Assembly (NCBI GenBank): GCA_965243565.1
Contig: OZ251571.1
Span: 1,096,704-1,160,703 of the forward strand
DNA: 64,000 nucleotides
Direction: 5' to 3'
Source of the DNA: Gammaproteobacteria bacterium
GTDB taxonomy: Bacteria; Pseudomonadota; Gammaproteobacteria; Tethybacterales; Persebacteraceae
How positions within the stretch are numbered: the stretch's first letter is position 1; every line of letters begins with the position of its first letter. The notes beneath the pieces were generated by a model that was not told where the DNA came from, did not search any database, and was given only the letters and a program-made list of their open reading frames with translations. This document shows, one piece after another, positions 1 through 64,000 of this stretch. A program made the position numbers and the translations under genes.

Positions 1-239
1 GCTGCACTTAGCGTCTAACAAGTCGGTCAAATTCACTATACGGTATGGCAAGCAACAGCACTATCGTTTGCCATTGATATTTTTAGCTGGGAATACTTCT
101 TGGCGACACCACTCATTAAAGCCACCTCTGTTCGGCAGCAAGTATCGCAAAATATTCATTATTTTTAAAAATAATATGAATATATCGTATGACATTTATG
201 TATAATGAAATGCATATATATAAAGGAGGAGTGTATTAT

Positions 240-1991
240 ATGAACAATCTAAACATACCAGTATCTGAAAGTGGTTTTTACGAAGGGTTTTGTAAAGCGA
301 CTGTCTTATTTTCAAAATTTTTGGTAGCCATCATTGTAATTTGGGCAGTCGTTGCCCCTGAGCAAGCAGGTGCCATTTTGTCGAGCATGAAAACATGGTC
401 TTTTCAAAATTTAAATACCTACTACATTTATGCAGTGGCATTTTATATTATCGTTTGCCTGACAATTGCCATAGTTCCAAAATATGGAAAAATAAAACTC
501 GGCGATCGCGATGGCGTACCCGAATTTTCTAATTTCTCATGGTTTTCTATGATGTTTGGTGCAGGTATTGGAATTGGAATGCTAGGTTATGCTGCGGCAG
601 AACCTATTTGGCATTTAGCCAACAATCCAGACATCATAATGAGCAAAGAGGCCATACGCGCCGCCTTTTCTAGCAATAGTATTGCTCTCGCTAGTGATGC
701 CGATGTATTTGCCGCCTACGATGCACAAGTCGCTGTTGGTGCTCTACAACCCATTGCCGACTTAGCCTATCCCAAAACAGAATCAGCACTAGATGGTGTC
801 TATCGCTATACTTTTCTGCATTGGGGACTTGGTGCTTGGGCGTGTTACGCTCTCGTTGGTATTGCCTTATCTTATTATGCTTATGCCAAAGGCTTACCTT
901 TGACAATTCGCTCTTCGTTAGCTCCTTTGTTGGGCAAACGATTAGAAGGCACTATTGGGCATATCATTGACATTTCCGCCGTTATCGCTACCATTCTTGG
1001 TATTTCACAAACCATTGGTCTAGGGCTTAGTTCTCTTGCCTCTGGTCTTCATAATATCACTGGTATTGATGCATTGATGACCGCAGGAGAAAATCCTGAA
1101 CCAAGCACTTGGGCATTGCTATTTTGCTTATTTATCGTGATGATACTCTCAACGCTATCGGCATTATCTGGTGTTGGTAAAGGCATAAAATGGTTAAGTA
1201 ATATAAATATGGTATTGTCATTTACATTATTGGCATTCTTCTTTCTTTTTGGCTCTACATTTTTTGTATTACAAATGTTAGGTCTCGGCATATTCAATTA
1301 CCTTGCCAACCTACCCGCCATGACTTTTGTCGTGTGGGACCCGTCAAGTGACCTTGGCGGCTGGCAAACAGGCTGGTCGGTATTTTACTGGGCGTGGTGG
1401 ATTGCCTTTGCTCCTTTTGTGGGTATCTTCTTAGCACGCATTTCAAGAAACAGAACCATTCGTGAATTTGTCATTGGAGCAACAATCGCCCCTGCATTCA
1501 TGTGCTTTGTTTGGTTTGCCTTTGTTGGCGGCACCGCCATTGACTTAGAATTAAGCGGAGCAGCAGAAGGCACTATTTTTAGTGCGAGCCTAACTTACCA
1601 ACTTTACGCTGTGATTAATGTCATGCTATCAAGTGGTCTTGCTCAATTAATGTCTGTAATGATTGTTATTCTGCTGTTGACCTATTTGGTAACTTCCGCT
1701 GACTCTGCTGTATTGGTTATAAACACCATTAATGCAGGCGGTAGCGAGACCCCACCAGCAAACAACAAGCACATTATAATTTGGGGGCTTATTCTCACTG
1801 CCGTTATTGGCGCATTAATTTTAGCCGGTGGCGGTGGATTAGGCTCCATACAATCAGCGATGATAGTAGGTGCTATACCATTCTCATTCATTATGATTTT
1901 GATGGGTATTTGTCTAATTATGGCACTCAACAAGCATGAAGATGAACCAGCTGCAACGGACGAACCAGCTGTAGCGGAACCGCAAGCATAA
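240..1991 (+). CDS. BCCT family (betaine/carnitine/choline) transporter
   Basis: Multi-TM protein with SMMFGAGIGIG and WSVFYWAWWIAFAPF BCCT signatures. Start moved from 189 to ATG 240, which follows an AAAGGAGG RBS at 222-229. Confidence 0.93.
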   Translation: MNNLNIPVSESGFYEGFCKATVLFSKFLVAIIVIWAVVAPEQAGAILSSMKTWSFQNLNTYYIYAVAFYIIVCLTIAIVPKYGKIKLGDRDGVPEFSNFSWFSMMFGAGIGIGMLGYAAAEPIWHLANNPDIIMSKEAIRAAFSSNSIALASDADVFAAYDAQVAVGALQPIADLAYPKTESALDGVYRYTFLHWGLGAWACYALVGIALSYYAYAKGLPLTIRSSLAPLLGKRLEGTIGHIIDISAVIATILGISQTIGLGLSSLASGLHNITGIDALMTAGENPEPSTWALLFCLFIVMILSTLSALSGVGKGIKWLSNINMVLSFTLLAFFFLFGSTFFVLQMLGLGIFNYLANLPAMTFVVWDPSSDLGGWQTGWSVFYWAWWIAFAPFVGIFLARISRNRTIREFVIGATIAPAFMCFVWFAFVGGTAIDLELSGAAEGTIFSASLTYQLYAVINVMLSSGLAQLMSVMIVILLLTYLVTSADSAVLVINTINAGGSETPPANNKHIIIWGLILTAVIGALILAGGGGLGSIQSAMIVGAIPFSFIMILMGICLIMALNKHEDEPAATDEPAVAEPQA

Positions 1992-2003
1992 CTTCTAGTA
2001 TCT

Positions 2004-2038
2004 AAAAAAAAGGGGAGGCAAATGCCTCCCTTTTTTTT
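2004..2038. terminator. Bidirectional intrinsic terminator
   Basis: A8-GGGGAGGC-AAAT-GCCTCCC-T8 hairpin 12 bp after the BCCT stop. Confidence 0.85.
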
Positions 2039-2225
2039 ATGTCCCATTTTTTGATACTATATGGTCATTCCCCGACAGGGTGGTACATCTAAAACAAGGG
2101 AACAAACCATTAGGAGAGATAAAAGATGACTATACAAAAATTCAAAGAGATATTCTAGATAATTATCTTTGGAGAGAAAAAATAAACGGGGGAAAAGTTA
2201 ATGAGTAAAGAATCTAAAAGAAATA

Positions 2226-2331
2226 TATACCCGCTACACTGACGGGTAAAAAATATTCATAGATTAAAATTTATTATTTATTGAGGCTTACTGCGTTTAG
2301 ATTTACTATAAGTTTTTTTACGGCGGCTGTT
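2226..2331. repeat. 106-bp direct repeat, copy 1 (duplicate of deaD 3' end and downstream sequence)
   Basis: Matches 4177-4282 with 3 mismatches and no indels (offset 1951). Contains the TACCCG-N9-CGGGTA inverted repeat. Confidence 0.95.
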
Positions 2332-2342
2332 GGTATCACTGA

Positions 2343-2531
2343 CAGTGGACAACGATACAACGTTTATGCTTGGCAATGAATCAATTTAGTCAATCTAACC
2401 AATCCAATCAGTCTAATCAATTGCTTGTTTCGGTTGATGTTGACGGTATATGTTTAGCGGCAAATGTTGTTAATGGTGCTGTTTGTGACCCAACGGCAGA
2501 GCGTATGCGTGCGGCTATTAATAGAGTTTAA
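2343..2531 (+). pseudogene. 3' fragment of a GcvT/dimethylglycine-dehydrogenase-family gene
   Basis: Frame ends ...LLVSVDVDGICLAANVVNGAVCDPTAERMRAAINRV*, resembling the ..V...V.DP..ER(L/M)RA C-terminus of GcvT-fold oxidoreductases. The 5' part is absent and replaced by the repeat. Confidence 0.5.
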
Positions 2532-2566
2532 AATAATTTAAAAAAATTAGAAATGAGGTTGTATAG

Positions 2567-3880
2567 ATGAGTTCACATGTTTTCCCACGTATAGGTTGCG
2601 AATCATTGCCCCACGTCGTGGGCGGTGATGGTATTTACCTTATCGATGCCGACGGCAAACGCTACCTTGATGGTAGCAGTGGTGCGGCGGTATCTTGTCT
2701 TGGTCATTCTAACGCTGCTGTTGCTGATGCTATTGCCAGTCAAGTACAGCAGATTGCTTACGCACACACGAGTTTTTTCACGTCAGCAGCAGCAGAGGAG
2801 TTGGCAGCACTACTGACAGATGCCGCCCCAAAAAGCTTGAATCGTGCTTATTTTGTTAGTGGCGGTTCCGAAGCCGTCGAGGCGGCGATTAAACTTGCCC
2901 GTCAATACCATGTTGCCAACGGTGAGCCCACGCGCACACACATTATTGGTCGGAAACAAAGCTATCATGGCAATACGTTGGGTGCGCTTGCAGTCGGTGG
3001 TAATTTATTGCGGCGGTCGATGTTTGAACCGTTGTTGTTTGCAAACTCCCATCATATTGCTGCGTGTCACTATTGGCGTTGGGGTGGTGAGGAAACACCA
3101 GAGGAATACGGCAAGCGTGTTGCGTATGAGCTTGAAGAAAAAATATTGCAATTAGGGGCAAAAAATGTAGCTGCCTTTATTGCCGAAACCGTCGTTGGGG
3201 CGACGATGGGTGCTGTTGTAGCTGCACCGGGGTATTTTCAGCATGTGCGCGATATTTGTAATCGTTACGGTGTGTTGTTGATTCTCGATGAAGTCATGTG
3301 CGGTATAGGGCGTACTGGAGTGATGTTTGCTTGCGAAAGTGAGGGCATTGCCCCCGATATTATCTGTGTTGCCAAAGGGTTGGGAGCGGGTATGCAGCCG
3401 TTGGGTGCGATGTTGTGTAGTGAGCAACTCTACCGCACGGTTACAGCTGCGGGCGGATTTCAGCATAGTCATACTTATACTGGTCATATCACGGCTTGTG
3501 CGGCGGGTGTGGCGGTACTAAAAGAATTACAAAAACAGCATTTGGTTGATAACGCCCGCATACGTGGTACGCAGCTTGCCTCTGCCCTCCGCCACCGTTT
3601 TGGAGACCACGCACATGTTGGCGATATTCGTGGGCGGGGTTTGTTTTTGGGGATGGAGTTTATCGACCATGATAAAACACCATTTGACCCGAGCTTACGC
3701 ATATATGCAAAAATCAAGCAAGCGGCATTTGAAAAAGGTCTGCTTGTTTATGCGATGGGGGGCACAATCGACGGGCATCAGGGGGATCATTTGTTAATTG
3801 CCCCACCGTATATCATCACAGAAGAACAAATAACCGAGCTTGTTGATCGTCTTGCGGCAGCGTTGGATGAAGTTTTTTAG
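2567..3880 (+). CDS. Class-III PLP-dependent aminotransferase
   Basis: LDGSSGAAVSCLGH, SYHGNTLG and LILDEVMCGIGRTG...PDIICVAKGL (PLP lysine) motifs. Confidence 0.93.
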   Translation: MSSHVFPRIGCESLPHVVGGDGIYLIDADGKRYLDGSSGAAVSCLGHSNAAVADAIASQVQQIAYAHTSFFTSAAAEELAALLTDAAPKSLNRAYFVSGGSEAVEAAIKLARQYHVANGEPTRTHIIGRKQSYHGNTLGALAVGGNLLRRSMFEPLLFANSHHIAACHYWRWGGEETPEEYGKRVAYELEEKILQLGAKNVAAFIAETVVGATMGAVVAAPGYFQHVRDICNRYGVLLILDEVMCGIGRTGVMFACESEGIAPDIICVAKGLGAGMQPLGAMLCSEQLYRTVTAAGGFQHSHTYTGHITACAAGVAVLKELQKQHLVDNARIRGTQLASALRHRFGDHAHVGDIRGRGLFLGMEFIDHDKTPFDPSLRIYAKIKQAAFEKGLLVYAMGGTIDGHQGDHLLIAPPYIITEEQITELVDRLAAALDEVF

Positions 3881-3958
3881 GTGTTTTATTCGCTTATAAC
3901 GGAGCTATTAACGGGTTATAAATAGTTAATGACTGAACCCAAGTATTAAGGAGAGTGG

Positions 3959-4174
3959 TTAATACTGGTTTTTAATATTTAAAGCTGCTACCACCTCCGT
4001 AACACGCTCAGCGTTGTCAGCGGCGATATCACCATTTGGATACCAAAGGTTGTTTTCAAAACCAACGCGACAATCGCCACCGACAGCAGTGGCTGCTAAT
4101 AAGCAGGCTGTTTCTTCACATCCGAATGCACAAACCATGAATTGAGCAGAGTGTTCGGGTAGAGTAGTTGGTTT
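3959..4174 (-). pseudogene. 3' fragment of a 3-keto-5-aminohexanoate cleavage enzyme (BKACE/DUF849) gene
   Basis: Translates FMVCAFGCEETACLLAATAVGGDCRVGFENNLWYPNGDIAADNAERV...*, the typical BKACE C-terminus (G.RVGFENN). Only 71 codons remain; the N-terminus is cut at the repeat. Confidence 0.75.
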
Positions 4175-4176
4175 GG

Positions 4177-4282
4177 TATACCCGCTACACTGACGGGTAA
4201 AAAATCTTCATAGATTAAAGTCTATTATTTATTGAGGCTTACTGCGTTTAGATTTACTATAAGTTTTTTTACGGCGGCTGTT
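4177..4282. repeat. 106-bp direct repeat, copy 2 (native deaD 3' end)
   Basis: Pairs with 2226-2331 and overlaps the last 17 codons and stop of deaD. Confidence 0.95.
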
Positions 4283-5719
4283 ATTATTGTTGTCATCGTG
4301 ATTATTATCACGCCGACTTTTTTCACCTCTACTTTTATCTTGGCTATCGTTTTTCTTGTTACCATCTTGCGTCTCTTCGCTCTTATGTTTTTTTTCATGG
4401 ATTGCGAATATAGGTTTTTTTTGATGCAAAGCCGTTACTAGTGCCACTGCTATATGCTGCCAATCTGCCTCGGTTTCTCGTTGTAAATCGCTGATAAGCA
4501 TTGCAATTTTTTGATCGATGGGTTGCTGCATTAAAGTCTGAATTTCCTGCTTAAAGCGGTCAATCTGCTGTTCTTTTACCTGTTGATTAGAAGGTAAGTT
4601 GATAGGTTCAATTATTTGCTTGGTATGGTTTTCAATGGCGCGTAATAAACGGCGTTCGCGCGGTGCTACAAACAAAATAGCCCGACCTGCTCTGCCAGCC
4701 CGACCTGTTCTGCCAATGCGGTGAATATAGACATCGCTGTCGTAAGGCATATCAAAATTAAAAATGTGACTAACGCGAGCGACATCAATACCACGCGCTA
4801 CAACATCGGTAGCCACTAAAATATCAATCTTGCCGTTACGCAATTTCTCTACGGTTTTTTCGCGCAATGATTGATTCATATCGCCATTAATTGCGGCAGC
4901 GTTAAGACCTCTGGCTATCAGCTTATCGGCAACTTCTACGGTACTATTTTTGGTGCGAACAAAAACAACGATGCCATCGGACACCTCACTATCAACAATA
5001 CGACATAAAGCTTCAATTTTACTAGTACCTTGAACCAACCAAAACGATTGTTTAATTGTAGATACCGTTTTGGTTTCAGATTTAATGGCAATATGTTGCG
5101 GTGATTGCATGTAGTTTTCTGCAATTTTACGTATTGGTGCGGGCATAGTAGCTGAAAACAACGCAGTTTGTCGGTCTTCTGGAGTGTGCTCTAGTATCCA
5201 TTCCACATCGTCAATAAAGCCCATGCGCAGCATCTCATCAGCTTCATCTAAAACAATAGTATTTAACAAATGTAACTTTAATGTATTACGGCGCAAGTGG
5301 TCCAGAACCCGTCCGGGAGTACCTACCACAATATGCACGCCTTTTTTAAGCTGACGTAACTGAGTATCCATACCTTGTCCACCATATACAGGCAGTATCT
5401 TTACATCGCGCATAAATGTAGCATACGATTGTAGCGCGGTAGCTACTTGAATGGCTAATTCACGGGTAGGGGCTAGTATTAATGCTTGCGGAGATCTATC
5501 TTTAACAGACAGTTGCTCTAAAAGTGGCAAGGCAAATGCTGCCGTTTTTCCGGTACCTGTTTGGGCGGTGGCAACTATATCTTTGCCCTGTAACATTTCA
5601 GGAATACAGGCAGTTTGAATAGGCGTGGGCTCTTCGTAGCCAACCTCTGTTAAGGCTTGCTCCAATGGCTTGGATAGATTGAACTGATTGAACCCAGTGG
5701 GTTTATTAGGTAAGGACAT
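4229..5719 (-). CDS. deaD: DEAD-box RNA helicase (DeaD/CsdA-like)
   Basis: Q motif, TGTGKT, PTRELA, DEAD, SAT, ARGID and HRIGRTGRAG motifs; basic low-complexity tail. Confidence 0.9.
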   Translation of the reverse strand: MSLPNKPTGFNQFNLSKPLEQALTEVGYEEPTPIQTACIPEMLQGKDIVATAQTGTGKTAAFALPLLEQLSVKDRSPQALILAPTRELAIQVATALQSYATFMRDVKILPVYGGQGMDTQLRQLKKGVHIVVGTPGRVLDHLRRNTLKLHLLNTIVLDEADEMLRMGFIDDVEWILEHTPEDRQTALFSATMPAPIRKIAENYMQSPQHIAIKSETKTVSTIKQSFWLVQGTSKIEALCRIVDSEVSDGIVVFVRTKNSTVEVADKLIARGLNAAAINGDMNQSLREKTVEKLRNGKIDILVATDVVARGIDVARVSHIFNFDMPYDSDVYIHRIGRTGRAGRAGRAILFVAPRERRLLRAIENHTKQIIEPINLPSNQQVKEQQIDRFKQEIQTLMQQPIDQKIAMLISDLQRETEADWQHIAVALVTALHQKKPIFAIHEKKHKSEETQDGNKKNDSQDKSRGEKSRRDNNHDDNNNNSRRKKTYSKSKRSKPQ

Positions 5720-5911
5720 GGAATATCTTTAAGATAGTGAGTTAATAATGGTTGATTGGGCGTTAAAATAATACAGAAAGTAATAGAAATTATTATGGTT
5801 GAATAATAACAAAATAAGCAAACTATTTATTAGTCTGTATTTTAGTATCTCCTCTTTCTTACCCCAACCCAGTATTATAACGCACCAAACTCTAGCAAAT
5901 GTATCTGATAA

Positions 5912-7177
5912 TCAATTTTCTTGGGTAATATCCTTTAATATATTTTTTGTGCTTTCTTCTGGTTTAGCAACATCAAAAGGATAGCAAGATATTTTTAATT
6001 TGGCGTCGTCTTCGCAGACGTCATTAAAAGTAAAATGAATTGATTTTTCAAAATTTTCATTTTTAGGATAAATTAAAGCCACTCGTTCACAATTATACAG
6101 TTTGCCATAACTGTATAACTGATACATATCGCCTTGACTTATTCCGTATTTATCGTCGTTTTTATCTGTTCGTTTCCATTTAGTATCTAAAATATAAATG
6201 GGGGTTTTTGATTTATCGCATAAAGTAATATCGGGCTTCATTGTGAATATTTCTTCATTATTATCTTGTTGCGTTACCATTTTTTTTTCTGGTGATTGAG
6301 AGTGAACAGTAAGATTTTTTGCACATTGGCGAAAGTGGTGAGTGACAAAATCTTCAAATACTTCTTGCATTGGAAATACCAGTGCTTTATTATGATGTTT
6401 ACCTTGGTAGGTAACCAAGCCATAGCCAAATAAAAATAACTCTACCCACTGCATTGTTTTTTCATAATGTCTCATTGTGCGGTCTGCACGGTGGCGAGTA
6501 TATTCTTGCCAGTCATGATGTACGTTTAATGAATGTGATATGCCGTCAAAATGATTAATTAATTGTCGCCGTAAGCGTTGGTCTTTTTTATCTTTGCAGG
6601 AGATTTTTTGTAGCGCTTTAACAATTAAACGATTTGCCGCATGGTTGGGTGAATGTTGATCATATTGCACATAAAATTGGGCTTTATTAGTGGCGTTTAT
6701 AACGGCATGTTGTGGAAATAATAACCGCCCTTTTAGATAAGGCAGATTGTCTTCACGTGTTTGATATTGGCTGACAATTCCACGCTTAACCAATTCTAAT
6801 GTTTGTTTTAAAAATAAATGAATAAACACTTCCCACATAGGAAATTTTTTATATTTTTCTATATCGGCTTCATTTAATATATAAAATTTATTAGCACGCC
6901 AATGCTTCAGCATTTGAAAAAATATTTTTTTCTCTTCTTCTATATCTCCTTCTATTAGTGGTAGTTTGGGTAGTATTTCTATAATTGGGTCGTTCACATT
7001 ATCACCCAGTGCCAAAATGCCAACATAGTTTTGTGCTTTTATTCCCCCCTGATGTATTCGTAATGGTTGTAGTTTACTATCGTCTTGTGTTTTGTTTATC
7101 CACTCTATACCCCGCTTTAAAGAATCGCCTTTTAACTCAAGAGATTCATATTCTCTAACTGTTATTGTCTGTCTCAT
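5912..7177 (-). CDS. mcrC: McrC-family restriction nuclease subunit
   Basis: KPDITL...ILDTKWK PD-(D/E)xK motif and DMYQLYSY; lies directly downstream of mcrB. Start placed at ATG 7177, since the 7264 start overlaps mcrB. Confidence 0.88.
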   Translation of the reverse strand: MRQTITVREYESLELKGDSLKRGIEWINKTQDDSKLQPLRIHQGGIKAQNYVGILALGDNVNDPIIEILPKLPLIEGDIEEEKKIFFQMLKHWRANKFYILNEADIEKYKKFPMWEVFIHLFLKQTLELVKRGIVSQYQTREDNLPYLKGRLLFPQHAVINATNKAQFYVQYDQHSPNHAANRLIVKALQKISCKDKKDQRLRRQLINHFDGISHSLNVHHDWQEYTRHRADRTMRHYEKTMQWVELFLFGYGLVTYQGKHHNKALVFPMQEVFEDFVTHHFRQCAKNLTVHSQSPEKKMVTQQDNNEEIFTMKPDITLCDKSKTPIYILDTKWKRTDKNDDKYGISQGDMYQLYSYGKLYNCERVALIYPKNENFEKSIHFTFNDVCEDDAKLKISCYPFDVAKPEESTKNILKDITQEN

Positions 7178-7193
7178 TAGAAGCGTTGTTTTT

Positions 7194-8993
7194 CTATACT
7201 TCGTATATTTTTGTATAACTCTCTGGGTCGGTCCATTTGCTATCGTCAAATGGACAAATTTCAAAAGTACCTTTTTCTATAAAACCGTTATCATTTAATA
7301 CCTTTTGTATATTTTCTCTATCATCAAAAAAGTATTCTTGTAATAAGGGCATGATTTTTTGTTGAAAAGTATTTTTTAAATCCTCCATACTGGCAATCCC
7401 CATAAAATAAGTATGTCCAATTTGGTGTTCACGGTCATAAAATTTAGTAATTTCTTTATTTATAGCCGTTAATAATTCTGGTAATGAAACTTCTTTGTAT
7501 TTTTCGTTCTCTAATTTTTTGGCATCAGGCATCATCTCAATAAAAGTAAAACGTCGGCGTAATGCAGTGTCCAGCAGAGCAATAGAGCGGTCGGCGGTGT
7601 TCATTGTGCCGATGATATAAAGATTATCGGGTATGCCAAAATCTTCGTCAGAATACGGTAATGTTAATCTTAGACTCTCTTCTTTCCCTAATCGTTTAGA
7701 TTCTTCAATGAGTGTAATTAATTCACCGAAAATTTTAGAAATATTACCCCGATTAATCTCGTCTATGATTAATACATAATTTTTATCTTTATTTTTACCT
7801 GCTTGAGTGGCAATTCTCTTAAATATACCATCTTTCATTTTATAAGAGATATTTTCATTATCTAAAACAGGCTTAATTCCTTCAATAAAATCTTCATAAG
7901 CATAATTTTGATGAAAAGTAATCATCTCAATTTGCCCTGCTTTTTTTAATTCGTTAAAACGCTGCCGTAATACAGAGCGTTCGCCATGATTTTTTTTGCC
8001 GTCAATAATATTTAGGGCTTCTTCAATAGTAATATAAGTTTTCCCTGTTCCGGGAGGACCGTAAAAAATTTGATTTAAAGGGATACTGCTAGACTTATTA
8101 TTATTGACTTGAGATGAATCGTTATTATCACTTTCTCTCACTTCATCGGCATTATTATCATGAGAGGGTTTTTTAGATGTATCCCATTCGCTTTTTCTCT
8201 CTCCGTATTGTTTTTTAAAAGTAAATCTTTCTATGCCTTTCTTTTCATCTTCGGTTTCTATTGCTTTACGAATAATGTGTATTTTTTCGTCTAATGTATC
8301 ATTTTCAGATATTGATTTTTTAATATATTCTTGTTTAGTGTAATGATCAACTATCTTTTGTTTATTTCTTTTACTTATTATTGGTTCATATTTATCAGGA
8401 TAAATATAATAGCGAATAGCAGAGGTTATTCCATATAAATGCTTTTTTTCTTCATTATCACTACAATACTTCTCTATAAACTCTTTTAGATTGCTTTTAT
8501 TAGTTTTATCAGAAAAATTTTCTTTTAGTAAGCATTCAAATAATCCTACAATAAAACATATACTGTGATACTTGCCTGCTCCTTTGTATCCTTGCCCTGC
8601 CATAGATACACCTATTAATGCTAAAAATGAATTAATTGGTCCAGTTTCTTCTTCCCATCTTTGTAGCTGTTCTGTTTTTTTCTCTACACCAACCCCACCC
8701 GGTGATATTATTAAAAGATGGATAAATTCAGCGTGGAGAAATAGTAATTTTTCATTAACTGTGGAATCATTAAATTGCCAAGATAATTTTTCTTCAAAAC
8801 TATAGCTACTATCTGTATTTGGCGCATCAATAAATCTTTTTTTTATGCCCTCTATGTTTTCATTCGTAAAAACATTATCGCTTTTAGCAGTTGTAACAAA
8901 ATTCTGTTTTCCTAATAGGAATGTATCTTCAAAATTATTCCAGCATTTAATAAGTGCGTCATGTCTTTCTTTTAATGGTGCAATTTTTTCCAT
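7194..8993 (-). CDS. mcrB: McrB-family AAA+ GTPase
   Basis: GPPGTGKT, IIDEINRGN and MNTADRS...LRRRF (NxxD) motifs; unrecognised ~270-aa N-terminal domain. Confidence 0.92.
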   Translation of the reverse strand: MEKIAPLKERHDALIKCWNNFEDTFLLGKQNFVTTAKSDNVFTNENIEGIKKRFIDAPNTDSSYSFEEKLSWQFNDSTVNEKLLFLHAEFIHLLIISPGGVGVEKKTEQLQRWEEETGPINSFLALIGVSMAGQGYKGAGKYHSICFIVGLFECLLKENFSDKTNKSNLKEFIEKYCSDNEEKKHLYGITSAIRYYIYPDKYEPIISKRNKQKIVDHYTKQEYIKKSISENDTLDEKIHIIRKAIETEDEKKGIERFTFKKQYGERKSEWDTSKKPSHDNNADEVRESDNNDSSQVNNNKSSSIPLNQIFYGPPGTGKTYITIEEALNIIDGKKNHGERSVLRQRFNELKKAGQIEMITFHQNYAYEDFIEGIKPVLDNENISYKMKDGIFKRIATQAGKNKDKNYVLIIDEINRGNISKIFGELITLIEESKRLGKEESLRLTLPYSDEDFGIPDNLYIIGTMNTADRSIALLDTALRRRFTFIEMMPDAKKLENEKYKEVSLPELLTAINKEITKFYDREHQIGHTYFMGIASMEDLKNTFQQKIMPLLQEYFFDDRENIQKVLNDNGFIEKGTFEICPFDDSKWTDPESYTKIYEV

Positions 8994-9067
8994 AGTATCT
9001 TCCTTTTTTATTTAACTGCAACTTCAATAAAAACAAATTCGTATTCGTTATTATTAACGATATGGTA

Positions 9068-9139
9068 AGTTCTCATTATAAGTGCTTTAGCAGTCATTCC
9101 CGTAAAGACCTCAAACGGGGTGTTCCACCCCAGATATTT
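9068..9139 (-). mobile_element. IS30-family scar (transposase C-terminal fragment plus right-end-like sequence)
   Basis: 9092-9139 reads KYLGWNTPFEVFTGMT, like the IS30 C-terminal K.LG..TP.EVF motif, followed by GCACTTATAATGAGAACT. Confidence 0.5.
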
Positions 9140-9187
9140 TATAATATTATTCATTAACGGTATTTTATAAAGTATGCAGTACTAGGA

Positions 9188-9408
9188 CTAGGTACAGGTT
9201 TGTGATGAAACCACGGCAGAAAAACAATCCCCTTGAAGGGACCTTACCGTTAAACAAACACCATTGACCGCAATACTATCGCCTATAACAGTGCCCGTTA
9301 ACCAGTTTTGCGGACACCCAAAATACAGGTTTGGGCTGATCCTTCTACCTCTAACTCTACCCTTAGCTGCTGAATATTACCGACAGCAGTAAAGATGCCA
9401 GCAAACAC
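9188..9408 (-). pseudogene. ribE: Riboflavin synthase (alpha chain) pseudogene, 5' fragment
   Basis: GTG 9408 gives MFAGIFTAVGNIQQL. A shifted frame gives CPQNWLTGTVIGDSIAVNGVCLTV...VSSQTCT*, containing the GDSIAVNGVCLTV signature. Frameshift, premature TAG and missing 3' two-thirds. Confidence 0.82.
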
Positions 9409-9417
9409 AAGCGTAAA

Positions 9418-10482
9418 TTAAGCCGTTTTACCCAACTCTGTAATGTGAGATTGTAAACGCTCATGCGTTCCGTAAAGAAAATGACGTTCCATATCTTCAT
9501 GATAACGCGATGCAGGGGGAGTACGCCCCATTGCCTCGGCAACTTCACGAATATGAATAGGAGCAGCCCCGCAACAAATACCCAAATATCTAACATCAAG
9601 TTTCCACGCCTCTTCGGCAAATTGACGAATTTCATAGCGGTTAACATACTTGGGATCTAGTGCCGTTGGAAAAGGTCTACCGTGCGGTGAAGGACAACCA
9701 CAATGAGGGTCATCATCTGACAAACTAAAGAAAGTTTGCTGTTCTTCTGATGTACGAAATGTTACTGGCAACGCTGCTATATGCCCTGATATTGCTTTAC
9801 GAATTTCTCGGATATGTGGCATCATCGTCGCAGGCCCCCGAAAACAATTCATGCCCACCACATCGGCCCCTCGTTGTGCTAATTCTTTACAAGTATCAAT
9901 AATGCTAACACCGTCGCGCATGTCCGCACCATGCATCGGTGATATGGTTATCACAGCGGGCAACCCTGCCGCCTGTATTGCTTCCAAAGCACAGTACGCC
10001 TCACCTGCATAATAAAAAGTTTCACCAATAACAAAATCAGCTTTCTCTTCCGCCGCCCATACTATCATTTCATCAAACATACCTCGTACTTCGGCTTGTG
10101 CTTTTTTATCGTCAGGATTCCACAAATTAGTATTGGATATATTCCCTGCCATTAAGTTTGGTCTTACCCCTTTGGGTGGGGTTTGTGCTACCGCTCGTGC
10201 AATCTGCAAAGCAGCACGATTTAACGGTTCTAAAAGCTGCTCTTTACCCAACACCCGCATCTTTTCGCGGTGACCGTTATAAGTAAATGCTTGCACCACA
10301 TCACTGCCCGCATGTTGAAAATCACGATGCAAAGAAGTTAATGCCTGTGGATTATCCAAAGCCACTTCGGGCACAAATGCCCCAGACGCCATGTAGCCAC
10401 GTCTCTCTACTTCAAATAAAAATCCCTCAGCGCATAAAACACCTTCACTGTCTAAACGTTCTTTTAATGTTGATTTTTCCAT
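9418..10482 (-). CDS. Homocysteine S-methyltransferase family protein, betaine-homocysteine methyltransferase-like
   Basis: EGFLFEVERRGY...FVPEVAL...LHRDFQHAGS N-terminus with Zn-ligand motifs GMNCFRG and LGICCG. Confidence 0.85.
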   Translation of the reverse strand: MEKSTLKERLDSEGVLCAEGFLFEVERRGYMASGAFVPEVALDNPQALTSLHRDFQHAGSDVVQAFTYNGHREKMRVLGKEQLLEPLNRAALQIARAVAQTPPKGVRPNLMAGNISNTNLWNPDDKKAQAEVRGMFDEMIVWAAEEKADFVIGETFYYAGEAYCALEAIQAAGLPAVITISPMHGADMRDGVSIIDTCKELAQRGADVVGMNCFRGPATMMPHIREIRKAISGHIAALPVTFRTSEEQQTFFSLSDDDPHCGCPSPHGRPFPTALDPKYVNRYEIRQFAEEAWKLDVRYLGICCGAAPIHIREVAEAMGRTPPASRYHEDMERHFLYGTHERLQSHITELGKTA

Positions 10483-10524
10483 GACAATACTCCGTTATTT
10501 TTTATAAATTTTATTCTTGTATTA

Positions 10525-10736
10525 TATCAAAATATCTAAAAATTGCTTATCGTGTACAATAGACGATAGGATTAGTAGTTAAGCACGTCTGCGTAGTATG
10601 AAAGTATTTGTATTCATACAGGTTTCTGCAATTTTTATAAATTAATTATTCGCAGGTGCTAGATGTGCTAACTACTTGGAGTTCTTTTATTTCAAAAAAA
10701 TTGGATACTTACCATTACACAACTAAAGATTATTGT
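10525..10736. repeat. 212-bp diverged direct repeat, copy 1
   Basis: Aligns to 21002-21213 without indels, 25 mismatches by manual count (about 88% identity). Confidence 0.95.
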
Positions 10737-10882
10737 GTATTTAGTTTCAATAACCTTGAGATTTTCACCGAAGCCTGTCGCAAAGAAACATAAATGATGA
10801 TATAACTCACTCTATGGCGATGCTTTCATAAGTATAATTTCGAGCTGATGGCTATTAAACGTATTTAAACAGGAACACAACA

Positions 10883-12439
10883 ATGACAAGTACCCAACAA
10901 CGCGCTGAACTACAACGCCAGATTTGGCAAATAGCGAATGAAGTTCGTGGCTCGGTCGATGGCTGGGATTTTAAGCAATATGTATTAGGCACATTGTTTT
11001 ATCGTTTTATCAGCGAAAACTTTGTCAGCTATATTGAAGGCGGCGATGAAAGCATCAACTATGCAAAGTTCCTCGATAAGAACATTACCGCCGACATCAA
11101 AGACGACGCCATTAAAACCAAGGGCTACTTTATTTACCCAAATCAATTGTTTGCAAACATTGCCGCAGACGCAAATGAAAATGGAAACCTAAACATTGAC
11201 TTAGCCTCGATATTTTCCGCCATCGAAAGCTCAGCCAATGACTACCCATCGGAAGATGATATTAAAGGTTTATTTGCCGACTTTGACACCACCAGTAACC
11301 GCTTAGGTAACACCGTTAAGGATAAAAATAGCCGCTTAGCTGCGGTAATAAAAGGTGTAGCGGGGCTAAAATTTGGTGAGTTTGACAGCAACCAAATTGA
11401 CCTGTTTGGCGATGCCTATGAGTTTTTAATTTCTAACTATGCCGCCAATGCCGGTAAATCGGGTGGCGAATTTTTTACCCCGCAACACGTCTCTAAGCTC
11501 ATTGCGCAACTTGCCATGCACGGGCAAACAAGCGTTAATAAAATTTATGACCCTGCCGCAGGCTCGGGCTCGTTATTATTACAAGCCAAAAAGCACTTTG
11601 ATGCCCACATTATTGAAGAGGGGTTTTTTGGTCAAGAGATTAACCACACCACCTATAATCTTGCCCGTATGAATATGTTTTTGCACAACATCAACTACGA
11701 CAAGTTTAATATGATGTTGGGTAACACACTTATAAATCCCCATTTTGGCGATGACAAACCCTTTGATGCGATTGTCTCAAACCCGCCTTATTCAGTGAAC
11801 TGGATTGGCAGTGATGACCCAACCTTAATTAACGATGACCGCTTTGCCCCTGCAGGTGTATTAGCCCCCAAATCCAAAGCCGATTTTGCTTTTGTGCTGC
11901 ATGCCTTAAGTTATTTATCCAGCAAAGGCAGAGCTGCAATTGTTTGCTTCCCCGGTATTTTTTACCGTGGTGGTGCCGAGCAGAAAATCCGCCAATACTT
12001 GGTGTATAACAACTATATCGAAACCGTTATTGCTTTAGCGCCTAATCTGTTTTTTGGCACCAGCATCGCCGTCAATATCTTGGTACTGTCCAAACACAAA
12101 ACCGACAGCACCACCCAGTTTATAAATGCGAGCGACTTATTTAAAAAAGCAACCAATAACAATGTGCTAACCGATGCCCACATCGAGCAGATTATGGACA
12201 TGTTCGATAGCAAAGACGATGTGGAGCATGTAGCGAAGTCGGTGAGTTTTGAGGCTATCGCCGCCAACGACTACAATCTATCGGTAAATTCTTATGTCGA
12301 AGCGAGAGACACCCGCGAAGTCGTTGATATTAAGAAGCTTAATGCCGAGCTAAAAACCACCGTCGCCAAAATTGACCAGCTTCGCACTGATATTGATGCC
12401 ATAGTTGCCGAAATTGAAGGGTCGGGGATTAAGGCATGA
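10883..12439 (+). CDS. hsdM: Type I R-M methyltransferase subunit
   Basis: [17 protein letters not shown] (SAM binding) and NPPY (m6A catalytic) motifs. Confidence 0.97.
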
Positions 12440-13605
12440 GCGATATGAGTTTTATGGAAAAGCTGCTTGAAGGTGTTGAGGTGGAGTGGAAGGCTTTGGG
12501 GGAGGCGACTGAAATCAAAACAGGTCAAGCAGTAAGTAAACAAGTGATTTTAGATAATTCTGGCGTGTATCCTGTAATTAACAGTGGCCGGGAACCACTT
12601 GGATTTATTGATGAGTGGAATACTGAAAATGACCCCATCGGTGTGACAACTCGTGGAGCGGGTGTTGGTTCTGTAACATGGCAAGAGGGAAAATATTTTC
12701 GTGGTAATTTAAATTACTCAGTGACCATAAAATTAAGTGCACAGGTTAATACTAGATATCTATATCATTTATTACTTGAAATGCACTCTGAGATCCAATC
12801 TATATCGAGCTTTTCAGGGATACCGGCTTTAAATGCTAGTGAGTTAAAAAAACTTCCAATCCCCGTCATACCCCTCGATATCCAAACAGAAATCGTCCGC
12901 ATTTTAGACGCATTCACCGAGCTTACCACCGAGCTTACCACCGAGCTTACCGCACGGAAAAAACAATACAACTACTATCGCGACCAGTTATTAAGCTTTG
13001 AAGAGGGGGAAGTGGAGTGGAAGACGTTGGGGGATGTGGCGGAGTATTCAAAAACAGGCATAAGCTTTGAAAAACTTGATAAAACAAATTATGTGGGGGT
13101 TAATAATCTCTTGCAAAATCGAGCAGGAAAAACAGAATCTAGTCATGTGCCAATCGAAGGTAATCTAACTGTATATTGTAGTAATGATATTTTAATCGGT
13201 AATATTCGTCCTTATTTAAAGAAGATATGGCACGCTGACCGTGTTGGTGGAACAAATGGCGATGTGCTGGTTGTTCATCAAATCGATGAGACAGTAAATC
13301 CACGATATTTATATCAGGTTTTGGCTGATGAAAAATTCTTTGATTACAATATGCAGCACGCCAAAGGCGCAAAAATGCCACGTGGCAATAAAGCTAAAAT
13401 AATGGAATATCGCTTTCCAGTCCCAAAGAATCTAACAGAACAAGCCCGAATAGTCGCCATCTTAGATAAATTCGACGCCTTAACCCACTCAATCAGCGAA
13501 GGTTTACCGCGTGAAATTGAGTTTCGCCAAAAGCAATATGAGCATTATCGTGATTTACTGTTGAGCTTTCCTAAAGTTGAGACCGAAGTAAAGGCAGAGG
13601 CATAG
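12436..13605 (+). CDS. hsdS: Type I (IC-like) specificity subunit
   Basis: [14 protein letters not shown] conserved regions, two TRDs and a central TELT repeat; ATGA overlap with hsdM. Confidence 0.95.
12916..12951 (+). repeat. 12-bp tandem repeat x3 in hsdS (TELT)3
   Basis: ACCGAGCTTACC repeated three times exactly. Confidence 0.95.
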
Positions 13606-13606
13606 C

Positions 13607-14761
13607 GTGAGTCAGTCTCTAACAGAAATAGCTCAGCAGTTAAAAGATGCTGATAAAAAAGTGCAATTAATTTATGCCTTTAATGGCACAGGTAAAACGC
13701 GCCTTTCGCGTGAATTTAAACAGCTAATTGCACCAAGGTTAGCAGGGCAACCAGAATCGTCGCATAAGAAAATCCTTTATTACAATGCGTTTACGGAAGA
13801 TTTGTTTTATTGGGATAATGATTTAGATAATGATGCGCAAAGAAAGTTAAAAATTCACCCTAACGCTTTCACTAAGTGGGTATTCGAAGACCAAGGGCAA
13901 GATCAAAATATCATTACTAATTTTCAACACTACACAAATGACAAATTAACACCTCATTTTAATGCAGAATACACAGTTAATGACAGAGATAATCATGAAA
14001 TTATAATAACAGCCTTTTCTGAAGTGACCTTTACTCATGAGCGCGGAGGCGATGAAATCTCAGAAGATATAAAAATATCTAAAGGTGAAGAAAGTAATTT
14101 TATTTGGAGCATTTTTTATACATTGCTTGAGCAAGTCATTAATATATTGAATGTTAGCGAAGAAAGTAATCGTGAAACGAATCAATTTGATCAGCTAGAG
14201 TATGTTTTTATTGATGACCCTGTGACCTCATTAGATGAAAATCATTTAATTGAGCTGGCAGTAAATTTAGCAAGTTTAATTGAATCTAGTTCTTCGGAAG
14301 TTAAATTCGTTATTACGACACATAACCCGCTTTTTTATAACGTACTATATAACGAGCTCGGAACAAAAACTTGTTATATGCTAGCTAAAAATGAAGATGG
14401 CACATTTGAGTTAAATGAGAAACAAGGCGATTCAAACAAGAGTTTTTCTTATCATCTGTTCTTAAAGCAGACCATTGAGCAGGCAATTAATAACAATAGT
14501 ATTCAAAAATATCACTTTACACTGCTACGTAATTTATATGAAAAAACAGCAAACTTTCTTGGCTATCCTAAATGGTCGGAATTGTTACCCGATGATAGAC
14601 AGGTTTACCTGAATAGGATTATTCAATTTACAAGCCATTCCACATTATCTAATGAAGCGGTTGCAGAGCCAACTGATGCAGAGAAGAAAACCGTTAAGTT
14701 ATTACTGGGTCATTTAGTTAAAAACTATGGTTTTTGCCAGCAAGGAGAACAAAATGATTAA
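13607..14761 (+). CDS. prrC: PrrC-like anticodon nuclease (ABC NTPase plus HEPN)
   Basis: [38 protein letters not shown] and FTSHS motifs recalled from E. coli PrrC; lies between hsdS and hsdR as in EcoprrI. Confidence 0.9.
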
Positions 14762-17700
14762 TTACACTAAAACCATTGCAGAATCGAATAACTTTATCGT
14801 ATTAGATAAATACACCAAGTCTTGGCAAGTCAATGAATCTTATCAAAGCGAATACGATTTAGAACGAGAGTTTATTACCGATTTGGAAAATCAGGGCTAT
14901 GAATATCTACCCGAGTTAAATACGCCTGTAAAAATGCTTGCCAATGTGCGGGTGCAATTGCAAACATTGAATAATATGCAGTTTTTAGATGCAGAGTGGT
15001 CGCGCTTTGTCGAGCAATATTTAGATAAGCCCAGCGATAACAGTACCGACAAAACCCGTAAAATCCACAATGACTATATTTATGATTTTGTTTTTAATGA
15101 TGGGCAGATAAAAAACATCTATCTGTTGGATAAAAAAAATACCATACGTAATAAAATGCAGGTGATTAAACAGTTTGAGCAGACTGGTACTCAAGCCAAC
15201 CGTTACGATGTAACGGTGTTAGTGAACGGTTTGCCCTTAGTACAAATAGAGTTAAAAAAACGCGGTGTCGCTATTCGCGAAGCCTTTAACCAAATACACC
15301 GCTACAGCAAAGAAAGTTTTAATACGGATAATTCACTGTTTAAGTATTTACAGATTTTCGTAATTTCTAACGGTACCGACAGCCGTTATTTTGCCAATAC
15401 CACCAAGCGCGACAAAAACAGCTTTGATTTCACTATGAACTGGGCAACGTCGGACAATAAGCTGATTAAAGATTTAAAAGATTTTACGGCGACGTTTTTT
15501 CAAAAAAACACCCTATTGAACGTGCTAATGCATTATTCGGTGTTCGATGTCAGCAACGCCTTGTTAGTGATGCGTCCCTACCAAATTGCCGCCACCGAGC
15601 GCATTTTATGGAAAATTAACAGTGCCTATCAAGCTAAAAATTGGAGCAAAACCGAAAGCGGTGGCTATATTTGGCATACCACTGGTTCAGGTAAAACCTT
15701 AACCAGCTTTAAGGCTGCGCGTTTGGCGACCGAGTTGAATTTTATTGATAAAGTGTTTTTTGTAGTTGACCGTAAAGACCTCGATTACCAAACCATGAAA
15801 GAGTATCAGCGTTTTTCGCCCGATAGCGTTAATGGCTCGGACAGTACTGCAGGGTTAAAACGTAATCTCGATAAAAAAGATAATAAAATTATTGTTACCA
15901 CCATTCAGAAGCTCAATAACTTAATAAAGAGTGAAGGCGACCTGTCTGTTTACACCAAGCAAGTGGTGTTTATTTTTGACGAGGCGCACCGAAGCCAATT
16001 TGGCGAAGCGCAAAAAAATCTTAAAAAGAAGTTTAAAAAATATTATCAATTTGGCTTTACCGGTACACCAATTTTTCCGCAAAACGCCTTGGGTGCAGAA
16101 ACTACAGCTAGCGTGTTTGGTCGTGAATTACATTCTTATGTGATTACCGATGCCATTCGCGATGAAAAGGTACTAAAGTTTAAAGTGGACTATAACGATG
16201 TACGCCCAAAATTTAGAAAGGCTGAAACTGAGCAAGATGAGAACAATCTCGCAGTAGCAGGAAGCAGACAGGCTTTATTGCACTCCGAACGTATTGGGGA
16301 AATTTCGCAGTACATCTTGAATAACTTCAGGCGCAAAACGCATCGCTCACATGTTGGCGCAAAAGGTTTTAATGCCATGTTTGCAGTGAGCAACGTGGAT
16401 GCCGCCAAGGCTTACTATGAGGCGTTTAAGAAATTGCAAAAGGATAAGGATAGCAATAAGCAACTTAATGTTGCTACCATATTCTCGTTTGCAGCCAATG
16501 AAGAGCAAGATGCCATCGGGGAAATTATTGATGAAAGTTTTGAACTCACTGCAATGGACAGCAGCGCCAAAGAGTTTTTAAGTGCGGCAATTGGTGATTA
16601 TAATGCTCAGTTTAAAACTAACTACGGTGTTGATAGTCATTCATTTCAAAACTATTACCGTGACCTTGCAAAACGAGTTAAAGACAAAGAAGTGGATTTG
16701 CTGATTGTTGTGGGTATGTTTTTAACCGGTTTTGATGCTCCAACTTTAAACACCTTGTTTGTCGATAAAAATCTGCGTTACCACGGCTTAATACAAGCCT
16801 TTTCACGTACCAACCGTATTTTTGGTACGCCCAAGACGTTTGGCAACATTGTTACTTTTCGCAATTTAGAACAAGCCACTATTGAAGCCATTACCTTGTT
16901 TGGTGATAATAACACCAAAAATGTGGTGTTAGAGAAAAGTTATAAAGAATACATGGAAGGCTTTACCGATATAGTAACAGGTAGGGCGCGACGTGGTTAT
17001 GTGGAAATAGTTGCGGAATTAAAAGACAATTTCCCCGACCCCGATAAGATAGTTAAAGAGCAAGATAAAAAGGATTTTGCTAAATTATTTGGTGAGTATT
17101 TGCGTGTCGAAAATGTGCTGCAAAACTACGATGAGTTTGCTGGGTTAAAAGCCCTGCAAAGTATAGATATAAACGACCCTACAGCCGTAGAGAAGTTTAA
17201 AGCTAAATATTATTTAAGCGATGAAGATTTCGCCGCTATGCAAGCGATAAATGTACCAACCGAGCGCACTATTCAAGATTATCGCTCAAGTTATAACGAT
17301 ATTCGTGATTGGCTTCGTCGTGAAAAATCTGGCAATGAACAAAATGAATCTAATATTGATTGGGATGATGTAGTTTTTGAAGTGGACTTGCTCAAATCAC
17401 AAGAGATTAATCTAGACTATATTCTGGAATTAATTTTTGAGAGTCATAAAAAGCATAAAAGTAAAGCAGAATTGATTGAAGAAGTACGCCGTTTAATTCG
17501 TGCAAGTCTTGGCAACCGTGCCAAAGAAAGTTTGATAGTCGATTTTATCAACCAAACTAACTTGGATGACATTCTCGATAAAACCAGCATTATTGCCGCT
17601 TTCTTTAGCTATGCTCAACAGCAGCAAGCGGATGAGGCAAAAGAGTTAATTCACTCGGAAAACTTAAATGAAGAAGCTGCTAAGCGTTATATCACGGCAT

Positions 17701-17861
17701 CTTTAAAGCGGGAATATGCTAGCGAAAATGGCACTGAGTTAAATGCCACACTGCCAAAAATGAGCCCATTGAATCCGCAATACAAAACTAAAAAACAGTG
17801 CGTCTTCCAAAAAATGGCTGATTTTGTTGAGAAATTTAAAGGCGTTGGTGGAGTGATTTAG
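14754..17861 (+). CDS. hsdR: Type I R-M restriction subunit
   Basis: [19 protein letters not shown] nuclease motif, HTTGSGKT and DEAH. ATG 14754 follows an AAGGAG RBS at 14742. Confidence 0.96.
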
Positions 17862-18094
17862 TCAAAGTGCTTCAAGAAAGTTCATGCATAAAAAGGGCTA
17901 CTGTTGGCCGGACATTCAACTTCGCTCCAAATTTACCGCAGAATGTGGCATTAGATTTCATTCTCAGCACCAATCAATTACCAGGACTATTTAACTTAGT
18001 CATACGATATAATTTTGAACGAGGGTCGTTTGACACCATCTTTTGTGTTCTGTAATTACGAATGAATAAGGCAAAGAGTATTTTTTATGGCGGA

Positions 18095-18160
18095 CTAGCT
18101 ATACCCCATTACCCGAATTCTATCGGGCACTTGTTCAAGTAGTTTTTTATCTTTCCTATC
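18095..18160 (-). pseudogene. intI: Integron integrase N-terminal remnant
   Basis: Reads DRKDKKLLEQVPDRIRVMGYS*, like the IntI N-terminal KLLDQVR.RIR..HYS. Divergent from and immediately upstream of the cassette array; the rest is not recoverable. Confidence 0.55.
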
Positions 18161-18212
18161 TGTATTATATTTCTATCAACACTATCTAATTTTTACTTAT
18201 CATATGCAATAA

Positions 18213-18463
18213 ATGACATACTTACAATTAGCTTATTTACATCTTGGAACAATTTTTCCTGCTTTTTTACCGCTATTGTCACTTTATTTATGCCAGCAAA
18301 AATTGGTTCAACCGTTTTAAATCATTTTGGCTTTATTCATCTGTTTAGTTTTTTGGTATTGTATAGTGTCCCTACAGCGTATCTGGCAGTAAAAAGGAAA
18401 GATATAAAGCGACATCGCTTGGCTATGATTGGAGTTTACTTTGGTGGAAGTCACTGCTGTTGA
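18213..18463 (+). pseudogene. DUF2306-like membrane protein, internally deleted and frameshifted
   Basis: MTYLQLAYLHLGTIFPAF jumps frame to FTAIVTLFMPAKIG...NHFGFIHLFS...RHRLAMIGVYFGG; the middle segment is missing. Confidence 0.6.
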
Positions 18464-18550
18464 TGGCTTAGAATTTAATTTAGGTGACAGTAAAAAATTC
18501 AAAAGTTACTTGAAATATTTTAATTATGTTTTAATTAGATAGGATAAATA

Positions 18551-19012
18551 ATGAGTAAACGTATAGTATTAATTTCTGGAATAATATTGTTGTTATTGTC
18601 TGCGATAGGAGTTGCAGGGATAGGAATGATGAAAGGAAAAGGCATGATGAATATGTCCATGGTTCGTCATCATTACGTTATGAAAAATGGGATCGGTTCT
18701 GAATATTTCTCAAAGGAGAATCCGCTTGTTCTTAATAAAGATAATCTTCAAGTAGGGAAAATTCTTTATGAAAAGAATTGCTTAAGTTGTCATGGGGCAT
18801 CAGGTTACGGTGATGGTAAAGCAGGGAAAAACTTGAATCCTCGTCCAGCAAACATTGCCAATTTTAGTAAAATGCCAATGGCAACAGATGGGTATTTGTT
18901 TTGGACAATCTCTGAAGGTGGCATTCCTATCCAGACGTCAATGCCGCCATTTAAGAGCTCTATAAAAGAAGAAGAAATATGGAAAATAATTATTTATCTG
19001 CGAGACATGTAA
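18551..19012 (+). CDS. Monoheme c-type cytochrome (cassette gene)
   Basis: N-terminal hydrophobic segment, CLSCHG heme motif, distal MPPF methionine; attC follows the stop. Confidence 0.85.
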   Translation: MSKRIVLISGIILLLLSAIGVAGIGMMKGKGMMNMSMVRHHYVMKNGIGSEYFSKENPLVLNKDNLQVGKILYEKNCLSCHGASGYGDGKAGKNLNPRPANIANFSKMPMATDGYLFWTISEGGIPIQTSMPPFKSSIKEEEIWKIIIYLRDM

Positions 19013-19013
19013 G

Positions 19014-19070
19014 ATCTAACAAAGCACTCCAGCGGACGCCTAACGCCGCCGCTGAATTTGGTCGTTATAC
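19014..19070 (+). other. attC site 1
   Basis: ATCTAAC...CAGCGG...CCGCTG...GTTATAC, 57 bp. Confidence 0.9.
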
Positions 19071-19073
19071 ATC

Positions 19074-19276
19074 ATGGGAGCATTGAGGTGTGTGCTGGCA
19101 ATATTCTATGCACTATTAATTGCATCAAATACGGGTAATGAAACGATCGGTTTTAGTCTTCTTATTTCATCAGGATTGTTTGCTGGTTGGGCTGTAATCG
19201 ACAAACGATGGGCGTTTTTACCCTTCAGTTTTTCTATGCTGCTTCTGCTATAATTGGCTTGGTTCGATGGGCATAG
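19074..19276 (+). pseudogene. Small membrane-protein cassette gene with probable frameshift
   Basis: 59-aa hydrophobic ORF (19074-19253); an alternative frame supplies LQFFYAASAIIGLVRWA* ending next to attC 2. Confidence 0.5.
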
Positions 19277-19287
19277 CTATGATAAGT

Positions 19288-19344
19288 GTATAACAAATCA
19301 TTCCTGCGGACGGCTACGCCGCTCACTGAATTCAAGCGTTATGC
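19288..19344 (+). other. attC site 2
   Basis: GTATAAC...GTTATGC, 57 bp, inner stem partly degenerate. Confidence 0.82.
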
Positions 19345-19357
19345 AAAAGGACCGTGA

Positions 19358-19747
19358 ATGAATTGCCCTAATTGTATTGAGAAATTAACCCCTACAGATG
19401 CAAGTGGCGTACAAACCTATACTTGTAAATCTTGTAATGGGATTTGGATTCCTGAACGTTCGTTGGCTACATTGCTTAAGATAGAAAAGATCGATTTGAC
19501 TATTCGTGACTTGGTATTAAAGGAGGATGGCACAGAAGAAAGCACACGTAATTGCGCTTCATGCAAAACTAAAAAGTTAAATTTAGTGGTGAGTCACGGA
19601 GTTAAGTTAGATGTTTGCGTCAAATGTTATGGGTTGTTCTTTGACCAAAATGAGATAAATAAGGTTTTGCCAAAAACCCATCAGCCCCAATCCAATGATG
19701 GTACTCTGGCACAGACAGCATTGTTTGCCTTATTATCACTATTATAG
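19358..19747 (+). CDS. Tandem zinc-ribbon (zf-TFIIB-like) protein (cassette gene)
   Basis: Four CxxC pairs: CPNC, CKSC.GIW, CASC and CVKC.GLFFD. Confidence 0.75.
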   Translation: MNCPNCIEKLTPTDASGVQTYTCKSCNGIWIPERSLATLLKIEKIDLTIRDLVLKEDGTEESTRNCASCKTKKLNLVVSHGVKLDVCVKCYGLFFDQNEINKVLPKTHQPQSNDGTLAQTALFALLSLL

Positions 19748-19762
19748 GTGGTGCAAGCCAAT

Positions 19763-19881
19763 GCATAACAAATTGCAGCAGCCTGAAAAACGGTACTACA
19801 CGATTTTTGTGTTACTGGCTACCGCTCAACAATAATACAAAAACCGCTCCGCACCGTTTTCATCTGTGCTTGGCGTTAGAT
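19763..19881 (+). other. attC site 3 (long, 119 bp)
   Basis: GCATAAC...TGAAAAACGGT/ACCGTTTTCA and TTTTGTGTTA/TAATACAAAA stems...GTTAGAT. Confidence 0.9.
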
Positions 19882-19897
19882 AAATTAGGAAAAAAAT

Positions 19898-20374
19898 ATG
19901 AGAACACTGATAATTACAATACTTCTGAGCATATCTGTACAAGCTCATTCAACATCTGTATTTCCAAAAGAGCTATATGAACTTGTTGCCTTATCTGACC
20001 ATATTCTCGCAGTTAAGATAGTCGACGTAACTATGATCAATGAAGAAGGTAAGCAACTAACAGACCCTAGTTCCAGAACAGGGCCAGGTACTTACAATAC
20101 AATTCGGCTTCATGCCAAAGTGCTTGATAATGGCATCATAAAAACCAGCTCAGCAAAACTACCTGAGACTATTATTATTCCTCTTTTTCAATTGTGGCAT
20201 TATTCTTTAGGGCAGGTACAAGGAGAAAAAGGCAATGAAATAATTGTGTTACTTAAGGGCAATAGCTACGAACCAGCGTATCCGGCTCTGTTCCGCCAGT
20301 CATTGCAATCAAGAGAAGAAATTATACAATTACTCAACAATCCATCTAACAAGTGCAAGCAACAGGACTGTTAA
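19898..20374 (+). CDS. Hypothetical secreted protein (cassette gene)
   Basis: Signal-peptide-like MRTLIITILLSISVQAHS, an AGGA RBS, and a reading frame that runs into the attC R'' box. Confidence 0.7.
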   Translation: MRTLIITILLSISVQAHSTSVFPKELYELVALSDHILAVKIVDVTMINEEGKQLTDPSSRTGPGTYNTIRLHAKVLDNGIIKTSSAKLPETIIIPLFQLWHYSLGQVQGEKGNEIIVLLKGNSYEPAYPALFRQSLQSREEIIQLLNNPSNKCKQQDC

Positions 20375-20400
20375 AATTTTAACGCATTTTAACGTTATTG
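20344..20400 (+). other. Truncated attC site 4
   Basis: ATCTAAC left arm (AAGTGCAAGCAACAGGACTG) present; no matching right arm. Confidence 0.6.
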
Positions 20401-20766
20401 AACGGAATTGAGAAAGTTGGATCTGCTCATGAAACTGTATTATTGTTTCCATTTTCGAGCATGGCAACACAACCAAATTGGACAGATATATGTCCAAATC
20501 TTGATGTTTCTTACTGCAAAGGCGTGGGGGAAAATGCTCATAATAATTCAACAAACTCACCGTTATTGCATGGTATCAAACTCGGTAAAATAATAGGGGT
20601 TACATGGAGGCCAAAAGGCTCATTAATTGGAGTTTCTGCAGCTATTCCAGCCGCAAACATACCCAAGAGTATTCGTAAATCTCCAAGAGATGCCTATTAC
20701 TATATTATCAATGATGCATCCAATAAACCTTTTGTCAGGCAGTGTCGAGAAATTGATGCAAAATAA
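20398..20766 (+). CDS. Hypothetical cassette gene, probably 5'-truncated
   Basis: 122-aa open frame ending just before an attC arm; TTG start only, no RBS. Confidence 0.45.
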   Translation: MNGIEKVGSAHETVLLFPFSSMATQPNWTDICPNLDVSYCKGVGENAHNNSTNSPLLHGIKLGKIIGVTWRPKGSLIGVSAAIPAANIPKSIRKSPRDAYYYIINDASNKPFVRQCREIDAK

Positions 20767-20769
20767 CAG

Positions 20770-20796
20770 CCCTAACAATTCATTCCAGCGTTATGT
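20770..20796 (+). other. Collapsed attC site 5
   Basis: CCCTAACAATTCATTCCAGC joined directly to GTTATGT; inner stem absent. Confidence 0.6.
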
Positions 20797-21001
20797 TTTA
20801 AAAGGAGTCAGTCGCAATGACGAAACATGAGTTAGGAAAAACACTCAATAAGATGTATTTCAATTCTGCAGATGAATAAGCCATTGTGATTCTCATTTAA
20901 CCATCTCTGGTTGACTATGGCGTGTTGCACTTATGATGTCAATTCAAGTCTTTATAAATCAAAATAATCAGATAGTATAAGATAATTAAAACTCATGTTT
21001 C

Positions 21002-21213
21002 TATCAAAATATCCAAAAAATGCTTATCATGTATAATAAATGATAGGATTAACAGTTAGACACGTCTACGTAGAATGAAAATATTTGTATTCATACAGGT
21101 TTTTGCAATTTTTATAAGCGAATCATTCGCAGATGATTGATGTGTTAACTACTTGGAGTTCTTTTATCTCAAAAAGATTGGACACTTACCATTACACAAC
21201 TAAAGATTATTGT
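21002..21213. repeat. 212-bp diverged direct repeat, copy 2
   Basis: Pairs with 10525-10736. Confidence 0.95.
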
Positions 21214-21265
21214 TCAAGAATACAACAACTGTGTAATGGATGAAATCTATCAAGACATACAAAAT

Positions 21266-21306
21266 TCCTAACAAAATGCTCCAGCGGACAATTCAAAGCG
21301 TTACTG
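21266..21306 (+). other. attC half-site 6
   Basis: TCCTAACAAAATGCTCCAGCGGACAATTCAAAGCG left arm only. Confidence 0.55.
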
Positions 21307-21330
21307 ATATTACTCGTAGGAATTTTAGTC

Positions 21331-21497
21331 ATGATACAAACACGACTTACAGAAAGTCTCAATTTAGATCATCCAATTATTCAAGCCCCGATGACATTTA
21401 CTGCCAGATGAGCTCTTGCCCCATCTGGCAGTAATTCTGGTGGACTGGATCTCATTGGCGGTGTTATGGCGACAAAAATTGGATTTTAGAGCAATTT
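21331..21497 (+). pseudogene. Nitronate monooxygenase family 5' fragment
   Basis: MIQTRLTESLNLDHPIIQAPM, then SNSGGLDLIGG and YGDKNWILEQF in shifted frames. Confidence 0.7.
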
Positions 21498-21563
21498 AGC
21501 CCCGCTATGTATGGGTCAGATGCAACCTAGTAATAAGACGTTATAACGCTTAGGATAAAGTAA

Positions 21564-22103
21564 GTGACTCCAAAAGTTCGCGTCTATTTGTCTATGCTCA
21601 TTTTTGCTGTAGTTGTAGCAGGAATATATGGAATGCTCCATGATCAGATTAGCTATACTTTTTCTAATGAATATTTCACTAAGTTTAAATTTAAACAATT
21701 CAAAATACCATGGGGATACGAAAGCCCTCGTTTAGGAGCGGCGTATGTCGGATTTTTAGCAACTTGGTGGATGGGAATATATGTTTATGCATTACTCGGG
21801 CTTTTTGGTTTTATGTTTAAAACACCAAAGTTAATGGCGATAAATCTTGCAAAGTCATTTCTCGTGGTGGTCAGCGTCGCATTAGTGACGGGTCTCGTAG
21901 GATTGTCCTATGGATATTTGCAAGTTACTGAAGCGACAATCTCGCAAAATATGCAATGGGTAAGACCTGGCGTTACTGATCCAGTCCAATTTGTACGAGT
22001 TGGCTATATGCACAATGCAAGCTACCTAGGCGGCTTGACAGGACTTATTGCGGGAATAGCATATCTCATTTTTAAAAAACTGCGTTATAATAAACAGATG
22101 TAG
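21564..22103 (+). CDS. Hypothetical multi-TM membrane protein (cassette gene)
   Basis: 179 aa with about 4 hydrophobic segments; begins after GTTATAA (21540) and reads into a degenerate attC. Confidence 0.75.
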   Translation: MTPKVRVYLSMLIFAVVVAGIYGMLHDQISYTFSNEYFTKFKFKQFKIPWGYESPRLGAAYVGFLATWWMGIYVYALLGLFGFMFKTPKLMAINLAKSFLVVVSVALVTGLVGLSYGYLQVTEATISQNMQWVRPGVTDPVQFVRVGYMHNASYLGGLTGLIAGIAYLIFKKLRYNKQM

Positions 22104-22131
22104 TCGGATGCGGCAGAGCATAGCGTTAACT
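22085..22131 (+). other. Degenerate attC site 7
   Basis: TTATAAT(C>T)AAACAGATGTAGTCGGATGCGGCAGAGC...GCGTTAACT, right stem shortened. Confidence 0.6.
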
Positions 22132-22163
22132 TCAATACTATTTTTAATAATGAGATATAAAAA

Positions 22164-22256
22164 ATGAATGTAAAAAATATTATCGGTATATTATGCCTAT
22201 TAAATTCGATTTCAATGTCTGCATATTCACAGTGCTACATAGCGTCAGATGGGTAG
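22164..22256 (+). pseudogene. Decayed secreted-protein cassette gene
   Basis: Signal-peptide-like MNVKNIIGILCLLNSISMSAYSQC ends in TAG after 30 codons, directly after attC 7. Confidence 0.35.
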
Positions 22257-22536
22257 TTCAGCTCTTCAAGGTTATGATTTTGACTTCGGTCGAAGGCGAG
22301 ATACTAACAACATGCTTTATTGGATTCCATTTACCCACACCAACATCTAGAATAGACCACATCCCGTGCAAGAGCATAAGGTGTGTCATAAATATGTTTG
22401 AATTGACTAATTTACGTATAAATTAGATGAGGTGGGTTGTTTTACTGGCATAATAACGGTCTTAAGTCTTTTACGCATTTATACGAGTGATTAACATTAC
22501 TAATACTCGATAAAGCCCGAAATAAACCATCCAATT

Positions 22537-24348
22537 ATGCTTGAAAAAATCCGAAATATAGCCATTATTGCTCACGTTGATCATGGTAAAACCACTCTCG
22601 TTGACAAACTCCTAAGACAGTCCGGCACCCTACAGCGTAAAGATGAAAACGCCGAACGCATCATGGATTCCAATGATCAAGAAAAAGAGCGTGGCATTAC
22701 TATTTTATCTAAAAATACTGCTATTACATGGAACGATTTTCATATTAATATTGTTGATACACCCGGACATGCCGATTTTGGCGGCGAAGTCGAACGTGTA
22801 TTGTCCATGGTGGATTCAGTGCTGTTATTGGTAGATGCAGTGGATGGACCAATGCCACAAACGCGCTTTGTAACTTCAAAAGCATTTGAACGAGGCTTAA
22901 AACCCATTGTCGTTATTAACAAAGTTGACCGCCCTAGTGCCCGCCCTGATTGGGTTATCAGCCAAGTGTTTGATTTATTCGACCATCTCGGTGCAACTGA
23001 TGAACAATTGGATTTTCCTATTATTTATACGTCGGCTATTCAGGGTATTTCTGGTTTGGATACCAATGACATGGCAAATGATTTAACGCCATTGTTTACA
23101 ATGATTACTGAAAAAGTGCCCGCACCTAATGTAGATATTTCTGCACCACTGCAAATGCAAATATCGGCTTTGGATTACAATAGTTATGTCGGCGTTATTG
23201 GTATTGGACGCATAAAGCGTGGTACCTTGCACGAAAACCAAAACGTGGTGGTTATTGATAAAGACAACAAACACCGCCGTGCAAAAATATCGCAAGTCAT
23301 GCAGCATCAAGGTTTAGAACGACTGCCAACACCAAAAGCCACTGCTGGTGAAATTGTTTGTATAACAGGGCTCAGTACACTGCATATTTCAGATACAGTG
23401 TGCCACCCCGATTATCCCGAAGCATTGCCGTTATTATCGGTAGATGAACCAACCGTTAGCATGACTTTTCAAGTTAACGATTCGCCGTTCGCTGGCTTGG
23501 ATGGCAAGTATATTACTTCTCGTAATATAAAAGAAAGACTCGAAAAAGAACTACTACATAATGTTGCATTGTACGTTGAAATGCTTGAAGGTGGCGATAA
23601 GTTTAAAGTGTCAGGACGGGGCGAATTGCATTTGTCAGTGCTGATAGAAAGCATGCGTCGCGAGGGGTACGAATTAGGTGTGTCTCGCCCCGAAGTCGTA
23701 TTAAAAACCATTAATGGTGAAGTACACGAGCCATTTGAGTCCGTTTTATTTGACCTAGAAGAAATTCATCAAGGTACAATAATGCAAGAAATTTCACAAC
23801 GACAAGGTGTTTTGAAAGACATGCAACCTGATAACAAGGGCCGCATAAAACTAGATTTTACGATACCTGCACGAGGACTTATTGGTTTTCGTAGTTTTTT
23901 TCTAACCTTAACCTCTGGCACCGGCATAATGACGAGTATATTCAGCCACTACGGTGCCATGAAAAAAACCACTGTCGCCAAACGCAAGAACGGCGTTTTG
24001 ATTTCCATGCTAAAAGGCAAGACAGCTGGTTATGCTTTGTTTAGCTTACAAAATCGAGGCAAACTATTTTTAGGACATGGTATTAATATTTACGAGGGGC
24101 AAGTTGTTGGGATACATTCCCGTGATAACGACTTAACTGTCAATCCAATAAAAGGCAAACAACTCACTAACTTTAGAGCGTCTGGGACCGATGAAGCACT
24201 CACATTGACCCCTCCTTTACACTATTCATTAGAGCAATCTCTTGCCTTTATCGAAGGTGATGAACTGGTCGAGGTAACCCCTAACCACATTCGCCTACGC
24301 AAGAAACTACTAACCGAAAACGACCGAAAACGCGGCAGAAACGCGTAG
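22537..24348 (+). CDS. typA: Translational GTPase TypA/BipA
   Basis: [22 protein letters not shown] and the C-terminal LVEVTP..IRLRK motif. Confidence 0.98.
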
Positions 24349-24812
24349 TTTATACTCACCTCTGTTGGGTAAGTTAATAAAGACAAAAAAAATTACTGCG
24401 ATATTGCTTGGAAATATGAAATTTCTTTGAGTTGTTTTTTAACTTTCCAATATAGCAATATTTTTTGAAAATTTATATAAAATTATAGCCCATTAAATTT
24501 TTTTATACGATTGATAATAAAGAGCGTTTGAGTAAGTCTTCTGTTTTTAATGGCTTTGCTAACAAAAATTTTGATTGCCTTACTTTATAACTTATAATGC
24601 GTTTGTATATCTACGGTTATTATTTATAAAAAATATTTGGTTTTTATGAGTATTAATGCTTTTTTAGGCATATTACACAATGGAAAAATTGCGTTTAATT
24701 TTACTCAAGAAAAACGAAAATACATGTTTATCAACGATTTGAAATATATTTTTTCTAAAGTTACTTCTGACATCATTGATAACGATAGACTGTTGTTAGG
24801 GACATAAGCATC

Positions 24813-25994
24813 TTGACCACAACATCCACTTCTTTGAAGCCTATTTACCTTTTAGCGGTGGCGATGGGCTTAGGCATCTCATGTGCTGTTATTGCGGTTA
24901 GTATGTCGGCGTTGTTTGCACAAACACTAACGGATACACTCGCAACTGCCACCTTGCCTTATGGCTTGCAATTTGTTTGTACAATGATAATGTCTTATGT
25001 GGCAGCAATGGCGGTTGGGCGGTTTGGGCGCAAGACAGTTATTCTGTCTTTAAATGTCATTGGCATTGTCTCTGGTATTATCGGTGTTATTTCTGTCAAC
25101 GAAAAGTCTTTTGTATTGCTGTGTCTGTGCCATGCGTTGATGGGTTGTTTTTTTGCATCGGTACAAATGTTGCGTTTTTCTGCATTGGATATGGTGGATA
25201 AATCCATGCGATCTCGGGCATTGTCTTGTGTGCTTTCTGGGGGTATATTGGGATCATTTCTTGCTCCATTATTACTGCGATCCGCACCTTTTGCCAATGA
25301 AATTTATGCCTCGGCATATTACTCTATTATATTAATGGCGTTTGTATCACTTGTTATTTTGTGGTGTTCTGCCTTACCCACAAAACCGTCGATTAAAAAG
25401 AAAGAAAAACAGCCCACATCATTTGCATATTTGTTTAATACGCCTAATTATCTCATCGCTGTTATTTGTGGCAGCTTGGGTTATGGCTCGATGAGTATTT
25501 TAATGATTAACGCCGGCTTAGAAATGCATGAACACAATATAAATTTTAACGATATTTCATTTGCCATTCAATTGCATGTGCTGCTTATGTACTTACCTTC
25601 GCTAAAAACAGGCAGCACCATTGAACGACTGGGCATTAAAAAGTTTTTAACCTTAGGTGCCTGCTTGCTGATAATAACATCGTTGATTGCACTGACAGGA
25701 CAGCATAAATTGTTTTTTTATGCTACTCTCATGTTGTTGGGCTTGGCTTGGAATTTTCTTTATACGGGCGGCAGTTTGCTTGCAACCAATGATTGCAATT
25801 CGCAATATCGGCTAAAAGCACAAGGTGTTTGTGATTTTATTATTTCGCTAACGGCAGCTTGTAGCTCGTTATTTTCTGGTTATTTGCTGGCTACTTTGGG
25901 ATGGTCAACTTTAAATATTACCATTATTGTGCTTGCAATCATTGTTTTATTTTTCATTCAATCAAAGGTAAAAATAACCTCTGCTACATCTTAA
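24813..25994 (+). CDS. MFS transporter (RfnT-like subfamily by motif)
   Basis: About 12 TM helices, GRFGRK loop, HVLLMYLPS..TG and LGLAWNFLYTGG motifs; TTG start. Confidence 0.85.
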   Translation: MTTTSTSLKPIYLLAVAMGLGISCAVIAVSMSALFAQTLTDTLATATLPYGLQFVCTMIMSYVAAMAVGRFGRKTVILSLNVIGIVSGIIGVISVNEKSFVLLCLCHALMGCFFASVQMLRFSALDMVDKSMRSRALSCVLSGGILGSFLAPLLLRSAPFANEIYASAYYSIILMAFVSLVILWCSALPTKPSIKKKEKQPTSFAYLFNTPNYLIAVICGSLGYGSMSILMINAGLEMHEHNINFNDISFAIQLHVLLMYLPSLKTGSTIERLGIKKFLTLGACLLIITSLIALTGQHKLFFYATLMLLGLAWNFLYTGGSLLATNDCNSQYRLKAQGVCDFIISLTAACSSLFSGYLLATLGWSTLNITIIVLAIIVLFFIQSKVKITSATS

Positions 25995-26064
25995 GGTTAA
26001 ATTTTGTTATAAAATACGTTTCATATATTTTACTTTTTCTTACTTTCGCTATACCCCTTTTAAA

Positions 26065-26343
26065 ATGCTAATTATCGACTGTCCTTGGTGCGGTACAAGA
26101 GAACAAACTGAATTTTCTTATCATGGCGAAGCCCATATTGTTCGCCCCAAAGATCCTGATGCACTATCGGATACCGAGTGGGCAGATTATTTGTTTTTTC
26201 GTAAAAACCCCAAAGGTGTTCACTTTGAAAGATGGATGCATGCATCGGGTTGTCGTCGCTTTTTTAACATGGCTAGGCATACTGTAACAGGACAAATTTA
26301 CGGTAGTTATAAATTTGGTAAGACAGCTCCTAAAACTTTATAA
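26065..26343 (+). CDS. soxD: Sarcosine oxidase family delta subunit (copy 1)
   Basis: CPWCG.R...EF and W.H..GC Zn motif; 92 aa. Confidence 0.95.
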   Translation: MLIIDCPWCGTREQTEFSYHGEAHIVRPKDPDALSDTEWADYLFFRKNPKGVHFERWMHASGCRRFFNMARHTVTGQIYGSYKFGKTAPKTL

Positions 26344-26344
26344 T

Positions 26345-29300
26345 ATGAATTATCGTTTGCCCACTGGTGGTTTAATAGACCGAGCAAAAACGCTATCTTT
26401 TACCTTTAACAAAGTAAAAATGCAAGGGTATGAGGGTGATACCATTGCTTCTGCTCTTTTAGCCAACGGTGTTACCATTGTTAATCGCAGTTTTAAATAC
26501 CACCGCCCACGTGGTATTTATTCGGCTGGTGTCGAAGAACCAAATGCTATTTTCACAATCGAAATGGACGGACAAATAACACCCAATGTCCGCGCGACCA
26601 TCACCGCTTTGGTGGATGGTATGGTTATTCGCTCACAAAGCGGCTTTCCATCGGTTGGTTTTGACATCGGCAGTGGCTTACTTTCTTTGTTTTCACGGTT
26701 AATGCCGCCCGGTTTTTATTATAAAACATTTATGTTTCCTAAAAACTTATGGATGTTTTATGAAAAATTCATACGCAAAGCAGCGTCATCGGCTCCTGTG
26801 CCGAGCAAAAGCGATACCCATCTTTACGATCATAGCCATGCCCATTGTGATGTGCTGATTGTAGGCAGTGGTCCTGCTGGTATTGCAGCCGCTCTGACCG
26901 TAGCCAAAAGTGGTTTGGACCTTATTTTGGCTGAAATGTCTCCCTATTTTGGTGGTGAATTACTCAATGCACCTGCTGACGATATTAATGACAAACCTGC
27001 TACGGTATGGTTGGCAGAATCGCTTGCTTATTTGCGCTCTTGCTCTAATGTACAAGTTTTACCTCACACAACAGTGCAAGGATATCACGATTACAATTAT
27101 CTCATTGCAGAACAAACTTTGCATTCGGTGGCAAAAAAAACCAGAACCCACTGCCAAAGTCGCTTGTGGAAAATTCGTGCGCAAAAAGTTATATTGGCAA
27201 CCGGTGCTATTGAAAGACCGATGGTTTTTGCCGGAAATGATACGCCTGGTGTTATGTCGGCTTCGGCAGTGCAAACTTATATTCACCGCTATGGCGTTGT
27301 TCCCGGTAGAAGCATCCTCTTTTTTACCAATAACGACAGTGCTTACCCTGTTGCTATCCAAGCACAAAAAGCGGGTGCCAATGTCGAAATTATTGATATT
27401 CGTAAAAATGAAAACGGCCATTGGCAAGTGCAAGCGGATAAAGAGAAAATTCAAATTCATAGCAGTGCAGCAATCGTTGGTTCAATGCTAAATAATGGCG
27501 ACATTATGTCGGTACATTTGGGTAAACTTAACGGCAATACGGCTACTCATTACTCCTCTCACGCTTATCACAAAATTGCGGTGGCAGGTGGTTGGACTCC
27601 CACCGTCCATTTATTCAGTCATTCTGGCGGAAAGTTAAAGTGGAATCAACGCCTTAATGCCTTTGTGCCTGATGTTTCTAACCCTCTAAACCCTTGTGTT
27701 ACCGCTGGTGCAATCAACGGATTTTTAGATTTGGCTAAATGTCTTGAAGACGGCACTGCTTCTGCCAATGCTGCCATTCAGTTTTGCAATGGCACTGTAC
27801 CTGAACCAACACCGATAAAGACAGCCGCTAGTAACATCGAACAAGAGGCTTTACACTTGCCTATTATCCCTTCAATACATCCATTGGGTCAGGGTGATGG
27901 CAAGCATTTTGTTGATTTTATGAATGACGTAACTGCCTTTGATATTGAACTCTCCGCTCAAGAAGGGTATCAATCTGTCGAGCACATGAAACGCTATACA
28001 GCAGCCGGTTTTGGCACCGATCAAGGAAAAACGGGCAATATTAATGCGCTTCGCATTTTGGCACAAGTATTAAACAAATCACCCAGCGAAGTCGGACACA
28101 CAACATATCGCCCTAATTACACTCCTGTTTCTTATGGTGTTATTACAGGGCATGACAAACTAAGGTTATTTGCCCAAAGCCGCACCACTGCCATCGACCA
28201 TTGGCACAAACGCCATAATGTCATCTATGAAGATGTTGGGGATTGGAAACGAGCGCGTTATTTTCCTGTTAATAACGAAACAATGGATGAATCAGTATGG
28301 CGTGAATGCAAAGCAGCGAGAAAATCTGTAGCAGCAATGGATGCCTCCACTCTTGGAAAAATTGATATTCAAGGACCAGACGCTGCTCAATTTCTTGACA
28401 TGATTTACACCAATATGTTCTCCAACCTCGCCGTTGGGCGTTGTCGATATGGCATGATGCTACGAGAAACTGGCATGATTTTTGATGATGGTGTAACAGC
28501 ACGTTTGGGCGAAAATCATTTTCATCTGACAACCTCTACTGGTCATGCCGCAGCAGTAATGACATGGCTTGAAGAATGGTTACAAACAGAATGGCCTGAT
28601 TTAAAAGTTTTTTGCACCAGTGTGACGGAACAGTGGTCAGTTATTGCCTTAGTAGGCCCCAAAGCAAGAGATTTATTAAACGAAATAACCGATATTGATT
28701 TGGACAATGAATCTTTTCCTTTTATGTCATTCAAAGAAGGCAAAGTATGCGGCAGTATTAATGCACGTATTTTCCGTATTAGCTTTTCAGGTGAGACTGC
28801 ATTTGAAATTAATGTACCTGCTTGTACTGGGCTAGCGGTCTGGGAATCGTTGTTTAAATTAGGGAAAAAATACAATATTACGCCTTATGGAACAGAGGCT
28901 ATGCACGTATTGCGTGCTGAAAAGGGTTATATCATCGTCGGACAAGATTCTGATGGGACAATGACACCGTTAGATTTGGGCTTGGATTGGATGCTATCCA
29001 AAAAGAAAAAAGATTACCTTGGCAGACGATCGCTCGCTCGTCCTGATATGTTACGCAAAGGACGGATGCAGTTTGTTGGCTTGTTGCCAGATGATCCAAA
29101 AGCGGTTATTACCGAAGGTTCACAAATTGTATCGAAAGAAAACGCTAAACCACCAACCACCACACAAGGTTTTGTTACCTCTAGTTACATGAGCCCTACT
29201 TTGGAGCGATCATTTGCATTGGCAATGATTGACGATGGGTTTAACCGTCATGGTGAAACCATTTATGCCGTAACGATGGACAATAAAACCATCGCTGCCC

Positions 29301-29353
29301 AAATTACTGGGACTGTCTTTTGGGACAAAGAAGGAATAGCATTGCGTGGATAA
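26345..29353 (+). CDS. soxA: Sarcosine oxidase family alpha subunit (copy 1)
   Basis: RSFKYHRPRG, GSGPAG, KRYT..GFGTDQGK and GcvT-fold C-terminus; ATG 26345 just after the soxD stop. Confidence 0.95.
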   Translation: MNYRLPTGGLIDRAKTLSFTFNKVKMQGYEGDTIASALLANGVTIVNRSFKYHRPRGIYSAGVEEPNAIFTIEMDGQITPNVRATITALVDGMVIRSQSGFPSVGFDIGSGLLSLFSRLMPPGFYYKTFMFPKNLWMFYEKFIRKAASSAPVPSKSDTHLYDHSHAHCDVLIVGSGPAGIAAALTVAKSGLDLILAEMSPYFGGELLNAPADDINDKPATVWLAESLAYLRSCSNVQVLPHTTVQGYHDYNYLIAEQTLHSVAKKTRTHCQSRLWKIRAQKVILATGAIERPMVFAGNDTPGVMSASAVQTYIHRYGVVPGRSILFFTNNDSAYPVAIQAQKAGANVEIIDIRKNENGHWQVQADKEKIQIHSSAAIVGSMLNNGDIMSVHLGKLNGNTATHYSSHAYHKIAVAGGWTPTVHLFSHSGGKLKWNQRLNAFVPDVSNPLNPCVTAGAINGFLDLAKCLEDGTASANAAIQFCNGTVPEPTPIKTAASNIEQEALHLPIIPSIHPLGQGDGKHFVDFMNDVTAFDIELSAQEGYQSVEHMKRYTAAGFGTDQGKTGNINALRILAQVLNKSPSEVGHTTYRPNYTPVSYGVITGHDKLRLFAQSRTTAIDHWHKRHNVIYEDVGDWKRARYFPVNNETMDESVWRECKAARKSVAAMDASTLGKIDIQGPDAAQFLDMIYTNMFSNLAVGRCRYGMMLRETGMIFDDGVTARLGENHFHLTTSTGHAAAVMTWLEEWLQTEWPDLKVFCTSVTEQWSVIALVGPKARDLLNEITDIDLDNESFPFMSFKEGKVCGSINARIFRISFSGETAFEINVPACTGLAVWESLFKLGKKYNITPYGTEAMHVLRAEKGYIIVGQDSDGTMTPLDLGLDWMLSKKKKDYLGRRSLARPDMLRKGRMQFVGLLPDDPKAVITEGSQIVSKENAKPPTTTQGFVTSSYMSPTLERSFALAMIDDGFNRHGETIYAVTMDNKTIAAQITGTVFWDKEGIALRG

Positions 29354-29930
29354 TTCATTTAATATCAACCTACACACACCTGCCGCCAGTTTAGAACCTG
29401 TCGATACTGATTATTTCAAACTATCTGAAATACCACTGATGGGGCGAATCATTATTCGCGGCAAAGCCGAAGATAATGATTTTTTACAAGCTGCCCAAAC
29501 CGTATTATCAGTAGCCCTGCCTTTAACTGCCAACACCAGTGTTGAGGGCAAGGATAAGAATCGTGTTTTTTGGTTAGGACCTGACGAATGGATGGTGTGG
29601 ACACCAACTTTGGCACGAAGTGAAGCCCTATTAGAAGAACTAACCCAAGCGTTTACCACTCTGCATACGGCTTGTGTTAATGTAAGCGACTACTATACCA
29701 CTATAAAAATAAGCGGCAAGCATGCCACATCGGTTTTGGCTTATGGCTGCCCATTGGATTTGCGAGAAAAATCATTTCGCCCCACCGATTGTGCTCAATC
29801 ATTGTTTCGTCACACCGGTATTTTTATTTATAAAGTTGATAAAGACTGCTACCACATTCAAGTACGCTGGAGTTTTACCGAGTATTTATGGGAATTTTTT
29901 AGCACATCTGCTAGTACGATTAAAGAATAA
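29346..29930 (+). CDS. soxG: Sarcosine oxidase family gamma subunit (copy 1)
   Basis: WLGPDEW and GCPLDL motifs; overlaps the soxA stop. Confidence 0.9.
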   Translation: MDNSFNINLHTPAASLEPVDTDYFKLSEIPLMGRIIIRGKAEDNDFLQAAQTVLSVALPLTANTSVEGKDKNRVFWLGPDEWMVWTPTLARSEALLEELTQAFTTLHTACVNVSDYYTTIKISGKHATSVLAYGCPLDLREKSFRPTDCAQSLFRHTGIFIYKVDKDCYHIQVRWSFTEYLWEFFSTSASTIKE

Positions 29931-30003
29931 ATTCTTATTGTTATTAGACCAAATGAATAAATACTATAGTGTGGAATATACGCTCTCACATGTAAGAGCA
30001 AGA

Positions 30004-30573
30004 TTAATTATTTATCTCGTAACAAAATTGGTTTGCACTCATAATTAATAGTTCTGCCAATGATTTGGCAAAACCGCGCGGTAGCAAAATTGTAAAGCAC
30101 TGTTGCGAATTAATATCATCATTTCTAAATATAATAACGCGACTATGATGAAAAGCGGTTGAAGCCATTGCACCGACTTTAAAAGCGTTGTCTCGTAAAT
30201 CAATCGGTAAGTGTCTATTTAGCACGCCAGCGGCTTGTTTGCCAGATAACTTAATACCCACATGAGAAGCGGAAACATCTAAACAGTAAACGCCTTCTTG
30301 CTCTATGTTCATGGCTTGCTTATGGATAATCAATATTTTAAGTGGTTCGATACGCAACACATGATGATCATTTTTTTCGTCATAATACGTTGTTCGTGGT
30401 GGTGGCAGTGTAATATTTAACGGTGGTTTTTCATCAAATGCAACTTGTAAAATCGACAACGGCGTAAGTTCGGATAAAGTTAATTCCGACAAAAAACCAC
30501 TTTCAACTGTCAATTTGCCATTAAAATAAAGCCCTGTTTGCCAATTAATATATTTTTTTGTTGTATTATCCAC
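30004..30573 (-). CDS. soxG: Sarcosine oxidase family gamma subunit (copy 2)
   Basis: DVSASH...LSG...PIDLR..AF...A.T motif; overlaps the soxA2 stop. Confidence 0.85.
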   Translation of the reverse strand: MDNTTKKYINWQTGLYFNGKLTVESGFLSELTLSELTPLSILQVAFDEKPPLNITLPPPRTTYYDEKNDHHVLRIEPLKILIIHKQAMNIEQEGVYCLDVSASHVGIKLSGKQAAGVLNRHLPIDLRDNAFKVGAMASTAFHHSRVIIFRNDDINSQQCFTILLPRGFAKSLAELLIMSANQFCYEINN

Positions 30574-33500
30574 GCATTTTACCTCCGCTTGGGTCGTACA
30601 TATGTGGAGATACTACTTCTATTGCTTCTGGGCTTTGACCTTTACTACGAACGGGATCAGCAGCGACCAATGGCTTATCATTCCACGCATTATACCCACC
30701 ATTAATAAATCCTATCCCTATCCAATGCCCCAATGCCGGTGAATGTGTAACAGATGTTATATAGCCTACACCAAGCCCTTTTACATTGCCTTGTTCACAT
30801 AAGATTGCACCAGCATTAAATTTTTTACTTTTATCTTTGGGAAATATTCCAACTACTTGAGGGCGGTCGGCTTGTTTTAATTGCTCACGGTTGGCAAGTA
30901 CACTGCCCACATATGATTTTGTTGTTGATGCCATTTTACCAAAGCCAGCGTCGTCTATGGTCACACGCCCATCTAATTCTGCTCCTGTTACATGCCCTTT
31001 TTCAATACGTAGCGTTCCCAACGCCTCTAAACCGTACAAACAGCCATCAAGTTCCTTTGCTTTTTGCCATAAGGTATCAATTACTTCTTCGGCATGCGTC
31101 GAAGGGACATAGATTTCAAATGCGCGCTCACCCGAAAAACTAACACGCCCTATACGTCCTATGACTCCATTTTTTAAAGGAGTGTCGATATGCCCCATAA
31201 AGGGTAAGTTTTCGTCACTGATAACATCGGGATTTTCAAGGCAACTGGCAAGAACTTGACGCGATAATGGACCTGCAATGGCAGCGGCAGCCCATTGATC
31301 AGATACCGTGCTTAAATGGACTTTTAAGTCTGGCCAGCGAATTTGCACACATTCTTCAAGGAATGCCATAATCTTTGCAGCATTCGCCGTTGTCGTTGTC
31401 ATAAAATAATCGTTTTCTGCTAAACGCCACGTGGTACCATCATCCATCACCATGCCATCGTCACGCAACATAACGCCATAACGCAACTTGCCAACGGGTA
31501 ATTTAGCAAAATTATTAGAATATATTCGGTTAATTAAAGTGGTTGCATCGACACCTTGAATAGCAATCTTTCCCAAAGAAGTAACATCACAAATGCCAAC
31601 AGTTTTACGCACAGTTTCTGCCTCACGACAATAGGCAGTGGCAAAATCTTCGCCGTCTTTAGGGTAATACCACGGACGTTGCCAAAGCCCCGCCATAGTC
31701 ATCACCGCCCCTTGTTTTAAATTCCATTCGTGAAAAGCGGTACGCCGTAAAGTACGAAAATGACTACCGGTGTTTCTACCTGCCAAAGCACCTATGCTAA
31801 CAGAAGTATAAGGCGGGCGAAAAGTGGTTGTTCCGACCTGTCCAATGGTTTTACCGAGTTCGTTTGCCAAAATAGACAAACCTGTGACATTGCCCATTTT
31901 ACCTTGATCATTTGCCATGCCCAATGTGGTGTAGCGTTTTAAATGCTCTACCGAAACAAAACCTTCTTGTTTGGCTAGGCGAATATCTGATGCGGTAACA
32001 TCGTGTTGAAAATCGACAAATGCATTTTTTTTAGATGAGTCGATTTCAAACAATGGTTCAATGGGTGTAACCCAACCGCCTATGGTTGGAATATTATCAG
32101 GCACACTATCATCAGTGGTTATTGTGGGTGCTACATTGGCTTGTTTATTGATGTTTAAAACAGCTGCTTTTGCTACTTGCTTGCCGGAGGTAATACAGTC
32201 TTTAGACTGCCACAAGCCACACGCACTACCAGCAATATGCACATGATTTGGTAGTGATGAAGGTGCAATAAAGCATTGATTTTCGTTGTTCCATACTGGC
32301 TTTATGCCCAAATGCGATACCAAATTAACGACCGGTGACCAACCACCTGATACCAATAATAAATCGCATTCTGCAGTTTCGCCATACGAATACCAATTTT
32401 CATGGCTAGAATGGCGGCCGATAACACCAATCGATTTCACCATACGAAAGCCAGAAGTTGAACTAATCGATGTGTTGCCCTGAAAATGCACACCTGCATT
32501 TTTTGTGGTAGCGGCTAAATCTTGGGATATGCTTGGACGAATATCGAATATGGTAACTTCAGCACCAGCTACTTGAAGGTCAACTGCTGTTTGATATACC
32601 GAATCATTATTGGTTGTTATTATGATTTTATTGCCAGTTAATAGACCATGACGATTTAAATAATGACCGGCAGCATTCACCGTCATAACACCAGGCTTGT
32701 CATTATTGGTAAAGACCAAATTACGTTCTATGGCACCAGTTGCAATAATAATCTGTTTGGCACGCATTATCCAAAATCGTTCTCGAGGTTGGCTAACAGC
32801 AGGGTCAGCCAAATGATCTGTTAATTTTTCAAGCAAACCAACGCAAGCATGATCGTATAATCCAAAAGCAGTGGTACGCTTCATCATGCTGATGTTTAAA
32901 GTGCTTACTTCTTTTAACAAATTATTACGTAAAGACGTAAGTTTAGAATCACTCAGGCTATTTCCACCAAATTCAAAATCTTGCTCTACCAATACAACAT
33001 CAACACCAGAACGGGCAGCAGCAATAGCAGCCGATAAACCAGCTATCCCAGAGCCCACCACCAAGACATCGCAAAATGCATTACAATGTTCGTATGATGC
33101 AGGGTCAGGCTCGCGCGATGCTTTGCCCATACCAGCGGCACGACGAATTATCTGCTCATACCACATCCATATTTTAGTGCCTTTGCCATGCTCAAATGGC
33201 GGTAACCCCATAAACGTTTTGTAATAAAAACCAGCAGATAAAAAGCGACTGAATAAACTATTAATTTCGTTAATATCATAGCGAACATTGGGTATGGCAT
33301 TTTGCCCTTTGGCAACCAAACCTTGATAAATTTCTTGCGTGGTTGCACGCACATTGGGCGTTGTGTAAGCATCATTACCAATGGTTACCAAAGCTCCAGA
33401 TTCTTCAACACCTGCCGACATAACGCCTCGGGGGCGATGATATTTAAAACTCCTTGCAAGTACTTTTTCGTTGCAAGACAGTAAAGCCGATGCCAGTGTA

Positions 33501-33598
33501 TCCCCTTTAAAGCCAGACATTCGCTGTCCGTCCCAAGTAAAGGATAACGGTTTGGTTCTATCAATGATTCCACCTTCTTTTAATCGCGTTGCCGTCAC
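30566..33598 (-). CDS. soxA: Sarcosine oxidase family alpha subunit (copy 2)
   Basis: RSFKYHRPRG, GSGIAG, KRYTTLGMANDQGK and GcvT fold; GTG start. Confidence 0.95.
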   Translation of the reverse strand: MTATRLKEGGIIDRTKPLSFTWDGQRMSGFKGDTLASALLSCNEKVLARSFKYHRPRGVMSAGVEESGALVTIGNDAYTTPNVRATTQEIYQGLVAKGQNAIPNVRYDINEINSLFSRFLSAGFYYKTFMGLPPFEHGKGTKIWMWYEQIIRRAAGMGKASREPDPASYEHCNAFCDVLVVGSGIAGLSAAIAAARSGVDVVLVEQDFEFGGNSLSDSKLTSLRNNLLKEVSTLNISMMKRTTAFGLYDHACVGLLEKLTDHLADPAVSQPRERFWIMRAKQIIIATGAIERNLVFTNNDKPGVMTVNAAGHYLNRHGLLTGNKIIITTNNDSVYQTAVDLQVAGAEVTIFDIRPSISQDLAATTKNAGVHFQGNTSISSTSGFRMVKSIGVIGRHSSHENWYSYGETAECDLLLVSGGWSPVVNLVSHLGIKPVWNNENQCFIAPSSLPNHVHIAGSACGLWQSKDCITSGKQVAKAAVLNINKQANVAPTITTDDSVPDNIPTIGGWVTPIEPLFEIDSSKKNAFVDFQHDVTASDIRLAKQEGFVSVEHLKRYTTLGMANDQGKMGNVTGLSILANELGKTIGQVGTTTFRPPYTSVSIGALAGRNTGSHFRTLRRTAFHEWNLKQGAVMTMAGLWQRPWYYPKDGEDFATAYCREAETVRKTVGICDVTSLGKIAIQGVDATTLINRIYSNNFAKLPVGKLRYGVMLRDDGMVMDDGTTWRLAENDYFMTTTTANAAKIMAFLEECVQIRWPDLKVHLSTVSDQWAAAAIAGPLSRQVLASCLENPDVISDENLPFMGHIDTPLKNGVIGRIGRVSFSGERAFEIYVPSTHAEEVIDTLWQKAKELDGCLYGLEALGTLRIEKGHVTGAELDGRVTIDDAGFGKMASTTKSYVGSVLANREQLKQADRPQVVGIFPKDKSKKFNAGAILCEQGNVKGLGVGYITSVTHSPALGHWIGIGFINGGYNAWNDKPLVAADPVRSKGQSPEAIEVVSPHMYDPSGGKMRG

Positions 33599-35189
33599 TG
33601 TTTATCTTTTCTTATTTGGTCGTTAGTTTCATCATCAGCACCGTCAAATATAGAATGCTCTTGTGTAGAAATGGATGCCCATTCAGGCAGTCTTTCGCCT
33701 TCCGATCTTTCAGGTAATGTATTTAATTCTGGTTCACATTCATTGCTTGATTCAATTCCTACGGTACTTACTTCAAGGTCCGTATTATTTTCTGTAGATG
33801 ATGCAGATTCAGATGATTCAGGTTCGTTGGATATAGCCCATGCAGGAACTTTTTCCGTCTTGGGTTTTTCAATAACATCTCCTGCGGCTATCGCTTCTTC
33901 TATCGTTTCTTCAGTAAGTACAGAGCTAGATGGTGCAGACTCACTGTCAGCAACCCATGTTGGAATATGAGGATTCCCGCCCGCAGGCAATGGCTCTGCA
34001 ATAACATCTCCCGCAGCTATCGCTTCTTCTATCGTTTCTTTAGAAAGTACAGAGCTAGATGGTGCAGACTCACTGTCAGCAACCCATGTTGGAATATGAG
34101 GATTCCCGCCCGCAGTCCTAGGCTCTGCAATAACATCTCCCGCAGCTATCGCTTCTTCTATCGTTTCTTTAGAAAGTACAGAGCTAGATGGTGCAGACTC
34201 ACTGTCAGCAACCCATGTTGGAATATGAGGATTCCCGTCCGCAGTCCTAGGCTCTGCAATAACATCTCCCGCAGCTATCGCTTCTTCTATCGTTTCTTTA
34301 GAAAGTACAGAGCTAGATGGTGCAGACTCACTGTCAGCAACCCATGTTGGAATATGAGGATTCCCGTCCGCAGTCCTAGGCTCTGCAATAACATCTCCCG
34401 CAGCTATCGCTTCTTCTATCGTTTCTTTAGAAAGTACAGAGCTAGATGGTGCAGACTCACTGTCAGCAACCCATGTTGGAATATGAGGATTCCCGTCCGC
34501 AGTCCTAGGCTCTGCAATAACATCTCCCGCAGCTATCGCTTCTTCTATCGTTTCTTTAGAAAGTACAGAGCTAGATGGTGCAGACTCACTGTCAGCAACC
34601 CATGTGGAATATGAGGATTCCCGTCCGCGTGGCTCTGCAATAACATCTCCCGCGTGGCTTCTTCCGTCGCTTCTTCCGTGGCTTCTTCTGTGGCTTCTTC
34701 TGTGGCTTCTTCTGTTTCGGGTGATGGTTGCTTGCCTACATTGTCTATAACAGCAATTTCATCATTTTCTTCAGGATTATCCGTATCGCTGCTATTGTCT
34801 ATTGTATCGAGTACAAGTGTAACTTTAGCAGGAATATCGACAGCTGCTTGGAATGTCTCTACTGTTTCAATAGAGTTGATTGGTTTTGAATCTAATTGAT
34901 TGATTGTAAAGTTATTTTGTGCAAATACATCCAGTGCAGGATTGGCTGCTTTTACCGAAAAAATTTCATGCGTTAACGTATCGCGCTCAACCAATAACCA
35001 CAAGCGACAGCCATTGCTGTGATGCCATGTTTCAATTTGTCGACCGCAAATATTCTCACGTAAAAAAATCGCATCATGCCATTGATCAATGGTTGCATCT
35101 AATGCAGGATACGCTACTGTGCCATCCCCACCATACGAAAATTCGCTATGATCGCGCTCACCACAAAACGGACAATTTATTATTAACAT
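33595..35189 (-). CDS. soxD: Sarcosine oxidase family delta subunit (copy 2) with long acidic repeat tail, frameshifted in this sequence
   Basis: The N-terminal ~90 aa is SoxD (CPFCG, WHHSNGC). The repeat frame is stop-free from about 34750 to a TGA at 33595 that overlaps the soxA GTG start. Joining the two needs one net frameshift near 34600-34655. Confidence 0.72.
33871..34653 (-). repeat. 129-bp tandem repeat, about 6 copies (43-aa unit)
   Basis: GGAATATGAG recurs at 33962, 34091, 34220, 34349, 34478 and 34606. Unit: TADGNPHIPTWVADSESAPSSSVLSKETIEEAIAAGDVIAEPR. Confidence 0.97.
34653..34712 (-). repeat. 12-bp tandem repeat x5 (EEAT)5
   Basis: GAAGAAGC(C/G)AC(A/G) five times in the SoxD frame. 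Confidence 0.95.
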
Positions 35190-35192
35190 CGC

Positions 35193-36461
35193 TTATCCAT
35201 GTAGTTTTGGGTCTGGTCCCGCTCCCCGCTCGTCTAGCATAACGCCTTTTCTATATCTATCTAGAGTATGATTGGCAATAACATCATGTGGTCTATCGTT
35301 GGCAATTAAATCCGCAAAATACCAGCCAGAAGCCGGTGTGGCTTTAAAGCCACCGTAATTCCAGCCTGCATTTAAATACAAATTATCCAATGGTGTTTTG
35401 CAAATAAAAAATGAACCGTCCATCGACATATCCATAACACCAGACCAATGTCGCAATAAACGTATCCGCCCCAAACAAGGCAATATAGACATCGCGCATT
35501 CTGCAACGTCCTGTACTATTGGCAAAGCACCGCGCTGTGCGTAAGATTTATACCATTCTAAGTCACCACCAAAAACCATTCCACCCTTATCGGATTGAGA
35601 AATATAAAAGTGAGCACCCGCAACACCAAAGACCACGACATGATCCAAAAGTGGTTTAAGCGGTTCGCTAACAAAAGCCTGTAAACAATGGGTTTCTATT
35701 GGTAATTGTTGTAATCCTGCCATATTCCACAATTGCGTGGTATGCCCCGCCACTGCAAAACCAACTTTTGTGGCACCTATTTTGCCTCGATTGGTTTGTA
35801 CAGCGGTAATGTTTTGACCAGTACGCTCTACGCCGGTGACTTCGCAGTTTTGTATAATGTCCACACCCAATGAATCCGCCGCCCTTGCATATGCCCATGC
35901 CACTGCATCATGACGAGCCGTACCACCCCGCCGCTGAACAGCCGCACCGTAAATAGGAAAACGTGCATCAAGCGAATAATTAAGATGCGGAATGTTTTCT
36001 TTTAGTTCGTCCAATCCCCATAACTCGGCATCAGTATCGGTTAATGCCATCGTGTTATATCGTCGTGCCGCACCATTGACTGCGGTGGGAGTATGCAATA
36101 AAGAGACGTGGGCACGCTGGCTAAACATAACGTTGTAATTTAAATCGTGCGACATTTCTTCCCACAGTTTTAGAGAATGTTCGTAAAACTGACGATTGCC
36201 CTGTAAAAAATAATTAGATCTAACAATGGTGGTGTTTCTGCCAGCGTTACCGCCACCAATCCACGATTTTTCAAGAACCGCAACACTCTTTACTTGATGA
36301 TTCTTTTTTAAATAATAAGCCGTTGCAAGCCCATGTAAACCACCTCCCACAATAACAATGTCATAATGTTGTTGTGGCTCTGGATCTTTCCACTGACGGT
36401 CCCAACCCTTTTGATTATTAAGACCATTACGAAAAACCTGCCATGCATTGAACGTACCCAT
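35193..36461 (-). CDS. soxB: Sarcosine oxidase family beta subunit
   Basis: GGGLHGLATAYYL, GNAGRNTTIVRSNY, GTARHDAVAW and GGFKATP motifs. Confidence 0.96.
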   Translation of the reverse strand: MGTFNAWQVFRNGLNNQKGWDRQWKDPEPQQHYDIVIVGGGLHGLATAYYLKKNHQVKSVAVLEKSWIGGGNAGRNTTIVRSNYFLQGNRQFYEHSLKLWEEMSHDLNYNVMFSQRAHVSLLHTPTAVNGAARRYNTMALTDTDAELWGLDELKENIPHLNYSLDARFPIYGAAVQRRGGTARHDAVAWAYARAADSLGVDIIQNCEVTGVERTGQNITAVQTNRGKIGATKVGFAVAGHTTQLWNMAGLQQLPIETHCLQAFVSEPLKPLLDHVVVFGVAGAHFYISQSDKGGMVFGGDLEWYKSYAQRGALPIVQDVAECAMSILPCLGRIRLLRHWSGVMDMSMDGSFFICKTPLDNLYLNAGWNYGGFKATPASGWYFADLIANDRPHDVIANHTLDRYRKGVMLDERGAGPDPKLHG

Positions 36462-36633
36462 TACCTGAATTATATCGTTATTTTTGACATTACTGTTAGT
36501 AATTTATAAAATTCCTAGCATCCCATTGGTAAATATATACATGATAGTTCAAATTTATACCACTGACCAAACACCACAGGTTATTTTTTTTATGTTCTAG
36601 CATAACTGAGTTAAATAACGGATAATACAAGAT

Positions 36634-37551
36634 ATGCAAATGGTAAAACAAAAAATGTCCTTAGCCGAATGGGGATTAATCGTTTTGCTTTCAATTTTTT
36701 GGGGTGGTTCGTTTTTCTTTGTTGAAATTATTATTGAAACCATCAAACCACTTACGGCAGTTTTTTTGCGGGTTACTATTGCCGCTATTGCCCTTTGGAT
36801 GATGACATTAATAGCCAAAAGATGCATTCCCACTTCGTTATTGATATGGCGTGATTTTTTTATAATGGGACTTATTAATAACGTTATCCCTTTTTCGTTA
36901 ATTGTATGGGCACAAGTTTATATTAATTCTGGTTTGGCTTCTATTTATAATGCAACAACACCTATCTTTACGTTGGTAGTGGCAGGTTTGTTACTAGACG
37001 ATGAAAAAATTACAGGAACTAAAATTATTGCGCTTGTGTTGGGGCTTATAGGAGTGATTGTTTTAATAGACCCTTCATCGATAAAATTAATGGGCAATAC
37101 CAATTTATTGGCACAATTGGCGGTGCTAGTTGCTGCTGTTTCATACGCATTTGCCAGTGTGTTTGGCCGGCGGTTTCGCAAAATGCAATTACCACCTATG
37201 ACAGTGGCAGCAGGGCAAGTTACCGCTTCTTCTTTATGGATGCTGCCATTGGTATTATTGATAGACCCATTACCAGAAGCACAAGATTTTACTCTACCAG
37301 TGATTGCATCTATTTTGTGTCTCGCCTTAATTTCTACCGCATGGGCTTATATGATTTACTTTAAGGTATTATCATCAGCGGGGGCTACTAATTTAACCTT
37401 GGTAACGTTTCTTGTACCGATTTCTGCTATTTTAGCAGGCATTACTTTGTTGGATGAACATTTAACAAGCAGTCATATCGTGGGAATGGGGATTATTACA
37501 TTGGCATTGTTATGCATCGATGGGCGGATAATTGCCAGATTACGAAAATAA
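36634..37551 (+). CDS. DMT/EamA family transporter
   Basis: Two EamA halves, about 10 TM helices, INSGLASIYNATTP motif. Confidence 0.92.
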   Translation: MQMVKQKMSLAEWGLIVLLSIFWGGSFFFVEIIIETIKPLTAVFLRVTIAAIALWMMTLIAKRCIPTSLLIWRDFFIMGLINNVIPFSLIVWAQVYINSGLASIYNATTPIFTLVVAGLLLDDEKITGTKIIALVLGLIGVIVLIDPSSIKLMGNTNLLAQLAVLVAAVSYAFASVFGRRFRKMQLPPMTVAAGQVTASSLWMLPLVLLIDPLPEAQDFTLPVIASILCLALISTAWAYMIYFKVLSSAGATNLTLVTFLVPISAILAGITLLDEHLTSSHIVGMGIITLALLCIDGRIIARLRK

Positions 37552-37577
37552 GACTCCCGTATAGGGAGCCTTATTTT
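37545..37577. terminator. Bidirectional terminator between convergent genes
   Basis: AAAATAAG-A-CTCCC-GTATA-GGGAG-C-CTTATTTT hairpin. Confidence 0.7.
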
Positions 37578-37597
37578 CGTGTGATTTGTTGGATAAC

Positions 37598-38770
37598 TTA
37601 TGCCGAGCGATAAAGCTTAGTCATTACAAATTCACGGTGTCCCAGTGCTTCGGCAGCGGTAACGCGACCGTTCGCAGTGCGACGAATGGTGTCGATTAAT
37701 AAATCACCTGCTGCATCTAAGTTCATCTCGCGACGTAAAATCCCCGACACATCAACATCAACATGCTCACCCATCGTTCGTACAGTACGGGGGTTGCCTG
37801 TGATTTTAACAACGGGAACAATGGGGTTGCCAACTACATTGCCCTGTCCTGTGGGAAAGGTATGAATAACATAACCACCAGCTGCCATTAGAGTAATGCA
37901 TTCTGCTGCTGCCGATGAAGTATCCATAAAATACAAGCCTGGTCCTTTTTGTGGGGCTTCGGCGGGTGCTAATACATCAATATAATGTGTTTTTTTGCCG
38001 ATTTTTTCAAGATTACCCAACGCTTTTTCTTCGATGGTGGTTAGCCCGCCTTCGATATTGCCTTTGGTGGGTTGGCTATCGGATAAATCGGAGGTTTTAA
38101 AGGCTTCGATGACATCGTCTTGATACGCCTGAAATGTCTTCATGAATTTTTCGCTAGCAGTTTCATCAAAAGCGCGATTTTTGCATAAGTGCTCGGCACC
38201 CGTTAATTCGGAAGTTTCGCCAAATACGCCATAAACGCCTTGCGGTATTAACTTATCGTACATGTTACCAACGGTTGGGCACGATGCAAGTCCAGTGGTG
38301 GTATCGGATTCACCACATTTGGTCGAAATCCATAATTCGCAGAAGTCGCATTCTTCACGCTGTAGTTCACTGGCGTAGTGCATAAACTCTTTGGCTTGTC
38401 TGGAAGCGGTGGCAATGGTATTAATATCACCGTTTTGCTCAATCGAAAAAGAAGCAACAGGCTTGCCGGTTTTGGCTATGCCATCGGCGATTTTTTTTGT
38501 CCAACCTGGCTCGATACCAATGACGATAACAGCGGCAACATTGGGGTTGGCGCCAGTACCGATAATAGTGCGAAAATGCAATTCAAGATCTTCACCAAAT
38601 TGCAAACGTCCGTACGCATGAGGCAGTGCCATAGTGCCTTTAATATTATTGGCAACAGCTTCGCAAGCGGTATTAGAAATATCATCAACGGGCAATATAA
38701 CGACATGGTTTCTAACACCAACACGACCGTTATCGCGACGATACCCCATAAAAGTTTGATTGTTATTCAT
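37598..38770 (-). CDS. suyB: (2R)-sulfolactate sulfo-lyase beta subunit (UxaA family)
   Basis: [25 protein letters not shown] and FPTGQGN motifs; context with hpsN. Confidence 0.85.
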
Positions 38771-38789
38771 TTTATAATTCCTTTTTTAT

Positions 38790-39083
38790 TCACCAACGTT
38801 TGGTTTTTAAATTATGAGTATGGACATGGTCTCCTAAATTGGCAGCAATCACCATTTTGCCGATGTCTTCACCATATTTTATGGCAGCATCACCTTCAGA
38901 AACTGCTTTAACGGCTATTTTATGTCCGATTGGAACATCGGCGTTTATTGTCAGCGACACTGTTTCATCTGTTTGCATTATCCAGCCGGTGAGTGATTGT
39001 CCACTGTTAATTCCTTCAACGACGATAACACCTACGGTATCACATGCTTCGTGCACTATAAAATCTATTATTGTATTATTCAT
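38790..39083 (-). CDS. suyA: (2R)-sulfolactate sulfo-lyase alpha subunit (SAF domain)
   Basis: VPIGHKIA...IKYGEDIG...GDHVHTHNLKTKRW SAF motif upstream of suyB. Confidence 0.85.
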   Translation of the reverse strand: MNNTIIDFIVHEACDTVGVIVVEGINSGQSLTGWIMQTDETVSLTINADVPIGHKIAVKAVSEGDAAIKYGEDIGKMVIAANLGDHVHTHNLKTKRW

Positions 39084-39104
39084 AAGTCCAGTTTTACTCT
39101 CCTT

Positions 39105-40100
39105 TTAATTAAATGGCTTTAGTATTATTTTAGCGGCGTTCACTCTGCCGTTTAATATGTCTTCAAATGCCTGATGTCCTTGGCTCAGTGGTCTTTCTTC
39201 TAGCCAATCCAAAGTGCCAAGTTGTTTGTTAAAGATGGCGTTTGCGGTTTCGGCAAAGTCTTGTTCGGTATAGGTATAAACGCCGATAAAAGTAATTTCT
39301 CTTAATGTCATATCGCGTACATCCAAACCATTGTTGTTATCACCCAAACCGATATGGACAATAACCCCACCACTACAAACTTTTTGACAGGCGGCTTGGC
39401 GTGATTTTTCAATGCCAACCGCATCGATTACAATGTCTATACAGCCGTTATCTATTTTATCAGCAGATGTCTGTACTTCAAAATCGCCCGCCCTATTTAT
39501 AGCAGCATGTCGGTTAACATTGGGTTCGATAATGCTAATACTTTTAGATCCTTGTGCTGCCAATACAACAGCGGCTCCAACCCCAATGGCACCCCCACCT
39601 AATATTAAACAATGACAATTTACCAATGGCTTTTTACTGGATGCAGTTGCCAGACGAACGCCATGCCAACCACAAGCAATGGGCTCTGCCAATGCAGCAT
39701 GGGTAAAAGAAATATCGTCTGGGATGGTGATTAAATTACGCTCTGGCATCGATAACCACTGAGCGAATGCACCTTCACGCGGCTGCATTGAAATAATTTG
39801 TCGATTAACGCATAAATTGCTACGCCCGCCGAAGCAGTTATTGCACTGCTGACATACCACCAAAGGATTAATAGTAACACGGCGACTTAGTACGTTGTTT
39901 TCATAAACGCTTCCAGCGGCTTCATGTCCTAAAATTAATGGCGGTTGCCGTCTTTCGTCATGCCCTAAATAAGCGTGCATGTCGGAGCCACAAATACCGA
40001 CTGATTCAATTTTTATTAATACCTCTCCTTCATTTTCAGGAGGATCTGCAACATCTTTTATAGTTAATACTTTATTGCCCTCGTAAACCAACGCTTTCAT
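39105..40100 (-). CDS. Zn-dependent alcohol dehydrogenase (HpsP-like by context)
   Basis: GICGSD, GHEAAG, four-Cys structural Zn site and GGGAIG. Confidence 0.85.
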   Translation of the reverse strand: MKALVYEGNKVLTIKDVADPPENEGEVLIKIESVGICGSDMHAYLGHDERRQPPLILGHEAAGSVYENNVLSRRVTINPLVVCQQCNNCFGGRSNLCVNRQIISMQPREGAFAQWLSMPERNLITIPDDISFTHAALAEPIACGWHGVRLATASSKKPLVNCHCLILGGGAIGVGAAVVLAAQGSKSISIIEPNVNRHAAINRAGDFEVQTSADKIDNGCIDIVIDAVGIEKSRQAACQKVCSGGVIVHIGLGDNNNGLDVRDMTLREITFIGVYTYTEQDFAETANAIFNKQLGTLDWLEERPLSQGHQAFEDILNGRVNAAKIILKPFN

Positions 40101-41398
40101 AAATTCAGATCAAATGTCTCATTTGGAAAGTATTTTTCCAGACGGGCATCAGCCGTTCTGGCATGTCCTTCCATTCTTTCAAGGCGAGAAATTCGCGCAG
40201 TGGCAATGGCAATGGGTTTGGCTCCTTCTTTGGTGGCACGTTGCCATGTGACTGTTTTGGTAAATTTATGAACAGATAAGCCACCAGTATAACGTGCTGC
40301 CCGTGAAGTGGGCAATACATGGTTGGTGCCTGATGCCTTATCGCCATAAGCAACGGTTGTTTCTTCACCTAAAAACAACGAGCCATAGCAATGCAAATTA
40401 TCCAACCACCAATCTAAATCATCGGCTTGCACAGTTAAATGTTCAGGGGCGTATTCGTCAGCAGTGGTTGCCATTTCCTCGCGGTTTTCGCAGAGGATTA
40501 CCTCGGCATAATCACGCCATGCCGCTGTCGCATTATCGCGGTTGGTTTCGGGTAAGGTTGCAATTTTTTCAGGCACTAACTGCATGACTTGCTCCGCCAA
40601 TACACGCGACGAAGTGACCAACCAAACTGGTGAGTTATAGCCATGTTCAGCTTGACCTACCAAATCGGTTGCGACAATATGGGCGTCTGCTGTTTCATCT
40701 GCCAATATTAAACTGTCGGTTGGCCCTGCTAGCATATCAATGCCGCACTCACCAAACAAACAACGCTTGGCTTCCGCTACAAATTGATTTCCCGGTCCTG
40801 CCAAAACATCGGCTTTGGGTAAGTCAAATAAACCAAATGCCATAACGGCAATGGCTTGAACACCCCCCATAGATAAAATAACATCGGCGCCACAGATGGC
40901 TGCAGTATAAACAATACTAGCAGGAACACCGTTTTCGCCTTGGGGGGGTGAACACACGATAATACGCTTACAACCTGCTACTTTGGCAGTGGTGGCGGTC
41001 ATAATAGCAGAAGCAACATGGCTATATCGTCCACCGGGAACATAACAACCTGCGGTTTGACAAGGAATGTTTTTTTGTCCTGCAATTAATCCCGGCACGA
41101 CTTCGATTTCGGTATCTTTGAGTGAGGATTTTTGTTGTTCTGCAAAACGTTTTACGTTATCACGAGCAAAACAAATATCGTCTTTTAATTTTTGTGGCAC
41201 GGCGGCAATAGCCGCATCAATTGTTTCTTGTGATAGGATTAACTCACCACTATAGCCATCAAATTTAGTGGCGTATCGTTTTGCCTCTTCTTCGCCACCT
41301 TGCCGTATATCATCTAAAATGCCCTCTACTGTTGCCCTAACATTGTCACGGTTAGTCGTTGGGGTAATTGTTGCTTTTTTCAAATATTGAATTGGCAT
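40097..41398 (-). CDS. hpsN: Sulfopropanediol 3-dehydrogenase (histidinol dehydrogenase family)
   Basis: YVPGGRYSHVASA, GPGNQFVAEAK, QAEHGYNSP and GDKASGTNHVLPT, matching recalled roseobacter HpsN rather than HisD. Confidence 0.88.
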   Translation of the reverse strand: MPIQYLKKATITPTTNRDNVRATVEGILDDIRQGGEEEAKRYATKFDGYSGELILSQETIDAAIAAVPQKLKDDICFARDNVKRFAEQQKSSLKDTEIEVVPGLIAGQKNIPCQTAGCYVPGGRYSHVASAIMTATTAKVAGCKRIIVCSPPQGENGVPASIVYTAAICGADVILSMGGVQAIAVMAFGLFDLPKADVLAGPGNQFVAEAKRCLFGECGIDMLAGPTDSLILADETADAHIVATDLVGQAEHGYNSPVWLVTSSRVLAEQVMQLVPEKIATLPETNRDNATAAWRDYAEVILCENREEMATTADEYAPEHLTVQADDLDWWLDNLHCYGSLFLGEETTVAYGDKASGTNHVLPTSRAARYTGGLSVHKFTKTVTWQRATKEGAKPIAIATARISRLERMEGHARTADARLEKYFPNETFDLNL

Positions 41399-41418
41399 TT
41401 TTTCCTTTTTAAATAGTT

Positions 41419-42654
41419 TTATGAAAACAACAAATGAGATAATGAACCACCGGGTGGTACATTATTGTCGTTCATTTTTGCGACGATGTGCATGAGTTGT
41501 TTTCGGATAGTTGCTAATTTTTCGGCATCCACTGCATGACCGAGAGGGTTTTCAATAGTACCATTAACATTTTTAGCAAAACGCTCAATGAGTTTCATCA
41601 TGTCATCTAATGCTTGAATAGGACGTGTTACTTTAGGCACATCCAACGAAAATAATATAGTTTGAATATTATTATTTGATTGTATATTAGGGACGGCTTT
41701 AAAAATTTCTTCACTATCACGTCTAAAGGTGGCTTGTTTGTTACCCACCGTCATCTTATTGAGCGAGAGATACTCCTCAATTTGTTCTAAGGTATATGTC
41801 TGTGGCATACGAACGCGAAACTCTACTATGAAATCAACAGACTCACAAAAAGCATCCAGCACTTCTACTCGATTTAATGTTGAAGAAATCGTAGGAAAAA
41901 TCGCATGAATTTTCATTCTTTCGGCAAAACCTCTTCCCTCTTCTTCGATTAATTTTATTTGATCTTTGCTTAATTTTCCGCCTCGGTCTGCCAACGGCAA
42001 TGCCAACAACAAATAGCGAAAAGAAGATTTCCCTAGTAACTTCCATACTTTGGCGGTTTCGTCATAGCCTAATATTCGATAACAGTTAATGCGGTTTTTG
42101 TTATAAAAATCGCAGACTTGTTGCATAACCGATATGCCAATATTCTGTTCGGCGTAAAAACGAATAATATAGCAAAATTCTTTGGCATAAAGCAACGACT
42201 CTGGCGGTTCTGGTAAGTTTGGCGGAATAAATTCTTCTATGAGTAGTTTTTCTTGCACAAGCGTTTCGGATGGTTCTGATACATTTGACGTCTCATTGGT
42301 CACGCCGTTTTCTTGAGTTTCTAGTGATCGATGCTCGGTCAGTGGGCTGTCTGGTGAAACATCGTATTCGTTGGCTTGTTCAAAAGTTCTGTCGGCATCG
42401 TCATTTGATTGGGCAGATAGACGATTTTTAATCTCGCATATTGATTGGGATTGCGCTTTCTCTTTTTTCTGTTTTCTTTTGGATAGGGAAAAAGAAGGGT
42501 CTTTTTGTTTTCGAAAATTTATATTTGGCGACAATAAAATTTCGGAATTCTCGTTTCTTTTTTTCCACCAAAGAACACAAAAATAACCGACCACCGCAAT
42601 TACACTAGCCAATATGACAACACTAATTATTATTAATATTATTGAAATATCCAT
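41419..42654 (-). CDS. zipA: ZipA-like cell division protein
   Basis: Single N-terminal TM, charged linker, C-terminal FtsZ-binding-like domain (FSLDVP...PI..LD.M); directly downstream of smc. Confidence 0.65.
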   Translation of the reverse strand: MDISIILIIISVVILASVIAVVGYFCVLWWKKRNENSEILLSPNINFRKQKDPSFSLSKRKQKKEKAQSQSICEIKNRLSAQSNDDADRTFEQANEYDVSPDSPLTEHRSLETQENGVTNETSNVSEPSETLVQEKLLIEEFIPPNLPEPPESLLYAKEFCYIIRFYAEQNIGISVMQQVCDFYNKNRINCYRILGYDETAKVWKLLGKSSFRYLLLALPLADRGGKLSKDQIKLIEEEGRGFAERMKIHAIFPTISSTLNRVEVLDAFCESVDFIVEFRVRMPQTYTLEQIEEYLSLNKMTVGNKQATFRRDSEEIFKAVPNIQSNNNIQTILFSLDVPKVTRPIQALDDMMKLIERFAKNVNGTIENPLGHAVDAEKLATIRKQLMHIVAKMNDNNVPPGGSLSHLLFS

Positions 42655-42670
42655 CTTTAAAATTTATATA

Positions 42671-45600
42671 TTAATTTGTAACCACACGCAAAGCTTCTCC
42701 CAAACTCACAGACACTATTTTTGAAACCCCTGCTTCTTGCTGGGTCACGCCAATTAAACGAGGCAATGTAGAGATAGTGCTCTTGTTATGACTAACAACT
42801 ATACATTGTACATCTTGCGCAACTTCTTTCAATAATTGTGCAAATAATTGTGAACGAAAATCATCCAGTGGGGCATCGACCTCATCTAAAATACAAAATG
42901 GCGGTGGATTTAACTTGATAATTGAAAATATAAACGCCAACGCCGAGGCGGCTTTTTCGCCTCCTGATAGCATACGGGCGGATAATTGACGCTTACCGGG
43001 AATGCGCACTTTAATTTCAAAATTGGCATCCAGTATAGACCCATCGGAAATTTCCAAATAGGCATCTCCGCCGCCAAAGAATTTTTTAAAGATAGCAGGA
43101 AAGTTTTTATTAATGCCATCAAAAATGGTTTTTAAGCGGCTTTTGGTCTCGTTATCAATACGGGCAATCGCCATTTTCAATTCGTCTAAAGCAGTGGTGG
43201 CATCGGTTTTTTGTAAGTCTAATTCGGATTTCTTTTCTTGTATTTCTATTAATTCATTTTCTGCTGCAAAATTAATAGGCCCAAGCTTATCGCGTTTTTC
43301 TTTTATGGTAGCAATGTTATTTTTAATGGTTTGTGAGTCGGTATTTTGCTCTTTTATCGACACCATTAATGCGTCGTAAACTTCTTTATCAAGTGTTAAT
43401 TCTTCTAAAAAGTCTTGTAATCTTTCAATATTAACTGTTATTTCACGCTCTTTTATGCGTTTTTCGTTCATTTGCTCGCGGAAATTATTTTCTTCAACCA
43501 ATAACGCCTCTCGCTGTTTATTTAACTGCTTTTGGTTTTCAAGCATCTGTGTTATTTTTTGGTTGGTGGTGTTAAACCGTTGCTTTTTTTGTTCAAAAAC
43601 AATATTCTGTTGTTTAAATTTATCTTGCAGAGTACTACTATCTGTCATTTTTATTTTTTGCTCAATATCAGATATTTCATTTTGTAGTTTTTGCTGTCGT
43701 TCTATGTAGTCAACTGTTAAATCTCTTAAATGCGATTGACGTTGTGTAATTTGCGTTTGTTCTGTGTTTAAACGGCGATGTTCCTCGGTTGAAGCCGCAA
43801 AGTTTTTTTGCCGTTGTTCTAAGCCTGTGCGCGACTCTTGTAATGCTATTCTTTCTTGCTCAAATACACTTTGAATTTCAGCGTATCTCACTTTATAGGC
43901 GGTATTCTTGTTTTTAATTTCGGATTGGCTACGGTGTAAAGTAGTTTGTTCATTGGTGAGAGTAGTCAGCGACTCTTTTAATTGGGTGGTTTGTTCTTTT
44001 ATTGCTTTTTGACGCTCTTGTTCTCTATTCCAAGCGATGGTTTTTTCGGTTAATGTATTTTGCTTTTGCTGTTTTTCTTGTTGTGCCGCTTTAATAGTGG
44101 TGTTAATAAAAGCAAATTTATCGCTGATTTGTTTTAACTCATTCTGTTTTTGGGTATAGATTTGATCTTGTGTTTTATACTGCTCTATGAGCGTCTCAAA
44201 ACGCTCTTGCCAGTTATAACCACCAGACACCTCACCATATACCGCAATGGCGTTTTTACTTACCACCGTGCCATCTTGCGTAATAATGCGCTCATTGTCT
44301 TGTAATTGATGACGCTGCGTAATAGCTTGCTCAACTGTATCTGCCACATAAACCTGTGAAATCCACTGTTTTAGTAATTGTCCGTGTGCTTCGTCAATGT
44401 ATATTGAATCGGTTAGCGATGGTAGGCTAATAGCAGTGTTTTTAGTGTTATCAAACATCGTATTAGTGTTTGATTCGACGATAGCATAACCCACTGGTGG
44501 CATGCCTTTTTGCGCAATAAAACCATCAATGTTATCTACCGCAAAAGCCGTAGCGTAAACGCCCAATGCGGCGTCTAATGCACCTCCCCACTTTCCTGCT
44601 TTTACTTTATAGGCATTGATAATAGGCGTTAATTCATCTGCAGAATCATAAGATTGACGTACCAATTTTTTCAATGCCACTATTTCGGTGTCTAAACCTG
44701 CTAGTTCTTTTTCGAGTTCTCTTACCTCTAAATCAGTTTTAGATTTACTTACTTCAACGCTATCACGCTCTTTTTCAGAGGTTTCTATGGTGTTTATTAA
44801 GGTTTCTATGGTTTCGGGTAAGTCACCAAAATAGGCTGCTGTCTCGCTGTTAACGTTTTCAATCAATTGAGATTTTGATTGTATGTCCGCTATAATTTGT
44901 TCAATTTGGCGTTCTAATTTATTTGCTTGTTGATTGAGTAATTGTTCTTTTACTGATTCGGATTCAGTCAAACGTTGCAATTCATTTTTTTGCTGTAAGC
45001 AATGGTCAAAATTTAATTGCTTTTCTTGTACTTCTTTTTGTAATAACAATAAATCTTCAGTTTGCTTGATGTTGTAATTTTCTTGATTATTAACGTTTTT
45101 TTCTAATTTATTTATTTTTTCTTGCAATTCTTCTTTTTCAACTACACAGTTTTGTAATTTATTGGCTATATCTACCTTGTCTTTTTGTAAAATAATTAAG
45201 TTCTCTTGATGCAATTGCCATATTTTTTCGATATTTTGCAATTCATATTGAGCAAGGGAATAAGCATTTTGTGCATCATTCATCCCTTTTCGGTCGGCTT
45301 CGAGTTGCTCATTATGCGATTGAGACTGAGCGTTTAAAGCATTTAGTTTTTCTTTAACTACTTGCGTTTTGTTGATGCTGTTGTCAACATTGGTTTGGTG
45401 TACACCAATGCTTTGATGGCATTGCTCTAGTTGTGCCGTCATGTAGTCTTTTTGCATTAACAATGAGGTGGCTTCTAGGGTTTTTATTTCATTGGTTAAT
45501 CGCTGATAAGAGCGAACGGTTTGCGTCTGCCTTTGTAGGCTACGAATTTGCTTGGCAAACCCTTCTAGTACAAGGTCGATATTGCTTAGGTTTTCTTCAC

Positions 45601-46159
45601 TGGCACGAAACCGTAATTGGGCATTTCTTCTTCTGTCTTTATAGTACGAAACGCCTGCGGCTGTTTCGAGATAGCTGCGTAATTTTTCGGGGCTGGCTTC
45701 GGCGAGATCGCCCACCATGCCCTGCTCTATTATGGAGTACGATCGGGGGGTAGTGCCCGCATCGTGAAATAAATCAATGACATCACGCCGTCTAACTGTT
45801 TGTCCATTAATGGTGTATTTTTGGTTGCCATCTCGTGCTAGCTCACGCCGCACAATAATAGTCGGGTATGCCGACCACATGGCACCGCCCATTTGTTGAT
45901 TGTTGTCAAAGTGTAATTCGACAAAACACCAGTCTGCAGCACTGTGTTTTTCAGTTCCATTAAACAATACATCAACCAATAAAGAGCCTCGTAATGAAGA
46001 GGCAGTTGATTCGCCTAATACCCAACGAATGGCATCAACAATATTGGATTTTCCACAACCATTGGGACCGACAACACCGGTTAATGAATCGTCGAATTTA
46101 AACGATACCAATTCAGAAAATGATTTAAAACCTTTTGATTTAAAGGTTGTTAATTGCAC
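42671..46159 (-). CDS. smc: Chromosome segregation protein SMC
   Basis: GFKSF, GPNGCGKSN, long coiled coils, LSGGEK and LDEVDAPLD. Confidence 0.95.
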   Translation of the reverse strand: MQLTTFKSKGFKSFSELVSFKFDDSLTGVVGPNGCGKSNIVDAIRWVLGESTASSLRGSLLVDVLFNGTEKHSAADWCFVELHFDNNQQMGGAMWSAYPTIIVRRELARDGNQKYTINGQTVRRRDVIDLFHDAGTTPRSYSIIEQGMVGDLAEASPEKLRSYLETAAGVSYYKDRRRNAQLRFRASEENLSNIDLVLEGFAKQIRSLQRQTQTVRSYQRLTNEIKTLEATSLLMQKDYMTAQLEQCHQSIGVHQTNVDNSINKTQVVKEKLNALNAQSQSHNEQLEADRKGMNDAQNAYSLAQYELQNIEKIWQLHQENLIILQKDKVDIANKLQNCVVEKEELQEKINKLEKNVNNQENYNIKQTEDLLLLQKEVQEKQLNFDHCLQQKNELQRLTESESVKEQLLNQQANKLERQIEQIIADIQSKSQLIENVNSETAAYFGDLPETIETLINTIETSEKERDSVEVSKSKTDLEVRELEKELAGLDTEIVALKKLVRQSYDSADELTPIINAYKVKAGKWGGALDAALGVYATAFAVDNIDGFIAQKGMPPVGYAIVESNTNTMFDNTKNTAISLPSLTDSIYIDEAHGQLLKQWISQVYVADTVEQAITQRHQLQDNERIITQDGTVVSKNAIAVYGEVSGGYNWQERFETLIEQYKTQDQIYTQKQNELKQISDKFAFINTTIKAAQQEKQQKQNTLTEKTIAWNREQERQKAIKEQTTQLKESLTTLTNEQTTLHRSQSEIKNKNTAYKVRYAEIQSVFEQERIALQESRTGLEQRQKNFAASTEEHRRLNTEQTQITQRQSHLRDLTVDYIERQQKLQNEISDIEQKIKMTDSSTLQDKFKQQNIVFEQKKQRFNTTNQKITQMLENQKQLNKQREALLVEENNFREQMNEKRIKEREITVNIERLQDFLEELTLDKEVYDALMVSIKEQNTDSQTIKNNIATIKEKRDKLGPINFAAENELIEIQEKKSELDLQKTDATTALDELKMAIARIDNETKSRLKTIFDGINKNFPAIFKKFFGGGDAYLEISDGSILDANFEIKVRIPGKRQLSARMLSGGEKAASALAFIFSIIKLNPPPFCILDEVDAPLDDFRSQLFAQLLKEVAQDVQCIVVSHNKSTISTLPRLIGVTQQEAGVSKIVSVSLGEALRVVTN

Positions 46160-46181
46160 GTGTTAACACTTAACGTAAAGA

Positions 46182-47429
46182 TTATATGGCTGAAAAAACA
46201 AGGGATGCATTTGTTCCACCAAAGCCAAAAGAATTAGACATGGCATGATTAATAGTTACGTCACGTGCGGTGTTTGGCACATAATCCAAGTCGCACAATG
46301 GATCCGGCGTATTTAAATTAATAGTTGGCACAGCCGTTTTGTTGTAAATAGATAAAACGGTAAAGATTGATTCAACACCACCAGCAGCACCTAATAAATG
46401 CCCTGTCATTGATTTGGTAGAGCTCACCATAATTGATTTGGCATGACTGCCAAAAGTTTTTTTGATGGCGACGGTTTCGGCAACATCACCCAACAGAGTG
46501 GATGTACCATGTGCATTGATATAAACGATGTCTTCTGCCGCTAGGTTTGCATCGTTGAGCGCGTTATCCATGGAACGACTAGCACCTGATCCGTCTTCAA
46601 GAGGAGCGGTTATATGATGACAATCCGCACTCATGCCATAGCCAATTATTTCGGCATAAATTTTGGCACCTCTACTTTTCGCACGTTCGTATTCTTCAAG
46701 GACCATTACACCTGCCCCCTCACCTAAAACAAAGCCATTGCGATTGGCGTCAAATGGTCTTGATGCTTCTTCGGGGTTGTCATTGTTGTCTGATAAAGCT
46801 CTGGCGTTAGCAAAACCTCCTATTGCCAATGGCGTAATGGCGGCTTCGGCACCCCCACAAACCATGACATTGGCATCACCATACGCAATCATCCGATAAC
46901 TATCACCAATACAGTGCGTACCCGTTGTACAGGCTGTAACCAAAGCAACATTCGGACCACCAAATTTATAAGCAATAGACAGGCGTCCCGAAATCATGTT
47001 AATGATGGTATTGGGGATAAATAATGGCGATATTCGACTGGCAGATTTTATTCGATACGAAGCCGATGTTTTATCAATGGTTTCAATACCTCCTATACCC
47101 GACCCTATGGATACGCCAATTTTGTCCCAATCAGATTCATCTTTTGTAAGACCTGCATCGGTAACGGCATCAATACCAGCGGCTAAGCCGTATTGAATAA
47201 AGAGGTCCATTTTATTAACGTCTTTAGCAGCAATATACTTTTTTGCGTCAAAGTTTTTGATCTCACCCGCTATACGAACTGATAAATCAGCAAGTATATC
47301 TTCTGTAACCGAAGAAATAGTCGCAATGCCACTCTTGCCTTGAACTAGGCTTTGCCAAGCTTCATCACAAGTATTGCCAATAGGACTAGTGATTCCTAGC
47401 CCAGTAATTACAACGCGTCTTTTAGACAC
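46182..47429 (-). CDS. fabF: 3-oxoacyl-ACP synthase II
   Basis: TACTTG, NAHGTST, KSMTGHLLGAAG and NSFGFGGTN motifs. Confidence 0.96.
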   Translation of the reverse strand: MSKRRVVITGLGITSPIGNTCDEAWQSLVQGKSGIATISSVTEDILADLSVRIAGEIKNFDAKKYIAAKDVNKMDLFIQYGLAAGIDAVTDAGLTKDESDWDKIGVSIGSGIGGIETIDKTSASYRIKSASRISPLFIPNTIINMISGRLSIAYKFGGPNVALVTACTTGTHCIGDSYRMIAYGDANVMVCGGAEAAITPLAIGGFANARALSDNNDNPEEASRPFDANRNGFVLGEGAGVMVLEEYERAKSRGAKIYAEIIGYGMSADCHHITAPLEDGSGASRSMDNALNDANLAAEDIVYINAHGTSTLLGDVAETVAIKKTFGSHAKSIMVSSTKSMTGHLLGAAGGVESIFTVLSIYNKTAVPTINLNTPDPLCDLDYVPNTARDVTINHAMSNSFGFGGTNASLVFSAI

Positions 47430-47435
47430 CGCCTA

Positions 47436-47687
47436 TTAAGAGTTTTCAGATTGCTTTTTTTCAATATATTCCAAAACTTCGTTAATACAGGTAATTTTTT
47501 CTGCTTCCTCGTCTGGAATATCACAGTTAAATTCTTCTTCAAGAGCCATTACTAGCTCAACGGTATCCAAAGAATCAGCACCTAAATCGTCAACAAAATT
47601 TGCCTCGGCTGTGATTTTTTCATCTTCTACACCTAACTGCTCTGATACTATCTTTTTTATACGCACCATTGTATCTTCATTCGACAT
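47436..47687 (-). CDS. acpP: Acyl carrier protein
   Basis: [20 protein letters not shown]. Confidence 0.98.
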
Positions 47688-47920
47688 TATTCACTCCTTT
47701 CATCGTAATTATCTGTGGAAACGTATTTTTTATATATTTTTATAATTACGCTCCAATCCATAGTTGTGATTCTACACGGTTAATATTATTTATAAAAGAA
47801 ATTGTAATAAATTATAGTGGGCATATCAGTGTCAAAATTTCATCTTTATCCACTCCATTTATAATAATAGCATTACATTATGCCTAGCAACAGAGTACAA
47901 TAATAGCCTAAACACTACTC

Positions 47921-48706
47921 ATGACTACTGACTTCAATAATGACCTACTAGAGCGCTACAGCCGCCATATCATGCTAGATAATTTTGATTTAAAAGGACA
48001 AGAGCGGTTAAAAAACGCGTCTATTCTTATCGTTGGTTTGGGTGGTTTGGGTACCATTGCCAGCTTATATTTGGCAAGTGCTGGGGTCGGTAAATTAATT
48101 TTATGCGATGATGATGTGGTAGAAACAAGTAATTTACAACGACAAATTTTATACACCGATAACGATGTAAAAGAAAAAAAAGTGATGGTTGCCAAAGCAC
48201 GTTTGTTTGCCGCAAACCCGCATTGCCAAGTATCCGTTATTGATTCCCGCTTAACCGTAGATAATGGCGATGACATAGTAAAACAGATTAGTGTCGTGCT
48301 TGATTGCAGTGATAATTTTGCCACACGCCATTTAATTAATCGCATTTGTTTTAACAATAAAAAACCACTTGTATTTGCATCTGCTGTTCAGTTTGATGGT
48401 CAATTGTCTGTTTTTGATCCACACAACGAACAATCCCCCTGTTACAATTGCTTATTTGACGAGGCCGACATTGCTGATGACACACCTTGTGCATTATTGG
48501 GCGTTTTGGCTCCAGCATTGGGTGTTATTGGTAGCTTGCAAGCCATTGAAGCGATAAAATTAATAGCCATGCCTGATACCGCAAAAACAATGATAGGACG
48601 GCTACTATTAATTGATACACTTAATTGCCGCTTTCGTGAAGTAGCACTGCCCAAAGATCCACATTGCCCCATTTGCCTTGACCGCCAAAAAAATGATTCT
48701 CAATAA
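47921..48706 (+). CDS. HesA/MoeB/ThiF family adenylyltransferase
   Basis: RYSRH, GLGGLG, SNLQRQ, PCYNC and C-terminal CPIC. Confidence 0.92.
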   Translation: MTTDFNNDLLERYSRHIMLDNFDLKGQERLKNASILIVGLGGLGTIASLYLASAGVGKLILCDDDVVETSNLQRQILYTDNDVKEKKVMVAKARLFAANPHCQVSVIDSRLTVDNGDDIVKQISVVLDCSDNFATRHLINRICFNNKKPLVFASAVQFDGQLSVFDPHNEQSPCYNCLFDEADIADDTPCALLGVLAPALGVIGSLQAIEAIKLIAMPDTAKTMIGRLLLIDTLNCRFREVALPKDPHCPICLDRQKNDSQ

Positions 48707-49418
48707 TATTTCCATTGTTCTAAAAGATACAACACACCCCGGTAACATCGGCTCTAGTGCCAGAGCAATGAAAACAATGGGCATTACCCAATTACGTCTT
48801 GCTTGTCCTAAAGTAGAAATAAACGAAGTGTCCGTTGCTATGGCTTCGGGGGCGAGCGATGTATTGGATAACGCACTGACTTTTTCAACATTCAGTGATG
48901 CCATTGCCGACTTTCATTATGTATTTGCACTAACGGCTAGAAGGCGCGATTCATCGCCCAAGTCATTAACCGCTCGCGATGGTGCTTGCGAAATTATCAA
49001 TTGCATTAATCGCGGTGGCAAAGTGGCTGTGCTATTGGGTGGCGAGCGCAGTGGACTCGAAAACAGCGATATACAAGAATCGTATCGGGTGCTCGAAATA
49101 CCAACCAACCCCGACTATTCATCGCTTAATTTATCACAGGCAGTACAAATTATTTGTTACGAGATACGCCAAGCGTCGTTGCTTTCTTCTTCTGCCGAAG
49201 CAACGCGAGATTTGCCCACCCGTGAAGAATTTGAAAACATGCTAACCCATTTAGAACAAGCTTTACACCACATTGGACTACCCAAACCCAATGATACCCG
49301 CCCGCTATTACCGCGAGTCAAAAGGCTACTGACTCGTGCCGACCTTGACTCAAGCGAAGTGCGTCTGTTAAGGGGTATATACCGATCTATATTGCATTCA
49401 GTAAATAGTCAAAAATAA
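48693..49418 (+). CDS. trmJ: tRNA (C32/U32) 2'-O-methyltransferase, TrmJ/LasT family
   Basis: HPGNIGSSARAMKTMG, GGERSGL and SLNLSQAV SPOUT motifs. Confidence 0.9.
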   Translation: MILNNISIVLKDTTHPGNIGSSARAMKTMGITQLRLACPKVEINEVSVAMASGASDVLDNALTFSTFSDAIADFHYVFALTARRRDSSPKSLTARDGACEIINCINRGGKVAVLLGGERSGLENSDIQESYRVLEIPTNPDYSSLNLSQAVQIICYEIRQASLLSSSAEATRDLPTREEFENMLTHLEQALHHIGLPKPNDTRPLLPRVKRLLTRADLDSSEVRLLRGIYRSILHSVNSQK

Positions 49419-50440
49419 CCCGTTGACGGGCTTTGGTTTAACGATGCAATTAGTTGTTGTGCAAAGCTGGGACCGTTATAGACCAGCCCTGTATAAAATT
49501 GTATTAAATCGGCACCTGCCGCTAATTTTTCGTGCATATCTTCAGCATTCATAATGCCACCTACGCCAATTATGGCAGTGCTGGCTGGTAATTTTTGTCG
49601 TAATAAGCGAATAATGCGAGTGGATTTTTCACCTAACAGCTGACCGGATAGTCCACCTGTTTCAGCACCATGCTTTAAGTTGGATAATGCAACAGGACGG
49701 GCAACGGTGGTATTGCAAGCAATAACACCGTCAATTTCGCATTGACTTATGGTGTTTATGATTTCATTTAAGGCGGCTTCGTCATTGTCTGGGGAAATTT
49801 TTACAAGGATAGGGACCCGTTTGCCGTTGATTTCGGTTAGCGAATCCCGCTTTTTTAAAACATTGGTAAGCAGTTGTAAAAAATAATGCCCGTGTTGCCA
49901 TTCGCGTAAATTGGCGGTGTTTGGTGAAGATACATTGATGGTAAAAAAATCACCGACTGCATGAAGTTTTTCTAAACCAATTAAAAAATCATTAATCGCT
50001 TCTTCGTGGGGAGTGGTCGCGTTTTTACCTAGATTTATGCCAATGATTCCACTGTACTGTTTGTTTTTCAAATTAACAGCGACTTGATTAGCCCCAACAT
50101 TATTAAAACCCATGCGGTTGATTAGCCCGTGAACTTGAGGGAGTCTAAAAATTCTAGGTTGTGGATTGCCCGCTTGCGGTTTGGGAGTAACGCCGCCTAT
50201 TTCGATAAAACCAAAGCCTAAATTACCCAATGCATCAACATGCTCACCATTTTTATCAAAGCCAGCGGCTAGTCCAATCGGGTTGGGAAAATCCAATCCC
50301 ATTATTTTTTTTGAAGCAACTTGAGGGATAGGCTGATTTCCACATACTTTTAGTTTTAATTCGAGTGCCTGCATTGCCATGCAGTGCGCTTTTTCGGGTG
50401 GAGTTAAAAATATAAAAGGTTGCAATAAATTATAAATCAT
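49409..50440 (-). CDS. pyrD: Quinone-dependent dihydroorotate dehydrogenase
   Basis: GLAAGFDKN, INRMGFNN, NVSSPNT and GGLSG motifs. Confidence 0.96.
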   Translation of the reverse strand: MIYNLLQPFIFLTPPEKAHCMAMQALELKLKVCGNQPIPQVASKKIMGLDFPNPIGLAAGFDKNGEHVDALGNLGFGFIEIGGVTPKPQAGNPQPRIFRLPQVHGLINRMGFNNVGANQVAVNLKNKQYSGIIGINLGKNATTPHEEAINDFLIGLEKLHAVGDFFTINVSSPNTANLREWQHGHYFLQLLTNVLKKRDSLTEINGKRVPILVKISPDNDEAALNEIINTISQCEIDGVIACNTTVARPVALSNLKHGAETGGLSGQLLGEKSTRIIRLLRQKLPASTAIIGVGGIMNAEDMHEKLAAGADLIQFYTGLVYNGPSFAQQLIASLNQSPSTGYF

Positions 50441-51522
50441 ATAAGTTTATCAACTGGATTATCAACGCGATAATAGCTTTTAAGCGTGTTTATTAAGCAT
50501 TTAAAAAATGATGCCAATGGTATTGCAAGGAATATGCCCCATGCTCCCCAAATGCCACCAAAAAATAGTATAAAGGCAAATATGACGGATGGGTGAATAT
50601 TAATTGTTTCAGAAAATAGCAAAGGTACTAATATTTGACCATCAAGTATTTGTATAAGTAGGTGCAGCCCAAGTATCCAAGCAAATTCTGAACCAAAGCC
50701 AAATTGCAAAAAGACAAATATAGCCAATAGGACTGTAACAACAATAATACCGACAAATGGAATAAATACGGATAACCCGATAATGATTGATAACGTCAGC
50801 CCCAGTTCGACATCAAATATTAACATAATCCACCATGTGACTATACTAATAACAAAGGCTTCAAAGATTTTTCCGTGCAGATAAGAAACCAATTCGGTGT
50901 TTACATTAACGAAAAAATATTTCAATTTTTCATTATAAGGAAGTAGTTTTGATATGTAATCAATAATGATCACTTTGTCTTTTAACACAAAGAAAACGAA
51001 CATTGGCATAATCACTAAAAATATTGCAAATGAAAATATATTGCCAACCAAACTAACAGTATTGTTTAGCGCAAAAGAAGAAAATACGCCGACTATATCC
51101 GAAATATAAGTAATGACTGTTTCTTGGCTTATTTTTGCGGTGGATGGCAAGTATTCATTGATATAAACGACAATGTTATTGACGGCTTCATTTGATTTTG
51201 GTAGGCGAGTTTTTATTTCTTGTAGTTGCGATAGTAGCTTTGTCAGTGTGTACGAACCTAATATACAAGAGAAAATAACACCCAAGGTAACCACCGATAC
51301 AGCAAAAATTCTATTAAATTTAAACCTTACTATAAAAAAATCAACAAAATTTGCACAGATATAAGAAATAAGCACCATGACTAAAATAACGGCAATGTCG
51401 TCAATAAAAATCCACAAGAACAGCCCACTTCCTATGATTAGCATGTATATTTGATTGATTTCTCTATTCGCAAATAGAACAGCCAGCCATTGATTCAATT
51501 TTGTACTTGCGCGATTTTCCAT
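50437..51522 (-). CDS. AI-2E (PerM) family transporter
   Basis: LVPLLFSETINIHP...FGGIWGAWGIFLAIP C-terminal motif. Confidence 0.88.
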   Translation of the reverse strand: MENRASTKLNQWLAVLFANREINQIYMLIIGSGLFLWIFIDDIAVILVMVLISYICANFVDFFIVRFKFNRIFAVSVVTLGVIFSCILGSYTLTKLLSQLQEIKTRLPKSNEAVNNIVVYINEYLPSTAKISQETVITYISDIVGVFSSFALNNTVSLVGNIFSFAIFLVIMPMFVFFVLKDKVIIIDYISKLLPYNEKLKYFFVNVNTELVSYLHGKIFEAFVISIVTWWIMLIFDVELGLTLSIIIGLSVFIPFVGIIVVTVLLAIFVFLQFGFGSEFAWILGLHLLIQILDGQILVPLLFSETINIHPSVIFAFILFFGGIWGAWGIFLAIPLASFFKCLINTLKSYYRVDNPVDKLI

Positions 51523-51603
51523 CAGTTTTGTTTTTTTTCTTTGAAATGTCTCATAAATTTTGTAGAATCACAGCTTCTACTCAGACATGAATTATATACA
51601 AAT

Positions 51604-51870
51604 ATGCTAAAAATCAGATTATCCCGTGGAGGTGCTAAAAAACGCCCCTATTACCGAATCAATGTTACCGAAAATTCCATGCCTAGGGATGGTCGATATG
51701 TTGAAGCTATCGGCTTTTCCAACCCAATGGCTTCTGGCAAAGAAGTTGCCTTTCATCTCCAAGATGATCGTTACGCCTACTGGGAAAGCAAAGGAGCACA
51801 ACCAAGCCCTACAGTTAAGCGATTGGTTAATCAACATCGTCGTCAAAACGCCACTTCTGAAAAATCCTGA
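51604..51870 (+). CDS. rpsP: 30S ribosomal protein S16
   Basis: MLKIRLSRGGAKKRPYYRI...PRDGRYVE.IG; ATG 51604. Confidence 0.97.
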   Translation: MLKIRLSRGGAKKRPYYRINVTENSMPRDGRYVEAIGFSNPMASGKEVAFHLQDDRYAYWESKGAQPSPTVKRLVNQHRRQNATSEKS

Positions 51871-52381
51871 TAATTTTATCAACTTAGGCCGTTTTGGTGC
51901 ACCACACGGTGTCCACGGTCTAATTAATGTTGATATTTTTTCACGTACACCAGAATTTATTGCCAGCCAACGGCTGTGGTGGGTGTTGCCAGCCAACGCG
52001 ACAGATTGGATAACAGTTGATGTTTTGTCTTGTCTGCCGCATGGAAAGCGATGGCTTGTTAAAATAAAAGACGTCAATGACCGCAACGATGCCGACAAAT
52101 GGTGTCATAGTCAGTTGGGCATACGTCGCGATGACCTCCCCCCCATTGAAGACAGCACCGAATTCTATTGGCACGACTTAATCGGGCTGAATGTCAGGAA
52201 TAAAAATAAGCAAGATTTAGGCGAGGTCGTTGGTTTAATCGAATCAGTGAATCACGATATTCTTGAAGTCAAAGAACCGACAACAAAAGATATATTACTC
52301 ATTCCTTATCATCGGCTCTACGTGTTGGATGTTAATTTAACCAATGGCTGTATTGATGTGGATTGGCAGATTGATTGGTAA
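51857..52381 (+). CDS. rimM: Ribosome maturation factor RimM
   Basis: LGRFGAPHGVHG, EFYWHDLIG and LLIPY motifs. Start uncertain: CTG 51857 is proposed; the next canonical start is at 51764, inside rpsP. Confidence 0.88.
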   Translation: MKNPDNFINLGRFGAPHGVHGLINVDIFSRTPEFIASQRLWWVLPANATDWITVDVLSCLPHGKRWLVKIKDVNDRNDADKWCHSQLGIRRDDLPPIEDSTEFYWHDLIGLNVRNKNKQDLGEVVGLIESVNHDILEVKEPTTKDILLIPYHRLYVLDVNLTNGCIDVDWQIDW

Positions 52382-52383
52382 CC

Positions 52384-53064
52384 ATGCGCATTGATGTCAT
52401 TACTTTGTTTCCTGATATGTTTAGCGGTTTTAATAACATGGGTGTCATTGGTAGAGCCATACAAAAAAATATTATTAAAATAAATTTTACATCGCCCCGA
52501 CAATTTGCACCGCTGCCGCATCGAATTGTTGATGACAAACCTTATGGCGGCGGTGCCGGCATGGTAATGATGGCACAACCCATTATCGATAGCATCGATC
52601 ATGTAGTGCAAGAAAACCCCAATGCCACACGCATTTATCTAACCCCTCGTGGCAAATTATTTGACGATAAATCAGCACGTGATTTTGCACAGCACGATGG
52701 CTTTATTTTTTTATGTGGACGTTATCGTGGTATCGACGAGCGAGCAGTAGAGTATTTTGCAGGCACAGAAGTATCAGTGGGCGATTATGTTTTATCAGGC
52801 GGCGAAGTTGCTGCAATGGCAATAATCGATTCTATTTCACGTTATATCCCCACTGTTTTAGGCAATCAAAATTCATTACACGAAGAATCATTTGTCAATA
52901 ATTTATTGGACTCTCCTTGTTACACCCGACCAGAAACCATTTTAGACAAAAAAGTACCGAGGATATTATTACAAGGCAATCATCTTGAAATTGCCAAGTG
53001 GCGACTAAAAGCACAACAAAAAATCACCTCTGAAAAACGTCCTGATTTATTTCTACAAAAGTAA
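52384..53064 (+). CDS. trmD: tRNA (guanine-N1)-methyltransferase
   Basis: [21 protein letters not shown] and [11 protein letters not shown]. Confidence 0.97.
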
Positions 53065-53249
53065 TACTCAACCACTATTTGCAATTCAAAACAGTGATTG
53101 GCAAGGGGACAAACACTCACCATCGCACTATAATCATTGATATAAGTAAAAAACAAAATAACAATGAATTTATGCAAGCCATTAACATTGGATTATTCAA
53201 CGCCTTTTTACTTTATAATGTTGCTTTCCATTTGCCATTTAAAAATATC

Positions 53250-53456
53250 ATGAAAAAAGAAATTCATCCCGTTTATAATTCCATCAACGTGCGTTGCAAC
53301 TGTGGTAACACGCTTACCATTCGTTCGGTACTAGAACAAGAAAATTTAGAACTTGACATCTGCTCAAATTGTCACCCATTTTATACTGGTAAGCAAAAAT
53401 TGGTTGATACTTCTGGACGAGTCGAGCGTTTTCGTCGTCGTTTTGCTCAAAACTAA
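53250..53456 (+). CDS. rpmE: 50S ribosomal protein L31 (Zn-binding type)
   Basis: [21 protein letters not shown] and GRVERF. Confidence 0.96.
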
Positions 53457-53506
53457 ATTAGTTTACTTATATCTAATTCGGACAGCAGTCGCCCATATTT
53501 AAGTGT

Positions 53507-55129
53507 ATGGGATGGTTTACTTCTAAAAAAATAATTATCAGACCGCGTACAGCGGCAGGGGATATTTTTGACTTTGCCCCCCCGAAAGCGGTGCGCCCGA
53601 TTCCACCTCTTAAATCTTTTTTGTTTTTTATCATCATCCTACTGTGGATGAGTTTTGGTATTTTCGACAGAGATCCATGGAAGCCAGAAGAAACATTTTT
53701 ATCAGCAATCGCATTGCAAATGTCACAAACGGGGTTGGTATTAAACCCGATGTTACTCGGTGAGTTTTTTACAAACCACCCGCCTTTGTATTTATGGATT
53801 ATCTCTTTATTTGCTAATAGTACTCCACTAGAAATTCACGAAGGCGCAAGACTATCCAACATTGCCATTTTATCTCTTGCGTTTTATTTTATATTTTATA
53901 GCACCAAAAAAAATTATGGAATTCGTATTGGCTGGCTTTCTGTTTTATTGGTTATTGGTACCGTTGGATTTCTTATTCGAGGGCATCAACTCAATTTTGG
54001 CATTGCCGCTTTTGTTGGAGTTGCCATTGTTATCTATGGCTATACCATTGCTTCCAATCGACTAATTTATAACACTTATTCGTCACTTAAAGGCGTTTTT
54101 GCCATTAGTGCAGGTGTTCTATTTTTACTGTTTTCTATCGGTATATTTGCCGCTTTTGCAACATTAATCGCAGTTTGTTTGCATTTCTTTAGACAAAAAT
54201 CACTGCTGTTTTTACTTCCTTTTATACTGGTTATTATAATGCCAGCGGCATTATGGGTAACGTCCGATACCCTTGCGTATAAACCCAGACAAGAACTATT
54301 TATCTTGTCAGATAATTTAGATCTGCCAAAACATTTTACTAATTACTTAATTTTAGTGGCGTGGTCGTTGTTTCCCACATTGCCTTTGGCAATTATAGCG
54401 GTGCGGTTACAATCACAAAAAAACGATGGCTTTTTTAATTTCTTAATCACACTCAGTTGCCTGCTTTTTGCTTATACTTTTATACTGGACACAAACGAAG
54501 AAAATTTATTTATTCTATTGCCTAGCATTACCATATTAGCCGCTCGTGCCTTGCAAAAAACTTCTGATAACACGGGCTATATCTTGGATGCATTTGCCTT
54601 TTTGGTAGTGGGCTTACTGCTGGTTGTAGGAATATGGTTATTTACACTGTCAATGCTTAGCGGTGTAAATTGGTTTGACAGTTCAATTTCAGAAATATTC
54701 GGTGAATTTGATTTTATTTATCCAAATGTGATAAAAATAATAGCAGCAGTTGCATTAACCTTGTTATGGATTAAACTGCTTTTTCGTTCTCGTCGCTCAA
54801 ATGAAAGAGCCATTGTTAATTGGTCTTGTGGCGTTACTGTGGCTTGGATATTATTTTGCTTGTTGCTGTTACCTTCGTTTGATGCCAGAAAATCGTATCG
54901 CTCCATTGGTACTGCTATTTATAACCATACTGAAGGTAACTGCATAGAAGCAACAAATATTAATAAACATCTTCGTTCTCAATTGGTTTATTTTGGTAAT
55001 ATCATCGCTACTACCAATGCCAATACCCAAGCGCAATGCTCATTTTTATTATCACAAGACAAACAAGGAAACGTTGTTTGGCAAGGTGGGCGCATTAATC
55101 ACAACCAATACTATCTTATAAAACGGTAA
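53507..55129 (+). CDS. ArnT/PMT (GT39-like) membrane glycosyltransferase
   Basis: RDPWKPEE and GEFFTNHPPLY N-terminal motifs, many TM helices. Confidence 0.7.
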   Translation: MGWFTSKKIIIRPRTAAGDIFDFAPPKAVRPIPPLKSFLFFIIILLWMSFGIFDRDPWKPEETFLSAIALQMSQTGLVLNPMLLGEFFTNHPPLYLWIISLFANSTPLEIHEGARLSNIAILSLAFYFIFYSTKKNYGIRIGWLSVLLVIGTVGFLIRGHQLNFGIAAFVGVAIVIYGYTIASNRLIYNTYSSLKGVFAISAGVLFLLFSIGIFAAFATLIAVCLHFFRQKSLLFLLPFILVIIMPAALWVTSDTLAYKPRQELFILSDNLDLPKHFTNYLILVAWSLFPTLPLAIIAVRLQSQKNDGFFNFLITLSCLLFAYTFILDTNEENLFILLPSITILAARALQKTSDNTGYILDAFAFLVVGLLLVVGIWLFTLSMLSGVNWFDSSISEIFGEFDFIYPNVIKIIAAVALTLLWIKLLFRSRRSNERAIVNWSCGVTVAWILFCLLLLPSFDARKSYRSIGTAIYNHTEGNCIEATNINKHLRSQLVYFGNIIATTNANTQAQCSFLLSQDKQGNVVWQGGRINHNQYYLIKR

Positions 55130-55133
55130 ATTT

Positions 55134-55739
55134 ATGCCACTATTAACCCTAAGCAGCATTAAAACGGCGGAAGCCGAAATCAGTAAAAATGATGTTATTA
55201 TGGGACAACTAATCCTACGTAACTGCCCGCTTACGCTAAAAGACAGCCATACGCCGTTTGAGCATATTGCAACCTCTATTATTAATCAACAGCTTTCACA
55301 AAAAGCCGCTGCCACCATAGAAAACCGAATTTTAGCGATTACGCCTATGCAAAGTGATCTCATTTTAAAAATTAAAGATGATACGCTGCGCAATGCTGGC
55401 ATGTCATGGCGCAAAATTGGTTATCTTAAAACACTTGCCACTGCCGATATTGATGGACACTTAGACATCGCTCTACTCAAAAAAATGGACAATGAAACTG
55501 TTATTTGCCATCTCTGTAAATTAAAAGGCATTGGACGATGGACTGCTGAAATGTTTTTAATGTTTGCGTTACGCCGTTCAGACGTCGTTGCTTTAGACGA
55601 TGCTGGCTTACAACGGGCAGCAAAAATACACTATGATAAAGACACCACTGACAGTAAGGCTTTATTAGAAAAAATAGCAATCCACTGGCAGCCGTGGCAA
55701 ACCGTTGCCTGCTGGTACTTGTGGCGGTCATTAGAGTAA
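55134..55739 (+). CDS. DNA-3-methyladenine glycosylase II (AlkA family)
   Basis: IINQQLSQKAA, LKGIGRWTAEM HhH motif and WQPWQT.A.WYLW. Confidence 0.9.
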   Translation: MPLLTLSSIKTAEAEISKNDVIMGQLILRNCPLTLKDSHTPFEHIATSIINQQLSQKAAATIENRILAITPMQSDLILKIKDDTLRNAGMSWRKIGYLKTLATADIDGHLDIALLKKMDNETVICHLCKLKGIGRWTAEMFLMFALRRSDVVALDDAGLQRAAKIHYDKDTTDSKALLEKIAIHWQPWQTVACWYLWRSLE

Positions 55740-55753
55740 ATGCAAAAATCCCG

Positions 55754-56524
55754 TCAAGGAGCCAGTGTTTCAGTATGGCCATCAATACAAAGCGACTGCC
55801 CTGATACTTTATTGGCTTGCTGTGAACAAACAAAAAGTGCCATATTAGCAACATCGTCTGCACTCACCCATGTTTTTAAAGACACGCCTTTTACATAGAG
55901 CTGCCTGATTTCGTCTTCACTTATACCGCGCGCTTTGGCTTCGTTTTTAACCACTCTATCCATACGATCGCCTTCTACAGCACCGGGACATAAGGCATTA
56001 ACACGAATACCTCTATCTCCCAATTCCATCGCCAAGGTTTTCATTAGACCAATAATACCCCATTTGGCAGTGGCATAGGGTGAACGCATTGGATAGCCCG
56101 CTATACCGGCGGTTGATGATGTCAGTAAAATGGCACCGCCACGTGACATCATGCCCACGGCGTGTTTGGTGGCAAGAAAAGCACCATCTAAATTAACTGC
56201 TAGGCATTGCCGCCAATCGCCATGGCTGATATCTTCAATACGTCCAGCCGGGCCGCCCGTTCCTGCATTGGCACATAAAACATCAATATTGCCCCACCGT
56301 GCTTTTATCGTTGCAAAAAATGATTCCATATCTTTTTCACAACATACATCAACCGTTTGCGCTATCATATCTGGATATTGGCTCTGAAAATTTGCTACTG
56401 CATTGGCATCAATATCGCACACAGCCACCTTTTCTCCTATTTGCATAAACGCTTTTGCCATTGCCAAGCCAAGACCAGCAGCCCCTGCTGTAATAACAAT
56501 AGTGCGATTGGTTTTATCAGACAT
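55754..56524 (-). CDS. SDR family oxidoreductase
   Basis: TAGAAGLG, NAG and YATAK motifs. Confidence 0.93.
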   Translation of the reverse strand: MSDKTNRTIVITAGAAGLGLAMAKAFMQIGEKVAVCDIDANAVANFQSQYPDMIAQTVDVCCEKDMESFFATIKARWGNIDVLCANAGTGGPAGRIEDISHGDWRQCLAVNLDGAFLATKHAVGMMSRGGAILLTSSTAGIAGYPMRSPYATAKWGIIGLMKTLAMELGDRGIRVNALCPGAVEGDRMDRVVKNEAKARGISEDEIRQLYVKGVSLKTWVSADDVANMALFVCSQQANKVSGQSLCIDGHTETLAP

Positions 56525-56544
56525 AATGCCTCCTTTTTTTTATA

Positions 56545-57270
56545 TTATTGTTTGGTTGATAATGCGGCAACGGTTTGTTCAATTGACAGCTGTCCCGGCG
56601 CACTGTTTTTTCCTTTAGAAGCAAAGGCAATGCACGAACCGTATTGCGGGAGTTGCTTACGGGCGTGTATGGCAGTGGCGTTATCCGTGCCATCACTCAT
56701 GCCAATAACGACGCTTAACTGGTTGTTTTGTTTGCATTGTTTGGCAAATGTTTCTAGGGTGTTGTAATCGGTGTCTTGCAAACACAATGATGCCGTTTTA
56801 AAAACATCGACTCCCAAGTCTTGTGATTTTTGCATGGATTTTTGCATGGATGACAAAGATTCTGGCGCCGTAAAATTATGGTGAGAAGCAATGACGATTC
56901 GCTGTGCATCGTGTGCCGATTGTATGACGGGGAGAATTATCGTACTCGCTGATAATTCTATATCGACTGCCGAACAGCTGTACATCAGTGTTTGATAATA
57001 AAAAAGACGCTCATCTTCGCTTTTGTGCCATTGCCCACCTTCTCGGGCAGTACGAATAGTTAAAATAGTGGGCAAAGCAGCAGTGATGGTTTGACAAAAT
57101 TGTTTTGCCTGATGAACGTCCATATCATCGGCTAAATCAAGGCGAATTTCGGCAATTTCCATACCCAATTGCTGCCACGTGCTTAATTTTTTTACATCAT
57201 CAGTTTGCCATACACTGGCAACCACTCGTGCTTTATTGACAGATAAAGGCAAATGACCAATCGATGTCAT
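56545..57270 (-). CDS. aroD: Type I 3-dehydroquinate dehydratase
   Basis: EIRLD, TIRTAREGG, VDIEL, SHHNF, K.A and APGQ motifs; ATGA overlap with the upstream gene. Confidence 0.78.
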   Translation of the reverse strand: MTSIGHLPLSVNKARVVASVWQTDDVKKLSTWQQLGMEIAEIRLDLADDMDVHQAKQFCQTITAALPTILTIRTAREGGQWHKSEDERLFYYQTLMYSCSAVDIELSASTIILPVIQSAHDAQRIVIASHHNFTAPESLSSMQKSMQKSQDLGVDVFKTASLCLQDTDYNTLETFAKQCKQNNQLSVVIGMSDGTDNATAIHARKQLPQYGSCIAFASKGKNSAPGQLSIEQTVAALSTKQ

Positions 57271-58718
57271 TGTCGTAAAAAATGCACATTCAGAAAATCC
57301 AGAGTCCAAGCCACACCAAAACCAGTGAGTGGCCCAGACAATGCTCCCAAACCGCCATCACACGATACGGCAGATAAATCCATGTGTATCCAATTGGGGT
57401 CGTTTTCGATAAATTCGCGTAGAAACAAAGCGGCTCGAATATGATCGGCTTCGCCTTTTTCGGCACATTGTTTAATATCGGCTACTTTGCTTTCTAAACT
57501 GTCTTTGTAGTCATCAGGCATAGGAAAATAGCACAAGCGTTCGCCACTGTTTTTAGCAGCCACGAAACTGCTGCTATGTTGTTTTTCGCAGCTCGCAAAA
57601 AAACCACTCATGCGTTCTGCCAACGCCACATGCATCGTACCGGTTAGGGTGGCATAGCTAATGATGGTATCGGGTTTGTCACGACTGGTTAGCGTCAATG
57701 TATCGGCGAGAATCATCCGCCCTTCCGCATCGGTATGAATAATTTCAATACGTTTGCCGTTTAGTGCGGTAATAACCTCATCAGGGCGATAAGCATTGGG
57801 CCCAACGTCGTTTTCTACAATGGCTATCCATGCATCTACCCCAAGGGCTATTTTTGATTGGGCAATGGCAGCAATAGATGCCAATACAGTGGCACCGCCT
57901 GCCATGTCTTTACTCATACCACGCATATAATTGGCTGGCTTTAAATTTATGCCACCTGTATCAAAGCAAACGCCTTTGCCCACCAATGCCACACGTTTTT
58001 TATCTTTAGGGCGATACGACAAACGAATAATAGCGGGCGGTTTATCAATACTACCACGCCCAACAGCGAGGATTGCACCTGCGCCCATTGCTTGTAATTG
58101 CTTTTGAGAATAGACAGTGGTGCGTAATCCGTAGGCTTTACCAAACTTGCGACAGACTGCTAAAAAATCATTGGAAGATAATTCATTAGGGGGCAAATAA
58201 GTTAAACGACGGGCAACTGTATTGGCGTGTGCTGTTATAGCTGTTGTTTGTAATGCGACACGAGCACAGCCGGCAATGGTTAGTTTAACCTCGTCTTTTT
58301 TATTAGAGGTATCAGGCGATAACGATGGCATCGATACCAAAGCGGTATAGACACTGTTTTGTACAGCAGTGGTGCTTTGCACACGGATATCAAGTGCCAA
58401 CTTGCTAGACGATAAACTCAATGCCAACTCGAACGCCCGACGCAGTTTTTCGTAACTGGCAAAGGTATCCCATTTGTCATCCCACGTTATTTGGACAACG
58501 GCTGTACCTTTGTTTAGTGTTATTACTGGCAGCTCTTGGGCAACTTTTTTGCGACGACCTTTGACTGCATTAATCAGCTCGGCAAAAGGGGCTTCGGTGG
58601 ATGTATCGACAATTTGCAATACGACATCGTATTTACTGTATTGATCTTCAGCCAGTACTTTACTCTGTTTTGTCCATGCTTGCGTCCGATCGATTGATTG
58701 GAATAATGATGTAGCCAT
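57267..58718 (-). CDS. M17 leucyl aminopeptidase family protein
   Basis: GKGVCFDTGG, KDMAGGA, HTDAEGR and ATLTG. Confidence 0.92.
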   Translation of the reverse strand: MATSLFQSIDRTQAWTKQSKVLAEDQYSKYDVVLQIVDTSTEAPFAELINAVKGRRKKVAQELPVITLNKGTAVVQITWDDKWDTFASYEKLRRAFELALSLSSSKLALDIRVQSTTAVQNSVYTALVSMPSLSPDTSNKKDEVKLTIAGCARVALQTTAITAHANTVARRLTYLPPNELSSNDFLAVCRKFGKAYGLRTTVYSQKQLQAMGAGAILAVGRGSIDKPPAIIRLSYRPKDKKRVALVGKGVCFDTGGINLKPANYMRGMSKDMAGGATVLASIAAIAQSKIALGVDAWIAIVENDVGPNAYRPDEVITALNGKRIEIIHTDAEGRMILADTLTLTSRDKPDTIISYATLTGTMHVALAERMSGFFASCEKQHSSSFVAAKNSGERLCYFPMPDDYKDSLESKVADIKQCAEKGEADHIRAALFLREFIENDPNWIHMDLSAVSCDGGLGALSGPLTGFGVAWTLDFLNVHFLRQ

Positions 58719-59098
58719 TATAATTGCCCTGCTTCGGTTAACACCTTACGCGCTACTCGAAAACATTCCAACGATTGCGGCACCCCGCAATAGATACCAA
58801 TAACATGAATAATGGCACGGATTTCATCTTTGCTGACGCCATTTTTTATCGCACCTTTACAATGTATTTCCCATTCATGCATTTTGCCTAAAGCACCAAT
58901 CATCGCTAAATTCATCATCGAGCGGGTTTTGGCATCAATCGTTTCATCGCCCCAACCAAAGCCCCAGCACCATGCGGTCATTGCTTCTTGAAAAGGACGA
59001 GTAAAATCGTCTGCTGCCTCTAGGTTTTTTTCAACGTAGTTGGCACCAAGTGTTGCTTTGCGTTGTTCTAATCCTTTTTCAAATAAACTATCATCCAT
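58718..59098 (-). CDS. Carboxymuconolactone decarboxylase family protein
   Basis: GLEQRKATLG..YV, WG, RSMMNLAMI and YCGVP motifs. Confidence 0.88.
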   Translation of the reverse strand: MDDSLFEKGLEQRKATLGANYVEKNLEAADDFTRPFQEAMTAWCWGFGWGDETIDAKTRSMMNLAMIGALGKMHEWEIHCKGAIKNGVSKDEIRAIIHVIGIYCGVPQSLECFRVARKVLTEAGQL

Positions 59099-59109
59099 GT
59101 CTTTTTTTC

Positions 59110-60237
59110 CTATTTTATGTTAATGGTGTTTTCTTCTACAGCACTGCGCATCCATTGTTGTAAGTAACGAATCGAATGTTCTGAATTAACCCCACAAGCG
59201 GGGTTTAGTACCAATGGACCCGGATTATAACCACGACTTTTCATGCCACGATGTACGGATTCTACCAAACCTATGTCTTCTGCCACGGTGGTTTCGCGAT
59301 CTTGCTTTGCCAATTGGCGAATAAAAGCGGACTCCTCGCCAGAAATACTATACCAGCCCCGCCAAACCGCTACTTTATCAACGCCTTGCGGTCGCCAATG
59401 GTAGGTATTGAGCACATTGCCCGGATACACCTGAAACGAGAACATCGGCCATAAAAACCACGAACTATACGAGCCTGCATACGGATTGGCATTTAAATCT
59501 ATTGGATACGACATTTTTTCTAGGTTTTGGCATTCAGTGGTGTGTCGTAAACAATAACCTTGCGGTTGAATATCATACGTTTCTGGCTTAACAACGCCAC
59601 TAGAAAAAGTAGGATGATTGGTTAAACAATGATAGCATTCCGAATAATTTTCCACCGAAATTTTCCAATTGCAATTCTCGGGAACTTCAAGCCATTGTAA
59701 TGGTTTGAGTTGTTTGATAGTCGGCACATATTTTGACAATTGCTCTCTTGCTTGCAAAAACCAGTCGTCCATTGGCTTGGCATCTTTGTTTAAATTAACA
59801 AAAATAAAGCCGCAAAAATCTTCGACTGCTATTTCAGATAATTTAATTTTATCTTTGTCAAAACCAACCACATTCTGAATATGAGGAGCCGTTTTAAACT
59901 TTCCATTTAACTCATACGCCCACGAATGATACGGACATGTAATATAACGCACATTGCCCTCACCTTGTAATAATTGGTGTGCACGATGTTGGCACACATT
60001 ATAAAAAGCTTGGATTTTGTCATTGGCAGAACGAATGCAAAAAATACTCTCTTCGGCAATTTTTAGCGTTAGGTAATCGCCCACATTGGCAAGACTTGAA
60101 CCATGCCCCGCAAACTGCCACGTAGTCGCCATTAGAGAATCTCGCTCTCGAATATAATAATTGGCGTCGGTATAGTAAGACGCTGCAAGCGAATGAATAA
60201 CGCCGTTATCCCCGCTATTTTCACACTCTACTATCAT
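59110..60237 (-). CDS. Rieske non-heme iron oxygenase alpha subunit (choline/carnitine/betaine oxygenase-like)
   Basis: CQH-X-CPYH Rieske motif and NWK..VENYSECYHC..NH mononuclear Fe site. Confidence 0.9.
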   Translation of the reverse strand: MIVECENSGDNGVIHSLAASYYTDANYYIRERDSLMATTWQFAGHGSSLANVGDYLTLKIAEESIFCIRSANDKIQAFYNVCQHRAHQLLQGEGNVRYITCPYHSWAYELNGKFKTAPHIQNVVGFDKDKIKLSEIAVEDFCGFIFVNLNKDAKPMDDWFLQAREQLSKYVPTIKQLKPLQWLEVPENCNWKISVENYSECYHCLTNHPTFSSGVVKPETYDIQPQGYCLRHTTECQNLEKMSYPIDLNANPYAGSYSSWFLWPMFSFQVYPGNVLNTYHWRPQGVDKVAVWRGWYSISGEESAFIRQLAKQDRETTVAEDIGLVESVHRGMKSRGYNPGPLVLNPACGVNSEHSIRYLQQWMRSAVEENTINIK

Positions 60238-60381
60238 TGCAAAAACTCCCCCGTTTATACCATTCTATAACTCGTTATTTATGATTATATTATACTGCTA
60301 TTATTTTCTTGCAATCTAAATAATGAAACCCTGCCACCCAATAAGCTTTGCACTGCATTCAAAATTTTGCGCTCCGTTTTT

Positions 60382-62085
60382 TTAGTGCTTTATAACTTCG
60401 TTTACCTCATCGTTTGGCAAATTCTTTACAATATGATCTCGCCTTTGTTTTTTCATATGTGGATCATTTTTAGTGATGTTTTTCACCAATACAACAAAAT
60501 CTTTTTTGATATCAACGCCGCCAACAGCATAACGCCGATGCAGACTTTGCTTAATTATATCCGCCAATTTTTGATACCCCATCTTATACAATTCATTGTA
60601 AACAGTTTTGTTATCATCACTCATATTAAAACGCAAAACATGAATCAGTTCTGCCATTAAAGCCACTTCTTGCTCACCCCCCGGCAGTGGCATAGCGGAG
60701 GGCAATTCTTCTATCAATAAAGGATCTGCCTCAAATATACAGAGCAAGTTAAATTGCTTGCTTTCGGGACGCATGATAAAGTTATTATGCGGACGCGATG
60801 CCGCAACAGTTTGTTTATTGGCAATTTTTTTAATGGTATCCGGTGCAATTTGAGTATATTGTGATATTTTTGTCAAAATTAATTGACGCAAAAAACCACC
60901 CTCACTCACCGAAATTAAACGCAACAAACGTTCCGCCTCTTCCATTACCTTGCTTTTTCTTCCCTCATCAGTGGTGATTGATTCAAATTTTTTATCGAGG
61001 CTATTGATGATAAATTCGCTTAATGATTGCGCGTTTTTAATACATACATCAAAGGCTTTGGCACCAAATTTTTGAATATAACTATCTGGATCATGCCCTT
61101 TTGGTAAAAACATAAATGATACTGATACGCCATCTTTTAGTGCGGGGAGCATGTTTTCCATCGCCCGTTGAGCACCCTTAGTGCCAGCTTCGTCACCATC
61201 ATAAGCAAAAACAATATTGTTTACGAGCTGAATGGCTTTTTTCATTTGTTCGGGTGTTGCCGCTGTCCCCATCGTCGCAACGCTTTCGGCATAACCATGT
61301 TGTGACAGCATAATAACATCCATATAACCTTCGCAAATAATAAGACGGTTATTGGCACGGGCGGCTTCCATTGCTTGCGGCATTCCAAACAAAATCCGCC
61401 GTTTAGAAAAATAAATACTATCAGGAGAATTTAAATACTTGGGCTCCGTTTTATCCAAACACCGCCCACCAAAACCAACCACCCGTTGACGTTGGTCGAT
61501 AATCGGAACCATTAATCGATGGCGAAAATAATCATATAAACGCCCATCTTTTTCGCGCACCAACCCTATATCCACCAATAATTTTTTATCTGATGTCGCT
61601 AATAAATCAGCCACATCAGTCCATTGATTACTAGCGTAGCCCAAAGAAAATCGTTTAATGGTGTCAGGATTGACTCCTCGCTTTTGCAAATACGCCAAGG
61701 TCTCTTTGTTTTTTTCAAGCAAACCTGCCCAATGCTGACTGACTTTTTTTAGCAATGCACTCGGGTCATGCACTTGATACGCTTGCTTTGTTCTGGGTAC
61801 GGGCATTGACATCAACGATGCCAGTGATTCAACGCCTAAAACAAAATCACCCCCATTTAAATGCACCATATAATCCAAGGCGTTGCCATGTTGCCCACAA
61901 CCAAAACAATGGTAATACCCTTTATCTGGATTAACCGAAAATGACGGGGTTTTTTCATTGTGAAAAGGACACAACCCAAACCAGTTATTGCCCTTTTTTT
62001 CTAATTTTACATAAGGACGTAATATCTCTACCACATCGCTGCGCTCGATTAATTGGTGAATAAACTCTTTAGGAATGGTTGACAT
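60382..62085 (-). CDS. dnaG: DNA primase
   Basis: CPFHNEKTPSF...CFGC Zn finger, KYLNSP, EGYMDV and DGDEAG. Confidence 0.96.
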   Translation of the reverse strand: MSTIPKEFIHQLIERSDVVEILRPYVKLEKKGNNWFGLCPFHNEKTPSFSVNPDKGYYHCFGCGQHGNALDYMVHLNGGDFVLGVESLASLMSMPVPRTKQAYQVHDPSALLKKVSQHWAGLLEKNKETLAYLQKRGVNPDTIKRFSLGYASNQWTDVADLLATSDKKLLVDIGLVREKDGRLYDYFRHRLMVPIIDQRQRVVGFGGRCLDKTEPKYLNSPDSIYFSKRRILFGMPQAMEAARANNRLIICEGYMDVIMLSQHGYAESVATMGTAATPEQMKKAIQLVNNIVFAYDGDEAGTKGAQRAMENMLPALKDGVSVSFMFLPKGHDPDSYIQKFGAKAFDVCIKNAQSLSEFIINSLDKKFESITTDEGRKSKVMEEAERLLRLISVSEGGFLRQLILTKISQYTQIAPDTIKKIANKQTVAASRPHNNFIMRPESKQFNLLCIFEADPLLIEELPSAMPLPGGEQEVALMAELIHVLRFNMSDDNKTVYNELYKMGYQKLADIIKQSLHRRYAVGGVDIKKDFVVLVKNITKNDPHMKKQRRDHIVKNLPNDEVNEVIKH

Positions 62086-62102
62086 GGTTTATAACAACAT
62101 TT

Positions 62103-62303
62103 TTAAATGAGTGATGACACCCCTAAAATCACTACTCCAGCAATAATTAAACCCATGCCGAATGTTCGAATTTGCCCTTCGGATAATTTTGCCATCTCTA
62201 GCATTTTATTTTGCCACATTTTTGGTGCAATAAAAGGCATAAAACCTTCTACGACAAATACACACGCCAAAATTATTAAAATAGTTTCAAACATATAAAT
62301 CAA
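62103..62303 (-). CDS. DUF2065 family small membrane protein
   Basis: V.EG.MPFIAP..W...IR.FG motif. Confidence 0.8.
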   Translation of the reverse strand: MIYMFETILIILACVFVVEGFMPFIAPKMWQNKMLEMAKLSEGQIRTFGMGLIIAGVVILGVSSLI

Positions 62304-63553
62304 TACAATAAATTATTTTCAAAAGGAAACGATGACAATAACTCTATTGCATCATCGGTAATAAGAACTTGTTGCTCTAATTTTACGCCCTCACTGCCCC
62401 CTTTTTCGCCAATATAACTCTCAACACAAAGAACCATTCCCGGCAATAAAACACCCTCATAGCCAGCATCTGAATAGTCGGCACGATGATACAAATACGG
62501 ATATTCCCCACTCATACCACAACCATGTGCCGATAAATAATAGCGATTGGTAAAATATTTATCAGCAATAGCCCATGCCTTATCAGCGTACTCACTAAAA
62601 TGCAAGCCCGCTTTTAAAATTCCTATATTATGGTGCACTTGTTCATGAGCTGCTTGGTACAGTGTTTTTTGCATGGCAGTCGGGGCATCAGGACCCACAT
62701 GAAAAGTACGAGAAAAATCAGCATAATACCCATGGCACCCCACCACATCGGTATCCAACGCCACCAATTCATTTTTATTAATCACTTTAGTCGCAGTCTC
62801 TTGAAACCATGGATTGGTACGTTGTCCAGAATTCAACAAACGAGTCTCAACATAATCACCATTATTGGCAATAACGGCTTGATGCAATACCGACCATAAT
62901 TCGTTTTCGGTCATTCCCGGTTTGATGGCTTGTTTTAATTGCTCTACACCTTTTTCGGTCGCACGCAGCGAAGCCTTAACGCATTTTAATTCTTCTGCCG
63001 ATTTTATTGCACGCGCTCTTTCTACTGCTGCTTGTGCATCGACAATAACAAAACCCTGCGTCGCCATTGCGATGGCAACGCCCGCATTCATACGCTCGAT
63101 ACCCACTACTTTATTACCACTACCAACCAATTCAACAATAGTCTGTGCCATTTTTTTTGCCCACTGCTTTTCGACCTCGGCAATGGCTTCACCTGCTGCC
63201 ACGTAGCTGGCAGTTACCGAAGGTCTCACCTCATCAATGGTTTCAAACCCATCTGCCAAATGCAGACATCCAGTAAATTCATACAAAATAGTGGTATCAG
63301 CCGTCAGCAGCAAATAACGCGATGGTGCATTACGAGACGTAAAAACCTGCATATTACGAGTACCAGTGGCATAACGAATATTAATCGCATCCGATAAAAT
63401 CAAAGCGTCGATACCACGTGCCTGCATTTCGCCGCGCACTCGTTGTAAGCGGTATTGACGCACTGCTTTTAAATCAATACCCTCGCTTTCAGGGGCGATA
63501 TCCAACAACGCTAATGCAGATAAATCAGTTCTATCCGCATGCCAATCTAACAT
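62300..63553 (-). CDS. dddP: M24 metallopeptidase-fold protein, DddP-type DMSP lyase-like
   Basis: NIRYAT..NMQ, ETRLLNSGQRTNPWFQE, DTD, D.SR, HG.G, GMVLCVE and KLE.QVLIT, as recalled for DddP; the activity is inferred. Confidence 0.65.
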   Translation of the reverse strand: MLDWHADRTDLSALALLDIAPESEGIDLKAVRQYRLQRVRGEMQARGIDALILSDAINIRYATGTRNMQVFTSRNAPSRYLLLTADTTILYEFTGCLHLADGFETIDEVRPSVTASYVAAGEAIAEVEKQWAKKMAQTIVELVGSGNKVVGIERMNAGVAIAMATQGFVIVDAQAAVERARAIKSAEELKCVKASLRATEKGVEQLKQAIKPGMTENELWSVLHQAVIANNGDYVETRLLNSGQRTNPWFQETATKVINKNELVALDTDVVGCHGYYADFSRTFHVGPDAPTAMQKTLYQAAHEQVHHNIGILKAGLHFSEYADKAWAIADKYFTNRYYLSAHGCGMSGEYPYLYHRADYSDAGYEGVLLPGMVLCVESYIGEKGGSEGVKLEQQVLITDDAIELLSSFPFENNLLY

Positions 63554-63589
63554 CGTATTTCTTTCTCTTATTGTTGTCGTCAGCAGCCA

Positions 63590-64000
63590 TTATTTTATTT
63601 TTTTAATGGGAATGTATAGGGTTGTTTTTAAATCGTTGACTGCTGTATCCAATGGCGTGTTTTCATAGATTTCGTAGGCATGGCGTTGTAGGTCAATTTG
63701 CATTTTTTTCATGCGAGCATGTGCATAGGCTTGCTTCCATGTGTAGCGTAAATATTCATACGCCCCTTGTTGCTCCACCACAAAATAATGACCACCAGCA
63801 ATGGTTTGCAAAAAATAACCTTCTGGGGCTTCGGTGTCTTCTTGCACCGGCACTGCTATATCAAAATTAAAATCTTGTCCAATTGTTTTTTTGTAAATCG
63901 CACACCTAACACTGCTTTGTTTGTTACCCACTGCTTTTAATAATTTGGGAAACTCTTTTTGCATAATCGATGCCATCTGATTGATATTTTCTATAAATGG
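63590..64000 (-). CDS. GyrI-like small-molecule-binding domain protein (partial; 5' end beyond window)
   Basis: GAYEYL..TW and YEIYENTP...L.T.LYIP motifs; the frame is open up to base 64000. Confidence 0.8.
   Translation of the reverse strand, partial: PFIENINQMASIMQKEFPKLLKAVGNKQSSVRCAIYKKTIGQDFNFDIAVPVQEDTEAPEGYFLQTIAGGHYFVVEQQGAYEYLRYTWKQAYAHARMKKMQIDLQRHAYEIYENTPLDTAVNDLKTTLYIPIKKIK

Follow-up and report, generated by a model that had tools for sequence, protein, structure and literature searches.

Organization of the locus

The window (the whole stretch of DNA analysed, 64 kb) carries at positions 18535-22131, beside typA, what is with high confidence an eroding row of about eight chromosomal integron gene cassettes without a nearby integrase. 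Such a locus is termed a CALIN, the IntegronFinder name for a cluster of attC sites lacking integron-integrase (Cury et al. 2016, PMC4889954; Neron et al. 2022, PMC9024848). The flanks of the array are chromosomal and hold hsdR and typA. Cassettes 1 to 8 are all on the plus strand, with one ORF per cassette on the strand of the attC. The features are as follows.

18092-18157 (-): IntI-like string of 16 aa, reading KLLEQVPDRIRVMGYS, then a stop; non-significant
18197-18463 (+): DUF2306 gene fragment without N-terminus; Pfam PF10067, E 3.4e-7, profile positions 43-101 of 147
18535-19064 (+): cassette 1; c-type cytochrome with signal peptide, ORF 18551-19012; Pfam PF13442 and PF00034; starts TTAGAT
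19065-19338 (+): cassette 2; hydrophobic ORF of 59 aa, 19074-19253
19339-19875 (+): cassette 3; double zinc-ribbon protein, ORF 19358-19747; Pfam PF13453, E 3e-20
19876-20394 (+): cassette 4; secreted protein of 158 aa from an uncharacterised family, ORF 19898-20374
20395-20790 (+): cassette 5; ORF of 101-122 aa, 20398 or 20464 to 20766
20791-21300 (+): cassette 6; ORF stub of 20 codons, 20818-20880, and a 215-bp dispersed repeat, 20999-21213
21301-21540 (+): cassette 7; nitronate monooxygenase gene, N-terminal 46 residues with an in-frame stop, rest deleted
21541-22125 (+): cassette 8; membrane protein of 169-179 aa, ORF 21564 or 21594 to 22103
22126-22536: array tail; truncated signal-peptide ORF, and a multicopper oxidase gene scrap on the minus strand (22313-22389)

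The DUF2306 fragment shows 74.5% DNA identity to a gene of a Bernardetia plasmid and could represent either an eroded first cassette or a piece of the earlier platform. The only homologue found for the zinc-ribbon protein of cassette 3 is in Gilvimarinus (57% identical), at a locus with no obvious cassette array as judged by gene content alone. The protein of cassette 4 has no Pfam match and no close relative among 5.8 billion proteins; its 197 distant relatives are all at most 49% identical. The ORF of cassette 5 matches no protein family. The repeat in cassette 6 is 88% identical to positions 10522-10736 of the window, and the remnant in cassette 7 matches Pfam PF03060 (E 5.5e-4) at profile positions 2-46 of 331. 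Homologues of the cassette 8 protein, with 70-79% identity, occur in several phyla. The cassette proteins have no homologues in 80 metagenomic arrays or 80 typA loci, and gave no PADLOC defence matches. Six ORFs in the array are still open, so that some cassettes may be under selection and not simply decaying.

Identification of the attC sites

Two covariance models were used, one trained only on 15 class 1 integron attC sites from plasmids (the class 1 model) and one on 150 metagenomic attCs (the metagenomic model). Alignment used the first 30 and last 30 nt of each attC; full-length attCs could not be aligned usefully with MAFFT, the centres being too variable. A strict motif rule, which asks for perfect complementarity of R'' and R' inside one site, was also discarded. 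It missed most genuine class 1 attCs, because the R' within an array belongs to the next cassette. Eight sites, all on the plus strand, are described.

19014-19070 (+): site A; 57 nt, canonical, with R'' ATCTAAC, 5-nt spacer, L stem with both extrahelical positions and R' GTTATAC
19288-19344 (+): site B; 57 nt, family of site A, weakened L stem; 30.7 bits (class 1 model), 48.4 bits (metagenomic model)
19763-19881 (+): site C; 119 nt, long type with a long imperfect stem; 14.8 bits (metagenomic model)
20344-20400 (+): site D; degenerate, R boxes kept, L stem gone; 8.1 bits, E 1.2 for the region (metagenomic model)
20770-20796 (+): site E; collapsed to R'', spacer and R', about 33-38 nt of the core missing
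21266-21306 (+): site F; left arm of the A/B family, centre and right arm deleted, R' GTTACTG; 10.3 bits, E 0.36 for the region (metagenomic model)
21528-21546 (+): site G; collapsed to TAGTAAT, AAGAC and GTTATAA; read from sequence, no model match
22085-22131 (+): site H; degenerate, R'' TTATAAT (AAC to AAT), stem lost, R' GTTAACT; aligns with an intact Shewanella attC

Across the 64 kb window the class 1 model matched site A with 38.2 bits (E 4.9e-7), site B with E 3.6e-5 and site E with 18.8 bits (E 0.032); all else in the window had E > 1. The metagenomic model gave 57.5 bits at 19014 (5.9e-11), 48.4 bits at 19288 (7.5e-9) and 19.7 bits at 20770 (0.034), and ranked site C fourth (E 0.46 window-wide). 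When the search was limited to the region 17862-22536, sites E and C both fell below E 0.05 (0.0025 and 0.033). The low score of the 119-nt site C is due to the models using only the first 30 and last 30 nt. Every model match is on one strand and either follows directly 3' of an ORF of that strand or overlaps its end. The metagenomic model found zero matches in control DNA of 1.485 Mb, made up of typA neighbourhoods from 80 other genomes. Rfam, which is without an attC family, gave nothing at gathering thresholds and nothing above noise when E was relaxed to 1. The earlier note had staked its reading on attC model hits at 19014, 19288 and 19763; the first two pass clearly with the class 1 model, the third only marginally.

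Site A has all the structural features of an attC (R'' of the form RYYYAAC, R' of the form GTTRRRY, L''/L' stem, unpaired central spacer and two extrahelical bases on the bottom strand), while sites D to H do not. It aligns over all 60 positions of the class 1 consensus model and is bulged at positions 16 and 23 of the model, which are C and A on the top strand, equivalent to G and T on the bottom strand. Among the training attCs the same structure shows 77.5% pairing with covariation. The bottom-strand fold of site A has a z-score of -2.7. In site B the features are present but the L stem contains two mispairs and a 1-nt insertion, and the site folds no better than shuffles (z -0.46). Site C folds on the bottom strand with -19.2 kcal/mol (z -2.3); its fold, position and boundary complementarity, beside the marginal model score, indicate that it is probably intact. 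Site D (z -0.3) is mostly deleted in some population variants. Site H had no model match in the region search and a fold z-score of 0.2. A left arm of 22 nt is common to four of the eight sites (19014, 19288, 20770 and 21266), with 73-86% identity (repeat family D1).

These results refine the description given in the earlier note. Of its three intact sites, 19014 is canonical and 19763 is probably intact, but 19288, intact by sequence, has a damaged stem. Broken sites do exist, five in number (20344, 20770, 21266, 21528 and 22085) rather than about four, and the length range of 57 to 119 nt is correct. The proposal that heterogeneous attCs came from different donors applies to a part of the array only, since half of the sites share one left arm.

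Cassette boundaries and relatives

The boundaries carry the mark of integrase insertion at G|TT, complementarity between the first six bases of a cassette and its own R'' box. The starting hexamer is exactly complementary to the cassette's own R'' at all four variable positions in five of the eight cassettes (starts 18535, 19065, 19339, 19876 and 21541), and the start of the cassette at 21301 matches at three of four. Matches of start to own R'' total 27 of 32, a value equalled by 2 of 40320 permutations (P ~5e-5). The complementarity had been claimed for four cassettes, one with a C>T change; it now extends to five exact cases, and the change is in the cassette at 21541, where the R'' AAC has become AAT. 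The left boundary of cassette 1 reads A|TTAGAT, not G|TT.

Relatives of single components were found in other arrays. In a Shewanella array (L211) a homologue of cassette 8 sits between two attC matches with the same G|TTATAAC boundary, and the whole cassette has 65% DNA identity to its Shewanella counterpart. Cassette 8 circulates in Shewanella integrons, and relic arrays therefore sample the same environmental cassette pool. Metagenomic arrays commonly contain the family of site A, with 177 attCs in 80 contigs, some of them beside IntI genes, and site A itself is 87-98% identical to attCs of many such arrays.

Search for an integrase and platform

The earlier note had reported no intact integrase in the window, and none was found. 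A tblastn search with IntI1 over the whole 64 kb gave a best match of E 0.78, and no Phage_integrase domain occurs in the 40 Pfam-scanned ORFs, a subset of the ORFs of the window. The search covered 18.5 kb on the left side of the array and 42 kb on its right side, so that the genome may still encode an integrase. The top six-frame match of a home-made HMM of the IntI N-terminus in the window is the string at 18092-18157 on the minus strand (-1.3 bits, E 0.87). For this string tblastn with IntI1 gave E 5, and Pfam and NCBIfam gave nothing; its position and strand are as an integron would predict. The string could be a remnant of the N-terminal part of intI, a weak candidate that falls short of significance by itself. 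Neither an attI nor a Pc can be recognised at the array. To our knowledge, no general model of attI exists. Promoter-like sites are not enriched in a promoter scan (21 against 19.4 expected). DNA matches among 72,556 plasmids were short gene scraps only.

Host and variation among samples

The host is apparently a gammaproteobacterium without a cultured representative. Its typA is at best ~74% identical to that of GTDB species representatives, among the matches listed, and an exact look-up of typA found nothing. With no relative above 74% identity, strains could not be compared from assembled genomes, and contigs from raw runs were compared instead. The host turned up only in three runs from a single study (X1, X2 and X3) and in one extra metagenome-assembly contig. 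Variants of the locus carry deletions of 18027-18750 and of 20355-20476, neither at an attC crossover point; the latter removes most of site D and was found in L207 and X2. A 2-bp deletion at 19138 in run X3 frameshifts the ORF of cassette 2 and is likewise not at a crossover point. In the tail, a contig in which 376 nt replace the 55 nt at 22289-22345 was recovered in all three runs, at depths of 2.8 of ~30 (X1), 15.3 of ~105 (X2) and 29.8 of 29.8 (X3). No precise cassette excision or reshuffling was found among the variants in the three runs and the extra contig.

Origin and decay of the array

The array at present has one canonical attC (19014), one with a damaged stem (19288), one that is long and probably intact (19763) and five that are collapsed or degenerate. 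At least three cassettes contain gene fragments only, and one is occupied by the 215-bp dispersed repeat. Decay is marked by the fragments of nitronate monooxygenase, DUF2306 and copper-oxidase genes, by the collapsed attCs, and by the two deletions and the frameshift in other samples. An integron integrase would once have inserted each of the promoterless cassettes, recombining at G|TT within an attC or attI site. The array would descend from a complete integron whose integrase has since been lost, possibly in place just left of 18535. The machinery that assembled it is no longer adjacent, and the array decays through ordinary mutation and deletion. Without a platform promoter the surviving ORFs would be expressed, if at all, through read-through or chance promoters. 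Integrase-inserted cassettes in an array that now erodes without a nearby integrase had been proposed from the sequence at the outset. The proposal agrees with the significant attC matches of an independent model, the circular-permutation boundaries, the single ORF per cassette on the attC strand and the cassette shared with Shewanella down to its boundary. It is further supported by the pseudogenised cassettes and the population deletions away from attC sites. That the array is also frozen is not provable from 64 kb, since an integrase encoded elsewhere could still act on the one or two functional-looking sites.

The array might instead be a split-off part of a still active integron, whose intact intI and attI lie elsewhere after a rearrangement and act on 19014 and perhaps 19763. 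About half of all CALINs sit in replicons that encode IntI (PMC4889954), site 19014 is structurally canonical and the six ORFs remain open. Activity of this kind is nonetheless unlikely, given that most attCs are broken, that the variants in the three runs and one contig are deletions outside attC sites with no precise excision or reshuffling, and that intI is missing from the 18.5 kb left of the array and from the 42 kb right of it.

Less probable still is an origin without any resident integron, in which cassettes were added serially at a secondary site by an integrase acting in trans, such as that of a transient mobile integron. Insertion by an integron integrase outside att sites is reportedly also described in a 2022 bioRxiv preprint. 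It is documented in the survey of Cury et al. (PMC4889954), and the A|TTAGAT left boundary and the lack of a recognisable attI would suit such an origin. Against it, eight or nine cassettes in one orientation, four of them with one attC family, resemble the product of a resident platform, and the weak IntI-like string is at exactly the expected place and strand. Chance resemblance to attC in AT-rich intergenic DNA, with no cassettes at all, gains something from five of the eight proposed sites being individually non-significant, but is refuted by E-values of 5e-7 and 4e-5 at two sites with a model from unrelated plasmid attCs, the lack of matches in 1.5 Mb of controls, the boundary complementarity (P ~5e-5) and the homology of one cassette to a Shewanella array cassette.

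Within the preferred reading of an eroding array without its integrase, a more specific history can be put forward tentatively. The array may be a fossil of integron loss in a gene-decaying lineage, with 18092-18157 as the last trace of the integrase and the deletions as ongoing erosion, and 19014 could still donate a cassette to an incoming integron. The locus is a well-resolved example of the death of an integron array, in which intermediate states are visible as variants between samples. The sequence of events would begin with loss of the integrase, after which attCs collapsed through internal deletions, cassette genes were truncated and a small repeat invaded. Such arrays are already well described, which makes this one an ordinary example, and it leaves the knowledge of integrons unchanged.

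Comparison with known integron types

The locus does not have the set that defines a complete integron, namely intI with an IntI-specific domain, an attI next to it and a Pc promoter. It does not belong to the mobile integrons of classes 1 to 5, as it has no IntI, chromosomal flanks and no plasmid match beyond short gene scraps. Mobile class 1 arrays on plasmids have the same attC architecture, and the model built from class 1 sites alone finds sites A and B (38 and 31 bits). In contrast to those arrays, the present one lacks intI1, both the 5' and the 3' conserved segment, any setting in a transposon or plasmid, and resistance cassettes.

Sedentary chromosomal integrons of Gammaproteobacteria, as in Vibrio, Shewanella, Xanthomonas and Pseudomonas, some lineages of which have an inactivated intI, resemble the array in their chromosomal site and housekeeping flanks. 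Further likenesses are ORFan-rich cassettes, a partly common attC family and one cassette also found in a Shewanella array. The locus differs from them in lacking an integrase as well as a recognisable attI or Pc, in having only about eight cassettes and in mixing attC types of 57 and 119 nt. Sedentary chromosomal integrons are defined by presence in all genomes of a species or by more than 19 attC sites (Cury et al. 2016, PMC4889954). The present locus has about eight sites and occurs in all three runs that hold the host and in one extra contig, a count from few samples of one study.

The closest likeness is to CALINs, which were reported to be common already in 2016 (PMC4889954). [quoted passage not shown] Its cassettes are mostly of unknown function and include no resistance genes. 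The array is small, with 2-4 sites found by model; in 83% of CALINs a model detects fewer than six attC sites (PMC4889954). A recognisable intI pseudogene was nearby in only 15 of 279 CALINs in the 2016 survey (PMC4889954); here there is only a non-significant trace of the IntI N-terminus. Compared with other CALINs, decay at this locus has gone unusually far, with broken sites outnumbering intact ones, and it is polymorphic between samples.

Genomic neighborhood

The cassette array occupies the 4.7 kb interval between hsdR and typA, which carries short ORFs, all on the plus strand, with short imperfect palindromes in between. The flanking genes are:

14727-17861, hsdR, type I restriction gene
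22537-24348, typA

The type I restriction-modification operon (10883-17861) carries a PrrC-type anticodon nuclease gene at 13607-14761, between hsdS and hsdR (PADLOC PrrC, E 1.7e-150); hsdM-hsdS-prrC-hsdR is the classical gene order. A McrBC pair of low GC is located at 5912-8993, and with defence genes at 5912-8993 and 10883-17861 the array therefore abuts a defence island. A DUF2306 fragment (18254-18408) has 74.5% DNA identity to a Bernardetia (Bacteroidota) plasmid gene, unusually high for phyla so distant, and fits a cassette gene that moves horizontally. The interval from the array to typA contains a remnant of a multicopper oxidase gene for copper resistance (22313-22389, minus strand). 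Two sarcosine oxidase alpha-subunit paralogues, both full length, face opposite ways (26315-29353, plus strand; 30566-33598, minus strand) and are accompanied by delta and beta-like subunits, in a neighborhood that includes 34545-36461 and a homocysteine S-methyltransferase; together with a BCCT transporter at 189-1991, this is a betaine/sarcosine catabolism neighborhood.

A 215-bp dispersed repeat is present upstream of hsdM (10522-10736) and inside cassette 6 (20999-21213), the copies being 88% identical, and a third, partial copy at about 18160-18218 retains some 60 bp. The assembly graphs of public runs fork at 18165-18185 and 20992-21023. The repeat has no match in Rfam and may be a candidate MITE or IS end.

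attC sites

A repeat search yielded a 22-nt motif, CTAACAAAGCACTCCAGCGGAC, in four copies (19016, 19290, 20772, 21268; 73-86% identity), which is the R''-spacer-L'' half of attC. Since Rfam contains no attC family, an independent covariance model (R1) was built from 15 attCs read downstream of annotated cassette genes in four distinct class 1 arrays (aadA1/2/6, cmlA1, aac(6')-Ib, oxa-1, dfrA14, qacG2, qnrVC1, estX and others); one aadA attC sequence occurs in 2515 plasmids. Cut to their first and last 30 nt, the 15 sequences align free of gaps. The textbook attC structure (an R box, a spacer and an L stem bearing two bulges) fits this set at 77.5% pairing, with covariation, versus 25-50% with the partner columns slid. 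With filters off, R1 was run over the plus and minus strands of the whole 64 kb. A pattern derived from site A returned at least 120 metagenomic contigs, 80 of which were kept; R1 found 177 attCs in these, many per contig and on a single strand, so the contigs are cassette arrays, some with IntI genes at their ends. A broader model (R2), trained on 150 attCs from the site A-pattern contigs, had no match, with the threshold at E 10, across 1.485 Mb of sequence flanking typA in 80 other gammaproteobacteria.

Sites A to H, with R2 E-values for the window and then for 17862-22536
A, 19014-19070, plus strand: R1 38.2 bits, E 4.9e-7; R2 57.5 bits, E 5.9e-11 and 4.3e-12; canonical, R and L helices on the bottom strand (z -2.7), both bulged positions present, giving extrahelical G and T
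B, 19288-19344, plus strand: R1 30.7 bits, E 3.6e-5; R2 48.4 bits, E 7.5e-9 and 5.5e-10; L stem with two mispairs and one inserted base, fold no better than shuffles
C, 19763-19881: R2 14.8 bits, E 0.46 and 0.033; long type, 119-nt imperfect hairpin (-19.2 kcal/mol, z -2.3)
D, 20344-20400: R2 8.1 bits, E above 10 (unlisted) and 1.2; R boxes alone remain
E, 20770-20796, plus strand: R1 18.8 bits, E 0.032; R2 19.7 bits, E 0.034 and 0.0025; about 33-38 nt of core gone
F, 21266-21321: R2 10.3 bits, E 4.9 and 0.36; left arm alone remains
G, 21528-21546: R''-like box, 5 nt, then R'
H, 22085-22131: AAT replaces AAC, stem gone

On both strands of the rest of the window, R1 gave only E above 1. One site is intact (A), one impaired (B), one probably intact (C) and five broken (D-H). 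The earlier note had counted three intact sites (A, B and C) and about four broken ones. Model matches at 19014, 19288 and 19763, set beforehand as the test, were clear at the first two and marginal at the third. The earlier note's view that the attCs are heterogeneous, and hence from different donors, is only partly correct: one family accounts for four of the eight sites, while C, D and H belong to different types. The family of site A is common in environmental arrays (87-98% identity to A).

Cassettes

With each R' cut at G|TT, the first hexamer is the exact complement of the cassette's own R'' in five cassettes (18535, 19065, 19339, 19876 and 21541), and three of four variable positions match in the cassette at 21301. 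Across all cassettes, 27 of the 32 variable positions agree; when the R'' boxes were permuted, only 2 of 40320 arrangements did as well. Within one site as arrayed, R'' and R' agree at just 1-3 of the 4 positions. The start-to-own-R'' complementarity, already claimed earlier for four cassettes and confirmed here, is the signature of integrase-inserted circular cassettes. The cassettes contain:

Cassette 1, c-type cytochrome
Cassette 2, 59-aa hydrophobic peptide
Cassette 3, double zinc-ribbon protein
Cassette 4, 158-aa secreted protein with distant relatives only
Cassette 5, ORF of about 101-122 aa, no family assignment
Cassette 6, 20-codon ORF stub and the 215-bp repeat
Cassette 7, nitronate monooxygenase N-terminus (46 residues), in-frame stop
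Cassette 8, 179-aa membrane protein

None of the cassette proteins matched defence families. Homologues of the cassette 8 protein, 70-79% identical, occur in Shewanella, Pseudoalteromonas, Planctomycetes and Chloroflexi. On a contig of Shewanella sp. M-Br the homologue lies between two attC matches (E 0.002 and 0.007), both cassettes start with G|TTATAAC, the intact Shewanella R'' TTATAAC aligns with TTATAAT of site H, and the whole cassettes share 65% DNA identity; site H is therefore a degraded version of a true attC.

Variation between samples

The locus is present in three public runs (X1-X3), all of one study, and the array in their contigs and in a separate 10-kb metagenomic contig (L207) is 99.5-99.7% identical. 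The differences are deletion of the segments 18027-18750 and 20355-20476, loss of 2 bp from the cassette 2 ORF, a gain of 15 bp in cassette 3 that keeps the frame, and an indel at 22289-22345, where a contig in all three runs has 376 nt versus 55 nt in the window; the longer version is at minor depth in X1 and X2 and at full depth in X3, and L207 agrees with the window. None of the differences among the three runs and L207 falls at a G|TT crossover, and their contigs show no cassettes that were precisely lost, gained or reordered, although low-level excision could escape because contigs drop rare variants.

Integrase search

As claimed earlier, the window holds no intact integrase: tblastn with IntI1 over its whole length gave a best E of 0.78, and Pfam found no recombinase among 40 ORFs. 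The minus strand at 18157-18092 reads KLLEQVPDRIRVMGYS and then a stop, resembling the conserved IntI N-terminus (e.g., RKLLDEVRDYMRLHHYS in metagenomic locus L128). This string sits where a divergent intI is expected and was the top match of a small IntI N-terminal HMM across all six frames of the window, but at only -1.3 bits and E 0.87; Pfam and NCBIfam gave nothing there. It counts only as a possible vestige of intI.

Relation to known integrons

L128 encodes an IntI (3-635, minus strand) that the contig end truncates and that is 35% identical to IntI1 (residues 5-213). Beyond it come attCs at 2084-2141 and 2560-2619 (plus strand) with 87% identity to site A. Among the contigs found, L128 is the closest integrase-bearing integron using this attC family. 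IntI occurs in only one of 80 typA neighborhoods, that of an uncultured Cellvibrionaceae MAG, where the gene lies directly downstream of typA (4501-5112 of its contig, minus strand). It is 49.5% identical to IntI1 over residues 125-328 and is truncated by the contig end. The location may be chance, or integrons may tend to sit near typA in the group. The evidence favours a relic in which reshuffling has ended; intI may have been lost in place or may survive elsewhere in the genome. The array is a CALIN, a cluster of attC sites lacking an integron integrase, as published (PMC4889954). Possible origins given there are that intI was lost, that a rearrangement separated it from the cassettes, or that the cassettes were inserted at a secondary site. 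The CALIN is an already-known element type, of which the present array is a further clean example.

Follow-up and report, generated by a model that had tools for sequence, protein, structure and literature searches.

A divergent soxD gene carries a probable lineage-specific tandem-repeat extension whose reading frame is broken by one base as assembled

The closest described counterpart of soxD2, the gene analysed here, is the delta subunit of TSOX (2GAG/2GAH chain D and 1VRQ/1X31 chain D; PF04267), which it resembles over the whole of its N-terminal 80 residues. The gene order soxB-soxD-soxA-soxG is also common to both. A stop codon overlaps the soxA start at the soxD2 locus too, but in the assembly this stop belongs to reading frame 3 and not to the frame of the SoxD domain. 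Their sizes are very different: TSOX delta and related delta subunits have 70-128 aa, whereas soxD2 encodes 214 aa as assembled and would encode 531 aa if its frame were repaired. The SoxD C-terminus does tolerate low-complexity extensions, as can be seen from the SoxD proteins L321/P0001 (129 aa), P0002 (132 aa) and L018 (128 aa), all of which bear short, basic, Lys/Ala/Pro-rich tails of 30-50 aa. In contrast to the soxD2 tail, these contain neither long repeats nor a Trp motif, and the sequences are unrelated. A different kind of comparison is offered by EPYC1, CsoS2 and CcmM, which are multivalent linker proteins of enzyme condensates. The soxD2 tail would share with them its near-identical tandem units, a helix or motif in each unit and a low-complexity chain, a likeness of architecture only. 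These proteins are basic and free-standing, whereas the tail is acidic and forms part of an enzyme subunit; it also lacks conservation, and its neighbourhood contains no shell or compartment genes. No sequence homology between the tail and known scaffold proteins was detected in Pfam, among 1.84 billion representative proteins or in the PDB.

The window, by which we mean the whole 64-kb stretch of DNA that was analysed, contains two SoxD copies. The first (26065-26343) encodes 92 aa, just as the original prediction had stated. The second, soxD2, starts at the ATG at 35189 and lies on the minus strand between soxB2 and soxA2 in an operon with the order soxB-soxD-soxA-soxG. The beta-subunit gene soxB2 (35193..36461, minus strand) matches TIGR01373 with 599 bits (cut-off 529) and contains a full-length Pfam DAO domain; its TAA is separated from the soxD2 ATG by 3 nt. 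Downstream, the alpha-subunit gene soxA2 (30566..33598, minus strand) scores 1166 bits against TIGR01372 (cut-off 1164) with homologues covering residues 1-1010, and a SoxA2 protein beginning at the GTG at 33598-33596 is present in the public protein collection. The gamma-subunit gene soxG2 (30004..30573, minus strand) is divergent, with a TIGR01375 score of 57.6 bits that falls under the family cut-off of 144. The SoxD domain of soxD2 itself (aa 1-80; 34950..35189, minus strand) is read in frame 1, where its codon log-likelihood is best. It matches PF04267 over aa 3-80 (E 1.4e-27; 96 bits against a Pfam gathering score of 27) and reaches 93.5 bits with the NCBIfam model TIGR01374, under the cut-off of 116.5, so we regard it as a divergent member of the SoxD family. 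Alignment to the delta chains of PDB entries 2GAG and 1VRQ shows that the CPxCG and H-x3-C positions are conserved, with C6, C9, H56 and C60 of soxD2 paired with their equivalents in 2GAG_D and 1VRQ_D; these Cys-Cys-His-Cys positions we take to be the zinc ligands of TSOX delta. Judged by its sequence, soxD2 encodes the delta subunit in an operon for a soxBDAG-type N-methyl amino acid oxidase. This assignment was made with models that work at the subfamily level only, and the enzyme may be a true sarcosine oxidase or another soxBDAG-like enzyme such as N-methylglutamate dehydrogenase. Confusion between soxBDAG and mgdABCD is frequent (PMC13236597).

Beyond the SoxD domain, and on the same minus strand, the sequence continues into an orphan acidic linker (aa 81-158; 34716..34949) with a codon log-likelihood of +0.37 in frame 1. 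The first ~16 residues of this linker, and these alone, look loosely like the L321 tail, a resemblance noted by eye and unscored. The linker is followed by a 12-nt array of GAAGAAGCCACR (34654..34715; 5.2 copies by TRF) which reads (EEAT)5 in frame 1 and is akin to the GAAGAAGCGATA (EEAI) segment found within every unit of the longer array that comes next. This 129-nt array (33870-34653; 6.1 copies, 97% matches by TRF) opens with a degenerate partial unit (34606..34653) reading REMLLQSHADGNPHIP. Compared with the canonical units, this first unit has suffered 4-nt and 5-nt deletions which offset each other such that frame 1 is kept overall, as would fit selection for the frame. Five full 129-nt (43-aa) units then follow in frame 3 (33961..34605; codon log-likelihood +0.31), reading TWVADSESAPSSSVLSKETIEEAIAAGDVIAEPRTADGNPHIP and starting at 34605, 34476, 34347, 34218 and 34089. 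Because units 0-2 share one and the same DNA sequence, the expansion must be very recent, and it is therefore too young to show long-term selection on the repeats. A divergent sixth unit finally grades into a unique acidic end which contains VPAWA and LPEWA (33598..33960, frame 3; codon log-likelihood +0.39); 10 substitutions, 4 synonymous in frame 3, separate unit 5 from the canonical unit. Both repeat periods (12 nt and 129 nt) are divisible by 3. We found no further copies of the 129-nt unit elsewhere in the 64-kb window, and Smith-Waterman scores for the linker or the unique end as degenerate unit copies were not above those of shuffles (P about 0.15). A tryptic peptide of the soxD2 tail would be TADGNPHIPTWVADSESAPSSSVLSK.

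The original prediction treated 33595-35189 as a single open reading frame, and this did not hold. The interval is 1595 nt long (3n+2), with the SoxD domain, the linker and (EEAT)5 in frame 1 and the 129-nt units and unique end in frame 3. The elements predicted for the tail of this copy (acidic linker, (EEAT)5, 129-nt units and unique acidic end) are all present, but past 34605 they are no longer in the frame of the SoxD domain. Comparison of the units places the break at 34600..34607 (minus strand), where the first unit has CCACATGG in place of the CCAACATGG found in every other unit: a single A is absent at 34605, and reading shifts from frame 1 to frame 3. Frame 1 ends at a TAG (34545..34547, minus strand) to give a 214-aa product whose last 21 residues are unit 0 read out of frame (frame-1 codon log-likelihood there, -0.43). 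Frame 3, for its part, has no ATG, GTG or TTG for ~770 nt until the TTG at 33990. What is encoded as assembled is a 214-aa SoxD2 and a tail frame without a usable start, and given this one-base frameshift a 531-aa fusion protein is only conceptual. The 131-aa ORF that begins at the TTG (33595..33990, minus strand) is listed in the public collection as a protein of its own, P0003; most likely it is a piece of the soxD2 tail. Elsewhere in the 64-kb window there are no broken genes, 92% of it lying under long open frames and the large genes being full length against their models; a random sequencing error exactly at 34605 is thus not expected a priori. Look-ups of the exact SoxD2, SoxB2 and 131-aa ORF products gave no second contig from an independent assembly, and in cluster look-ups the proteins of the soxD2 region are singletons from a single 1.68-Mb contig.

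The search for homologues of the tail that had been suggested with the prediction returned none from protein, genome or metagenome collections. An exhaustive HMMER search of 1.84 billion representative proteins recovered no homologue apart from the tail's own 131-aa ORF; a word-indexed search of 5.8 billion proteins (one such search being swamped by EEAT words) and the JGI metagenomes yielded none for tail or linker, and GTDB genome contigs and PDB sequences none for the tail. Nor was any Pfam or NCBIfam family-model match accepted. A DUF4258 match was discarded as a repeat artefact with no single significant stretch, and HMMER matches to TPR, WD40 and BNR proteins as products of repeat-inflated scores. 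The TPR proteins P0005 and P0009 do align to the tail without gaps, with the same 43-aa period and a match of the EEAIA and WVA segments; however, the tail has Ser, Glu or Pro at second-helix positions and finds no TPR match in Pfam or NCBIfam. We do not accept TPR homology, because WD40 and BNR proteins reach similar E-values. Across 320 related genome and metagenome loci, 232 of the 233 related SoxD ORFs are 70-128 aa long, and the sole longer one (211 aa) is an artefact. Within the collections searched, the view that no SoxD like this one is known is borne out, soxD2 exceeding the usual size of about 90-130 aa. Its nearest ortholog lies in the syntenic L321 operon (SoxB 82% and SoxA 64% identical), where SoxD has 129 aa and a short basic tail unrelated to that of soxD2. 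On these comparisons the tail is lineage-specific, being found in one genome only.

Several properties of the tail frame are those of coding sequence. Frame 3 of the non-redundant part of the tail contains 0 stops in 164 codons, while the remaining frames have 8 and 25; a fraction 5e-5 of shuffled sequences leaves at least one of the three frames open. Codon-usage log-likelihood is best in frame 1 through EEAT and in frame 3 from the units on, with values that match those of the SoxD domain itself in strength. Neither an internal promoter nor a terminator was found on the minus strand within the tail. At the far end, the frame-3 TGA (33595-33597) overlaps the soxA2 GTG (33598-33596) in a GTGA (33595..33598, minus strand), and among 169 distinct soxD genes of relatives, 128 overlap soxA in the same way, at [AG]TGA. 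As this overlap is the rule in relatives, the tail frame appears to be the soxD frame. The prediction had taken the GTGA as an argument for translation, and this stands in so far as the identity of the frame is concerned; the frame is nevertheless interrupted, and in the assembled sequence it is frame 3, not the frame of the SoxD domain, that reaches soxA. Taken on its sequence properties, frame 3 looks like evolved coding sequence.

Our preferred explanation, to which we assign a probability of about 0.6, is that the soxD2 tail is a lineage-specific tandem-repeat extension which evolved as translated sequence and has since either undergone a fresh frameshift or lost one base in assembly. According to this model, soxD2 would have gained a C-terminal extension of about 440 codons in this lineage, growing by tandem duplication in the style of replication slippage in units whose lengths are divisible by three (12 nt for EEAT; 129 nt for the 43-aa repeat). 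The 12-nt and 129-nt arrays would sit atop older, diverged material represented by the linker and the unique end. The extension would have been continuous with soxD and would have ended at the ancestral overlap of the soxD stop with the soxA start, such that translation of soxA2 would have been coupled to the tail. Its product would be a strongly acidic and probably largely flexible appendage, each unit of which is predicted to contribute a short amphipathic helix (KETIEEAIAAGDVI) together with a single hydrophobic-Pro-x-Trp motif. As to the cause of the break, a very recent genuine frameshift, with the tail in the process of being lost, and a one-base consensus error in a near-identical repeat have roughly even odds.

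The six repeats and eight [ILV]PxW motifs that had been proposed are all present in the repaired reading (six IPTWV, VPAWA and LPEWA), but in the assembly the first IPTWV is cut by the frame break, with HIP in frame 1 and TWV in frame 3. The 91-aa non-repeat end has two [ILV]PxW copies, which for this motif, defined post hoc after the data had been seen, occurs in ~1e-4 of shuffles; both Trp residues of that end fall within the motif, and [ILV]PxW is absent from the 35 other ORFs of the window (16,624 aa). By these counts its recurrence is more than chance. The repaired tail product has a net charge of about -80 and a pI of about 4.1, and a charge-hydropathy plot places the whole tail and the unique end on the disordered side and a single unit slightly on the ordered side, such that composition alone suggests disorder. 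AlphaFold run on single sequences of the tail and the 214-aa product gave a pLDDT of ~30 even for the known SoxD fold. If the tail has a function, it would most likely be to dock several copies of a partner or to keep the complex soluble.

A stronger proposal strikes us as unlikely: the missing base would be an assembly error, and the 531-aa SoxD2 would work as a multivalent scaffold like EPYC1 or CsoS2, using its Trp motifs and helices to bring oxidase molecules together or to attract a partner. It draws on near-identical repeats each equipped with a helix and a Trp motif, on retention of the motif in the diverged end, on a frame that is perfectly preserved apart from the break and on the maintained GTGA coupling to soxA. 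Yet the tail is an orphan from a single genome, its frame is broken in the sole sequence available, it is unrelated in sequence to any known scaffold protein, and the nearest ortholog, L321, does with an unrelated short basic tail; moreover, no partner, microcompartment or encapsulin genes were found in the 64-kb window. In its most explicit form, the eight motifs and six amphipathic helices of the 531-aa SoxD tail would bind the oxidase or a folate/one-carbon partner multivalently and so cluster an enzyme that produces formaldehyde and H2O2, making it a newly born enzyme-attached scaffold. That version we consider distinctly unlikely.

The opposite extreme, in which the tail was never translated and a non-coding minisatellite became inserted between a normal soxD and soxA, is very unlikely. 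That the 214-aa ORF ends before most of the array, and that the array is both orphan and very young, would be natural under such a scheme. It is difficult, however, to reconcile with an open frame that chance does not explain (5e-5), with coding-like codon usage, with unit lengths that are multiples of 3, with a frame-3 stop exactly at the conserved soxD/soxA overlap, or with a SoxD domain that, unlike that of every relative, runs on through the region around residue 90-130 without a stop. We regard it as highly improbable that the whole array, its copy number and borders included, is an artefact of assembly: 774 nt of near-identical repeats are hard to assemble and the first unit contains three indels, but a spacing of exactly 129 nt occurs five times, the units diverge gradually toward the 3' end until they pass into unique, coding-like sequence, and the window is otherwise undisrupted on a contig of 1.68 Mb. 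Almost no credence attaches to the idea that the 131-aa TTG ORF (33595-33990) is a small protein gene in its own right: it does stand as a separate protein in the public collection, but its TTG arose from one unit-4 variant (AGG to TTG), no convincing ribosome-binding site is seen in the sequence as read by eye, and its open frame reaches 770 nt further upstream through the same kind of repeats. A programmed -1 ribosomal frameshift joining frame 1 to frame 3, for which the ~210-nt overlap of the frames would allow fusion by a -1 shift at any point, is scarcely credible given that there is no X XXY YYZ heptamer or homopolymer in 34545-34770, no Rfam element in a scan of the whole window, and a break that falls where a single base sets this unit apart from its five sisters.

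For annotation, P0003 is most likely a piece of soxD2, and the assembled soxD2 sequence may be one base short at 34605. If the tail is, or was, translated, then it provides a clean and very young case in which tandem duplication at the free terminus of a subunit of a metabolic enzyme gave rise to a long low-complexity stretch containing a short motif that recurs, and soxD2 would also show how fast such an appendage can break again.

A SoxD gene carries a lineage-specific extension built of tandem repeats, which evolved as a translated region and is cut by a one-base frameshift in the only sequence available. The gene, soxD2, encodes the delta subunit in a soxB2-D2-A2-G2 operon on the minus strand. 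Its ATG (35189) follows soxB2 (35193-36461) after 3 nt, and residues 3-80 form a SoxD domain (PF04267, E 1.4e-27) that aligns over its full length with the delta subunits in the heterotetrameric sarcosine oxidase structures 2GAG and 1VRQ, with the CPxCG and H-x3-C positions kept. The frame then runs past residue 90-130, where every related delta subunit ends. The elements named in the original prediction are all present on the minus strand: an acidic linker that is open in the frame of the ATG (frame 1), a 12-nt array of 5.2 copies encoding (EEAT)5 (34654-34715), about six units in a 129-nt array of 6.1 copies with 97% matches (33870-34653; both arrays from tandem-repeat analysis) and a unique acidic end. 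Unit starts are exactly 129 nt apart, five times over; the DNA of units 1-3 is identical, substitutions build up in later units, and the sixth merges into the unique end. The stop of this end (TGA, 33595-33597) overlaps the soxA2 GTG (33598-33596) as had been claimed (33595-33598), and soxA2 (30566-33598) and soxG2 (30004-30573) lie downstream on the same strand.

A single open reading frame over 33595-35189 is refuted, since the span of 1595 nt is no multiple of three. Translation in frame 1 passes through SoxD, the linker and (EEAT)5 to REMLLQSHADGNPHIP, then crosses the first full unit in the wrong frame to a TAG at 34545-34547, giving a product of 214 aa. Frame 3 is the one that carries the repeat peptide TWVADSESAPSSSVLSKETIEEAIAAGDVIAEPRTADGNPHIP, together with the unique end and the soxA-overlapping TGA, and it has no ATG, GTG or TTG before a TTG at 33990; the 131-aa ORF starting there (33595-33990) is kept as a separate protein, P0003, in the public collection. 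The frame switch comes down to one A absent at 34605, where the first unit reads CCACATGG whereas the five others read CCAACATGG. Putting this base back gives a 531-aa protein with eight [ILV]PxW motifs; the predicted protein therefore stands in the repaired reading but is not encoded as assembled.

On sequence grounds, several independent lines say that the tail frame evolved as coding sequence. Reduced to 164 non-redundant codons (one canonical unit followed by unit six and the unique end), the tail contains no stop in frame 3 and 8 and 25 stops in the other two frames; only 5e-5 of shuffles leave any one of the three frames open. The codon-usage log-likelihood, trained on 26 other window genes, is best in frame 1 over the SoxD domain (+0.19), linker (+0.37) and EEAT array (+0.81) and in frame 3 over the unit (+0.31) and unique end (about +0.37), while antisense ORFs score lower or negative. 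Both repeat periods, 12 nt and 129 nt, are divisible by three. The argument that had been made from the GTGA overlap gains force from the related soxD genes, 128 of 169 distinct examples of which overlap soxA as ATGA or GTGA; the tail stop sits in this arrangement, which identifies frame 3 at its 3′ end as the ancestral frame of soxD. A degenerate partial first unit (34606-34660, minus strand) has two deletions against the canonical unit, of 4 nt and 5 nt, and together they bring reading back to frame 1 eight codons later, as would be expected had the frame mattered. The 9-mer GCCACGCGG occurs twice there, at the two deletion sites, and, judging from the sequence, its doubling looks more like one templated, copy-like mutation than like two events that arose independently. 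No minus-strand promoter or terminator was found in the tail, no slippery heptamer or homopolymer in the frame 1/frame 3 overlap, and no Rfam element in the 64-kb window.

The claim that no comparable SoxD is known held up: 233 SoxD ORFs in 320 related loci measure 70-128 aa, save one 211-aa artefact. Tail homologues were found neither in GTDB genome contigs or JGI metagenomes nor in a word-indexed set of 5.8 billion proteins, PDB, Pfam or NCBIfam. The linker is likewise an orphan in the word-indexed set and JGI metagenomes. Exhaustive HMMER comparison with 1.84 billion representatives returned the tail's own 131-aa ORF and otherwise weak TPR, WD40 and BNR matches, and kinship with these was rejected as repeat-inflated because unrelated folds give equal E-values. 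The TPR matches are gapless with the same 43-aa period, aligning EEAIA and a WVA segment; those to P0005 and P0009, TPR proteins joined to STAND NTPases (tail 33598-34605, minus strand), are the only sequence lead on the unit's origin, though judged to be noise. Proteins of the source, a single contig of 1,684,200 bp, form singleton clusters, and no sequence in GTDB exceeds 74% identity to the window TypA, the best matches lying in Cellvibrionales and Endozoicomonas-like gammaproteobacteria. The closest ortholog operon, on the Logan contig L321, shares the EamA / soxB-D-A-G synteny (SoxB 82%, SoxA 64% identical). Unlike SoxD2, its SoxD (3287-3676; 129 aa, ending in ATGA) lacks acidic repeats and bears a basic tail of 47 aa, enriched in Asn, Pro, Ala and Lys. 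Short Lys/Ala/Pro-rich basic tails, opposite in charge to the acidic SoxD2 tail, recur in this protein, at the related locus L018 (8001-8387) and in the related protein P0002 (128-132 aa total). The SoxD C-terminus therefore seems to be a permissive site for low-complexity growth, the content of which is not conserved. The SoxD2 extension is no new system.

It is improbable that the tail serves as a scaffold or condensate, a proposal for which its architecture is the whole support. The repaired protein has a computed net charge of -80 and pI of 4.1, and the tail alone a net charge of -51 with 21% Ser+Thr and 8% Pro. On a charge-hydropathy plot the whole tail and unique end fall on the disordered side and a single unit marginally on the ordered side. 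AlphaFold without an alignment places one low-confidence 9-residue helix in each unit (KETIEEAIA), but these models carry no weight because in this mode the known SoxD fold also reaches a pLDDT of only ~30. Both Trp residues of the 91-aa non-repeat end lie within [ILV]PxW (~1e-4 of shuffles), and the motif is absent from 35 other window ORFs (16,624 aa), although it was defined only after the data were seen. Aligned overall to the unit, neither unique end nor linker scores above shuffles.

The first copy, soxD1-soxA1-soxG1 (26065-29930, plus strand), has no adjoining soxB, lies downstream of an MFS transporter and typA, and converges on the complete second operon. Its SoxD is 92 aa (26065-26343), as originally stated. 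Copy 1 clears the NCBIfam cut-offs while SoxD2 and SoxG2 fall below theirs, so that the N-methyl substrates of the two sets may differ (cf. PMC13236597). A BCCT betaine/choline-type transporter (189-1991, plus strand) and an EamA transporter (36634-37551, plus strand), divergent from soxB2 in a pairing kept in L321, would fit uptake of methylated amines feeding the oxidase. Elsewhere, a low-GC island (5912-17861; 0.33-0.37 GC) contains genes for an McrB-like GTPase and for a type I restriction-modification system, in which hsdM and hsdR were recognised with two ORFs lying between them. A 540-aa ORF (53507-55129, plus strand) has no Pfam match at E<=1e-5 and no NCBIfam match at E<=1e-10, and a 411-aa ORF adjoining smc (41419-42654, minus strand) matches only the ZipA C-terminus, weakly.

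Whether the A missing at 34605 reflects a genuine deletion or a consensus error is close to a coin toss, near-identical repeats being hot spots for slippage mutations and consensus errors alike. No other broken gene occurs in the 64-kb window, where long open frames cover 92% and the models for HsdR, SMC, TypA, DnaG and the two SoxA copies are matched over their full length. The assembly is thus not riddled with errors, nor is the genome rich in pseudogenes. The exact 214-aa product (34545-35189, minus strand) is absent from a public collection of 15 billion proteins that includes SoxB2, SoxA2, SoxG2, SoxD1, TypA and the 131-aa tail ORF of the same contig, a hint that in the source annotation, too, soxD2 may be treated as irregular, either marked as a pseudogene or called in another way. 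A deletion, if real, would be very recent, because about 1 kb of frame 3 is otherwise without decay. It would also deprive soxA2, whose GTG start is preceded by only weak purine-rich sequence, of its coupling to upstream translation.
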